Positions 1-64,000 of a stretch of DNA of 64,000 nucleotides are shown here, in pieces. The DNA lies in the NCBI GenBank assembly GCA_002269645.1, contig NIVC01000252.1, positions 1 to 64,000 of the forward strand. The letters are read 5' to 3'. Under the pieces are notes generated by a model. The model did no database searches, was not told the DNA's origin, and saw only the letters and a program-made list of their open reading frames with translations. The DNA comes from Macrostomum lignano (taxonomy: Eukaryota). Both the position numbers and the translations under genes were made by a program. The first letter of the stretch is position 1; the number at the start of each line of letters is the position of its first letter.

Positions 1-3000
1 GAACTCAGGAGAGCAGCTAATAGTCTACGAGAGTAATGCTAGATGCCAGAATGCTTCACAGCATCAAAGTCTTAAGCAGAAGCTTCAATGAAAGGTTAGT
101 TCATGCTGTGGCTGCATTCGTTTTCGTGTCTAGAAGCGTTATAACTTTTTGTACTTTTAACTCTCAGATCGGGTCTTAGCAGATTCTATAGCTATGCATG
201 CAAGGGCCCCTCAGAGGAGATGCTTAAACACTGCAGTGCATTTTTCCTAGCAATTATTGGGACACGAAGTGTTGGGCCACTGTGTGTGTGTGTCTAGTTT
301 TTTCCGCATTTGTTAAGTCACCTAAAGAACTCAATTAATAAAGGGCTCCAGAACAAATTGATGGGCAAACGGATGACACACTGCACAGAGACTTGTTGGG
401 ACATATTAAAAAGCTTATTTTAGAATGGGTACACTTTACTAAAGTAGAATGCTCCTACAGAAAGCTGCAAGCAAACTAGCATCTTCTGGAGCTGACATGC
501 AGAGAAGAATGATTTTGTCGTCCTTGAAATCACTAAATAGATATGCGAAATCGATCTTTTGCTAATCCCACCACAGGTTCCAGTGAAAAGAAGAAACGAA
601 ACCCATTGACTAAATTGGCAGTCGACTCAATCGATGCCGACTGCAACGGACCTGTCAGCTTCGAACTCAGGAGAGCAGCTAATAGTCTACGAGAGTAATG
701 CTAGATGCCAGAATGCTTCACAGCATCAAAGTCTTAAGCAGAAGCTTCAATGAAAGGTTAGTTCATGCTGTGGCTGCATTCGTTTTCGTGTCTAGAAGCG
801 TTATAACTTTTTGTACTTTTAACTCTCAGATCGGGTCTTAGCAGATTCTATAGCTATGCATGCAAGGGCCCCTCAGAGGAGATGCTTAAACACTGCAGTG
901 CATTTTTCCTAGCAATTATTGGGACACGAAGTGTTGGGCCACTGTGTGTGTGTGTCTAGTTTTTTCCGCATTTGTTAAGTCACCTAAAGAACTCAATTAA
1001 TAAAGGGCTCCAGAACAAATTGATGGGCAAACGGATGACACACTGCACAGAGACTTGTTGGGACATATTAAAAACAGCTTATTTTAGAATGGGTACACTT
1101 TACTAAAGTAGAATGCTCCTACAGAAAGCTGCAAGCAAACTAGCATCTTCTGGAGCTGACATGCAGAGAAGAATGATTTTGTCGTCCTTGAAATCACTAA
1201 ATAGATATGCGAAATCGATCTTTTGCTAATCCCACCACAGGTTCCAGTGAAAAGAAGAAACGAAACCCATTGACTAAATTGGCAGTCGACTCAATCGATG
1301 CCGACTGCAACGGACCTGTCAGCTTCGAACTCAGGAGAGCAGCTAATAGTCTACGAGAGTAATGCTAGATGCCAGAATGCTTCACAGCATCAAAGTCTTA
1401 AGCAGAAGCTTCAATGAAAGGTTAGTTCATGCTGTGGCTGCATTCGTTTTCGTGTCTAGAAGCGTTATAACTTTTTGTACTTTTAACTCTCAGATCGGGT
1501 CTTAGCAGATTCTATAGCTATGCATGCAAGGGCCCCTCAGAGGAGATGCTTAAACACTGCAGTGCATTTTTCCTAGCAATTATTGGGACACGAAGTGTTG
1601 GGCCACTGTGTGTGTGTCTAGTTTTTTCCGCATTTGTTAAGTCACCTAAAGAACTCAATTAATAAAGGGCTCCAGAACAAATTGATGGGCAAACGGATGA
1701 CACACTGCACAGAGACTTGTTGGGACATATTAAAAACAGCTTATTTTAGAATGGGTACACTTTACTAAAGTAGAATGCTCCTACAGAAAGCTGCAAGCAA
1801 ACTAGCATCTTCTGGAGCTGACATGCAGAGAAGAATGATTTTGTCGTCCTTGAAATCACTAAATAGATATGCGAAATCGATCTTTTGCTAATCCCACCAC
1901 AGGTTCCAGTGAAAAGAAGAAACGAAACCCATTGACTAAATTGGCAGTCGACTCAATCGATGCCGACTGCAACGGACCTGTCAGCTTCGAACTCAGGAGA
2001 GCAGCTAATAGTCTACGAGAGTAATGCTAGATGCCAGAATGCTTCACAGCATCAAAGTCTTAAGCAGAAGCTTCAATGAAAGGTTAGTTCATGCTGTGGC
2101 TGCATTCGTTTTCGTGTCTAGAAGCGTTATAACTTTTTGTACTTTTAACTCTCAGATCGGGTCTTAGCAGATTCTATAGCTATGCATGCAAGGGCCCCTC
2201 AGAGGAGATGCTTAAACACTGCAGTGCATTTTTCCTAGCAATTATTGGGACACGAAGTGTTGGGCCACTGTGTGTGTGTCTAGTTTTTTCCGCATTTGTT
2301 AAGTCACCTAAAGAACTCAATTAATAAAGGCTCCAGAACAAATTGATGGGCAAACGGATGACACACTGCACAGAGACTTGTTGGGACATATTAAAAACAG
2401 CTTATTTTAGAATGGGTACACTTTACTAAAGTAGAATGCTCCTACAGAAAGCTGCAAGCAAACTAGCATCTTCTGGAGCTGACATGCAGAGAAGAATGAT
2501 TTTGTCGTCCTTGAAATCACTAAATAGATATGCGAAATCGATCTTTTGCTAATCCCACCACAGGTTCCAGTGAAAAGAAGAAACGAAACCCATTGACTAA
2601 ATTGGCAGTCGACTCAATCGATGCCGACTGCAACGGACCTGTCAGCTTCGAACTCAGGAGAGCAGCTAATAGTCTACGAGAGTAATGCTAGATGCCAGAA
2701 TGCTTCACAGCATCAAAGTCTTAAGCAGAAGCTTCAATGAAAGGTTAGTTCATGCTGTGGCTGCATTCGTTTTCGTGTCTAGAAGCGTTATAACTTTTTG
2801 TACTTTTAACTCTCAGATCGGGTCTTAGCAGATTCTATAGCTATGCATGCAAGGGCCCCTCAGAGGAGATGCTTAAACACTGCAGTGCATTTTTCCTAGC
2901 AATTATTGGGACACGAAGTGTTGGGCCACTGTGTGTGTGTGTCTAGTTTTTTCCGCATTTGTTAAGTCACCTAAAGAACTCAATTAATAAAGGGCTCCAG

Positions 3001-6000
3001 AACAAATTGATGGGCAAACGGATGACACACTGCACAGAGACTTGTTGGGACATATTAAAAACAGCTTATTTTAGAATGGGTACACTTTACTAAAGTAGAA
3101 TGCTCCTACAGAAAGCTGCAAGCAAACTAGCATCTTCTGGAGCTGACATGCAGAGAAGAATGATTTTGTCGTCCTTGAAATCACTAAATAGATATGCGAA
3201 ATCGATCTTTTGCTAATCCCACCACAGGTTCCAGTGAAAAGAAGAAACGAAACCCATTGACTAAATTGGCAGTCGACTCAATCGATGCCGACTGCAACGG
3301 ACCTGTCAGCTTCGAACTCAGGAGAGCAGCTAATAGTCTACGAGAGTAATGCTAGATGCCAGAATGCTTCACAGCATCAAAGTCTTAAGCAGAAGCTTCA
3401 ATGAAAGGTTAGTTCATGCTGTGGCTGCATTCGTTTTCGTGTCTAGAAGCGTTATAACTTTTTGTACTTTTAACTCTCAGATCGGGTCTTAGCAGATTCT
3501 ATAGCTATGCATGCAAGGGCCCCTCAGAGGAGATGCTTAAACACTGCAGTGCATTTTTCCTAGCAATTATTGGGACACGAAGTGTTGGGCCACTGTGTGT
3601 GTGTCTAGTTTTTTCCGCATTTGTTAAGTCACCTAAAGAACTCAATTAATAAAGGGCTCCAGAACAAATTGATGGGCAAACGGATGACACACTGCACAGA
3701 GACTTGTTGGGACATATTAAAAACAGCTTATTTTAGAATGGGTACACTTTACTAAAGTAGAATGCTCCTACAGAAAGCTGCAAGCAAACTAGCATCTTCT
3801 GGAGCTGACATGCAGAGAAGAATGATTTTGTCGTCCTTGAAATCACTAAATAGATATGCGAAATCGATCTTTTGCTAATCCCACCACAGGTTCCAGTGAA
3901 AAGAAGAAACGAAACCCATTGACTAAATTGGCAGTCGACTCAATCGATGCCGACTGCAACGGACCTGTCAGCTTCGAACTCAGGAGAGCAGCTAATAGTC
4001 TACGAGAGTAATGCTAGATGCCAGAATGCTTCACAGCATCAAAGTCTTAAGCAGAAGCTTCAATGAAAGGTTAGTTCATGCTGTGGCTGCATTCGTTTTC
4101 GTGTCTAGAAGCGTTATAACTTTTTGTACTTTTAACTCTCAGATCGGGTCTTAGCAGATTCTATAGCTATGCATGCAAGGGCCCCTCAGAGGAGATGCTT
4201 AAACACTGCAGTGCATTTTTCCTAGCAATTATTGGGACACGAAGTGTTGGGCCACTGTGTGTGTGTCTAGTTTTTTCCGCATTTGTTAAGTCACCTAAAG
4301 AACTCAATTAATAAAGGGCTCCAGAACAAATTGATGGGCAAACGGATGACACACTGCACAGAGACTTGTTGGGACATATTAAAAACAGCTTATTTTAGAA
4401 TGGGTACACTTTACTAAAGTAGAATGCTCCTACAGAAAGCTGCAAGCAAACTAGCATCTTCTGGAGCTGACATGCAGAGAAGAATGATTTTGTCGTCCTT
4501 GAAATCACTAAATAGATATGCGAAATCGATCTTTTGCTAATCCCACCACAGGTTCCAGTGAAAAGAAGAAACGAAACCCATTGACTAAATTGGCAGTCGA
4601 CTCAATCGATGCCGACTGCAACGGACCTGTCAGCTTCGAACTCAGGAGAGCAGCTAATAGTCTACGAGAGTAATGCTAGATGCCAGAATGCTTCACAGCA
4701 TCAAAGTCTTAAGCAGAAGCTTCAATGAAAGGTTAGTTCATGCTGTGGCTGCATTCGTTTTCGTGTCTAGAAGCGTTATAACTTTTTGTACTTTTAACTC
4801 TCAGATCGGGTCTTAGCAGATTCTATAGCTATGCATGCAAGGGCCCCTCAGAGGAGATGCTTAAACACTGCAGTGCATTTTTCCTAGCAATTATTGGGAC
4901 ACGAAGTGTTGGGCCACTGTGTGTGTGTGTCTAGTTTTTTCCGCATTTGTTAAGTCACCTAAAGAACTCAATTAATAAAGGGCTCCAGAACAAATTGATG
5001 GGCAAACGGATGACACACTGCACAGAGACTTGTTGGGACATATTAAAAACAGCTTATTTTAGAATGGGTACACTTTACTAAAGTAGAATGCTCCTACAGA
5101 AAGCTGCAAGCAAACTAGCATCTTCTGGAGCTGACATGCAGAGAAGAATGATTTTGTCGTCCTTGAAATCACTAAATAGATATGCGAAATCGATCTTTTG
5201 CTAATCCCACCACAGGTTCCAGTGAAAAGAAGAAACGAAACCCATTGACTAAATTGGCAGTCGACTCAATCGATGCCGACTGCAACGGACCTGTCAGCTT
5301 CGAACTCAGGAGAGCAGCTAATAGTCTACGAGAGTAATGCTAGATGCCAGAATGCTTCACAGCATCAAAGTCTTAAGCAGAAGCTTCAATGAAAGGTTAG
5401 TTCATGCTGTGGCTGCATTCGTTTTCGTGTCTAGAAGCGTTATAACTTTTTGTACTTTTAACTCTCAGATCGGGTCTTAGCAGATTCTATAGCTATGCAT
5501 GCAAGGGCCCCTCAGAGGAGATGCTTAAACACTGCAGTGCATTTTTCCTAGCAATTATTGGGACACGAAGTGTTGGGCCACTGTGTGTGTGTGTCTAGTT
5601 TTTTCCGCATTTGTTAAGTCACCTAAAGAACTCAATTAATAAAGGGCTCCAGAACAAATTGATGGGCAAAGGATGACACACTGCACAGAGACTTGTTGGG
5701 ACATATTAAAAACAGCTTATTTTAGAATGGGTACACTTTACTAAAGTAGAATGCTCCTACAGAAAGCTGCAAGCAAACTAGCATCTTCTGGAGCTGACAT
5801 GCAGAGAAGAATGATTTTGTCGTCCTTGAAATCACTAAATAGATATGCGAAATCGATCTTTTGCTAATCCCACACAGGTTCCAGTGAAAAGAAGAAACGA
5901 AACCCATTGACTAAATTGGCAGTCGACTCAATCGATGCCGACTGCAACGGACCTGTCAGCTTCGAACTCAGGAGAGCAGCTAATAGTCTACGAGAGTAAT

Positions 6001-9000
6001 GCTAGATGCCAGAATGCTTCACAGCATCAAAGTCTTTAAAGCAGAAGCTTCAATGAAAGGTTAGTTCATGCTGTGGCTGCATTCGTTTTCGTGTCTAGAA
6101 GCGTTATAACTTTTTGTACTTTTAACTCTCAGATCGGGTCTTAGCAGATTCTATAGCTATGCATGCAAGGGCCCCTCAGAGGAGATGCTTAAACACTGCA
6201 GTGCATTTTTCCTAGCAATTATTGGGACACGAAGTGTTGGGCCACTGTGTGTGTGTGTCTAGTTTTTTCCGCATTTGTTAAGTCACCTAAAGAACTCAAT
6301 TAATAAAGGGCTCCAGAACAAATTGATGGGCAAACGGATGACACACTGCACAGAGACTTGTTGGGACATATTAAAAACAGCTTATTTTAGAATGGGTACA
6401 CTTTACTAAAGTAGAATGCTCCTACAGAAAGCTGCAAGCAAACTAGCATCTTCTGGAGCTGACATGCAGAGAAGAATGATTTTGTCGTCCTTGAAATCAC
6501 TAAATAGATATGCGAAATCGATCTTTTGCTAATCCCACCACAGGTTCCAGTGAAAAGAAGAAACGAAACCCATTGACTAAATTGGCAGTCGACTCAATCG
6601 ATGCCGACTGCAACGACCTGTCAGCTTCGAACTCAGGAGAGCAGCTAATAGTCTACGAGAGTAATGCTAGATGCCAGAATGCTTCACAGCATCAAAGTCT
6701 TAAAGCAGAAGCTTCAATGAAAGGTTAGTTCATGCTGTGGCTGCATTCGTTTTCGTGTCTAGAAGCGTTATAACTTTTTGTACTTTTAACTCTCAGATCG
6801 GGTCTTAGCAGATTCTATAGCTATGCATGCAAGGGCCCCTCAGAGGAGATGCTTAAACACTGCAGTGCATTTTTCCTAGCAATTATTGGGACACGAAGTG
6901 TTGGGCCACTGTGTGTGTGTGTCTAGTTTTTTCCGCATTTGTTAAGTCACCTAAAGAACTCAATTAATAAAGGGCTCCAGAACAAATTGATGGGCAAACG
7001 GATGACACACTGCACAGAGACTTGTTGGGACATATTAAAAACAGCTTATTTTAGAATGGGTACACTTTACTAAAGTAGAATGCTCCTACAGAAAGCTGCA
7101 AGCAAACTAGCATCTTCTGGAGCTGACATGCAGAGAAGAATGATTTTGTCGTCCTTGAAATCACTAAATAGATATGCGAAATCGATCTTTTGCTAATCCC
7201 ACCACAGGTTCCAGTGAAAAGAAGAAACGAAACCCATTGACTAAATTGGCAGTCGACTCAATCGATGCCGACTGCAACGGACCTGTCAGCTTCGAACTCA
7301 GGAGAGCAGCTAATAGTCTACGAGAGTAATGCTAGATGCCAGAATGCTTCACAGCATCAAAGTCTTAAGCAGAAGCTTCAATGAAAGGTTAGTTCATGCT
7401 GTGGCTGCATTCGTTTTCGTGTCTAGAAGCGTTATAACTTTTTGTACTTTTAACTCTCAGATCGGGTCTTAGCAGATTCTATAGCTATGCATGCAAGGGC
7501 CCCTCAGAGGAGATGCTTAAACACTGCAGTGCATTTTTCCTAGCAATTATTGGGACACGAAGTGTTGGGCCACTGTGTGTGTGTGTCTAGTTTTTTCCGC
7601 ATTTGTTAAGTCACCTAAAGAACTCAATTAATAAAGGGCTCCAAACAAATTGATGGGCAAACGGATGACACACTGCACAGAGACTTGTTGGGACATATTA
7701 AAAACAGCTTATTTTAGAATGGGTACACTTTACTAAAGTAGAATGCTCCTACAGAAAGCTGCAAGCAAACTAGCATCTTCTGGAGCTGACATGCAGAGAA
7801 GAATGATTTTGTCGTCCTTGAAATCACTAAATAGATATGCGAAATCGATCTTTTGCTAATCCCACCACAGGTTCCAGTGAAAAGAAGAAACGAAACCCAT
7901 TGACTAAATTGGCAGTCGACTCAATCGATGCCGACTGCAACGGACCTGTCAGCTTCGAACTCAGGAGAGCAGCTAATAGTCTACGAGAGTAATGCTAGAT
8001 GCCAGAATGCTTCACAGCATCAAAGTCTTTAAGCAGAAGCTTCAATGAAAGGTTAGTTCATGCTGTGGCTGCATTCGTTTTCGTGTCTAGAAGCGTTATA
8101 ACTTTTTGTACTTTTAACTCTCAGATCGGGTCTTAGCAGATTCTATAGCTATGCATGCAAGGGCCCCTCAGAGGAGATGCTTAAACACTGCAGTGCATTT
8201 TTCCTAGCAATTATTGGGACACGAAGTGTTGGGCCACTGTGTGTGTGTGTCTAGTTTTTTCCGCATTTGTTAAGTCACCTAAAGAACTCAATTAATAAAG
8301 GGCTCCAGAACAAATTGATGGGCAAACGGATGACACACTGCACAGAGACTTGTTGGGACATATTAAAAACAGCTTATTTTAGAATGGGTACACTTTACTA
8401 AAGTAGAATGCTCCTACAGAAAGCTGCAAGCAAACTAGCATCTTCTGGAGCTGACATGCAGAGAAGAATGATTTTGTCGTCCTTGAAATCACTAAATAGA
8501 TATGCGAAATCGATCTTTTGCTAATCCCACCACAGGTTCCAGTGAAAAGAAGAAACGAAACCCATTGACTAAATTGGCAGTCGACTCAATCGATGCCGAC
8601 TGCAACGGACCTGTCAGCTTCGAACTCAGGAGAGCAGCTAATAGTCTACGAGAGTAATGCTAGATGCCAGAATGCTTCACAGCATCAAAGTCTTAAGCAG
8701 AAGCTTCAATGAAAGGTTAGTTCATGCTGTGGCTGCATTCGTTTTCGTGTCTAGAAGCGTTATAACTTTTTGTACTTTTAACTCTCAGATCGGGTCTTAG
8801 CAGATTCTATAGCTATGCTTGCAAGGGCCCCTCAGAGGAGATGCTTAAACACTGCAGTGCATTTTTCCTAGCAATTATTGGGACACGAAGTGTTGGGCCA
8901 CTGTGTGTGTGTGTCTAGTTTTTTCCGCATTTGTTAAGTCACCTAAAGAACTCAATTAATAAAGGGCTCCAGAACAAATTGATGGGCAAACGGATGACAC

Positions 9001-11333
9001 ACTGCACAGAGACTTGTTGGGACATATTAAAAACAGCTTATTTTAGAATGGGTACACTTTACTAAAGTAGAATGCTCCTACAGAAAGCTGCAAGCAAACT
9101 AGCATCTTCTGGAGCAGACATGCAGAGAAGAATGATTTTGTCGTCCTTGAAATCACTAAATAGATATGCGAAATCGATCTTTTGCTAATCCCACCACAGG
9201 TTCCAGTGAAAAGAAGAAACGAAACCCATTGACTAAATTGGCAGTCGACTCAATCGATGCCGACTGCAACGGACCTGTCAGCTTCGAACTCAGGAGAGCA
9301 GCTAATAGTCTACGAGAGTAATGCTAGATGCCAGAATGCTTCACAGCATCAAAGTCTTTAAAGCAGAAGCTTCAATGAAAGGTTAGTTCATGCTGTGGCT
9401 GCATTCGTTTTCGTGTCTAGAAGCGTTATAACTTTTTGTACTTTTAACTCTCAGATCGGGTCTTAGCAGATTCTATAGCTATGCATGCAAGGGCCCCTCA
9501 GAGGAGATGCTTAAACACTGCAGTGCATTTTTCCTAGCAATTATTGGGACACGAAGTGTTGGGCCACTGTGTGTGTGTGTCTAGTTTTTTCCGCATTTGT
9601 TAAGTCACCTAAAGAACTCAATTAATAAAGGGCTACAGAACAAATTGATGGGCAAACGGATGACACACTGCACAGAGACTTGTTGGGACATATTAAAAAC
9701 AGCTTATTTTAGAATGGGTACACTTTACTAAAGTAGAATGCTCCTACAGAAAGCTGCAAGCAAACTAGCATCTTCTGGAGCTGACATGCAGAGAAGAATG
9801 ATTTTGTCGTCCTTGAAATCACTAAATAGATATGCGAAATCGATCTTTTGCTAATCCCACCACAGGTTCCAGTGAAAAGAAGAAACGAAACCCATTGACT
9901 AAATTGGCAGTCGACTCAATCGATGCCGACTGCAACGGACCTGTCAGCTTCGAACTCAGGAGAGCAGCTAATAGTCTACGAGAGTAATGCTAGATGCCAG
10001 AATGCTTCACAGCATCAAAGTCTTTAAAGCAGAAGCTTCAATGAAAGGTTAGTTCATGCTGTGGCTGCATTCGTTTTCGTGTCTAGAAGCGTTATAACTT
10101 TTTGTACTTTTAACTCTCAGATCGGGTCTTAGCAGATTCTATAGCTATGCATGCAAGGGCCCCTCAGAGGAGATGCTTAAACACTGCAGTGCATTTTTCC
10201 TAGCAATTATTGGGACACGAAGTGTTGGGCCACTGTGTGTGTGTGTCTAGTTTTTTCCGCATTTGTTAAGTCACCTAAAGAACTCAATTAATAAAGGGCT
10301 CCAGAACAAATTGATGGGCAAACGGATGACACACTGCACAGAGACTTGTTGGGACATATTAAAAACAGCTTTTTTTAGAATAGGTATACTTTACTAAAGT
10401 AGAATGCTCCTACAGAAAGCTGCAAGCAAACTAGCATCTTCTGGAGCAGACATGCAGAGAAGAATGATTTTGTCGTCCTTGAAATCACTAAATAGATATG
10501 CGAAATCGATCTTTTGCTAATCCCACCACAGGTTCCAGTGAAAAGAAGAAACGAAACCCATTGACTAAATTGGCAGTCGACTCAATCGATGCCGACTGCA
10601 ACGGACCTGTCAGCTTCGAACTCAGGAGAGCAGCTAATAGTCTACGAGAGTAATGCTAGATGCCAGAATGCTTCACAGCATCAAAGTCTTTAAAGCAGAA
10701 GCTTCAATGAAAGGTTAGTTCATGCTGTGGCTGCATTCGTTTTCGTGTCTAGAAGCGTTATAACTTTTTGTACTTTTAACTCTCAGATCGTGTCTTAGCA
10801 GATTCTATAGCTATGCATGCAAGGGCCCCTCAGAGGAGATGCTTAAACACTGCAGTGCATTTTTCCTAGCAATTATTGGGACACGAAGTGTTGGGCCACT
10901 GTGTGTGTGTGTCTAGTTTTTTCCGCATTTGTTAAGTCACCTAAAGAACTCAATTAATAAAGGGCTCCAAAACAAATTGATGGGCAAACGGATGACACAC
11001 TGCACAGAGACTTGTTGGGACATATAAAAAACAGCTTTTTTTAGAATAGGTATACTTTACTAAAGTAGAATGCTCCTACAGAAAGCTGCAAGCAAACTAG
11101 CATCTTCTGGAGCAGACATGCAGAGAAGAATGATTTTGTCGTCCTTGAAATCACTAAATAGATATGCGAAATCGATCTTTTGCTAATCCCACCACAGGTT
11201 CCAGTGAAAAGAAGAAACGAAACCCATTGACTAAATTGGCAGTCGACTCAATCGATGCCGACTGCAACGGACCTGTCAGCTTCGAACTCAGGAGAGCAGC
11301 TAATAGTCTACGAGAGTAATGCTAGATGCCAGA
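1..11333. repeat. Satellite array, ~664-bp unit, 17 complete copies plus a ~50-bp partial copy; runs off the left edge of the window
   Basis: The motif gaactcaggagagcagc recurs at 1, 663, 1327, 1989, 2650, 3314, 3976, 4638, 5302, 5964, 6629, 7294, 7957, 8622, 9286, 9952, 10618 and 11284 (spacing 661-666). Units are near-identical, differing mainly in an internal (TG)n and a few indels. The array ends at ...gatgccaga (11333). Confidence 0.98.
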
Positions 11334-11855
11334 GTGCTCTAAATAACGAGACTCCTGTTTTCTCACTCGACCGGAATTTGTTGTTTAATCTGCTTAACTA
11401 ATCTCTGCGTTTCAGTTTTTCAGTTTCACTGTCAATTTTAGGTTTTTTCCTAAGCGCAAGTGTAATTGAATTTTTTATTCATATTAGTCAGGCATATTGC
11501 GTACAGCATTATAGCGTATTAGTAAAGGTAAAGGTAAATAGACTGCTTATAACTAGTTTTTCCTTCATGTGGATTGGCTTTAACGAAACCTTTTGTATTT
11601 CAAGTAATGCTGAATTCGCTGGACTGAGGACAATATAGTTACACGATGATATGCTATTCCTTCACTTTCAATAGATCATACTATTAGTATGGGGCGTGCT
11701 TTTTTGTTTCAATGCATGCTTTTTTTCATCATTTAAATGCAAAAAATACTTAATAGGTCATTGCACTGTGTGTATGTGTGTGTTTTCGTGTGTCAAAAAA
11801 AATTGCAAAATAAGTGCCCACCATTGTATACCGTACCAACAAGTGCCCGGTGCGT

Positions 11856-11857
<2 letters not shown>

Positions 11858-11891
<34 letters not shown>
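11858..11891. repeat. (TG)n microsatellite
   Basis: Pure TG run visible in the sequence. Confidence 0.95.
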
Positions 11892-11893
<2 letters not shown>

Positions 11894-11964
11894 CTGACAG
11901 CGACTAATTCCTTCGCTTGTTAAACCACCTTCACTTATCATAATCCTCAGTCTGTCTGACACCT

Positions 11965-12622
11965 TCCCTAACTTCTTTGATCCTTAAGCTCGGATCCCTA
12001 ACTTCTCTGATCCTCAAACTAGGATCTTAAACTTCTTTCATCCTCAAACTGGGATCCTAAACTTCTCTGATCCTCAAACTGGTATCTTAAACTTCTTTCA
12101 TCCTCAAACTGGGATCCTAAACTTCTCTGATCCTCAAAATGGGATTCCTAACTTCTCTGATCCTCAAAATGGGATCCTAAACTTCTCTGATCCTCAAACT
12201 GGGATCCTAAACTTCTCTAATCCTCAAAATGGAATCTTAAACTTCTCTGATCCTCAAGCTGGGATCCCTAACTTCCCTAATCCTCAAACTGGGATCCTAA
12301 ACTTCTCTAATCCTTAAGCTGGGATCCCTAACTTCTCTGATCCTCAAACTGGGATCCTAAACTTCCCTAATCCTCAAACTGGGATCCTAAACTTCTCTAA
12401 TCCTTAAGCTGGGATCCCTAACTTCTCTGATCCTCAAACTGGGATCCTAAACTTCTCTAATCCTCAAAATGGAATCTTAAACTTCTCTGATCCTCAAGCT
12501 GGGATCCCTAACCTCTCTAATCCTCAAACTGGGATCCTTAACTTCTCTGATCTCAAAATGGGATCCCTAACTTTTCTGATCCTCAAACTGGGATACTAAA
12601 TTTCTCGGATCCTCAAACTGGG
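11965..12622. repeat. 30-bp minisatellite, array 1 (more diverged)
   Basis: Tandem cttctctgatcctcaaactgggatcc(c/t)taa units. Confidence 0.95.
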
Positions 12623-13167
12623 TGTCTGCAGTGCCATAGGATTAGCGAAACTTGTCTAATTTATCCTAATTAATAGACAATTAAAAATACTGAAAATTTG
12701 TCATTGCAGTTTTTCAGATCTGAAAGCACTAAGCATATCTCTTGCTGTAAGTCTTCTCTGATTGGATATAAGGATCTGCCTCTCTCTTTCCCCAGCAAGG
12801 GTTGGTCAGATCAAGGACCGATTCACCATAAAGGCTGGCGTACAGGGAATTCCAGTTAGTCATTGACAGTTACATTCGCCTGGCAACTAGAAATTGTACT
12901 GCTTTTATCCAAGAATCTATTTTTCGAAATTTAAAACTTTTCGTTGCTGTAGTAATGATAGCGGCATCAGTTAACGTCATCATAAATCTTGTACCTGAAC
13001 ATTAGCCTGAACAGACCAGCCCTAATCTTTCCTAAAACACCTGTGTTGGGACAATCCGTGGACAGCGTGATGCACGAGAGACGATCAAAGAGTCGAAAAC
13101 ACTTGCTGCTTTTCCGGTTCTGTCGGATCGTTGGTGAGTCGCGTCTACTCAAACTGAATTATGCTGC

Positions 13168-14270
13168 GATCCTCAAGCTGGGATCCCCAACTTCTCTGAT
13201 CCTCAAACTGGGATCCCCAACTTCTCTGATCCTCAAACTAGGATTCCCAACTTCTCTGATCCTCAAACTGGGATCCCCAACTTCTCTGATCCTCAAGCTG
13301 GGATCCCTAACTTCTCTGATCCTCAAACTGGGATCCCTAACTTCTCTGATCCTCAAACTAGGATCCCTAACTTCTCTGATCCTCAAACTGGGATCCCTAA
13401 CTTCTCTGATCCTCAAACTGGGATCCCTAACTTCTCTGATCCTCAAACTAGGATCCCTAACTTCTCTGATCCTCAAACTGGGATCCCTAACTTCTCTGAT
13501 CCTCAAACTAGGATTCCCAACTTCTCTGATCCTCAAACTGGGATCCCTAACTTCTCTGATCCTCAAACTGGGATCCCTAACTTCTCTGATCCTCAAACTA
13601 GGATTCCCAACTTCTCTGATCCTCAAACTGGGATCCCTAACTTCTCTGATCCTCAAACTGGGATCCCTAACTTCTCTGATCCTCAAACTGGGATCCCTAA
13701 CTTCTCTGATCCTCAAACTAGGATTCCCAACTTCTCTGATCCTCAAGCTGGGATCCCCAACTTCTCTGATCCTCAAACTGGGATCCCTAACTTCTCTGAT
13801 CCTCAAACTAGGATTCCCAACTTCTCTGATCCTCAAACTGGGATCCCTAAATTCTCTGATCCTCAAGCTGGGATCCCTAACTTCTCTGATCCCAAACTGG
13901 GATCCCTAACTTCTCTGATCCTCAAACTGGGATCCCTAAATTCTCTGATCCTCAAGCTGGGATCCCTAACTTCTCTGATCCCAAACTGGGATCCCTAACT
14001 TCTCTGATCCTCAAACTGGGATCCCTAAATTCTCTGATCCTCAAGCTGGGATCCCTAACTTCTCTGATCCCAAACTGGGATCCCTAACTTCTCTGATCCT
14101 CAAGCTGGGATCCCTAAATTCTCTGATCCTCAAGCTGGGATCCCCAACTTCTCTGATCCTCAAACTGGGATCCCTAACTTCTCTGATCCTCAAGCTGGGA
14201 TCCCTAACTTCTCTGATCCTCAAGCTGGGATCCCTAACTTCTCTGATCCCTAACTAGGATCCCTAACCCT
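13168..14270. repeat. 30-bp minisatellite, array 2 (same unit, more homogeneous)
   Basis: Same unit as array 1. It generates the LKLGSLTSLI / RIREVRDPSL pseudo-ORFs. Confidence 0.97.
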
Positions 14271-14923
14271 GATCTCTGAACCGGACTAGGCCGGCTACCA
14301 GCAGCTCTTAATCCCATCAACCTGCCGACTGAACAGGCAGACAAAAAATCCCCATCAGATCCCTTCAGTATCAGGCCAGCCGGCACAGTGTGCTGTCATG
14401 GTAAATCCCTTTGCAAATAATTGAAGCTGCTAGGCTCACTCCGGTCGAATTCCAACCAAACAGCCTGACTGGCCGTGGACTTTGACAAACGGCACGACTT
14501 GGTGCATGTAGCTTCTGTATCATGAGCATCTCCCGCCTGTATCTCTATCTGCCTCTGCGCTAAGCCACCCACAGCCACCCCAATCCCCCAATCCCACATC
14601 TAATGGCATTATAGCGCATTCCGTTCCAGACGTTCCACCCTTCATTTCTCTCTTCCTCACCGCCCCCCCCACCCCCGGTGTCGCTCAAAAGCCGCAACTC
14701 GGGCGGCTCACAGACGGAGGCATGCGACGCCCCTCCCCCGACCTCATTTGCATCAAGTTGCAAGACTGCCGCGTCCCGAAGAGCGGCGCATGGCGGCCTG
14801 CGGGCCTGCGAAAGTCTTTTCAGCTGGGATTGGGAGAGAGCTGGCGTTGTGTGCGTTTTGAGCAGCTGCATCCAATAGCTAGTGATGCTCAGTGAGAATG
14901 TGGGGATGGCGGCTGTACCACCG

Positions 14924-15120
14924 CCAGCCTCTCAGATCCTCTGTTGTTGGACCAGCCTCTCAGATCCTCTGTTGTTGGACCAGCCTCCCAGATCCTCTGT
15001 TGCTGGGCCAGCCTCTCAGATCCTCTGTTGCTGGGCCAGCCTCCTGGATCCTTAGTTGCTGGGCCAGCCTCCCAGATCCCCAGTTGCTGGGCCAGCCTCT
15101 CATGATCCCCAGTTTCTGGG
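14924..15120. repeat. 28-bp minisatellite, ~7 copies
   Basis: ccagcctctcagatcctctgttg(t/c)tgg(a/g) repeated in tandem. Confidence 0.9.
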
Positions 15121-15529
15121 CCACCGCAACCATTAAAATAACATCTTTCAACAGCATAAAAAAATAATAAAGGACCTCATTTTTCCCACATCTAGTTTAG
15201 CCTTATCAAGGGTTTTCCACTCAGAGGACCTGTCATCTCCACATTCAGCCCCGCCACTTCACACCCGCAGCCAGAAAAATGCAGGCACCTCTCCAATTGT
15301 GACCTGACAGGCACTTAAAAGTCATAATTCAGTTTATATAATAAGAAATTTCGAATTCCGTATTTTGTAATTGCTTTAATAATGACTGACTGGCGTTCAA
15401 GTTTCACCAGATGTACTTTAATCCTTACTGCAAGAACCACCCAGTATGTACTTATGTTGCTGGCATCACCATTCAACTTTCCACGGAAGTTTAGGACTGT
15501 TTTTTTCACACCTGCTGCAGCTTCGGTCT

Positions 15530-15559
15530 ATGATGGAGAATGGATGCTGGACTGATCTA
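15530..15559 (+). CDS. Candidate first coding exon of the nAChR gene (MMENGCWTDL)
   Basis: ATG at 15530, 10 codons, then a gtaagc donor in phase 0. This matches a phase-0 entry at 16675 (VTPLPPAATVLCFAMF...). Tentative. Confidence 0.35.
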
Positions 15560-16137
15560 GTAAGCGCGCCATCATGCGCAAATATAAGGAATAAACTGAA
15601 GTAGACCAGAACCTGATCCGCTGTGCCAAGGAACACATCTGAACACAGTATCTGGGGAGGGTATGTTAAATTCTGTAAAACAGTCGTGGCGTTATTTTAA
15701 TTTAAAAATCTAGAAGCTTGGAACTAAGCTTGAAAATTTTCCGAGTTTGAGAAGGCTGCCTTTCTACAAGTAGTTCGAAAAAGTATTAGTTTCCAATCCA
15801 GACATCAAATTTTAGAGCTCCTTGGCTTCCTCTTTAATTTCTTTCCTCCTTCATCCTCCCTGTAAGCCCCTGTCTGCAGGCGATGGCATTGAAGTCTGGA
15901 AAGAGGCCTGGTGGGGATATTGGAAGGGGATTTTATGTAGCTATTGCTGCAGATCCCCTTCCCTTGGAAAAAAATCTCCCCTCCTAGGCGGATAGATCCC
16001 AGTACAAATGGTTCTAGACCTTAATTTCTCCTTGTTGCATTTTGCTTCGATTTGTTTGCGTTTTCAAATCCGTGGTGAATTGTGATTTGTGAAGGACAGC
16101 AATGCTTAGCCAAATTTAATTGGGAATTTGATTTTAA

Positions 16138-16674
16138 ACAGGATGGGACAGACAGGATGGGACAGACAGGATGGTGACAGACAAGTTGGTGACAGACAAG
16201 TTGGTGACAGACAGGATGGGACAGACAGGATGGGACAGACAGGATGGGACAGACAGGATGGGACAGACAGGATGGGACAGACAGGATGGGACAGACAGGA
16301 TGGGACAGACAGGATGGGGACAAACAGGATGGGACAGACAGGATGGGGGACAGACAGGGTGGGAGAACAGACAGGATGGGGGACAGACAGGGTGGGAGAA
16401 CAGACAGGATGGGAGAACAGACAGGATGGGACAGACAGGATGGGGCAGACAGGATGGGGGGACAAACAGGATGGGACAGACAGGATGGGACAGACAGGAT
16501 GGGACAGACAGGATTGTGACAGACAAGTTGGTGACAGACAGGATGGGACAGACAGGATGGGACAGACAGGATGGGAGAACAGACAGGATGGGGACAGACA
16601 GGATGGGGACAGACAGGATGGGACAGACAGGATGGGACAGACAGGATTGTGACAGACAAGTTGGTGACAGACAG
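16138..16674. repeat. 14-bp minisatellite (ggatgggacagaca)n abutting the nAChR exon
   Basis: Direct tandem repeats. Source of the MGQTGWDRQDG and LSVPSCLSHPV pseudo-ORFs. Confidence 0.95.
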
Positions 16675-17046
16675 GTAACTCCCCTGCCACCCGCAGCCAC
16701 GGTCCTCTGCTTTGCCATGTTCACCATCGCGGTCGCAGCATCGGAAGCGGCAGACGATGCCGGAGGACGGATAGGCACCTGGACAAGACCCCTGGTCATG
16801 AACATGTCCGAGAAGAACCTCATCAAAGCTCTGCTGAGCGAATACGACAAGAAAAGTCGTCCAGTGATCGATGACGACCCGGCCGATGGCGGGACACCGA
16901 AAATCGATCGGCCCAAGGAGAAAGGCAAAAATGCTCCCACGATCCCGATTCAACAAGTGACTGTTGAGTTCGGGCTCCGGTTGGTGCAGATCTTAGACCT
17001 GGACGAGATGGAGCAAGTGCTCACAACTAGCATGATTGTGCTTTAT
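16675..17046 (+). CDS. nAChR alpha subunit exon: signal peptide and start of the extracellular domain (5' boundary uncertain, 16675 or 16697)
   Basis: Hydrophobic ATVLCFAMFTIAVAA, then SEKNLIKALLSEYDKKSRPV...VTVEFGLRLVQILDLDEMEQVLTTSMIVLY, typical of the Cys-loop N-terminus. Donor gtgagt at 17047. Confidence 0.9.
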
Positions 17047-17091
17047 GTGAGTGCGCTGGCGGGGCCTGGGTATCTGGTCCAGGGGGATTGA

Positions 17092-17500
17092 ATATAGATC
17101 AGCTAGAGATCGAAGATAGATTTGCTATAGATCGGAGATAGAATGGCTATAGATCGGATATAGATCATCTATAGATCGGAGATAGAATGGCTATAGATCG
17201 GATATAGATCAGCTATAGATCGGTTATAGATCAGCTATAGATCGGATATAGATCATCTATAGATCGGAGATAGAATAGCTATAGATCGGATATAGATCAG
17301 CTATAGATCGGTTATAGATCAGCTATAGATCGGATATAGATCATCTATAGATCGGAGATAGAATAGCTATAGATCGGATATAGATCAGCTATAGATCAGC
17401 TATAGATCAGATATAGATCGGCTATAGATCAGATATAGATCGGCTATAGATCGAAGATAGATCAGCTATGGATTGGAGATAGATCAGCTAGATGGGAGAT
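17092..17500. repeat. 22-bp minisatellite (gctatagatcggatatagatca)n in nAChR intron
   Basis: Direct tandem repeats. Confidence 0.93.
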
Positions 17501-18027
17501 AGATTAGCAAGAGATTAGAGAGAGATCAGATTGAGATTATTATAGAGAGCTCATATTTAAATTTGGCCAATCATTTTCTTCGAAACACGATAGCACTGAT
17601 AGAGTTTCTAGGAAACCTATTTTACTACGCAAGCTAAAAAAACTGCCAATATCAAGCGGAAAGAGATTTAGTGAAAGAAAAATTCAGAGAACGAAATCCC
17701 CCCCCAGAATCTTGGTGCAGGATTAGGTGTCTTCAAATCTAAACGGATATTGGCAAATCTGATAGTTTAGTACAGAATCCAGAGACTAAATTTGAGAATG
17801 AAGCCTGGACTTCCCTGAACCATACCGAGAGCGGAAGGATGAGCGCGGCAGTTGATGAAGAGACAGTTGATGAAGCTGCTCTCGTGTGTCTGGGTGAAAA
17901 GTTTCCTAGACTGATTCAATAATGCATGACTTCCAGCAGGTACCGGGGGCAACACCGAACTGACACATCTGGCAGTGGGTGTGTCTGTTTGGCTGCGTCT
18001 GTATGATTTCCTGGAGAAAGGAAAAGA

Positions 18028-18612
18028 AAGATTGAGAAGTAGGTTTGAGAGATTGAGAAGTAGGTTTGAAAGATTGAGAAGTAGGTTTGGGAGACTGAGA
18101 AGTAGGTTTGAGAGATTGAGAAGTAGGTTTGGGAGATTGAGAAGTAGGTTTGAAAGATTGAGAAGTAGGTTTGAAAGATTGAGAAGTAGGTTTGAGAGAT
18201 TTAAAAGTAGGTCTGAGAGATTGAGAAGTAGGTTTGAGAGATGGAAAAGTAGGTTTGAAAGATTGAGAAGTAGGTTTGAGAGATTGAGAAGTAGTAGGAT
18301 TTTGAGATTGGGAAGTAGGTTTGAAAGATTGAGAAGTAGGTTTGGTAGATTGAGAAGTAGGTTTGGGAGATTGAGAAGTGGGTTTGGGAGATTGAGAAGT
18401 GGGTTTGAAAGATTGAGAAGTAGGTTTAAGAGATTGAGAAATAGGTTTGGGAGATTGAGAAGTAGGTTTAGAGATTGAGAAGTAGGTTTAGAGATTGAGA
18501 AATAAGTTCGGGAGATTGTGAAGTAGGCTTGAAAGATTGTGAAGTAGGCTTGAAAGATTGAGAAGTAGGTTTGGAAGATTGAGAAGTAGGTTTGAGAGAT
18601 TGAGAAGTAGGT
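18028..18612. repeat. 21-bp minisatellite (agattgagaagtaggtttgag)n in nAChR intron
   Basis: Direct tandem repeats. Source of the RLRSRFE pseudo-ORF. Confidence 0.94.
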
Positions 18613-19129
18613 AGGATAGATAATGAGAAGTAGAGGGAGAGAAACAAAGAAGTAAATTCAGAGGCAGCGGGACTGGCACTCTTTGCCAGAAAAGCTCAAA
18701 GTCCATCTAGCAGGCAGCCATCAGTATGCATCAAAAATGTCTGCCGTAATGATCCCGGGATTAACTGTCAGAATGATTTATTGCCACCAAAATCTTCAAT
18801 CCGAATGGGAGGCAGATTCGTGATAAATTTATGATGCAGTGCCGCATCATCGGCCTCGCGGAGGATCTGACAGCTGCTTCATCAGATCTCGTCACTTGAG
18901 CTGGTCTGCACCAGGCGGCAAGTGCCTTTTTGCCGTTTTCAGCTTTGGAAAATTAATGAAAATTCAAAATCCGTGGCCTAACTGCTTTTAGTAGCATAGT
19001 TTTAAAGTTGAGCAGTTTAGGAATCGGGGATGCTCCCCTGTGCTCTGAAATTTTAGATGTACTTTAATATACACAGAGTTCAAACATAAATATCCATGGA
19101 GATCAAAAATAAATATCCATATGGATATC

Positions 19130-20380
19130 CTATAAATTTCCACATAGATCGCATATAAATGTCGACACGGATAAGCTATAAATGTCCACATGGATCACAT
19201 ATAAATGTCCACATGGATCACATATAAATATCCACATGGATCACATATAAATGTCCACATGGATCACATATAAATGTCCACATGGATCACATATAAATGT
19301 CCACATGGATCACATATAAATGTCCACATGGATCACATATAAATGTCCACATGAATCACATATAAATGTCCACATGGATCACATATAAATGTCCACATGG
19401 ATCACATATAAATGTCCACATGGATCACATATAAATGTCCACATGGATCACATATAAATGTCCACATGAATCACATATAAATGTCCACATGAATCACATA
19501 TAAATGTCCACATGGATCACATATAAATGTCCACATGGATCACATATAAATGTCCACATGGATCACATATAAATGTCCACATGGATCACATATAAATGTC
19601 CACATGAATCACATATAAATGTCCACATGGATCACATATAGATGTCCACATGAATCACATATAAATGTCCACATGAATCACATATAAATGTCCACATGGA
19701 TCACATATAAATGTCCACATGGATCACATATAAATGTCCACATGGATCACATATAAATGTCCACATGGATCACATATAAATGTCCACATGGATCACATAT
19801 AAATGTCCACATGAATCACATATAAATGTCCACATGGATCACATATAAATGTCCACATGGATCACATATAAATGTCCACATGGATCACATATAAATGTCC
19901 ACATGGATCACATATAAATGTCCACATGAATAACATATAAATGTCCACATGGATCACATATAAATGTCCACATAGATCGCATATAAATGTCGACACGGAT
20001 TAGCTATAAATGTCCACATGGATCACATATAGATGTCCACATGGATCACATATAAATATCCACATGGATCACATATAAATTTCCACATGGATCACATATA
20101 AATGTCCACATGGATCACATATAAATGTCCACATGGATCACATATAAATGTCCACATGGATCACATAAAAATGTCCACATGGATCACATATAAATGTTCA
20201 CATGGATCACATATAAATGTCCACATGGATCACATATAAATGTCCACATGGATCACATATAAATGTCCACATGGATCACATATAAATGTCCACATGGATC
20301 ACATATAAATGTTCACATGGATCACATATAAATGTTCACATGGATCACATATAAATGTCCACAGGAATCGCCTATAAATA
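19130..20380. repeat. 23-bp minisatellite (atataaatgtccacatggatcac)n, ~50 copies, in nAChR intron
   Basis: Direct tandem repeats with degenerate edges. Confidence 0.97.
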
Positions 20381-20562
20381 TCCACAAGTGCGCCAATAAA
20401 GCATTCAGAGAGCTCCAAACTTTATCACCAGGGCCTCCAAAGCGTGGATCAAATGAACCAAAAAAATTCGAGGCGCTTCCTAAAGTTCTTGGATTATTTG
20501 AATTATTTACGAAGATCCTCTTTTAAAGTTTTCGCCGTCACCTTTAACCTTCAACAAAACAG

Positions 20563-20672
20563 GAATGGACGGATTATCACCTGCGTTGGGATCCGAAGAA
20601 CGAGAGTGGAATCGAGGTCCTGCACATACCTACTAAGGACATCTGGCTGCCTGACATCGCGCTTTACAATTA
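20563..20672 (+). CDS. nAChR exon (EWTDYHLRWDP...IWLPDIALYN)
   Basis: cag acceptor and gtaagc donor. Canonical WxD...WxPDI.LYN motifs. Phase 0 to 2. Confidence 0.96.
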
Positions 20673-21153
20673 GTAAGCCGAATATATTTTCTGTCTTTTC
20701 AACTATATTTTTCTTCTAGAAAAGAATTGCGTACTTCACTGAACTTCACTGAGCTGAAAAACTGACACCTCTTCAGCCATTTAGCTGGGAAATGAGATGG
20801 AGAGGGAGATTCCCTATGCGCTATCCATTCCACGCATGCCAGCTCGCTGTTTGACCCAACTGGAGATTTTCAGACATTTTACAATCCCCAAATCGTTGCG
20901 TGCGGTCTGGGATTTTCGCCCCCATATCCGGGGCTGTAGTTCTAACTGAGATAAAAGATACGATATCTATGCCGTCAGGCTTAAATAATTGATAACAGAT
21001 GCAACTGACTGACTCAGTGGCTTATACCGATGTTAATTCTCTATTCATAAAATAGCAGCGCATGTGTGCGCGTGTGTGCCGATGCTTTTTGATCGAAGAG
21101 TAATGTAATAAATATATGGAACTTCATACAGGGACTAACAGGGCTTTGGAATC

Positions 21154-21230
21154 GGGGTTAGACTAGCACAGCGGTAACGCGTCCGATTCTCGAGTGGAAG
21201 TCCGCAGGTTCGATTCCGCGCGCGGACTCA
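21154..21230 (+). mobile_element. tRNA-like head with Pol III A and B boxes; probable tRNA-derived SINE in nAChR intron
   Basis: A box TAGCACAGCGGT and B box GGTTCGATTCC at tRNA-like spacing. The acceptor and anticodon stems pair imperfectly, so a SINE or pseudo-tRNA is more likely than a tRNA. Confidence 0.6.
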
Positions 21231-21423
21231 TTTATCCTATAGACTCATTTTTGAACCTTAGGCTTTGGCTCAGGAGGTTAAGTCCTCCAATAATACTCAA
21301 ATTGTACACCGCCAGACTATGAAAAACTCAATCTTCCGTTGCATGCCGATATGACGATATGTAACGTAGAACACTTTACAGTGCGACAAATACACATGTA
21401 AATCAACGATCTCTAATTTCTAG

Positions 21424-21597
21424 CGCCGATGAGCGTCTTGAAGAACGCCGAGAGGTGGCAGCAAAAGTGCATAGCAATGGCACAGTCGAATGGCACCCAA
21501 TGGCCATCTACAAGAGCGCCTGCGAAATTCGAATCGAATATTTCCCGTTCGATGTGCAGACCTGCGATCTGAAATTCGGGCCCTGGACTTACGACGG
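21424..21597 (+). CDS. nAChR exon with Cys-loop ([15 protein letters not shown]) and loop B (WTYDG)
   Basis: tag acceptor and gtgaga donor. 15-residue Cys-loop signature. Phase 2 to 2. Confidence 0.97.
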
Positions 21598-21707
21598 GTG
21601 AGATGGGAAGGAAAAATAGAGTAGGGAATATTTCTGGATTGGGAGGAGAAAAGTCTATAGTGGCAGATTTGAGTGGGGATAAGAATGATCCAACGTGTCC
21701 CCCACAG

Positions 21708-21994
21708 GTGGCGAGTAAACATCACTTACTACCATCGGACAATGAAAAGTGCATTCGACCTAGACGAGATGATACCCAGTCCTGAGTGGAAGATCCTGAA
21801 CTATTCGGCAGTGTACAACTCGGTGGTTTATCCCTGCTGTCCGGAGCCGTTCGTGGACATCACGTTCCGAATCTATATGAAACGTTCGACTTTGTTTTAC
21901 TCCTTCATTTTGATTCTGCCCTGCTTTTTGCTGTCCTCGTTGACCCTCGTGCTGTTCTGGCTGCCTCCGGAGACGCCAGCTAAAATGGTGCTAG
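21708..21994 (+). CDS. nAChR exon with loop C vicinal cysteines (YPCCPEP), M1 and the M1-M2 linker LPPETPAK
   Basis: cag acceptor and gtaagt donor. Vicinal CC defines an alpha subunit. Confidence 0.97.
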
Positions 21995-22420
21995 GTAAGT
22001 GTTTTGATTTACGTCGTATTTCATCTTTCGCTTGCTATACATGGATTACTCGATCAGTGACACTTTAAAAGGATATAAGTGTGTATAGTTACTTTTTTGT
22101 TGAATAAAAAATGCTACAGTAAACTTATGATTACTATAGCAGCTTGTACTCTGTACAAGTAGCATTTCTGCTCTAAATGTACTATTAAGAAAATTTTAAA
22201 CATAGACCTTTCATCCTATTTTAATGACCATTTAACGTTACTTTCAATGTACTCTTAAAACCCTATTGTAATGAGCTTTTATCATTTTTAAGCTTTATCT
22301 TTAAACTTAAAATTGTAGACCATCGTTTATCCTATCATTTTACGAATGATTTTTATACTCAGAATTTTGAGCACATTGTTTACAAATAATTACAAGTCTT
22401 GGTGTGAAATCCGATCCCAG

Positions 22421-22507
22421 GAATGAACATTTTCGTTGCATTCTTCCTGCTCATGCTTCTGCTGGAGAAGCAAACCCCGGCGGCTTCGGATTCGTTTCCT
22501 AGAATTG
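22421..22507 (+). CDS. nAChR exon: M2 and M2-M3 loop (GMNIFVAFFLLMLLLEKQTPAASDSFPRI)
   Basis: cag acceptor and gtaagc donor. Phase 1 to 1. Confidence 0.96.
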
Positions 22508-22596
22508 GTAAGCCGTTTTTTATCGTCCTTTTTTCTAAGAATTAAAATAGTATCTTCACAGAAAAATTCACTCAGTCACCGTAAACTGTTCTGCAG

Positions 22597-22715
22597 GCCA
22601 ATACTACTGCCTCAACATGGGCATCATCACCCTGTCAACATTTCTGTGCGTCATCATTGTTAATTTTCATTTCCGCGGCGACAACCGGCAGGAGGTACCG
22701 TTCTGGTTAAAAAAG
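22597..22715 (+). CDS. nAChR exon: M3 (GQYYCLNMGIITLSTFLCVIIVNFHFRG...VPFWLKK)
   Basis: cag acceptor and gtgata donor. Phase 1 to 0. Confidence 0.95.
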
Positions 22716-22973
22716 GTGATAATTATTCCTAATTAAGCATTCATGAAAATTTGTTATATTGAAATCGTATTCTTTCTAACAAATTATCAAACTCGACTTA
22801 ACATTTTTGTTAAGTTTTAATGAACTAAAACAGATTAATTCAATTGCTGACAAAAAACAAAATAATTTCTTCCTATCCTACTAATTTTGTTTTATTTAAC
22901 GACAACCAAAAACTTTGTTTCTAAGAAATAAAAAAATGGCTTCCATTTAAAAATCTTGATAAGTAAACATAAA

Positions 22974-23949
22974 TGAAGTAGTTGTGGTTGTCTCGGGGTG
23001 GCCTGGTAGGTCTTTGACTCCCACCGCTGCCACCAGTGAAGTACTTATGGTTGTCTCGGGGTTTCTCCTGCTGTCCAGCGCAGTGACTTGGGCTCTCCGT
23101 CTTCTCACTCGGAAGCCTTCTTAACTCTTAGTAGCGTAGGTAGTGCTGCCACCAGTTCCTTCAGGTCTCGGCCTTCGATGAGGTGAGCTTCTTGTCGGAA
23201 CGAAATAACGAAGTCAACAAACTCAGCACCAGGTGCAGATTTGCAGTTCAACGTGCAAGGCGTCTCGTCAGCAGCACCTGCCGGGCTTGGTTGGTATGGG
23301 AGGGCTGAGTTAGCCTCTCGTAGGCTTGAGGTTTGCTTTAGTAGGGTCTCAGTCAGACCAGCACAAGCAGATTTAGTGTACTCAAAAAGGGGACTTAGTT
23401 TAGTCAATAACGCACGCGGGCTCTTAGAAGTTTAGAGGCAAGCAAGGACTCCGGCAAAGACTCCTTAGCGGAAACAAGGAGGAGAGGGGTCCTATTTATA
23501 GCCAGGATTCTCCCGCGCACAAGACCTCGTGACTTGTTCTATTTTTAGAACTGACGTCACTTGAGGTCTCCGGCCAGAGTACACGCGGCTGTGACTCAGT
23601 TGCTATTTTTAGCAACATGAGTCACTCTCTCCTTAGAGAAGGGAGGGGTCCGAAAGCACGTGATTCTCCCGGTAAACAGGGCCAACGAGTGCAGTAAACA
23701 TGTTTACTGCACTTTAAGACTCCAAGAACGCAAGGAAAACGGAAAACGGGACAGGAACGAAACAGAGACAGCCTGCAGCAGAGAAGCTGAGGGCTGAGAA
23801 CAGAGACGCAGAAGGGCAGAACAGGCCAAGGGCAGCAACATACGGCCAGGGGGCGGGAAGCTGACCAGCGGCAGACAGCAACCCAGGGCGGGGGCGAGGG
23901 GACTGCTGACAAAGGGGGACGCCAAACACTAAACTAGCGGCTCACTACA
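22974..23949 (-). mobile_element. Probable solo LTR (~976 bp), antisense in nAChR intron
   Basis: Ends TGAAGTAG...CACTACA, flanked by the 4-bp direct repeat taaa (22970-22973 and 23950-23953). GC-rich island in an AT-rich intron. TATAAATA on the minus strand at 23493-23500. No recognisable coding capacity. Confidence 0.6.
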
Positions 23950-24114
23950 TAAATAAACTTCAGTAAAATTTCATCCACTTTATTAGAGAGCCACTGCTTA
24001 TTCCCAATATTTTAAACATTTTCCATTCCCTGGGGAATTGTATAAAGTCCAAGGGCATAATGGTTGTGAAAGCACACCAGCAAGTCAAAATCCGACCCTC
24101 CTTCATCCTTTCAG

Positions 24115-24545
24115 CTGGCCATCCATCACGGAGCCCGAGTTTTGTGCGTGAACCTCGCCAAGCCGGGCCCGCCCCAGCAGCAGCAGCAGCAACAGAAACA
24201 GAAACACCAAAAGTCCGAAAGCAGCCGCAGGAAGCAACAAAGACTGGATGAAGACTATCCTATGCAAGCACCTGCTGCGGGACTTCGCTCGCCGAGTTCC
24301 ACCAACCAGCAGCAGGCGAACAACGCGGGCAGTCCGACCACCTCACTGGCCTCAACCAGGCGGGGGGGCTGTCCGCTGTTGACTCAGCCGCTCCACTTTC
24401 AAACCTTCAACTCGCAAGATGCGCATCATTGCCATCAGCAGCAGCATCAAGAAGCTTCGGGACCTTCAATCAGCGGCTTCAGTGGCATGGGCGGCGGCGG
24501 CGGCTACGCAGAGGTTGATGAAATGATGCTGCAGTGCCTTCCGAG
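24115..24545 (+). CDS. nAChR exon: intracellular M3-M4 loop, polyQ and low complexity
   Basis: tttcag acceptor and gtgaca donor. Open in phase 0 to 2, consistent with both neighbouring exons. Confidence 0.85.
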
Positions 24546-24619
24546 GTGACAACTGATCGCACTTATGATCGTTTTGATCGCAATCAAAGCTTAAAATCTT
24601 CGAAGTATCAATAAAGTCT

Positions 24620-25040
24620 CATCCAGTCTCACCCGATTCTCATCCAAATCTCATCAGAATCTTACTCAGTCTCACCCAAAAAATCACCAAGTCTCACCCG
24701 AATCTCACACAGTCTCACCCAAATCCTACCGCAGTCCCACCCGAATCTCACCGAGTCTCACCCGAAAATCATTTAGTCTCACCCGAATCTCACCTAGTCT
24801 CACTCGAATCTCACTCGAATCTCACCTAGTCTCACCCGAATCTCACTCGAATCTCACCTAGTCTCACCCGAATATCATTTAGTCTCACCCAAATCTCACC
24901 CAGTCTCACCCGAATCTCACCCAGTCTCACCCGAATCTCACCCAGTCTCACCCGAATCTCACCCAGTCTCACCCGAATATCATTTAGTCTCACCCGAATC
25001 TCACCCAGTCTCACCCAAATCTCACTCAAATCTCACCTAA
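24620..25040. repeat. 21-bp minisatellite (agtctcacccgaatctcaccc)n in nAChR intron
   Basis: Direct tandem repeats. Confidence 0.92.
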
Positions 25041-25137
25041 TATTTTCTTAAGTCTCGTTTAATTTCGCGTCAAGTTTTAATTGACTATCAATCTCATTCA
25101 TTTCAATCGCAGTTTTTGTTTAATAAACCTTCATCAG

Positions 25138-25528
25138 GCAGCTGCTTCGGCAGCAGCAGCAACACCAGCAGCTTCTTCGGCAACAGCAGCAGCAATACAG
25201 GCAGCAGCATCGCCATTCTCGCGGCAGCAGCAGTGCAGACCTCTTTCCTGTCGCTGTACTTGACGCCATAACCAGACGCCGAATCAACTTACTGACAAAG
25301 GATGTGCAGGACATTGTCAAGGCGTTGCGGTACATCCAGCGGCTCCATGACAACCGCGAGAGGGTGAACAAGATTGTGCAGGAATGGCGCAATGTTGGTC
25401 TGGTGCTGGACCGGCTGTTCTTCCTGATCTACTTCGTCATCATTGCTGTTTCTTCTGTTGGCTTTTTCAGCTCGGAAGATTACGTTGACACCACTATATT
25501 GCCTAACACAAATAACTCTGCGACTTAA
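25138..25528 (+). CDS. nAChR last exon: polyQ, MA helix, M4 (EWRNVGLVLDRLFFLIY) and stop
   Basis: catcag acceptor, phase 2. EW..V..VLDR motif. TAA at 25526-25528. Confidence 0.95.
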
Positions 25529-26063
25529 ACAGACTGATCGTGACAGATTTTTAATTTTGAAGTTGCTCTCAGATGGACAACTGCTTAGTCATGCGATTTT
25601 TTTGACAATTTTTACGTTATAGAGTGATTGGAAATTTTGACTAATTTAAAGCTCTGCAACTCGAAACATATTTGACTCACTTTTCGTCTTCTGCTACCTC
25701 TCCTCTCTCCTCTCTTCCCTCCTCTTTCCTCTCCTCTCTCCAATCTCACAAGTTTTTAACTTTAACTTTTAATTTTAACTTTCTCCAAATCTCTCGATTT
25801 AGGAATCAATTTAGTCTTTTTTAATAGTTAGCTTCCTTTGCTTATATCAACATTGAATTAGTATTTGTCTCGGTAAATATTAAACGAAATTTCATATTTA
25901 GTTCTTTTTTATTACAATTACTAGTCACAGATAAATTGCGTAAATTTTTAGAAATATTTATACTGTTTGACTCTCATGCAATTTTACAAAAAACTATAGC
26001 ATGTAGTTATATTTTGATTTCACCTGCTCCCAATTTCAACGGAGTGCGCGCATCTCTGTAAAT

Positions 26064-26835
26064 TAGGGATGTCGATTCCCCGGGGAATTTTCTTATCAGG
26101 GACCCCGGGGAATTTACTGTCATCCCCCGGCGACCCCCCGGGGACCCCGGGGAAAAGAAAAAAATAAGTAAAAAACGGCGGATAACTTAGATCTTAAGTG
26201 GCATTTTTTACTTTGATTTAAGGTTAGGACTACATGTTCAAGGCGCAAACCGCTCAAGGGTAAAAAGTCAAAACTTTAGACAATATTTATTTAAAAAATC
26301 TGCATTTGACAACCTGTGGCATCACATCACCAAATCGTGCACGAACCTTTGTTAAAAAGAGTTCAGTCAGACTCCGGAGTCTCATTAATGAATGAGACTG
26401 TTTTTATAGTTGGAATTTTTATTTCTTGCAGATAAATCACCGTTTTGTCCTTGTCTAATAAGGAGTATTTTGTTATTGTATAACACCCCTGACCCCCCCA
26501 TGCGTCAGGTCAGTGACTGATGCAGGACTAGGCCTAGCACAGTAGTCGGTAAAGCTTCTTTTTCCTGACGGGTTTCTATGCTGATTGAAGACTCCTAGTG
26601 AAAAAACATTCAAACATGGGTTGTGTTTGAAATAATACATTGAAATAAGCAGTTATATGCAGTAAAAAAGCATAGACAGAGTTTCAATAAGCTTTCTGTG
26701 AATCATTTTCATATTTAAATGGCAAAAATTAAGTTACAAATGATCTATCACGGCGCATTTTTTTTCTTCCCGGGGTCCCCGGTCCAATTCCCCGGGGAGT
26801 AATCCCCGACAAGCTCCCTTGGGTCGACATCCCTA
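26064..26835. mobile_element. Non-autonomous hAT-type DNA transposon (MITE), 772 bp
   Basis: 12-bp TIR TAGGGATGTCGA...TCGACATCCCTA. Perfect 8-bp TSD ctgtaaat (26056-26063 and 26836-26843). Subterminal ccccgggg palindromes at both ends. Confidence 0.92.
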
Positions 26836-28000
26836 CTGTAAATCAAACCAGATAATATTGCATAAGATTAAGTTGACCCTCAAAAATTCTTTTTTGTATT
26901 TATTTAAATCGCTAAAAAAATCCTATATAGGTAACTTTTAGAAAGCGATGAAACATCCTTTATTTTATTTTTGAAACTGTATTATTTCTTAGAAACAAAA
27001 AGTCGGTACTGTTGTTGTATTTGAATTCAAACGGCTGTAATGGCACTGTCATGTTTATTAAAAACGTATTTTTTCTTTTAATTAAGATGATAATTTAAGC
27101 AATTTAAGTTGTTCATTCATTAATTATTTGTATTGCGATTCTGCTTTTTACGACAGTTAAAAAATGTGTTAAAAATTCCATCTTAGAAAATAATAAGTAT
27201 AATTTGGGTACATTAATATACAATTATCAATTGCAAACATGACGAAATTTTACTGCAAAAATGTATATTTGCAGCAAAGAAATTTTCTGATTTTTTCGAT
27301 ACTCCAACTTGTTGCATCTTTGAAATTGCTAAACCAGAAAATTTCTTTTGAAATATTACAATCATGTTTGTTTGTTTTACGTGTTAAAAAACTCTTACTT
27401 ACAATGTATTCGACTAATTAAATTTATTTACAGCTGTATAAATTCTCCCACGCATCATAAGGAAAGTAAAATGTGACGTTGGTGGTTCTTTTATTCTCCC
27501 AGTTCGTTGATTAATATCTACTAAAAAGTATTTAATATGTACTTTATTTATATCAATTGGTTTCACTTTTATGTTTATTGAAAATAGTAAGCAATGCTTT
27601 GTTTTACTGCATTAAATAGTTATATTTAACATTTTGAATTCTGTGGCTTCGGAGAAGACTGAGCGTGGTGTGCGGCTGCTGTTCCTATCGCCAGTCATTT
27701 GATTTTAGTAAACACTGATTGATTTTAGTAAACACTGAAAAAACAGTAGTTCAAGATCGCTCTCAATTTAGTAGTGTTACCCACTAAGGTCATCTTCGAA
27801 GCCATTCCATTGACACTGCAATTGTTCGTTACCAGTTAGCATCAGCAATAACCACTACATGTGTAACCTGCAAATATACATAATCCGTAATCGAATTATC
27901 GGCGCCGTCAGTTATCGTCACCACTAACTGTGTGTTTACTCACTACTTTAATAGCAGCCCGTCAGCACGCGAACTCGGACCAGATATCGTCACATAATTT

Positions 28001-28017
28001 TGGAGGTCCCACCGAGA
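28001..28017 (+). promoter_or_regulatory. Primer-binding site of element 1, complementary to the tRNA-Gln 3' end
   Basis: TGGAGGTCCCACCGAGA is the reverse complement of TCTCGGTGGGACCTCCA, the conserved 3' end of metazoan tRNA-Gln. It lies 6 nt after the LTR. Confidence 0.85.
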
Positions 28018-28763
28018 CGGGCTGCTACTTACCGTTCGGTTTGAACACCAAACAAGTCAACAACAAGCCCGGGCTATCCAGGCGGCAGCCAAGAAGTGAA
28101 TATTGGAATTGTCATAAAATTCTTATCGTGAGTCATAACCCTAGCCCAGCCAGCCAGCGTGTACAATTGCAACACAAGCCCAACCAAGCTGTACATTGCT
28201 TATCGCATTCTGTGGCTAATTGGCTACTCCGAGCGCCGCAAATAATTGTGCCCAACGGAATCAGTGCAATCTTAGTCAGCCTACACTGTCCTTTAACGCG
28301 AGTGGATCCAGTGCAAGCGCAGCCAACCCACCCCAAGGACAATTAATCTACGCGGCCTGCACTCTGCCTAGCTCAACAGTAATTGGCCACAGCTGCCAGC
28401 CTCGGCCTACACCAGTCCCAATTGACCCTTGGCGCGTCAACAGAGCTGCTTCTGCGTGTTAGCAACAGCTTGGAACGAACTGCTGGTTACGTCTAACTGG
28501 CCGGACAACTGCGACTACACACCAGCGGTCAGCCAATCTGTGTGCGTGTGGTGAGTCTGTTTGCCTGTTTAAAAATAGAGGTAGTCCCAGGTTGACGGGT
28601 TTAGATAGCGTTTGTGTCTGTGTCAGGGTTAGATTAGATCCCGCCAACTGCTGTCTGGGTTGCTTTCCCCTTTGCTTCTTTTCCTGCTTGCACCTGTTCG
28701 GTTGGTCGTCCCGATCATTGCTGGTGCAAAAAACTCGGCTTGGCGAGGTGATTAGGCTCTGGA

Positions 28764-31253
28764 ATGTCTAATAACGAGGATGGAGTGGTAGCCAATGTGG
28801 CTGGTCTTGAAGATGGTGGCTCTGTTAATAATGATGCTGGTGGAGCAAATGCTCAAGAATCTGAAAATGGAGCATCAGCTGCTGGTGGAGCTAATGCTCA
28901 TGAATCTGAAAATGGAGCATCAGCTGCTGTTGGTTCGGCTGAAGCAGCGTTGCTCCCCGCTACTATGCAGAATTTCTTAGAAAGCTTCTCCCAGGTATTG
29001 GCCAATAGCTTAAATCGTGCATCAAATCCAACGGCACCATCGACCTCACCAAGAGCGTCTGAGGGCAGTGGTAATGTCCGCCTCCGACCCCCACAACCCT
29101 ACATGCCGAAAATGAGATTCGACTTGTGGCAAACGCAATTTCGCACTTACGTGGAGGCGCACAAAATTCCCAAGGAGCAGCAGTCAGCCATTTTGCTGTC
29201 CCTTTTATCGCCTGAATGCCAGGAGTATTGCTTTCACAACCAGTTGCATAAGCAAGATGCTGAGGTCGCACTAAAAGCATTGGACCTGCGCTACACGGAT
29301 GTTTCGGAGAAGGACAAAAGTTATCTGGAACTAGCAAGTGCTCAGCAACATGATGCTGAAGATGTCCAAGAATACTTTGATCGACTAATAAGACTTTCAC
29401 ATGCTGCTAACTTGTCTCTCAAAGAGTCTGAGCCACTGGTCCGGGCCCGGTTCTGCCATGGGCTGCTAGATAGAAGCTTGGCCGAAAAGCTGCTGCTGGC
29501 CAGTCGGGAAGATCCTTCGCTATCCTCTGTTGACCTGGCCAAGAAGGCCAGGGAGATTACAGGTGTCCGACAGCTCTTGAACCCTGGGCAGTCGGCGCTG
29601 GCTAAAGTCCGTTCTGTGGGTCCAGACAAGACTGCGGAGCTTGAAGCAAGGGTTAAAGAACTGGAAAAACTACTGGTGGAGCAGTCTAACCAAACATCAG
29701 TCAGGGCGTCTCAAAATGAAGTGCCAGTGGTTAGCGGGGTAGGCAATCCAAAGCAGACTCGAGTTGCACAATCATCGCCGCCCCATCAATTGGCATATGG
29801 CAAGGGAGCTCAGTTTAGCAGCCGACCGCCTAGAGCATGCTATCGATGCGGGTTAACAGATCATCTGGTCGCAGATTGCCCTCATCCACCACCGCTAAAT
29901 CACAGGGGTCGCTCTGGAAGAGAGCCAGGGAAGCAAAGAGCTGAACTAGTGGAGACCGGGGTCATCACCCAGTGGTTTCAGTCACATGGGTTCATTCGGT
30001 CAGCGCTGATGGGAGACAATCTTTTTGTGCATGTCTCGCAGCTTGATCAAGAGCTTCGGGGCAGAGCGGCACCCCATCAAATTGTTGGTCTCCGGGTCAG
30101 GTTTCGTCGGGTGGCCGACAGTGCAAAACCTAGTGATCGGGCCTTAGACGTCTGCGAGTTGGCTTCGCCCCCGAATTGTGAGCAGTCCGCTGCGCAAGAC
30201 ACGGAGTTCCAGACCGATTCGAGTTATTTCGTGCAACTGGATGTCGGTGAGAGTCGAATCATTGCCTGCCTAGACTCTGGTGCCAACGCTAGTGTCATGG
30301 GAGTCCGAGTAAAGGATCAGCTAGTCGAGGCTGATCCCATTAACAACGTCTTCAAGCCGTCCACACAGCGACGCGCAGCTACCGCTTTCAATGGTACGTC
30401 AACTGAAATCTTAGGCACTTTGCGTTGCGAGGTTTCATTGGGAAAGCTGACCAGGACACAAGTCTTTTTAGTCATGGAAACAAGACTGTCTGATGTCTTG
30501 CTCGGTCTCGACTTTCTCAAGAGCTTCAGGGTCAACCTCTTAATTGCCGATGGTAAAGCTACAGTGGATGGAGAGGCCATTCCGATCATTGAGGGTGACA
30601 GTAGTCTCTACCGCGTCAGGCGGGTGACATCAGCGTGTGACCTAGAAATGGCCCCCCGATCGGAAGCTATTGTCCCAAGTCGTGTCGCTGAAGCGGTCCC
30701 AGGGGCTCAAGGAGTCCTTGGACCGCGCCTTTTCCGTGGAGATGGGGAATGTCTGGTGGCCAGGTCCCTAGACAGTGTTAGTACAGGCCGCCATGTCCTG
30801 GTCCGTTTGCTTAACAGTGAAGATCAGACAATATCAATAAAAAGGGGGCAAGAAGTGGCCTCTTTTCAGGATGTAGGCGCTGATGAGGTTGTCACTCACA
30901 CTCGGCTACATGAGCGTGATTTTTCGATCAATAACGCTGAAAGGTTGGGAAAACAGTTAGAAAAATTGCCTTACCCGGATAAAGCTACTGCAGAGTGGCT
31001 CAAAGGGGAGTTTCGCCTGGGAAAATCAAATCTGACAACCCAACAACTGACAACAACTATAAAGTTGCTAAATTTCTTCCATAATCAAATTTCAAAGTCC
31101 GACACCGATCTAGGAAAGACGTCGCTGACAGAGATGTCAATTGAGCTAAAAGACCAGACCTGTCGACCGTATTTCAGCCCTCTCGGAGGACCACACCGGC
31201 ACAGAAGGAGTTCCTGGACAAGCACATCTCCAAGTTGCTGGATTGTGGCGTAA
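28764..31253 (+). CDS. gag-pol: Element 1 Gag, CCHC knuckle, cold-shock domain, aspartic protease and spacer; reading frame shifts near 31173
   Basis: Gag (FDLWQTQF...DVQEYFDRL...RARFCHGL), CYRCGLTDHLVADC, ETGVITQWFQSHGFI...LFVHVSQL and protease LDSGAN...LLGLDFL. Confidence 0.95.
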   Translation: MSNNEDGVVANVAGLEDGGSVNNDAGGANAQESENGASAAGGANAHESENGASAAVGSAEAALLPATMQNFLESFSQVLANSLNRASNPTAPSTSPRASEGSGNVRLRPPQPYMPKMRFDLWQTQFRTYVEAHKIPKEQQSAILLSLLSPECQEYCFHNQLHKQDAEVALKALDLRYTDVSEKDKSYLELASAQQHDAEDVQEYFDRLIRLSHAANLSLKESEPLVRARFCHGLLDRSLAEKLLLASREDPSLSSVDLAKKAREITGVRQLLNPGQSALAKVRSVGPDKTAELEARVKELEKLLVEQSNQTSVRASQNEVPVVSGVGNPKQTRVAQSSPPHQLAYGKGAQFSSRPPRACYRCGLTDHLVADCPHPPPLNHRGRSGREPGKQRAELVETGVITQWFQSHGFIRSALMGDNLFVHVSQLDQELRGRAAPHQIVGLRVRFRRVADSAKPSDRALDVCELASPPNCEQSAAQDTEFQTDSSYFVQLDVGESRIIACLDSGANASVMGVRVKDQLVEADPINNVFKPSTQRRAATAFNGTSTEILGTLRCEVSLGKLTRTQVFLVMETRLSDVLLGLDFLKSFRVNLLIADGKATVDGEAIPIIEGDSSLYRVRRVTSACDLEMAPRSEAIVPSRVAEAVPGAQGVLGPRLFRGDGECLVARSLDSVSTGRHVLVRLLNSEDQTISIKRGQEVASFQDVGADEVVTHTRLHERDFSINNAERLGKQLEKLPYPDKATAEWLKGEFRLGKSNLTTQQLTTTIKLLNFFHNQISKSDTDLGKTSLTEMSIELKDQTCRPYFSPLGGPHRHRRSSWTSTSPSCWIVA

Positions 31254-33961
31254 TAGAAGAATGTGACTCCGAGTGGTCGTCCCCAATCGTGTTGGTGCGG
31301 AAAAAAGATGGGAGTCAAAGGCTTTGCGTTGATTATCGACAGACCAATAAAGTGATCAAACCTTGTAGCTTCCCGCTACCACTGGTTGACGAGTCGTTTG
31401 ACAGCTTGTCGGGGGCACAGGTCTTTTCCAGTCTTGACCTAACATCCGCCTACTGGCAAGTCGGGATCCGTGAGCAAGACAGGGACCTCACTGCTTTTTC
31501 TTGCCCACAAGGCACCTTCAGGTGGAAGGTCGTCCCGTTCGGCATCAAGACCGCCCCGGCAACTTTTGCGCGGTTGATGCACCGGGTCTTCCAACCCCTG
31601 CTGCTTAAGGTCAGCTTGATTTACTTGGATGACGTCATTGTGAAAGCAAGGGATAATGATCAGATGATTGTTAATTTAGCGCTAGTGCTGTGGAGGTTGC
31701 AAAAAGCAAATTTAAAAATCAAACCTAGTAAGTGTGAACTGTTTAAGGACAAAGTGCGGTTCCTCGGGTTCGTGGTATCCGGACAAGGCATAGAAGCTGA
31801 CCCAGAGAAAACCGATGCCGTTCGCGATTGGCCAACTCCGAGTAATCAGAAGCAGCTCTTGTCGTTCTTAGGCTTCTGTAATTATTACAGAAAATTTGTT
31901 CCCAGGTTCTCAGTGATAGCCGCACCGCTGTACAGCCTGGCAAGGGGGGCGGAGAAGTTTGCCTGGCAAGAAAAGCACCAAAAAGCATTCACTGAGCTGA
32001 AGTCAAGCCTCTGCTCACCTCCGGTCCTAGCCTACCCGGACTTTTCACCGAATGCCGGGTCATTTATCTTGGACTGCGACAGCTCCCTCGAGGGGGTTGG
32101 CGCTGTCTTGTCGCAACAAGGTGCTGATGGTCAGGAAAATGTGATCAGCTACGCTTCAAAAAAATTTACCGCCGCGCAGCGAAATTATTGTGCCACGATG
32201 AGAGAGCTCTTGGGCGTGGTGATCATGCTCGAGAACTTCAGAGTCTATTTGCTTGATCATCCCTTCATCGTGCGCACTGACGCGGCAGCGTTGAAGTGGT
32301 TGCACGCCAAGAGACATGCCACAGGCATGCTGGCCCAATGGTTGGCCACGATCGAAGCCTATGATTTCAAAATCGATCAAACACCTCTTGAGCGCCTGGG
32401 GGAATACGACTTTGAGGTCAAACACAGGGCTGGACAAGAACATTCAAATGCCGATTTTCTAAGCCGGAACCCAAAGTTCCGGGCGGATCATTACGACTGC
32501 CCAACATGCAGCCACATACCGGAGTTTAAGGAAAAATTCATTGGAAACGCCAAAAGTGCGTCTGTAGTCGTACGGGCGGCCAGAGGGAAAAAGATTCAGA
32601 CACGCACTGTTGCTATCCAGACGGAGAGCAATGAGAACTGCGATTTGACGCCCGACCACAAGGAGGCTGAGGCTCAGACCCCACAGCAGCTGGAAGCGCT
32701 CTCTGGGAATACTGATCAAAAGCAAACGGAAACTGAACTGCCAACGCCTGCTGAAACGCCGGCAATCCGAGCAGTGGGGCACCCTATTAGATCAGAGGCT
32801 GGAAGCAACTCCGAGTCTGATGAAGAGTGGTCAGATCAGCAAGAAGAAAACTGGGCTAGGCAAGCTCAGGAGTCCTCAATTGACATCATGAGGCTAGTAG
32901 AAGCTGTGAAGAATGAGCGAAAGCCAAGTAGCGAAGAGCTTCAGTCGTGCAGTCGTGAGGTCCGAATATTGTATTCAAATTTTGAGAGACTCACTCTAAA
33001 TGAGGGCCTGTTATACCTCCAGAAACCGTCCAAAAAGGGTAGGCCTTCTCGCTCTGTCTTAGTCGTTCCCGAGACGGCGAACGTCGATGAAGTCGTCTTG
33101 AATTATCACCAAGCTCTGAATCACAGTGGGGTAACAAAAACCACGAAAGCACTAAAGAACCGTTTCAAAATCACTGCGTTAACAACCCATGTCACAGGAA
33201 TAATCTCTGAATGTGAGACTTGTGCTCGAACTAAGAAAAACAAGAAGAAAAATAAGGAACCGATGCAGCCCACCCTTGCTGGCTATCCAGGCCAAGTGGT
33301 GCACGTGGACCATGCAGGCCCATTCTCAGAACAAGATGGCAACAGGTACCTGCTGGTTCTTATTGACCGCTTTACCAGCTGGGTCGAAATAATTCCGGTA
33401 CCAGATACAACTGCCGAAACCACCGCTCAAACAATCTTGACCGAATGGGTCGTCAGGTACGGGGCGATGGAAGCAATTGTGTCCGACAATGGCACAGCTT
33501 TCATCAATCATGTATTGGAGGAGCTGACTAGCCTCCTTGAAATCGGAAAAGTTCGGATCGTAGCTCGCCGTCCCCAAGCCAACGGCAAGGTTGAAAGGGC
33601 GATTCAGACAATAAAGAGCCAGATCCGCGCCGTGTGTCAGGACAGGGAGTGCAATTGGCCACTGGCGGCCCGCCTCGTTGGCATGTCAGTCAGAGCGTCG
33701 GAAGCTGAGTCCACCGGCTTTACGCCAGCGCGCCTATTCCTAGGGCGCGAGCTCGTATTCCCTCTAGACCTAATATATGGGTCTCCAGTGCAGGACCAGT
33801 TTCAGCCTAACAGGTTCGCCCATAAACTATATCACGAGCTTGTGTCCGTCTCGACCTTGGCCAGACAGATTCGCGGTAAAGCCCAACAGCGCCAGAAGCG
33901 CTACTACGATCGGGGCACCCACCATTCGGTATTCAAGAAGGTGAGCTTGTATGGGTCTTGA
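31235..33961 (+). CDS. pol: Element 1 Pol: RT, RNase H and integrase
   Basis: SPIVLVRKKDGSQRLCVDYR, LDLTSAYWQ, PFG, YLDD. RNase H DCDSS...ELL. Integrase HHCC (YHQALNHSG...CETC) and DDE (HVDHAGP, SDNG, NGKVER). Confidence 0.97.
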   Translation: MLDCGVIEECDSEWSSPIVLVRKKDGSQRLCVDYRQTNKVIKPCSFPLPLVDESFDSLSGAQVFSSLDLTSAYWQVGIREQDRDLTAFSCPQGTFRWKVVPFGIKTAPATFARLMHRVFQPLLLKVSLIYLDDVIVKARDNDQMIVNLALVLWRLQKANLKIKPSKCELFKDKVRFLGFVVSGQGIEADPEKTDAVRDWPTPSNQKQLLSFLGFCNYYRKFVPRFSVIAAPLYSLARGAEKFAWQEKHQKAFTELKSSLCSPPVLAYPDFSPNAGSFILDCDSSLEGVGAVLSQQGADGQENVISYASKKFTAAQRNYCATMRELLGVVIMLENFRVYLLDHPFIVRTDAAALKWLHAKRHATGMLAQWLATIEAYDFKIDQTPLERLGEYDFEVKHRAGQEHSNADFLSRNPKFRADHYDCPTCSHIPEFKEKFIGNAKSASVVVRAARGKKIQTRTVAIQTESNENCDLTPDHKEAEAQTPQQLEALSGNTDQKQTETELPTPAETPAIRAVGHPIRSEAGSNSESDEEWSDQQEENWARQAQESSIDIMRLVEAVKNERKPSSEELQSCSREVRILYSNFERLTLNEGLLYLQKPSKKGRPSRSVLVVPETANVDEVVLNYHQALNHSGVTKTTKALKNRFKITALTTHVTGIISECETCARTKKNKKKNKEPMQPTLAGYPGQVVHVDHAGPFSEQDGNRYLLVLIDRFTSWVEIIPVPDTTAETTAQTILTEWVVRYGAMEAIVSDNGTAFINHVLEELTSLLEIGKVRIVARRPQANGKVERAIQTIKSQIRAVCQDRECNWPLAARLVGMSVRASEAESTGFTPARLFLGRELVFPLDLIYGSPVQDQFQPNRFAHKLYHELVSVSTLARQIRGKAQQRQKRYYDRGTHHSVFKKVSLYGS

Positions 33962-34731
33962 ACCCGGACCACAAGGGTCTGGACACGGCGGTGTGGTTGG
34001 GGCCGTACAAGATCATTGAAAAGATCTCTGACAGAAACTACCGACTTGTCCCAGAGTCAGACACCGGGATGCCGAACCCAAGGCACAATGTTTACAACAT
34101 CGACAGGCTAAAAAGGTGTGTGAGAAAGCCCGCGTACATCGATTTGATCGACAAATTCGGACAGGCATCCGCACCGGGAGAGACTCGATCTTCAAATCCG
34201 GCTCAGCAGCCCTCGACTGACAGGTCCGTCTCCACAGTCTGCGTTCAGAGGCGTTCTCTAGATCGAGACTGGGAGGAGTCGGAGGAGGGAAGTTCGATTC
34301 CTGCTAGTAGCAGGCGGAACCCGGCATCGGAAGAGCCTCCTGCCCACAGTGCTCAAGGGGCCACGTCTGGAACGACCGCTAGTAGGGTTTCAGGGTCGGT
34401 AGCGGTGACAGTCGGTGGTGAAAGTCGACGAGAGCTATGTCAAGACACTGAGGAGGTCAAGCAGCAGGTCTCGAGGACCGATTCGAGCCACTCGCGGCCA
34501 GAGTCAGATCAGTTGCCAAGCGAGGAACTTGGTGACCTCAAGCTGGAGCCACAATCAGACAATTCTCCTGCCACTACAGTTACTGAGAGCGTCAGTTCTC
34601 AGACGTCTCAATCCGTTGCTGCGAGGCCGCCTATCACCACCAGGTCTGGTCGAGTTGTGCGCAGGCCGGCAAGGTTCTTGGCGGCTTTTATCGATCGGTG
34701 CTCCAGGAAGGGAAGCACTGGGTCGGGGTAG
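33958..34731 (+). CDS. Element 1 integrase C-terminus (GPY/F module) and low-complexity tail, after a second 1-nt frameshift
   Basis: WLGPYKIIEKISDRNYRL...YNIDRLK. The tail ends with the typical TTRSGRVVRRPARF motif. Confidence 0.9.
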   Translation: MNPDHKGLDTAVWLGPYKIIEKISDRNYRLVPESDTGMPNPRHNVYNIDRLKRCVRKPAYIDLIDKFGQASAPGETRSSNPAQQPSTDRSVSTVCVQRRSLDRDWEESEEGSSIPASSRRNPASEEPPAHSAQGATSGTTASRVSGSVAVTVGGESRRELCQDTEEVKQQVSRTDSSHSRPESDQLPSEELGDLKLEPQSDNSPATTVTESVSSQTSQSVAARPPITTRSGRVVRRPARFLAAFIDRCSRKGSTGSG

Positions 34732-34969
34732 TCCCTGCCCTTTCGGGGGGTGTAGTCTGCTGCCTGTGATGTGCTCCTCCGGGGTGGCTTCTGTTGCTTT
34801 GCACACCGGTGCCCTCCCGGTGTGGTTGCTCTTTGTTTTTTTCTGTGTTGCTGGCCGTTGTGGTGGGTTGCCGTGGTTATGTTTGGCTGTGTTGTGTGGT
34901 GCCTGGTGCCGTGCTGTGCGCTCCTCTGTGTGGCTGGTTATCTGTTGTTCCGTTGTCTGGTGTGGGTTT

Positions 34970-35270
34970 CTGCTGGCGGCAGTCGGCCGCTTCATCATCT
35001 GCTGGCGGCAGTCGGCCGCTTCATCAACTGCTGGCGGCAGTCGGCCGCTTCATCATCTGCTGGCGGCAGTCGGCCGCTTCATCAACTGCTGGCGGCAGTC
35101 GGCCGCTTCATCATCTGCTGGCGGCAGTCGGCCGCTTCATCAACTGCTGGCGGCAGTCGGCCGCTTCATCATCTGCTGGCGGCATCCGGCCGCTTCATCA
35201 TCTGCTGGCGGCAGCCGGCCGCTTCATCATCTGCTGGCGGCAGCCGGCCGCTTCATCAACTGCTGGCCGC
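34970..35270. repeat. 29-bp tandem repeat (~10 copies) in the 3' untranslated region of element 1
   Basis: ctgctggcggcagtcggccgcttcatca(t/a) units. Confidence 0.93.
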
Positions 35271-35652
35271 GCAGTGCAAGTTCTTGGCGCGGTGTTCGAG
35301 TCTGAGGCGTCTGCAGCACGGGTCCCGTCGATGCTGTCAGTAAATTTTGTCATAATTATCAATATTCAGTTGTTACTACTTATTCGTTATTAGGCTTCCT
35401 TGTTCGCGCGAATATCACATTTTACTCCTCTATCCAAATGCTAGCTGCGCATGCGTTTAAAAATCAATCAATCCTTGTTGCTGTTTCGTTGGAATGTTCA
35501 ATTTTACTCCATCGTTCTACTTTGCGAAATTATCTTCAATTGTTCAAAAAATTCGATTTTTGCAACGCGGCCCAATCGTACCAAATTCATTTTGAAAAAC
35601 AATGTTCGAAATCACTACTTAAAGTAGAAAGCGCTTCGTTTTTTGTTTTTTT

Positions 35653-35666
35653 GGGAGAGAGGCGAG
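35653..35666 (+). promoter_or_regulatory. Polypurine tract of element 1
   Basis: gggagagaggcgag immediately before the 3' LTR. Confidence 0.85.
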
Positions 35667-36814
35667 TGTGACGTTGGTGGTTCTTTTATTCTCCCAGTTC
35701 GTTGATTAATATCTACTAAAAAGTATTTAATATGTACTTTATTTATATCAATTGGTTTCACTTTTATGTTTATTGAAAATAGTAAGCAATGCTTTGTTTT
35801 ACTGCATTAAATAGTTATATTTAACATTTTGAATTCTGTGGCTTCGGAGAAGACTGAGCGTGGTGTGCGGCTGCTGTTCCTATCGCCAGTCATTTGATTT
35901 TAGTAAACACTGATTGATTTTAGTAAACACTGAAAAAACAGTAGTTCAAGATCGCTCTCAATTTAGTAGTGTTACCCACTAAGGTCATCTTCGAAGCCAT
36001 TCCATTGACACTGCAATTGTTCGTTACCAGTTAGCATCAGCAATAACCACTACATGTGTAACCTGCAAATATACATAATCCGTAATCGAATTATCGGCGC
36101 CGTCAGTTATCGTCACCACTAACTGTGTGTTTACTCACTACTTTAATAGCAGCCCGTCAGCACGCGAACTCGGACCAGATATCGTCACAAAAAGAAAAAC
36201 AAATATAAATACACGTGTAAATTAAAAATATTAACAATGAGTTCCGGTTATTCGTTTTTCGAAGCTTTATTTATAACAAAATATGGGTTTATCAGTAATT
36301 TAGCTTGCACCAAATGTAGAAATTATTGTCATATAATAGTTTTGATCAAAGTAAGTACTAAAATAGTATGATAACGCGACGACTTTTTATTAAAGATTAA
36401 CTTTAGTAGTTATAATTAAACATTATAATTATTAATCAGTTTTCTCATGGTCTTACTTGAGAATGAAAAAAAATGATCGAGATTTCTCTGCACCTTCTGA
36501 TTAGCCCACACATCCTCAGGGCTTTTCGATTGGCTTACCATGAGTATTAATAAAACCGGAGATTGCATCGCAGACTGAGCGCCCATATGATCGCCAATAG
36601 ATCAGCTTTGGCGGGGTCAGTTAGGATCCGAGCTGATGACTCACACGAAGTTTTAGGTGGGTAAGCAATCTTATGGTATTTTAGTTTGTTGATTTGCCAT
36701 AAACGGAAGAATTGTACTATAGAAATCGGCTGACTTTATTTTGCCTTTTTCTTTCAATTCATTAGGAATGTAATTAACGTTGAAAACTGAAGATCCTGGA
36801 TATAGGAAAGTTCG

Positions 36815-37800
36815 TGAGAGGGAGGCAGAGAGGATGGAGAGGGAGAAGGTGAGGGAAATAGAGAGGGAGAGGGAGATGGGGAGGGAAATGCTGATAAAGA
36901 AGGGAAAGAAGATAGACAGGGAGATAGAGAGGGAGAAGGAGAGGGAAATAGAGAGGGAGAGGGAGGGACATGGTGAGGGAGATGAAGCTAAGGGAGATGG
37001 AGAGGGAGAGGGAGATGGAGATGGAATGGGAAATAAGATGTACAGGGAGATGGAGAGGGTGAGGGAGATGGAGAGGGAGAAGTTGAGGGAGGGGCATGGA
37101 GAGGGGAGAGGGAGAGGGAGAAGGTGAGGGAGAGGGAGATGGAGAGGGGAGAGGGAGATGGAGAGGGAGAAGGTGAGGGAGATGGAGAGGGAGAAGTTGA
37201 GGGAGGGGCATGGAGAGGGGAGAGGGAGAGGGAGAAGGTGAGGGAGGGGGAGAGGGGAGAGGGAGATGGAGAGGGGAGAGGGAGATGGAGAGGGGAGAGG
37301 GAGATGGAGAGGGGAGAGGGAGATGGAGAGGGGAGAGGGAGATGGAGAGGGGAGAGGGAGATGGAGAGGGAGAAGGTGAGGGAGAGGGAGATGGAGAGGG
37401 AGAAGGTGAGGGAGAGGGAGAGGGGAGAGGGAGATGGAAAGGGAGAAGGTGAGGGAGAGGGAGATGGAGAGGGAGATGGAGAGGGAGAAGGTGAGGGAGA
37501 GGGAGAGGGGTGAGGGAGATGGAGAGGGAGAAGGTGAGGGAGAGGGAGAAGGAGAGAGGGATTGAGAGGGGAGAGGGAGATGGAGAGGGGGATGGAGAGG
37601 GAAGAGGGAGATGGAGAGGGGGGGGAGAGGGGAGAGGGAGATGGAGAGGGGGATGGAGAGGGAAGAGGGAGATGGAGAGGGGGTGGAGAGGGGAGAGGGA
37701 GATGGAGAGGGGATGGAGAGGGGAGAAGGAGAGGGGGATAGAGAGTGAAAGAAGATGTACAGGGAGATGGAGAGGGTGAGGGAGATGGGAGAGGGAGAGG
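36815..37800. repeat. GA-rich low-complexity repeat based on gaggga
   Basis: Almost pure G/A on the + strand. Generates EG- and PS-rich pseudo-ORFs. Confidence 0.95.
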
Positions 37801-38980
37801 AAAAATGATGAAAAAACAGGAGCGTAAAAAGTAAACAGAAGGCTGCACTGAAGAAGCTGGATTATCAATAAAGTCTGTTAGTCGGCATCCTGAAAGAAGT
37901 GATTCTGAAAGAAAAAAAACACTGCGAATGAAGAGCTTCTCTGTGCTTACGATTCAAGTCTGAACATTCGAAGGTCATATCTAAGCTTTTATAATTGGAA
38001 CCAGTTAAACGACAATTTTTGTTAGAGAAATTTATTTATCAAAGAAAGCTTTGACTGCTTCAAGCCTTTATCCTTCTTAGGCCATTTTAACTGAAAATAT
38101 TTTCATCCAAATAGCAATGCAGCAGGGCACCCATCGACCGTCTGCCATTAAATCAGTCGTTGAGGCCCTGCCCGACAACAAACTCTGAGCTGACATGAAG
38201 AGCTGATATCGAAGCGAGTCGGAACTCAATTTTCCCCCGACAAGCTGATAAAATGACGAGATTCGGCCTCACTTGAGCCTGAGTGAGCTTCGCGGTGCTT
38301 AGCATTGCGGCCCACAATCAAGCCCCTGCAGCTGCTGAAATTGGGGACTAATCGCATAAAATATTCTTCATCGCTCCGGCACGCACAGGGTTGAACCAAA
38401 TTCTATTTATCTTTGAGTTGTCTAGAAAAGTGCTTCACATCGGATTGCCAATCGATAAAAGTGAATTGAGTCCGCTGTCCGATCACTCAGGCAGGCTCAC
38501 AATTACTGGTCGATGAGGAGCAAAATCAACATTTTTTCTCGTGTACATTTGTGGCCTGTTTCATTTTTTAAGACATCATGAACAAACGCACAAACATGTA
38601 CGCTGTACTCTACTTATGAGTAGAAATATGCGATCTTCTCGCTTCAGAAGCGCAGTTCAAGGAATAATAATTACCGTTGCAGGAAACCGTGGGCACCCTG
38701 GCGAAATGCATTTGGCGACATCGTCCCACAAGCAACAACGCTGACGCAAGGACCACTGTAATGCTATAGTCTGACGGCAATTCTGTCCACTCCGCCCGCT
38801 CCTGAGCATGTAGAGATCTCCAAATACGATACAAAGTAAATTACTATAAGTAGTAACGTAAAAATGCGAAAATGCGAATCTAAAAATTCAGAGTTGTCAT
38901 ACTCTATTTTTAGAAGACCACGAAAACAACGAGTGATCATCTTATGTAACATCTAAAAATAGAACTCTAAATATGGTATT

Positions 38981-41582
38981 TGTGACATAGTGACACGATG
39001 AACTTTGCTATAGGTTGCATGCACTGTAGTGTTGACTCACTAGCAGTGGAGTTGTTATTGATCGGCTTAGAGATTGTATTTTATTCCACCCCACCCCATG
39101 CGCGCGTTTGAATCTGTCTGCACCCACCACCTCAGTGCTAAATAAACAGCCTAGCTCTCAAGCGAGCACCTTTTACTCACTCCTGCAATTCCACACTTCT
39201 GCCTCGCTAACAAAGTTATCACAATGGCGACGAGTCTGCCCACGCTGGGCCAACTGCTACCATCTACAAACATCGAGATCTTCCTAGAGCGTCTCGAGCA
39301 GTACTTCATCTGCAAGGAGGTGAAGGATGAGGCAAAAGTGGCAACTCTGATCACGTCGATTGGAGAGGAGGCTTACATCACACTGCGGAGTCTGTGCCAG
39401 CCGGTCCAAGTGGCGCAGAAGTCTTACGCTGACCTGAAGAAGCTGCTGACAACGCACTTCGCACCCAAGCCTTCGGAGCTAGCTGCGAGGTTCCGTTTCC
39501 AACAACGAACTCAGCAAGCAGGCGAGAGCTTCACGGCATTCATCGCGGGGCTCCAGGCTCTGTCAGCTGACTGCAACTTCGGTGAGTCGCTAAATGAGCG
39601 GCTCCGAGACCAACTCGTGTTCGGCCTTCGAAGCGACGCCTATCGAGCCAAGCTGCTGGAAGTCGTTGAGCCGACTTTCGAATCCCTGCAAACAAAGGCT
39701 ATGTCGCTGGAGTCTGCAGAGCGTTCGTCCCTGGAGATGTCACAAAGGGCATCGGAGTCTGTTGCCAATCTGCAATTTGTCAGCAAGAGAGGTAGCCGCA
39801 AGCAGGTGACACCTTCAGCGCACCACAGAGGGCATCGGGTCAGCGGCAGCGACAACGGCGGCAGCGGCAACGGCGGCAGCGGCAACGGCAGCGGCAACGG
39901 CAGCGGCAACGGTGGCGGTGGCAGCTCATGCAAAAGCTGTGGCGGTTCCCACGAGCGTCATTCATGCAAGTTCAGGGACGCCAAGTGCCATGCATGCGGC
40001 AAGGTCGGCCATATCCGCAAGGTCTGCCAGTCCACCAAGCAGGCCAAGCTACACATGTTACAAGAGGAGCGGATGGCACCTACTGTCGAAGGCGCGTGTG
40101 ACACCCAGGTGCCCATCTTCGCAGTCCGACCAACAGGCAGAAACGCTGGACCGACAGTCATGCTGCTCGTCAACGGCCAGGAATGCCAGTTTGTCATCGA
40201 CACCGGCTCTGCAGTCACGCTGATGCCGCAGCAGCTGCAGCAAAAGTTACTCCCTCAGCTACAACTGGCTCACCTTCGGCTGGACTGGCCGACAATAATG
40301 GCCCAGGTGCACGCAGTGTCCACCGATTACGACATCAGCGACCTGCATGAGCGATTCGCTGCGGTGTTCGAGAACCGACTTGGCAAATTTCGACACAATC
40401 AAGGCTCCGCCCCGGTACAGCCATGGCCATTTCCGACTGAGCCATGGGAGCGGTTGCACATCGACTACGCGGGACCTGTGGACGGCCGCACTTACCTGGT
40501 CCTGGTCGACGCGCACAGCAAGTGGCCAGAGGTGCACATAATGAGCAGCACCGCTGCAACTGCGACGATCAGCTGTCTGCGAGAAATCTTCGCTCGTCTC
40601 GGCCTACCGAGAACCTTGGTGTCGGACAACGGGCCTCAATTCGCTTCGGCCGAGTTCGCTGAGTTCGTCAGTTCCAACGGCATCCGGCACATCTTCTCGG
40701 CGCCATTCCACCCGGCGACCAACGGCCAGGCCGAGCGCTTCGTCCAGGTGCTGAAGCGGCATCTGAGTAAGTGCGGTCACTCCGACGCGCAACTTCAACG
40801 ACTGCTGATGGCCTATCGCAACACTCCGCACAGCGTCAGTGGCACCGCGCCGAGTCAGCTGCTCATTGGCCGCCGGCTGCGCAGCCGGCTGGACCTCCTG
40901 ACACCATCGTTGACTTCGGCCATGCAACAGCGACAGCAGCATCAGCTTCAGCAGCAGCGGCCAGCGCGCCAGTTCCAGCCTGGAGATCGTGTGCTCTACC
41001 GCGATTTCAGCACTGCTGCTCGTTCAGGAGAAAGCAGTCGCTGGGCCGAAGGTGTCATCGTCAATGCCGGCAATCGCAACTGCACAGTCGATTCCGGGCG
41101 CGGCGTACAAGCGCGACACGCTGACCAGCTGCTAGCGGCTTCTGCTGGGCTGGCCGAGTCGAACAGCAGCACAACCCCGGCCGAGGACTGCTCGGCACCT
41201 GACGTTGGCGGCACGTCTACCTCGCCGCAGGCAGACACGGCTGACTCTGCTAACGAGGCACCCCGGCGCTACCCAGATCGAGTTCGAGCACCACCTGACA
41301 GATTGATGCTGCAGTGAGGGTGTTAACTTAGGGGGGAGATGTGACATAGTGACACGATGAACTTTGCAATAGGTTGCATGCACTGTAGTGTTGACTCACT
41401 AGCAGTGGAGTTGTTATTGATCGGCTTAGAGATTGTATTTTATTCCACCCCACCCAATGCGCGCGTTTGAATCTGTCTGCACCCACCACCTCAGTGCTAA
41501 ATAAATAGCCTAGCTCTCAAGCGAGCACCTTTTACTCACTCCTGCAATTCCACACTTCTGCCTCGCTAACAAAGTTATCACA
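38981..41582 (+). mobile_element. Ty3/gypsy (Mag-like) LTR element 2, internally deleted and non-autonomous, 2.6 kb
   Basis: 243-bp LTRs at 38981-39223 and 41340-41582 with 3 substitutions by eye. 5-bp TSD gtatt. PBS TGGCGACGAG (39225-39234) matches the tRNA-Ser(GCT) 3' end. PPT aggggggaga at 41330-41339. Confidence 0.97.
39224..41317 (+). CDS. Element 2 single ORF: Gag with two zinc knuckles, truncated protease and integrase core; no RT or RNase H
   Basis: FLERLEQYF...RFRFQQRTQ...LRDQLVFGL, then CKSCGGSH...CHACGKVGHIRKVC and IDTGSA. This runs directly into PWERLHIDYAGP...VSDNGPQF...TNGQAERFV. Confidence 0.93.
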   Translation: MATSLPTLGQLLPSTNIEIFLERLEQYFICKEVKDEAKVATLITSIGEEAYITLRSLCQPVQVAQKSYADLKKLLTTHFAPKPSELAARFRFQQRTQQAGESFTAFIAGLQALSADCNFGESLNERLRDQLVFGLRSDAYRAKLLEVVEPTFESLQTKAMSLESAERSSLEMSQRASESVANLQFVSKRGSRKQVTPSAHHRGHRVSGSDNGGSGNGGSGNGSGNGSGNGGGGSSCKSCGGSHERHSCKFRDAKCHACGKVGHIRKVCQSTKQAKLHMLQEERMAPTVEGACDTQVPIFAVRPTGRNAGPTVMLLVNGQECQFVIDTGSAVTLMPQQLQQKLLPQLQLAHLRLDWPTIMAQVHAVSTDYDISDLHERFAAVFENRLGKFRHNQGSAPVQPWPFPTEPWERLHIDYAGPVDGRTYLVLVDAHSKWPEVHIMSSTAATATISCLREIFARLGLPRTLVSDNGPQFASAEFAEFVSSNGIRHIFSAPFHPATNGQAERFVQVLKRHLSKCGHSDAQLQRLLMAYRNTPHSVSGTAPSQLLIGRRLRSRLDLLTPSLTSAMQQRQQHQLQQQRPARQFQPGDRVLYRDFSTAARSGESSRWAEGVIVNAGNRNCTVDSGRGVQARHADQLLAASAGLAESNSSTTPAEDCSAPDVGGTSTSPQADTADSANEAPRRYPDRVRAPPDRLMLQ

Positions 41583-43193
41583 GTATTGATGCGCAAAACC
41601 AGCTATTGTATTCTATTCAATTTTCGAGAGGTCAAAATTCCAAAACGCAAATGAGTCACCTTCCCAAAATAACCTGTTTACCCCAAAATTTTACTATAAA
41701 TACAAGCCAAAATCCGAGCTAAAAATCTCAGACTCGGAGCAGCCTCTAAAGATCTTGGAGCTTGCTGGAACAGCTAAGCGAGGCTACAACTCTGAGGAAA
41801 TACGTACATACCGTTCGGTAAGCTCTTGTTCGAGCCTTTGTTATTAAATTGATTTTAAGAGCGATTTTATTGCCGGCCGTTGCTGATCAGTTGATTATAC
41901 TGAAACTATGTAGTTTGAGGCCTCCCCTTTTCCTAAGGGATTGGATAGGATCTGCGGACCGATTCCGATACCCTTAGAGGATTATCGAGTTGATTGATTT
42001 TGGTTATCCTAAATTAACCGATAGGAGCACACCACTCCGGTTCCGTTATTTCTAGAAGACGCCCTTCCTCGAGGACCTCGTTATTGTTACAGAAAGTTGA
42101 TTTGCTATAAAGGGCGCATTGTTGATATTGATTACTGAACCTAAGGCCTATATTGATTTTGTATTCGTCGCCAGAGTTGATTGTTACGCTCCCACTTTCG
42201 GCCGATTTTAGACTTCAAGAAGATTCCTCCAGAGAAGAAGAAAATTTGAAGAAGCGAACCCTACAAACGCGCGCAACAAAGAAGAAGAAACAAGGAACGA
42301 GCTCGGAGAACCTGCCCAACAAAGAAGAGGAGCCCGCAACAGTAAGTGCACTACATTTTGTTCCCAGGCTTTAGAGTCTGGAAGTGGGAGTTCGAGCGTT
42401 TAGACACTAGACCTAATTCTCTCTCTCTCTTTCTCTCTCTCTCTCCTTTCCCTCTCTCTCTCTAGTGTGCTAAAGCGAACTCTTCAAGCACATGTACAAG
42501 CATGCAGGCACGCACCCACAAACACGCTCACACAGGGTGTTACAGCGGCCCTGATTGGTTAATTTCTAATCGTCAGGCATGTACACTCTCGGTGTACATG
42601 TATATCCTCCATGTACATCCTCGAAATCGAATGCGCAATTAGAGTCGGACACATTTATGAAATCGATCACAGCATGAAATGTGAACATATAATTATCGAA
42701 GTTCAAGTTCGAATGTATGAAACTTCAACGCCAGAAGAAGATTGCTGTCACTGCACATTTACTGTAACGGTTTTTCGTGTTTTTCTCTAGCTAATAAAGT
42801 CTAAAATGGGGTCGGCTGTTGCACATTAAACCATTTTGTGCCAATTGCTACCTGCATGTTTAACGAAGCTCAGCTCTCAGATTCAGTTTCAACGCTTCAA
42901 GCTTGACAGTGTAAACATAAAAAGTTTCAGCTTTAAACCTGCTTTATTTTCGCTCATGCACCTTCAATTCACTATGGCTAATCCACAAAATATTCAACCG
43001 ACCACCTACCTGTGCACAGGCGAGTCAAGAGAGTGGGACGCGCAATTAGCATGAAATTAGCATTGCAAACTTTCTCAAGGCTTGGCCCTGGTTAGCATAA
43101 AACAACTGAACGAAGTTAATTAGAAAAACGTAAAGTATTCCTGCTCTCTAGACGGCAGTAAAACAAGTCAATTGGCAGAGTGGAACCTTGAAA

Positions 43194-43769
43194 ATGAACT
43201 CCTTGAAGTTGACGTCCTGGCCACTGATCCTGACAGCTGTTCTATTCATCCCAGCTCGACTTGTCACCGCCCAGCGGCAGTGGGAATTCGGTCACTCCTC
43301 GAACTACCGCCACAGAGACAACTGGGTGAGCAGGCGGCTTCCCTGTCCGCACGACTCAGCCAGCCTGCCGAGAGCCGAATCCCCCAACCTCATCGGCCTG
43401 TCCCGGCCGCTGCTGGTCCAGCGAAAGCTCCTGCTGCCGGCCGAGGGCGAAACGGCGCTGATTCTGTTCGACGGTGCCGGGCTGAAAGCGTTCGACGAAA
43501 CGAGCGCCAGTGGCAGCGCGGGCAGCAACAGCGAAGATCAAAAACGCTGCTCGAGTGACGACCGAATCCGTGACGCTGCTTACAACCTGACCGAGCCGCT
43601 TGATTGGTTCCGGCCAGACAACTGGGCTCGCAGCCAATCACAGCGCGAGTTCTTCGACGCCCTGCCCGTGGACCGCCTGCCCGGCCCCTGCGACTCGGTG
43701 CGCTTCAAAGATGACGCGACGTACTTTGTGAAGATGCTGGGACGCGGGGAGACTGTGACTGTTGGACAG
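43194..43769 (+). CDS. AMN: Amnionless-like protein, exon 1 (signal peptide and AMN N-terminal region)
   Basis: Signal peptide, then NW..RRLPC...LLLPAEGE..L..GA and W.RPDNW...FFD...LPGPCDSVRF, resembling amnionless. Donor gtttgt, phase 0. Confidence 0.75.
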
Positions 43770-44060
43770 GTTTGTACTGCAATGCAATGGGTTGCCAGCT
43801 GAGTGGATCATAAAGTTAAGCAGATTTAGTTTGGGTTAGTACGAAGGTGAATGGACTGCTTACGTCAGCTTGCTGTTTAATTGAAAGTTCCGTCTTTTAA
43901 CTTGTTTGAGTCCACAAAAATTGGCCAAGAGGTTGTCCTGAAATTCACAGTCATTAGGGTCAACCCCAATGTTATAAGTCAAAAAGGTTTGTCAAATTCA
44001 CAAAGTAACTTCAGAACTTCAGACTCCTCACACCACCACTCATCCCGATCTCACCCGAAG

Positions 44061-44616
44061 CTGGAAATCTGCGGGCGCACTTTCACGGGCGGTGAGTCGA
44101 ACGACGATTCATCCAAGCGGCTGCAGGATTTCTGGCGACAGTCGCCGCTGGCCAAGCGGCAGTTCCTCTGGTCCAGCGGTGAAGACTCGGACGATCCGCC
44201 GTTCAGTCTCGGTTTGTTTGGTTCAGGAGATTCCAGAGACTGCGAAGTTCCCCTGCCAGTGCAGTCGGCCAGTCTGATGTCGCGGGTCTGCTCCGGTCTT
44301 GTAAACGCCGAGGCAGCCCCGTGCTCGAATCCGATCCCAGCTGCCGAGGTCAGCGGGGCCTGCACCGACCTGTGCGGCAGCGTTGCGCTGCTGATTCGAT
44401 CGGAGACGATCAGCCTAAAAAAATTGCTCAACCAGCTGCTCAAAGCTCTGCAGGATAAGCCAGCCAGTCTGAGACTGTCTGCTTTCAGAACTTCTCGCAT
44501 CGAACCGACTTACCAACTGGTGCTGCGGATAAGGCGGCATGCGAGTGACGGCGGCGGCTCAGCTGATGCTGGGAAGCTGAGCGTCATCAAAGCGCTGCGC
44601 TGGCTGGAGAGCAATG
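44061..44616 (+). CDS. AMN: Amnionless-like exon 2 (GRTFT motif and cysteine-rich region)
   Basis: LEICGRTFT...VCSGL...C..P...GACTDLCGSVALL, comparable to AMN GRTFT...QGQCCDLCGAVVLL. Acceptor ccgaag, donor gtgggt. Confidence 0.75.
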
Positions 44617-44810
44617 GTGGGTTTGAGCCATTGTGACACACAATAATGTTTAATCTTTAACAACACTTTGAAAAAGCCTCGCCTGCAACTGCATGTCGCG
44701 CATCCTGTGCGACTGGAACTTACACTGGCACCAGTCTGAGATTGAAGGTTTACTCCTGACAGCCTGGCAGTCTGACATCCCTGTCTAACACTCTCACACC
44801 TAATCCTCTG

Positions 44811-44870
44811 GCCGTAGCCCAGTGCCGTGGTCGAGGCGCTCTGATGTGCCAGCGGCCCAGGCTCGATTCC
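44811..44870 (+). mobile_element. Degenerate tRNA-like head, possible SINE, in amnionless intron 2
   Basis: tagcccagtg..gg (A-box-like) and ggctcgattcc (B-box-like). An imperfect 19-bp direct repeat ctgaca..cctgtctaaca flanks the region at ~44772 and ~45171. Confidence 0.35.
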
Positions 44871-45229
44871 AAGTGCAGTCACATTAATTTGGGGCTAAAT
44901 TAGAATCTCGGCTTGGCTCTGCTCGTGCAATTAACGCCTTTGAGGACCAACCCCCAAGGCACAGTGAAGAGTGTACGTGCCTAACGATAAAATAAAGTTA
45001 GGGCCGCTGTACACTCCTGTGTGAGTGTGTGCCTGTGCGTATGACTGCGTACGTATCCGCGCGCTTGTGTGCCTGCTCAGGGGAGTCGGCGGAATGAGCA
45101 GCAATGCCTCTCGCCGGTTGTGTGACAATGTCGCTTAAAGTGCGCCAGGGGTTGCACTCGATCCTGCATCCTGACACTCCTGTCTAACAGCCTTTTACAT
45201 TCAAGCCTAACATGCTCCCACACCTGCAG

Positions 45230-45404
45230 CAGCTGGCATGCGCTTCAGCATCGTGCGGACCCTCAAAAGTGGCGACATGGCTGCCTATGCAGCCAGAACC
45301 GGCGCGCTTTCCGGCGGAGCCGCCGCCTCTCTGACCGCCAGTCTGATTGTCATCTTCATGCTACTCATAGTAGGAGCTGCAGTTTTTGCCATCGTTTTCA
45401 TTGG
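45230..45404 (+). CDS. AMN: Amnionless-like exon 3 (transmembrane helix)
   Basis: SLTASLIVIFMLLIVGAAVFAIVFIG. NAGNAG acceptor, gtaagc donor, consistent phase. Confidence 0.8.
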
Positions 45405-45770
45405 GTAAGCTTATAAACAGTTCTTAGGAACTTTTTACAGGGCTTAGTTAGGGCTAAAGCTTATTTAATGGTCAAACCTCAAGTCACGGAAAGTGAAAAC
45501 ATTCTTGACGATTAGAGTGTCACCAGTGGGGCCACTGTACCCTGTGTGAGCGTGTGTGTGTGCGTGAACTATTTGTACTCATGTGTGCTCATGCAGGAGC
45601 CAGTTTGTCTAGTGGCTGTCTAATGTATAGTTGTCTAATTTTTGTCTAAATGTCTAAATGTATTCTACAGTCAAAGAAGTTCAAAGAATTTCTTTGAGCT
45701 CCATCACTTAACGAAGAGAGCCTGAGTTCCCCTTTTGTCACACTCTGAAACCTTTCGACTTGAACTGCAG

Positions 45771-45913
45771 GCGCAGGCGAGGCTGGGCCATTCACTGCGA
45801 CATTCATCCTCGCCGCCTGTGGCAGCAGTGGCTTCTGTGGCGGCATCAGACTCTCGAAGAGACTGCTGGAGTTGAGTTCTCGACGGCTTCTGGAACAGTT
45901 GGATTCACTTCTG
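45771..45913 (+). CDS. AMN: Amnionless-like exon 4 (basic stop-transfer RRRG and cytoplasmic tail)
   Basis: ctgcag acceptor and gttggt donor. Phase 2 to 1. Confidence 0.7.
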
Positions 45914-46006
45914 GTTGGTGAACCTTGATGTTAATCATCATTGTCATCATCATTGTCATCATGCATGTAGTTGCCATAATCAAATTATCCTCAAACAATT
46001 TCACAG

Positions 46007-46164
46007 GCAGTGACAGCATCTGGACCAGTAGCAGCAGCAGCAGTCAGAATCAGGCAGTTTCTGTTGCCATGGCCTTCACCAACCCGATCTATGATGTGTC
46101 CCAGCCGGACACAGCGGACGTTGAAGCCAAGGATGAGTCAACGGTTGCCGATCACGAGCTGTAA
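46007..46164 (+). CDS. AMN: Amnionless-like exon 5 with FTNPIY endocytosis motif and stop
   Basis: tcacag acceptor. FxNPxY matches the FxNPxF internalisation motif of amnionless. Confidence 0.78.
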
Positions 46165-47317
46165 CGATTTCTTCTTAAATTGAAATTCAGAGAGACACTA
46201 TCTGGATTTCTGTTACAAAATACATAATATACATGATACATAATACCGCTCAGTTAATTGTATCTAGGCGGGCAAGGTACAGTAAACGAATGCATTGATT
46301 TTATGCTTCGTGAATATAATTAATTACGAGCGTTATCGCCTCATCATCATCAGGGAGGGAAGCTTTCTCAACATAATTGCCCCCCGATTGCACGCACTTC
46401 TCCCAGCGACGAAACAAGCAATCAATCGCATCTGCATAGATCTGTCGCGGAATCACGTAAATTGTTCCGTATTTGTCGACTTTTAGCAGTTGATAGCTAG
46501 CAATCACAAAATAAATTAAATAATCGTACATTAAATACCTGTATATCATGTAATAAATTACCACATGCAAATTCTTCCATCATGCAGCAAATTTACACAT
46601 TGCTTTCTGGCACCTTTTGCAAAAGCAGTTAATATATGGAGCCCATGTACCACATTCAATTCTAATGCTTGTAGCTTGCTTATGCGAACTGATCAAATCC
46701 AACATATTTGTACTTGAGGAAATTGAGATACGTGGAATGGGATTGGGGGCAGCAGGAGATAAAAAGAGGCTTTAAATTCCTCTTTAATTGGGCCTGAGGG
46801 GGTGTGGGATCAAAGAAAATACGATTATATATTTCATAAATGAAGAAGCTATGCACACATGCACATTTAATGTATGCACATGTACCATATGTACCGTTGT
46901 CCATAGCTAGTACAGTGGCATAAAACTTTTCAAATGAATAAAAAACTGAACTGCAAAAGGAATACAGATAAATTTTAAGATTAAGACTTGCCTTTTATCT
47001 TCGACTCAGATTTCCATTTCCCATTTAAGTTAATTCATCATAGTCTAAATATTTTGGCGTAAATTAAACGTTTTATTTGTAATACCAACGTCTTCGCCAT
47101 AAGTCTGGAGCGATCAACACACGAAACGTTCAAATATTGATCAGAGGGTTTGTTTGAACTCATATTGCTTCTTAGAAATTCAACAGCTGATTCAATTTTT
47201 TTCAGTGGGCTTGAAACATGCGCAATTTTTACATTTTGTTAACTTCACGATATATTGGCTGCTGTATTGTCATATTTAAATAGGAATCAGCCATTTTTAA
47301 GTTTTGCGAGGAATAAA

Positions 47318-47456
47318 ATGGTTGCGGCGTTTCCTGTTGCTAAATTAGCTTACCTGGGGATTAGGCAACTCAGCAAACCACTAGCAAATTTTATAAGAGA
47401 TCGAGCACGAGCAAGTCCTTTTTTTAAAAAATATGTGTGTATGCCACCAGCACAGT
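47318..47456 (+). CDS. OPA3: OPA3-like protein, exon 1
   Basis: [46 protein letters not shown] is the conserved OPA3 N-terminus. Donor gtaagt, phase 1. Confidence 0.95.
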
Positions 47457-48957
47457 GTAAGTATTTTTGTAGTGTGGGTGCAACAAAGCAAGGTTTTTGT
47501 TTTTGTTTTTTTACAGAATATAGTTTTGTACTTATTTAATTTTTGCCTAGGCCTATTTAATTTTAGAACAGGAACTGAGTACCAAAAATTTGTGGCATTA
47601 AGGCCTAAAATTAACAATAGGCCTATTATTAGGCAGTCTGCAATAGTGACAATACTATTTGTTTCCATCTCTATATAGGCCTAGCATTATTTTTTATATC
47701 TAGCTTTAATTAGGCCCTATTATATGGGCTCCCTTTGCTAATTTCTATCTATAGCTTTGCCTTGGCTAGGCCTATCAACTTCTCATTCTCAATGATGATT
47801 CTATTCTAGCTATAAGCTATGGACCATAGTTTGTATCATGTAGGCTATTAGTGTACATTAGGTTTTATGCTAAATATTATAAGACATTGTTTGTATGCTA
47901 GGTTTATATGCCAGTGCCAATACAAAAACAATTGTTATCCCTATTGGAATAAAAATTGACAACCTGCAGATGTGCACTTTAGAATAGAGTCAAATTATTT
48001 TACCGTGCTTTAGCATTATTAGAGATGTTCCATTGCAATTGACGAAATCGTCCATTTCAATCTGTTGAAATCAAAATTCGAAAACTTTCCAAAATTGAAA
48101 TTGAACTTGAAATTTTCCGAAATCAAAATTCAGAAAAACAAAGTTTAATATGACTAACACTTACTTTTTTTACATTTTGATTTACTGCTTATGTTGTGTC
48201 ACTACACGTGATCAAACAGCTCCTTAAGATTGTTCTGCAGCGAATGAGCCTGGAGATGGTGTCAGCCCACTGACCGGACTGACTCCGCTACTGAGCGTGG
48301 GATTGCGTCGAGGTAAGGCAGTCAGTCCGTCCCTAGAGCGTACGGTACCCACTTTGCTCGAGACCCAAATGATTAATGAACACAGACATGAGTCTTACTT
48401 TGATTTCTAATTGGCATGGCGGTGAGCAAGGCAGCGAGTTCATCAATTAGTAGTATTGAGATTTTGATATTGAAGTTTGTTGATTCTGCAGAGTCTAGTG
48501 TTAGGTGTCGATGGGCACACGCTCACCCTGCCCACCGCCAGCAATTCTCTATTTATTTAGGCTGCCTGGCATAAGCCCTAGGGTCTCATGCCAGATAGCA
48601 TTATCAACAACCAACTTGTTGGCCAATCACCAATTGACAAGGGACAAGGGAATTGACAAGTGCTAACAAAAAGGGGGAGAGAGGGACCAGGCCAGCCAAT
48701 CCAGCTGGGTACGCATAATAAGAGAAGGGGGCAGAGAATAAGGGCTGATACATAACTGGGGGGGGGGTTTAGTGCAGTCAGAAATGGGGGGCTGACGCAA
48801 ACAGAATAGGATGGGGGCGCAGGCACGCGGCTGGGGGGTGGGAGTGCAGAGCCGGGCACACTTTGACCAAGAGCCAGAGATTGCTCATCGGTGCAAGTGC
48901 AACCGGGCACAACACCCTCCCCCACCACAAAAAGAGAGTTCATACTATAGACTAAAG

Positions 48958-49827
48958 TTAAAGTGCATAAAAGTCTTGCACTCTCAACATCAGTTGGGCC
49001 GGCAGGGTCTTTGCCATGCTCCGCTGCCAGCCAAGTCGCCACTTTTGGTTTTCCCGGGTTTCCCGCAAATGGTGCCAATGATGCCAGCAGGAGCCACTCC
49101 GAGGGCAGGACAGCGATGCGTCGCGCATGCCAGCAGCTGTGTACCAGCCGAGCGGTGACCTCAAACTTGAGGCCCTGTAATGTAGGTACAACCACAGAAT
49201 GTCTCCAGGCCAGTCCGATGACTCAGTGATCAGAATGCGACCTTTCATGAAGCCATTGTCACCGAGAAGTTGCATGAACTCGTCCCAGACCGACACACCC
49301 TGCTCGCCTGAAACCCGGCGCCGTTCCCACAGTCGCACCAACAGAGGCAGTTCTCACTCCCTGGCCAGTTGCACTTGCAACACAACCACTGCTTTTCGTT
49401 GCTCCCAGTCCAGTGCCGCATTCCGCCCATCCAACTCGGCTTCCCCAACCGCGATCACCCGCGGCCACCCACCAGCCAGGAACCGTCAGAGATCGGCTTC
49501 TATCGCAGGTAGGAGTGGCGCGGCCGCTGCTCTTAGGCCAAGTGCAAAAAAGATTCGGGCGTCCCCGATGAGTTGGGCAGTTGCAGCATTTGACGGACAC
49601 TGGCAGTATGGTGAATTCACTATAGCAACGCAGGCTTCTGGGATGCGATCTTTTCCACGTGTAGCAGGTCATGACGATCCGACATTGCAATTGCCAGCTG
49701 ATTCGGCACAGGGTCTCCAGAGTAACTCTGCCACTAACCAATGCGTACAATAACCAGCTATTTGTATTATTTCCCCATACGGTACCCAGCAGTTACGAGC
49801 GCACTTGAGAACTCTCACATAGCACAT
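48958..49827 (-). pseudogene. TatD-family (TIM-barrel) nuclease-like extra ORF inside element 3; three in-frame TGA codons and at least one frameshift
   Basis: From ATG 49827: ...RIFFALGLRAAAA...PRVIAVGEAELD...EQRKAVVVLQVQLARE*ELPLLVRL..., then after a frameshift GLKFEVT...IAVLPSEWLLLASLAPF. The motifs follow TatD order and spacing (GIHP, VAIGEIGLD, Q...QL.LA.E..LP..IH, IP.DRLLLETDAPY). About 290 codons. Confidence 0.7.
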
Positions 49828-49907
49828 ATTTCCGACAATTTTTATTCATTTTTATTGTTTTTATTTGACTCAACGCCCTGACTGGGCTGCTCAGGTGCCC
49901 AGCTCAG

Positions 49908-52077
49908 TCAGTACAATATTGGGCTACCGAACCGTTGAGGCGGGACACCCCTATTAGCATGAGCTGGGCACCCTTGGTGTACCGGAGGAGGTTCAGCCTG
50001 ACCTTCTGGGTGGGTCACTCTTTGAGCCCAAATGGCATCCAGTTCGTAATCATCATACGCAGCAGCCTGCTCAAGATCGGGCATCGTCGGCAACGGGGGA
50101 TAAGGTGGTTCCTAGCGGGAGTGTCGCTTGGGGTCCCTGACCCTACCCTCTGCACGACGTTTTTCCCGAGCCAGTGGGCGCCATTGCTTGGAGTTTGCGT
50201 CAACTTTCCTCAAGTTATTGTAATGTACGACTCTTGGCCTACAAGCCCCTTCATGCATAATTTTGAAATTTACATCGGAAAATCAGAAAGACTCGCGCTG
50301 GACCTTTCCAGTAATGGTGGAATTTCGGTATTTCGTTTGGTTTTATCACCAGATCATACTCTAAAACCAGGTCTCCCTCTCGAATTTCAACGCCGCGAGC
50401 TCGACCGTCGTAGAACTCATTCTGTTTCCGCTGGTAGGTTCTGAGGTTCTCCCTCACTGCCTCATGCGCCTGCTGAAGATTGTCAGCTAAGCGATAGGTG
50501 AACTCTGGGTAACTCTCAGGTATCCGCTCACTTAAGAAATCTATATCAACAGGGAGCGGCATCTCTCGGGCAAACATGGCGTAATGCGGTGTGTATCCAG
50601 TGCCTCTGTACACACCGGAGCGGTACGCTAGCAGCCCTGGGGCAATGCAGTCTTCCCAGTCCTTATCCTCTTGCTCTAACTGGCACATCAGCATGTGCTT
50701 CAGCGTGCGATTGAAACTCTCTGCCTGGCCGTCGGCCATCAGATGATATGGTGTTGTTCGGCATTTGCGGATGTCTAACAGCGTGCATCCCTATAGGAAA
50801 AAGTTGTAAAACCGCGGACGGTGTCCGGCGCACTTTTGAAATTTTTCTAAAGTGCAGCGCGCGCACAGGCGCATTGCCTGCGCGCGCGCTGCCCTTTCTT
50901 ACTGGCTGCTGCTCTAGCAAATACATATACATGTAAATGGGTATAATACCTCTATTGAAGGGGCTTATACACTCGTAATTTATTAAGCTTAGAGATGCTC
51001 CGAAAATTCAATTTCAATTTTCCAAAATTTGAAATTTTTTAGAGCAAATTTCATTTTCGAAAAAAATTAAAAAAGTGAAAATTTTGGTAGTGTCTAAAAA
51101 GTCGCTAAAAAAAATACTTTCTACTACATATACATGTATTACTTTTTGCTTAAGCAGTAAATTGAAAATAGAAAAGTAAGTGTTGATCATACTAAACTTT
51201 GTTTTTCTAAATTATGATTTTAGGAAATTTCAATTTTGATTTTGGAAAGTTAGCGAATTTTGATTTCGACAAAACTGCAGATCTTTCGGAATATCTCTAA
51301 TAATCCTAAAGCGCGGTAAAATAGTTTGACTCTTTTCTAAAGCGCGCATCCGCGGGTTTTTAACATTTATTCCAATAGGGGCGTGCATAGACTCTTCATC
51401 AGGGCTGATTCAAAATTTGATCCCTGGTCCGTGACAATCTCCCGAGGGCAGCCAAACGATGAAATCCAGTGCGTGAAGATCGCATGGGCCACTGCCTTTG
51501 CCCTCTGGTTGACCAACGGGACAGCGCAGGGCCACTTGCTGAATGAATCTTGAATAGTTAACACAAATCTTGACCCCTTCTTCGACTTAGGTAGCGGTCT
51601 GACTATGTTGCACATAATCCTCTGACATGGCGCGGAGCTTGGGATCGGTTGGAGAGGTGCTCTGTTTCTTTGCCCTGGTTTGCACTTTGAGCACACGAGG
51701 CATGTCCGGCAGAACTCTTCAACTTTGCAAGACAGTCCCGGCCACCAAAACTGCTGTTTGAATTTCGCTTGGGTTTTCTTAATTCCTAGGCCTAGGTGAC
51801 AGCCGCTTGCACCATCATGTAAGATTTTGGCGACTTCCTCGAAAAGACAGCCAGGCAAGACTATTTTTTTTCGCGAGGTGCCTAGAACTCGAATTAGGAA
51901 GAGTTCATCGTCCACTTCTATCTGATTTCGGTGGGCCCAGATTTCTCTCATGGTTGGACTGATGATTGGGTCAATCTGCGTGTCCTTGCCATCCAAAAAC
52001 TGCCTGATTCGTACCAGGGCTGGATCTTGTCTTTGAGCCTCCTTGAGATGATCTTTGTTTAACGGCAAAGCCAGCAT
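49908..52077 (-). pseudogene. Element 3 integrase, interrupted by MITE B and frameshifted at the C-terminus
   Basis: LHDGASGCHLG...CLVCSKC, TDQGSNFES, then after the MITE DGQAESFNRTLK...WKGP and VVHYNNLRK. Confidence 0.92.
50789..51380 (-). mobile_element. MITE copy B (592 bp), same family as copy A, inserted in the element 3 integrase
   Basis: Termini CCCTATAGGAAAA...TTATTCCAATAGGG. 8-bp TSD gcgtgcat (50781-50788 and 51381-51388). AT-rich interior. Confidence 0.93.
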
Positions 52078-52165
52078 TACGTTTACCTGTTCTTTAACTA
52101 GGGGTGGACTGCTGCACGTTGGGCATGAGTCTTGAGCCCAATGTTGTCAAACTTTCTGCGAAAGG

Positions 52166-53839
52166 CTATCCGCATTCTGATAGAAAATTCCCTTCCTGTG
52201 CGAGATCTAAGTCGTAACGCTGCAGCGTCTCAAGCCATTTAGCACATTGCCCCTCGACGTCCTTAAGATTTGTCAACCATGAGAGAGTGCTATGGTCTGT
52301 TCGTATCTTAAATTTCCTTCCCAGCAAATAGTACTTGTACAGCTTTACGAAGTGAACTATCGCTAGGAGTTCTAGTCTGGTAGTACAGTAGTTTCTTTTA
52401 CAATCTGCCAGCGACATGGATCCATAGGCAATGACGCGCTCTGACCTATCAGGTTGGCATTGTGATAAAACTGCACCAATCCCAATCTTTGAGCTGGTGT
52501 CGGTGTCCAGCACAAATGGTCCAGCTCCCTCGGAAAAGTCTGGATAGGCCATGATCTCCGCTGATGTTAGCGATTGTTTGAGTTCGGAAAACGCCTGCTG
52601 TTGTTCTGGGCCCCAAATAAACTGTGAGTCCTTGCGCATGAGCTTGAACAATGCGGCTGCCTTCACTGAGAAGTCATTCACGAAATTTCTGTAGTAGGAG
52701 CAGAGGCCTAAAAATAACTACACTTCTTTTATATTCTTGGGTGTGGGCCAGTTTCGAATTTCTTCTGTCTTCGCAGGATCTGTCGCAATACCTTCAGACG
52801 ATATGACATGCCCTAAGAACTTGGCTTCCTTGGACAAGAAATGGCATTTCTTGGCTTTCAAGCGGATCCCAGCAGTTCGTAAGCAATCAAAAACATGCTG
52901 CAGCCACTTGAAATGCTCTTCGTAAGACTTTGAAAAAACTATTATATTGTCGAAATATACAAGACACTCTCTCCATGTTAGACCAGCCATGACGAGGTTC
53001 ATCAGCTTGACGAAAGTCGCCGGGGCATTTCTTAGCCCAAAACTCACATATCGCCAGGCAAACTGACCTCTATTTGGAACTACGAATGCCGTCTTAAGTT
53101 GATCTTTAGGGTCTAGCGGGCACTGGTGATAGCCTGAAGCCAAGTCTAGAGTTGAAAAAATAGCATTTCCTGCAAGTGCCTCTAAAGTTTCATCCATTCG
53201 CGGCGGCAGAAATGGGTCAGGATTGGTTACTTCATTTAGTTGGCAATAATCCAGGCACAGCCTGATGGATCCGTCCTTCTTCCGCACAGGTACAACCGGG
53301 CTGACCCACGGGGATTGACACTCGTAGATCCTACCGCAGTCTATTAGCCTGTCGATTTCTTTATCGATTTCTGGCCTTATGTGCGGCGGGATACGGCGTG
53401 GTGGTTCTCTAGTTGGCCTGGCGTCCCCGATGTCTATGGTATGCATTGCCTGGTCAGTTGAACCCAGCTCGCTATCATCCTTGGCGAAGACATCTCTGTT
53501 CTGACGGATCAACTTTATGAACGACACCTGCTGGTCTTCGGACAAGTCCAGCAAGTCCCAGCTGCCCAGATGCTCTACAGGATCCCAGTCTTTGTCGAGC
53601 GAGACCTGGTTAGCTTGTGCCTTGGGTGCTTCATCATGATTTGGTTGGCTGCCATGGATGGGCGAGAACCAGCCAATCTGCTTCCCTTTTGTCAGTACTA
53701 CAGGTTCTCCCGACACATTCGTAATCTTGACAGGGACGGTACTGTCAGCAGAGGGCACGACAATTGACCTAGCTAGCATCACATGGCCTTCAGTCTGGGA
53801 GCGGGTCTCTGCTATTCCTAAGAACCGAAATTCCTTCAC
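52166..53839 (-). pseudogene. Element 3 RT and RNase H with stops and damaged catalytic motifs
   Basis: SPVVPVRKKDGSIRLCLDY, LDLASGYHQ, YFDN in place of YxDD, LDTDTS in place of DTDAS, RLELLAIV. Confidence 0.93.
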
Positions 53840-53860
53840 TCCTCTCCGACTCAGCTTAGC

Positions 53861-55322
53861 TCAAATGGTTTGAGACCGATTTGCAGGAACTGTTTCCGAT
53901 TTCGAAATGACTATCCGGCAGAGAAGGGGTCGCTCAGAAGACATACAAAAAGGAAAAGTTCCTACTAAAGTGAAGATCTGAAAGTTGGCAAAATCCAACT
54001 TGGCTGCTTGGCAACGGAAAAAATCTGCACCAAGGATGCAGTGATGCAGTATGTGTGAGACGACGATGAAGGTGTAACAAAATCTATGCAAGCCAATCGA
54101 AAATTCCCCAACGCACTCACCCAGCACATTTATGACATCGCCATTTGCAACTTGAATATTCTCCTATGTAGCTTGGCTTCAACACGGCTCAATTCGAGTT
54201 CCTCTTCCACGCGGCTACACTTAGCAGGGAGATACTTGAGCCGGAATCTAGCAAGCATGCCATACTTCTTGTTCTGCCTTCAAATATCACATCGACAAAA
54301 CCAAGTTCTGAACCTTATGCGGGTTGGCTCGGTGCGCTGGGTTGGGCCTCTACTGCTGGTTCGGGTGGGTGCCTGGGCAGCCCTGCCTCCAGGTCCCCTG
54401 ACCGTTTCCCGTTTGCTGCTGGTCTCTGCAGTTTAAAACACCTGGCCCGTTTGTGACCAGGCCGGTTGCAGTAATTGCAAACTATAGGATTTTTGCATTG
54501 CTGGGTCGTGTGGGTGGTCTCAAGGCAAGAACCACACTGGAAAGTTCTCTGGGCTGGTGCTGCAGCCTGGGCAGGTTGGGGATTAGGGTGCTTATGATAG
54601 TGGACTCCAGTTCCCGATCCAGCCTTCAGGTCTTGCAGCTCCGCTCTCAGTTCTTTTAGCTTTTTGCGGAGTCTGACTGCCTCATCTTGCGTGTTACTTG
54701 CGGATACATTCGCTGAGGGCCAAGGTTTCTCAGTGCTCGATTGAGCTATGCGGAGGGATGCCATACTCTGCCTTACATGCCTACAAGCTGCGTCGAGGGT
54801 ACCCGGTTCCTCCAATAGCAAGTGTTCACTGATTCTATCAGCGATTCTGGCACCTAGCAGGAACCGATCTCTTGCTAACTCATCTCTCTGTTCCACTGGC
54901 AGGTTTGGATAGGCCCGGCAGACAATTACTCGAAGGGCGTCGGCATAGTCTTCCACAGATTCATCCTTCTTCTGGTCCCAACCCCTCAGTTCGATATTAC
55001 TGTCCTGTGGAGTGTGATGCTGATTAAACCGTTGTGAAAGGCGTTCAACAAAATCGTCAAGCTCTAGATTGTCTGGTAACTCAAGGTTGGCAATGGCTCG
55101 GTAAGCTGTGTTGAAGTCCATCATACTAAGTAGGTGCTGCTTCCTATCTTCCTCGGGGATTTCTGCAGCTTCACAGTACGCTGTAAACTGTTGGAACCAC
55201 AGTTGGAAGTCCTGTCCAAGGGCAAACTTTGATGGTCTGGGCACTCTGTCCGATATTCATTTGGTTCTGCACTCTGGCGGCGAGTGCGTCAATTAGGGCA
55301 TTGACATTAGCCATTATGGCAG
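53861..55322 (-). pseudogene. Element 3 Gag (two zinc knuckles) and protease
   Basis: PSKFALGQDFQLWFQQF...ARDRFLLG, CGSCLETTH...CNYCNRPGHKRARC, CLLDSGSS (~54230-54260) and ILGADF. The N-terminus MANVNALIDAL is frameshifted near 55250. Confidence 0.9.
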
Positions 55323-57897
55323 CGACGAGGAGAAGCAAGATCGGAAGATTCAACTACGAGTAGTCTAGGCAGAAAATCAGACTAAATATCAAGTGCACTT
55401 GAAACTGCTAGATCATAAAAGTACAACCCAGGTTCTCTACTAGTAAACTAAACCTTAAACTATCCTGGTCACAACACCAATGTTGTGTCACTACACGTGA
55501 TCAAACAGCTCCTTAAGATTGTTCTGCAGCGAATGAGCCTGGAGATGGTGTCAGCCCACTGACCGGACTGACTCCGCTACTGAGCGTGGGATTGCGTCGA
55601 GGTAAGGCAGTCAGTCCGTCCCTAGAGCGTACGGTACCCACTTTGCTCGAGACCCAAATGATTAATGAACATAGACGTGAGTCTTACTTTGATTTCCAAT
55701 CGGCATGGCGGTGAGCAAGGCAGCAAGTTCGTCAATTAGTAGTATTGAGATTTCGATATTGAAGTTTGTTGATTCTGCAGAGTCTAGTGTTAGGTGTCGA
55801 TGGGCACACGCTCACCCTGCCCACTGCCAGCAATTCTCTATTTATTTAGGCTGCCTGGCGTAAGCCCTAGGGTCTCACGCCAGATAGCATTATCAACAAC
55901 CAACTTGTTGGCCAATCACCAATTGACAAGGGACAAGGGAATTGACAAGTGCTAACAAAAAGGGGGAGAGAGGGACCAGGCCAGCCAATCCGGCTGGGTA
56001 CGCATAATAAGAGAAGGGGGCAGAGAATAAGGGCTGATACACAACTGGGGGGGGGTTTAGCGCAGTCAGAAATGGGGGGGTTGACGCAAACAGAATGGGG
56101 GGGGGGCGCAGGCACGCGGCTGGGGGTGGGAGTGCAGAGCCAGGCACACTTTGACCAAGAGCCAGAGATTGCTCATCGGTGCAAGTGCACCCAGGCACAA
56201 CACTTATGCAAAGCAAAATACATGTATATCTAGCAGAAATTACTCACTGTTTATTTTTAGCCACTTAGACACTTTTAAAATTTTGACTTCTGATTTTTTT
56301 GAAATCGAAATTTGCTCTTAAAAATGTCAAATTTTGGAAAATTGAAATTGAAATTTCTGAACACTGCTAGGTATTATAAATGACAAGTGTATAGGCTCCT
56401 TCTTCAGAGGTATTAGGCCCCTTTCCATGTATATTTATTTGCTTAAGCAGCAGCCAGCAAGGAAGGGCACTGCGTGCACCTGTGCGCGCACTGTGCTTTA
56501 GAAAAATTTCAAAAGTGCACCAAAAGCCGTCCGCAGTTTTACAACTTTTTCCTATAGGGATTGTTATTGATGCAATATATCTACCATGCTCAGGATTTAG
56601 GAAGGTGGCAGAGGCATGCCAGAATCAATGATGAGCAAAGCTACCAATTCATGCCATATATGCCAATACTTTTAGTCAACTGTTTGCCAAGCTCACCAAA
56701 ATTTTAATGACCCTTTTTACCATGTATGTCAAATATACTAGGCCTAATGTTTTCAGCCCTACTTTGCTGACTACCCCCATACCCAAGTAGTGTCCTGAAA
56801 TTTCGCATCACACTATTTACATTATGGAAAACCTTGCTTGCTTGAAGAAAATATCCCAACAATAGTATACTAGAAAAAAGCAAATAAGTTTACAATTGTC
56901 TCCCATAAGGCTTTAGCTCACTCTGACACCTATCTACAACTTTGCTAGTGCTGTACTTTGTGGCACGGCCTTGAAAGTTGACTAAAATGATCCTGATGCT
57001 GGTGGATGCCATGGCCACGGTCATGATTGCCTATGTAATAGAGCTTGGCAGCTCTCAGCAGCCTTTCGCAGCTTGGGGTTCCAACTGGCAGCAGTATCTA
57101 GGAAAGCTTCAACCACAGTTCAAGTGTCTGGTTGCTCTGGCCACCAGCCTTCTACTGTAACCACATTGTGGCATAGAAGGACTCCATGATGGCCTCTGAA
57201 AAAAGCATTGCCCTACTTATTACCAAGGACAACTTAAGTAGTAGGACGCAACACTCGCGTATCGTGTAATTTTTATTGGAGGCCTGGTCTTCACATATAT
57301 GTAATTCTCGACTAGTTGCACGTAGAAAGCTAATTCTTTTGGCGTTAGGTCCAGAATTTTGTTCTTCGTTAAAATGTAAGTAATGAAATAGTAGACTACA
57401 TGTATAAGCAGCGTATAGTTAAGTACAGTGAAAACAACCCAATTTCGTGCAATTTTGTGTAAAATACACCAAATTTTCTTTAGAAATTTGTCAGTCTGTC
57501 ACAATTCCTAGTCAATACTCAATAGCGAAAATGAGTTTTTAGTTTGTAAACTAATAATCTCATTAAGCAAGTGTAAAATAAAACAGTTTATTTATTATAG
57601 AAAATATCATTGTCAAATGCCATTGGTTTATTTTTTACGAGTATCAAAAAAGTTAATAAATTTGTGGCCTGCGTTAGAGTGAGACAAAACAGAAAACAAA
57701 CTTGACAAAGAATCTGTGACAAAGCAGAAATTTACCCAAAGGACCAGGACCTGGATCTGGATCCTAACCTAGATTTGGCTTTTTTTCAACACTAAAACTG
57801 AGCAGCCCTAAGCAGCAAAACTGTTCCAAAAATTCACAGGTTTAGTCAAAATTTAAGTGATGGCTGATTCAAAAACAAACACAAACATCCGAGCCAA

Positions 57898-58476
57898 TCA
57901 AGTTGAGCAACACGGTCGCAGTGATGAGAACAGTTGGTAGCACAGTGCGGCAAAAACCAGGAGCCACTCTGGAGGCTCGCGCAGCTTGCCTCTCGATAGT
58001 AAACACGTGAACTCACAATCAGCGGGCAACTGAATTGGAGAATTTGAATCAGCTTGGCCACTGTCTTCTGAAACTGGGATCTGCTCCTTGTGAGCTACAT
58101 ATCCGCATACATAGTACAGTGCCAACTGTTCTTCATCAGTGGGTATGGAGGATTCAGCGCTGTCTTTCAAAGTCGAAACTAGATCATTGAGATGTGCGAG
58201 TTTGTCGTCCGACAGCTCACCATCGCAACAAGCTGCTCGCGGGTTTCTGAAGCAACCCTCCTCGCATTGGACCAACCAACTTGACATCCAGGCTGGCTTG
58301 TCTGCCACAGCGGATGCAAAGTTCTCCCAGCCTCCAATTCTATCCTTTGTATTAAAGTCCTGTAGTTCATCAGGCATTTGTTGACAATGTGACGCCAGAA
58401 TACGACATTCAGTCACATTTCTAGATGACACTGAAATAATGCAATTGAGTGACAGCGCTGACTTTATTGAAAGCAT
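57898..58476 (-). pseudogene. Remnant of a P-element/THAP9-like transposase C-terminal region in the OPA3 intron
   Basis: EEQLALYYVCGYVAHK...FTCLLSRGKLREP resembles the LxYxxGY...LSRGGLxxP C-terminal motif of P-type transposases. No catalytic core or TIRs found. Confidence 0.6.
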
Positions 58477-59903
58477 TATTTAAAGAACTTTGGCAAAAAT
58501 GTACCTGCAAATGTTTGCCGCATAGAGCTAGGTGGGCACATAAAGACAGATGGTGGGTCAATAGGTCCAAAATATCACTTGATTTTTGTAAGCCTTGCAT
58601 CCTTTGGCCAATGCTTTTTGTATATTCCCATGTGTTTGGTGACATTCTGGAATGATATAAAGTAAAAAAGTATTTAAAATTGCACATTTATATGTTTATG
58701 AACCTTGTTTATCACTTAATAACCTATATAAATGAAATGTTATTGGTCAAAGATTTCTTATAGGTTTTACTTATAATAGCTATAGGCCTATTAGTGTTTA
58801 TACTATTTAGTACATTACAAGTTTCAAATAAATTCCAAGTGTTAGTTAATAAACAAGCTATTTAATTAAAAACATGGCTTTAAAACTTTCTAACTACTAG
58901 GGGTAATCATTAACATAAATAAGGTTTTTACTAATAGAAATATTTCAGTTTTAACTACAATAGGCCTAACAGACATGACATAGAATTACATAGAAGTACA
59001 TAGAAAAAAAGCTTCCATTTTAATGTCAATTTCTAGTGTAAAAATTTGAGAAACCCAAAAAGGCAAAAAAGTGACTTTGGAAAAATTGGCACTATTTTCT
59101 TGACTTGTATTAGAATATAATAGGAGAACACACCCAGTCAACTATAAACTACAGCTTGCTACCTACAGCTATAATAAGTATAAAAAAATTGCTTTGTAAA
59201 CATGGTCTCTTGTTGACAATTGTGATATAAAGAAACCATGTTTGTCAGCAAAAAAGAAAACAAGAAAACCAGTATTTCACAAATCCAAATTAAAAAATGC
59301 ATATTGTTATTGGCCATTAAGGGAACGTGATATAATTATTTTAATTAATAGGTGAAGTCAGCTTATCAAGTTTAGTAAGAATTAATGAAAACCTGAATGG
59401 TTTATTACAACACACACTGCTCTATGTAGCAGTCAAATCCTAGGCTTATGTACGTAGAACTTTATACGGCTTATGGGCCTCCAAAAAAATTTCCACAAAA
59501 GCTGAGTGTCGCATCCTATATATAACGTAACTTCAGTTGTCCTTGCTTATTACTTCTATTGCATAACTAATTAGGAACACACTCTTCTAGTGCTACTCTT
59601 AACAAGACTGGTTAACACAATTAAGTAATTTGCTTTGCATGTAATATACATATTTATGTAAATAAACATTTCTGTAGTTAGGCCTATATATTTATGTAGG
59701 TGTCTATAATGTATAAAGGAATCAGCATGCCATTATGGCCGCATGACCAATGCTAAATTAGATCATCACCCAGCAACCCCCATGACATTACTGCTTACCA
59801 GTAACACCTTGGTGTAGGGCAAAGTCAAGCTTTGAAAGCTTTGAACTGAAGTTTCATAAAACACCATCTTAGAATCCACACATTTCTCACACCCAACATG
59901 CAG

Positions 59904-60220
59904 TGCATCACTGGTACGAGACTCGACTGAAAATGAGGGAACTCGGTCTTAAGTCGAAATCTGTTGCCAAGCTAAGTGACATAGACGCGGTTGATACTGG
60001 TGCTACAATTCTTGGCGAAACAATTATCTACATTGTCAGTGCCCTGACAATCTTTGCGGAGTACAGGCGACAGGCAAATAAGGAGCAAGCGAAAGAGGAA
60101 CTGGCTTCTGATAAAATGACCGATCTCGAAAAATCGGTGCAAGATTTGAAACAGCTCGTCACTGAGCAGCGAGATCAGTGTGAGCAGTTGCAACTGTTGC
60201 TGAAAAGTGGTAAAAAATGA
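59904..60220 (+). CDS. OPA3: OPA3-like protein, exon 2
   Basis: tgcag acceptor, phase 1 gives LHHWYETRLKMRELG...AVDTGATILGETIIY...EYRRQ...KE and a C-terminal coiled coil. TGA at 60218-60220. Confidence 0.95.
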
Positions 60221-60287
60221 TTGACTACTTTGTGTTAAAATTAATCAATTGAAAAGCTTAACCCTTCTGTTTTTCTGAGGTTTTTAG

Positions 60288-61201
60288 ACTCTAAAATATC
60301 CCCATGATCATCTGTGAGACGCAAAATATCCCCATGATCATCTGTGAGACGCAAAATATCCCCATGATCAGCTGTCAGACTCAAAATATCCCCATGATCA
60401 GCTGTCAGACTCAAAATATCCCCATGATCAACTGCCTGTCAGACTCAAAATATCCCCATGATCAACTGCCTGTCAGACTCAAAATATCCCCATGATCAGC
60501 TGTCTGTCAGACTCAAAATATCCCCATGATCAGCTGTCAGACTCAAAATATCCCCATGATCAACTGCCTGTCAGACTCAAAATATCCCCATGATCAGCTG
60601 TCTGTCAGACTCAAAATATCCCCATGATCAGCTGTCAGACTCAAAATATCCCCATGATCAGCTGTCAGACTCAAAATATCCCCATGATCAGCTGTCTGTC
60701 AGACTCAAAATATCCCCATGATCAGCTGTCTGTCAGACTCAAAATATCCCCATGATCAGCTGTCTGTCAGACTCAAAATATCCCCATGATCAGCTGTCAG
60801 ACTCAAAATATCCCCATGATCAGCTGTTTGTCAGACTCAAAATATCCCCATGATCAGCTGTCTGTCAGACTCAAAATATCCCCATGATCAACTGCCTGTC
60901 AGACTCAAAATATCCCCATGATCAACTGCCTGTCAGACTCAAAATATCCCCATGATCAGCTGTTTGTCAGACTCAAAATATCCCCATGATCAGCTGTCTG
61001 TCAGACTCAAAATATCCCCATGATCAGCTGTCAGACTCAAAATATCCCCATGATCAGCTGTTTGTCAGACTCAAAATATCCCCATGATCAGCTGTCTGTC
61101 AGACTCAAAATATCCCCATGATCAGCTGTCAGACTCAAAATATCCCCATGATCAGCTGTCAGACTCAAAATATCCCCATGATCAGCTGTCTGTCAGACTC
61201 C
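60288..61201. repeat. 30/34-bp minisatellite (agactcaaaatatccccatgatcagctgtc[tgtc])n just downstream of the OPA3 stop
   Basis: Direct tandem repeats with two unit-length variants. Confidence 0.96.
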
Positions 61202-62419
61202 AAGTATTCCATAAAATTTAACTTCATAAAAATTGCTCATTATGCCATGTATCTACACATAATTTTTGTGAGATTTTTTACTATTTGCTTGTCTGCTTAA
61301 CTATTTTCTGGTTCTGTTAAAGGCAAAGCTTAAAATGCGTTTTATGATGTATAAGCACTCAATCTCTGTGCATACTTGATTATTGTTATAATATAATGAG
61401 ATGTTTCAATAGAAATATAATTGTAACAAAACTGAAATAGTTGTTAGTTTAATACGTTTTAACTAATTTTTCAAATATTTACGTATAAAGCCTTTATTTC
61501 AGTGTTTTAGTGGATAAAGTCCATCTTCAGATGAATTGGAATGTTACACTCATAAGCCTATGCTTTTAGTTTAATTTTAAAAAAAATGAGAACATCTGTT
61601 TTTCGCGATGCACTACTAAAAGAGCTTGTAAGTAGTATGTAAAGCGCAGCACACGATACAACGCTTGTGCGCTCGCCGGTCAACTCAAGTCGCCGCGACC
61701 ACTTATAAAATCGTTTTTATTCAGCCAATCGCCAGTCTAACCCCTGGCCACCAACCCCAACCGCCACTACCCCAACAATCTCGCCACCGCACCCGCCACC
61801 CCCAAAAAATAAGACTGGACCGCGCCGCGGGTGGTCTTGCGCAGACGCGCTAATTTGCACGCGTCTGTGTGTTTGTCTCTCTCTTTCATCTCTCTCCCCT
61901 CTGTCTTCTGATTGGCTGGCTGAAATTCTCATTCAAGTTACAGTGGCAGTGGCTATAAGCTTTGCGTTAGGTGCGTTAAAGAAAGAGACAAAAAATCGGA
62001 GTTCAATTGGTTCTGTCCTATATTCTGGCACCTCTAGCTAGAGAATTAAATTGCTACTCTATAAGACGGAGTGGTCGGCTTGGCTGACTAACTAAATCCC
62101 CAAGCTATTTCTTATTCCTCTCACTGTCTGCTCCGTAACTATATTGTTGTTTTCTTATTGTTAGACTAATTCGCACTAAATATAATCGAGAGTACGTAGG
62201 TAAGATTATATTGCAAGAATCGCATTGACCTGCTCAGCAATTGTACACAGATTGGGTCCGATAAATAATCTTCTGTTTTGAAGGTAAGCTGTGCTGAAGC
62301 CAATGCTGTGTTTAGCTGTTGTCTATAAATAAATGTGTAGCAGCGCTGTATTCCTTTTTAAGGTCAAAACCGTGTATGCATGTACGAGCGTATAGTATAG
62401 GATGGGAAACGTGTAGCCT

Positions 62420-63130
62420 TTATCTCCCTTACTACTTCCCAATCTCCCTCAGTCTCCCAATCTCCCTCATCTCCCTCACTATCTCCCTCATCACTCCTAA
62501 TCTCCCTCATCTCCCTCAAAATCAGCCTCATCCCTTTCCGAATCTCCCTCACTTTTCCAATCTCCCTCATCACTCCTAATCTCCCTCAAAATCAGCCTCA
62601 TCCCTTTCCGAATCTCCCTCACTTTTCCAATCTCCCTCATCACTCCTAATCTCCCTCAAAATCAGCCTCATCCCTTTCCGAATCTCCCTCACTTTTCCAA
62701 TCTCCCTCATCACTCCTAATCTCCCTCAAAATCAGCCTCATCCCTTTCCGAATCTCCCTCACTTTCCCAATCTCCCTCATCTCCCTCACAATCTCCCTCA
62801 TCCCTTTTCGAATCTCCCTCATCTCCCTCACAACCTCCCTCATCCCTTTCCGAATCTCCCTCACTTTCCCAATCTCCCTCATCACTCCTAATCTCCCTCA
62901 TCTCCCTCAAAATCAGCCTCATCCCTTTCCGAATCTCCCTCACTTTCCCAATCTCCCTCATCTCCCTCACAATCTCCCTCATCCCTTTTCGAATCTCCCT
63001 CATCTCCCTCACAACCTCCCTCATCCCTTTCCGAATCTCCCTCACTTTCCCAATCTCTCTCATCACTCACAATCTCCCTCATCCCTTTCCGAATCTCCCT
63101 CATCACTCTCCGAATCTCCCTCACTGTCCC
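62420..63130. repeat. Minisatellite built on atctccctc, with ~70-bp higher-order units
   Basis: Direct tandem repeats. Source of the MREIGKVREIRKG pseudo-ORFs. Confidence 0.93.
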
Positions 63131-63844
63131 CTCCCTACCCCTCTAAAATCTACCCCCATTAGCTAGTTCCCTATTAATCTTTCCACTACTCTCAGCCCAG
63201 CCGCCCCCTCGAGCATGGACTGTTGTCAAACCTTAGCGATGCATGTACTATTGCAGAAACAACGCTCATATACTCACACAAGCCTTGTACGATTTGATAC
63301 AACAGTTTTAGATAATTCACAAATCCGTCTGGGAGGGCCCACGCGCAGATATTACAATATGCTAATTCGCTAGCGATTCTGTTAGTCTTTGACTTCCCGA
63401 CTGCTATTCGCATACTGCCGCTTACAACATCTATAAATATTTATAATGGATTGGGGATAGACAGAGATCAAACATATTACAGCACTGCTCCTAATAGACG
63501 GCCGGTGGGGGGGATATTTTTTGGACTGCTCGGTGCTTGTAGTGCGACAGATTTATTAGGCCTAACCGCATAGCACAGCGCCATCCCATTACCAGTCTCA
63601 ATTGGAGCATATAGGGGCCTATTATTAAGTACACTGTCTAAGTGGTGTAGCCTCATATAACTACTTGATATAGCTGAGAAAATCGGTCAGATATGTAGAA
63701 AAAGCAAACAGAGGGGAAACATCGCCTGCCTGCCTGTTTTACTTAGGCTGCAAATATCCTTAAAATTTTTATAGATTTTGTGTTCTCTATCAGATTATTA
63801 TATCATTCTTGTGTTTCCAGCTGCGTGTAAACTTACTTCTAGCC

Positions 63845-64000
63845 CCCTGACACCAGGGTTTGGCTCCCTCTCTGACACCAGGGTTTAGCCCCCTCTCTGA
63901 CACCAGGGTTTAGCCCCCTCTCTGACACCAGGGTTTAGCCCCCTCTCTGACACCAGGGTTTAGCGCCCCCCTCTCTGACACTAGGGTTTAGCCCCCTCTC
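63845..64000. repeat. 25-bp minisatellite (ctgacaccagggtttagccccctct)n running off the right edge
   Basis: ctgaca recurs at 63847, 63872 and 63897. Confidence 0.92.

Follow-up and report, generated by a model that had tools for sequence, protein, structure and literature searches.

Results

A gypsy element and the remnant of its third gene

The window, by which we mean the whole stretch of 64,000 nucleotides analysed here (Macrostomum lignano, contig NIVC01000252.1, positions 1 to 64,000), carries on its minus strand a gypsy element that is complete in structure, with an LTR pair, a primer-binding site (PBS), gag, PR-RT-RH-IN and a polypurine tract (PPT). The element is assigned to Ty3/gypsy by its TG...CA LTRs, TSD, PBS and PPT, all of which are present, and by the gene order, in which gag is followed by PR-RT-RH-IN. 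Its features, in the direction of transcription, are as follows.

56203..56206, minus strand: TSD of 4 bp, upstream copy
55481..56202, minus strand: 5′ LTR, TG...CA, approximately 722 nt, with an AATAAA-containing motif inside
55462..55479, minus strand: primer-binding site, also examined in sister copies
54315..55314, minus strand: gag, with weak PNMA and Retrotrans_gag matches, a zinc knuckle and a break near the gag start
49908..54163, minus strand: pol (protease, RT, RNase H, integrase), interrupted by stops, frameshifts and one insertion
50787..51380, no strand assigned: MITE-like repeat, the insertion within the integrase
49686..49907, minus strand: non-coding spacer between pol and ORF3, which includes the ATG at 49827
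49639..49685, minus strand: J-domain remnant of approximately 15 codons, in a frame different from that of the TatD part and next to a deletion of approximately 950 nt
48958..49638, minus strand: TatD-like domain remnant of ORF3, with two in-frame stops and two frame breaks
48915..48930, minus strand: polypurine tract
48192..48914, minus strand: 3′ LTR
48188..48191, minus strand: TSD of 4 bp, downstream copy

The protease was assigned by its position and by its similarity to the sister pol, and the PBS resembles what we take to be a tRNA-His-type PBS. The 5′ and 3′ LTRs are 96.8% identical, and the 5′ LTR contains a conserved donor-like GTAAG near 55687. The whole element is nested in a second copy of the MITE-like repeat (flanks 47939-48191 and 56203-56561). 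CpG is depleted across the stretch (observed/expected 0.76), as expected of a decayed copy.

According to a preliminary description of this DNA, the minus-strand frame from 49827 to 48958 conceals a TatD-like accessory gene. The frame is present as claimed, with 290 codons and three internal TGA codons, all of the TatD-like motifs quoted for it are found, and it is flanked by the integrase stop (49908) and the PPT of a full LTR element. The ATG at 49827 was rejected as the start of ORF3, because the homologous frame ends after 16-18 codons in all three sister copies checked. The first 63 or so codons of the frame are non-coding, and TatD homology begins only at 49638; the first TGA lies in the non-coding part, and only two lie within the TatD frame. 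The proposed 1-nt frameshift near 49190 is a genuine break, to which a second near 49015 must be added. Relative to a fuller sister copy, an out-of-frame deletion of approximately 950 nt at about 49638 took most of the J-domain and the entire helical domain, and with them the status of a J-domain protein. A second genomic copy (C3584) carries the same deletion. The window copy is a deleted and decayed third gene of a gypsy clade and cannot itself make a protein.

Other repeats occur in the window. A tandem array at 281-11328 consists of 17 near-identical copies of a unit of approximately 664 bp, and a long array of a 23-bp unit begins at 18951. Another LTR-type element lies at 39155-41317 on the plus strand; its single 720-codon frame contains gag, the start of a protease and an integrase, without RT.

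Fuller copies of ORF3

Searches of the M. lignano genome by DNA yielded 20 candidates, all of which were matches, and searches by protein yielded 50 matches among 54 candidates. The TatD-bearing copies split into lineage W, that of the window, and lineages A, B and C. The less decayed copies that the preliminary description had hoped for are among them: the fuller copies encode approximately 560 aa, with a J-domain, an acidic linker, a helical domain and a TatD barrel. Pfam DnaJ matched the fuller ORF3 with E values of 1e-12 (B) and 8e-17 (A). The Pfam TatD family (PF01026) matched the fuller B copy with E 3e-8 and 33.8 bits against a cut-off of 27, whereas the window frame, with X at its stops, fell below the cut-off (E 0.007, 16.2 bits), as did subfamily C (24.6 bits).

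Subfamily C is young: full LTR pairs are 99.2-99.9% alike in 14 of the 19 fetched copies. Its 571-codon ORF3 frame is unbroken in nine of these 19, and its pol frame in three. No indel within ORF3 is listed for the contigs that cover it in five public runs. One copy of lineage A, on C441 (L021:8668-9900 and L022), is surrounded by several long ORFs that by eye resemble the genes of a large DNA mobile element.

Lineages W, A and B are mosaic (window 49908-56202 compared with L023 and L034). Their RTs are close (dS 0.13-0.20), whereas synonymous sites are saturated in integrase and ORF3 and the LTR types differ, a combination that points to recombination between subfamilies.

Selection was measured as pairwise NG86 dN/dS on natural copies. 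Between A and B, dN/dS of ORF3 is 0.11 overall (0.08 in the J-domain, 0.06 in the helical domain and 0.13 in the TatD barrel), and between the TatD piece of the window and B it is 0.12; these low values between subfamilies are rough, because synonymous sites are near saturation. Codon identity between A and B is highest at second positions (approximately 0.82) and lowest at third positions (approximately 0.43). Families G and G2, which are introduced below, give 0.24. Within subfamily C, dN/dS of ORF3 is 0.27-0.32 (bootstrap upper bounds 0.47-0.56), compared with 0.14 for pol. Within the W lineage, the few available sites give 0.4-0.5, which is consistent with relaxed selection. ORF3 is thus under purifying selection, a point that the preliminary description proposed to test, and an accessory ORF does occupy the env position.

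A J-domain and helical core shared among gypsy families

A search of the genome for the J-domain returned 127 matches among 150 scored, with approximately 20 each for families D and F. Forty loci were fetched, of which 25 proved to be of the element type and 15 to be ordinary host J-proteins. Public gene sets list ORF3s as host "J domain-containing proteins", and DnaJ counts are therefore inflated. Among 12 host genes compared as possible donors of the J-domain, a DNAJB1/4-like gene scored highest, with 71 bits against 66 for the next.

Families D, E, F, G and K encode a J-domain with an intact HPD motif, an acidic linker and the homologous helical domain, without TatD. Family K was found among the RT relatives (2 of 20). 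Pfam recognises the J-domain, with HPD, in A, B, D, E, F and G; that of K, with HPD, is recognised by the family profile. HPD is kept in all seven, and individual decayed copies vary. Subfamily C is without HPD, and its DnaJ match (E 0.003) does not qualify it as a J-domain protein. In family F (L256:7443-8429), the J-domain and the helical domain are joined by a linker that contains a chromodomain (PF00385, E 1e-12); this is a chromodomain outside the integrase in a gypsy element.

The helical domain is homologous across families by alignment and is predicted with pLDDT of approximately 90 in the family D model. It had no usable match in the Atlas, where the best value, 0.87, is below the level that counts, and Foldseek matched the J-domain only. 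The preliminary description had placed TatD at the core of the cargo. Since the J and helical parts are kept without TatD in five families, the conserved cargo is instead a J-protein with swappable modules, and this cargo is retained in families that share only 54-72% identity in RT.

In an RT-RNase H tree of 23 rows, which covers elements of this genome alone and is rooted on one long outgroup, W, A, B, B2 and C form a clade with the ORF3-less family H (99/96); H is sister to C (100/100), and the branching of the J-only families at the base is not resolved. Family H, of which young copies exist, has no J or TatD match. Behind its pol lies a spacer of approximately 1.5 kb with a 141-codon sense frame (L289:2330-3865). 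The simplest reading of the tree would be that the J and helical parts came first, that TatD was gained once, and that ORF3 was later lost in H.

Four B-type copies (L034, L035, L087 and L324) have lost the J and helical parts together with the acceptor and keep the last 180 or so TatD codons. This deletion form has spread to several sites with long and open gag-pol frames, and in L087, the only one measured, the LTRs are 99.7% alike. The recurrence of such copies shows that ORF3 is dispensable in cis.

Beyond this genome, a profile search of 1.84 billion representatives returned two M. lignano gene models and one Logan protein, an unnamed protein of 166 aa that is 51% identical to C, followed by ordinary TatD proteins. 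A word search for ORF3 relatives returned one gene model only, and scans of viral contigs for such relatives returned nothing.

A TatD barrel with a replaced active site

The AlphaFold model of a natural intact ORF3 of subfamily C has a mean pLDDT of 56, with the barrel mostly at 60-85. All of the top 15 Foldseek matches of this model (E 8e-5 and up) are structures that belong to the TatD family or are TatD-like. On this model of modest confidence, the TIM-barrel amidohydrolase fold places ORF3 in the TatD family. Together with the Pfam match of the sister copy, this bears out the TatD resemblance first noticed in the window.

The active site was compared with that of YcfH and of an intact TatD group. 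The canonical metal-ligand set (HxH or (G/A)xN, followed by Glu, His, His and Asp) is absent from ORF3. Of the canonical active-site residues, about seven in number, the bridging Glu alone is invariant, intact copies included; it is present in W, A, B, C and the Logan relative. In all subfamilies other residues, in several cases Arg, stand in place of the second HxH His, the GxHP His, the two later His residues and the Asp of ETD. The first His of HxH is kept in A and B only, and C lacks both N-terminal His residues. Replacements that are common to all subfamilies must be ancestral, and the earlier suggestion that they are a family trait and not a product of decay is upheld. Judged by these residues, the ORF3 barrel is likely nuclease-dead.

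Experiments on human enzymes bear on such losses (PMC10085689). In TATDN1, the bridging Glu was the sole residue whose loss cut both activities; a His-to-Ala change at either of two ligands, or a change of the Asp, had little effect. In TATDN3, the HxH-class enzyme tested, a change of the Asp cost 30-fold.

In a quick tree of 57 rows, the ORF3 barrel falls into a group with TATDN2-like proteins and with unnamed long proteins of the TatD family (SH-aLRT 90, with a warning of long branches); the tree omitted the only cluster-named TATDN2 sequence (P0065), a search match that was dropped by the motif filter. Human TATDN2 is reported to bind R-loops and to cleave the RNA in them (PMC10711561). The host TATDN1-like and TATDN3-like genes lie at separate loci and keep their motifs. 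No host TATDN2-like gene was found in the genome, where a TATDN2 query met only TATDN1-like exons and ORF3s; this absence is weak evidence, because the search was exon-wise.

The unnamed long TatD proteins P0087, P0152, P0161, P0162 and P0058 have intact ligands and come from short contigs. Most have a Cys/His-rich N-terminal domain, and their profile is the nearest to the ORF3 barrel. A metagenome scan for this intact TATDN2-like group gave 80 loci at 24-35% identity with no pol match (0 of 80), and no pol-TatD fusion was present among 8000 candidates; the intact TATDN2-like proteins could therefore not be tied to retrotransposons.

Putative signals for the expression of ORF3

An AG dinucleotide stands immediately 5′ of the ATG in F, G and K (three of the six families with their own ATG) and 1, 7 and 17 nt before it in E, C and D, respectively. 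In A and B, ORF3 homology starts immediately 3′ of TTGCAG; an in-frame ATG is absent at this point from A and lies approximately 20 codons upstream in B. Every family examined has a GTRAG donor in the LTR, at approximately position 470-645. The last base of the donor exon is A in lineages W, A, B and B2, and splicing would therefore make an AUG in the J frame in lineages A and B. However, the donor exons of E and G likewise have a final A, for which these families have no need, and this weakens the point. One public gene model, possibly ab initio, joins the LTR donor to the acceptor of C. The window copy has not kept the acceptor. The acceptor also fits a published trans-splice motif (PMC8629364). 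No LTR-to-ORF3 joint was seen for two copies of subfamily C in eight contig sets from runs guessed to be RNA, a result that is uninformative either way, because contigs drop rare forms. Taken together, the signals suggest that ORF3 would be expressed from an env-style spliced subgenomic mRNA.

No canonical heat-shock element (at most one mismatch) occurs in six LTRs of the TatD clade, and the family D LTR has no Rfam match. The LTR of family D (L250:1502-1543; also L249, L251 and L313) contains 33 of the 35 nt of the published M. lignano spliced-leader (SL) exon and shares a further 9 nt upstream of this stretch with some SL gene copies. The stretch lies approximately 25-30 nt after a TATA-like box and approximately 45 nt before the donor, and family D transcripts would start with a self-encoded SL mimic that is devoid of the terminal AUG. 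True SL genes continue with ATG and a donor. The SL pattern has 84 genomic matches, compared with none for the reversed control. At L315 and L316, the SL exon is directly joined to coding-like genomic sequence, as in retrocopies of trans-spliced mRNA.

Discussion

There is very little doubt that ORF3 is a real and selected accessory gene of LTR elements. The best explanation overall, to which we give slightly less than an even chance, is that its product is an adaptor that recruits host Hsp70 and carries a probably nuclease-dead barrel. J-domains with an HPD motif hand clients to Hsp70, and J-domain and Hsp70 form a textbook pair. For the families that keep HPD, the sequences make a role as an Hsp70 adaptor probable. 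Subfamily C has no HPD, yet its ORF3 is selected, so that Hsp70 stimulation is not the whole function there.

We propose that the LTR donor would be spliced to the acceptor at the ORF3 start, which would yield a subgenomic mRNA and, in A and B, create the AUG at the junction. The protein would act in trans, its J-domain would recruit host Hsp70, and the probably dead barrel is predicted to serve as a module that binds nucleic acid or a partner. More speculatively, Hsp70 would be brought to PIWI/piRNA or repressive chromatin complexes as a counter-defence. Swappable modules (a chromatin reader and a fold of nucleic-acid enzymes) and dispensability in cis fit a trans-acting counter-defence factor, and the chromodomain in the linker of family F points to chromatin. 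The client that ORF3 presents to Hsp70 may be the host silencing machinery, although we place this anti-silencing role somewhat below an even chance. Two reviews state that planarian DNAJA1 binds and stabilises PIWI (PMC11663942) and that the Arabidopsis J-protein SILENZIO represses transposons with HSP70 (PMC8616336). We are more doubtful of the fullest version of this proposal, in which a clade-encoded modular co-chaperone would turn host Hsp70 on PIWI or chromatin silencing complexes in the manner of T antigen, an activity undescribed for retrotransposons; its modules would be the J-domain, the novel helical domain and an exchangeable reader, either the pseudo-TatD barrel or the chromodomain.

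Present evidence does not single out silencing over particle assembly as the process served, and a role in the particle is nearly as plausible. ORF3 may be a private chaperone that brings Hsp70 to the Gag-Pol or RNA-protein complex for folding, assembly or uncoating, with the TatD barrel holding RNA or an RNA:DNA intermediate. J-domains are common in viruses, the viral Foldseek matches are for the most part DnaJ proteins from phages and giant viruses, and the barrel groups loosely with TATDN2-like proteins, of which the human member acts on R-loop RNA. We nonetheless hold this particle role to be doubtful in its own right, as elements without ORF3 transpose (family H, I-type families and the deleted B copies), which complementation in trans could explain, and the chromodomain of family F suits chromatin better than a cytoplasmic particle. 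Unlikely, on the other hand, is a barrel that has been rewired instead of inactivated and acts as a weak metal-dependent nuclease, using the bridging Glu and substitute acidic residues to trim RNA or cDNA. The invariance of that Glu agrees with such an activity, as do further Glu residues conserved in strand 7, after strand 6 and two positions on from it, where the Logan relative has Gln, and the mild effect of single ligand changes in TATDN1. However, five canonical active-site residues are replaced together in ORF3, several by Arg, C lacks both N-terminal His residues, and in TATDN3 the change of the Asp alone was costly.

The loss or truncation of ORF3 in several lineages could be taken to mean that it is a captured host sequence and a functionless passenger. 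This is very improbable and has been largely refuted: each of the three domains has a dN/dS far below 1, identity peaks at codon position 2 and is lowest at position 3, the frame persists across families with divergent RTs, and in subfamily C the ORF3 frame is unbroken per kb as often as that of pol (9 of 19 over 1.7 kb, compared with 3 of 19 over 4 kb). Even less credible is an env-like entry protein. The env position and the env-style splice signals speak for it, but no 19-residue window in any of the seven proteins scanned exceeds a mean hydropathy of 1.5, so that no signal peptide-like or transmembrane segment and no strongly hydrophobic stretch places ORF3 among env glycoproteins, and the recognised domains are all of cytosolic or nuclear types.

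The adaptor reading is of interest beyond this genome. The two reviews already link Hsp70 and J-proteins to the stability of PIWI in the stem cells of flatworms and, in plants, to the repression of transposons (PMC11663942; PMC8616336). A transposon J-protein that is under selection in many young families of a tractable, regenerating flatworm makes the hijacking of a chaperone directly testable, and ORF3 also offers a natural TatD pseudo-enzyme and a helical domain unmatched in the libraries searched. To our knowledge, silencing-suppressor proteins from animal LTR retrotransposons have rarely been described.

A literature search of titles and abstracts found no published J-domain or TatD cargo in LTR retrotransposons, in agreement with the preliminary description, which knew of no TatD accessory gene in gypsy; Repbase, GyDB and an earlier classification of M. 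lignano LTR elements could mention one. DnaJ, TatD and ORF are absent from the main text of a 2025 study of M. lignano LTR elements, of which supplements 2-5 might contain them (PMC12801592), and a term search of an eLife survey of env-bearing elements found no mention of DnaJ, J domain or flatworm (PMC13524379). The J-domain/TatD ORF3 is thus apparently an undescribed accessory gene, in a setting where non-env, enzyme-derived ORF3s are already known.

With the TatD family (E. coli YcfH/YjjV/TatD, human TATDN1/3 and TATDN2), ORF3 shares full-length homology of the barrel, the fold and the order of motifs, and the nearest profile belongs to the TATDN2-like group, made up of unnamed long TatD proteins (hhalign 98.6%). 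ORF3 differs from this family in that the barrel is fused behind a J-domain, is borne by a retrotransposon and retains only the bridging Glu as an invariant residue. Viral J-proteins, including the DnaJ proteins of giant viruses and phages that Foldseek matched to the J-domain of ORF3, likewise combine a J-domain of a mobile element, HPD included, with an element-specific module. Polyomavirus T antigen and the Jiv captured by pestiviruses are viral J-domain proteins, and T antigen employs Hsp70 to dismantle a host repressor complex. ORF3, by comparison, sits in an LTR retrotransposon and has different partner domains. The env of errantiviruses such as Drosophila gypsy occupies the same position between the integrase and the PPT. 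It is made from a spliced message, in gypsy with a start codon that is created at the junction. Unlike env, ORF3 has neither a signal peptide-like or transmembrane segment nor homology to fusion proteins. The Juno and Vesta LTR retrotransposons of bdelloid rotifers carry an ORF3 that encodes a DEDDy exonuclease or a GDSL protein and that, like the ORF3 described here, is a non-env gene from an enzyme family and has been gained and lost among families; it forms a separate transcription unit, as the present ORF3 would. In that study, which contains no mention of DnaJ or TatD, these proteins have other folds, intact catalytic residues and no J-domain (PMC5408684).
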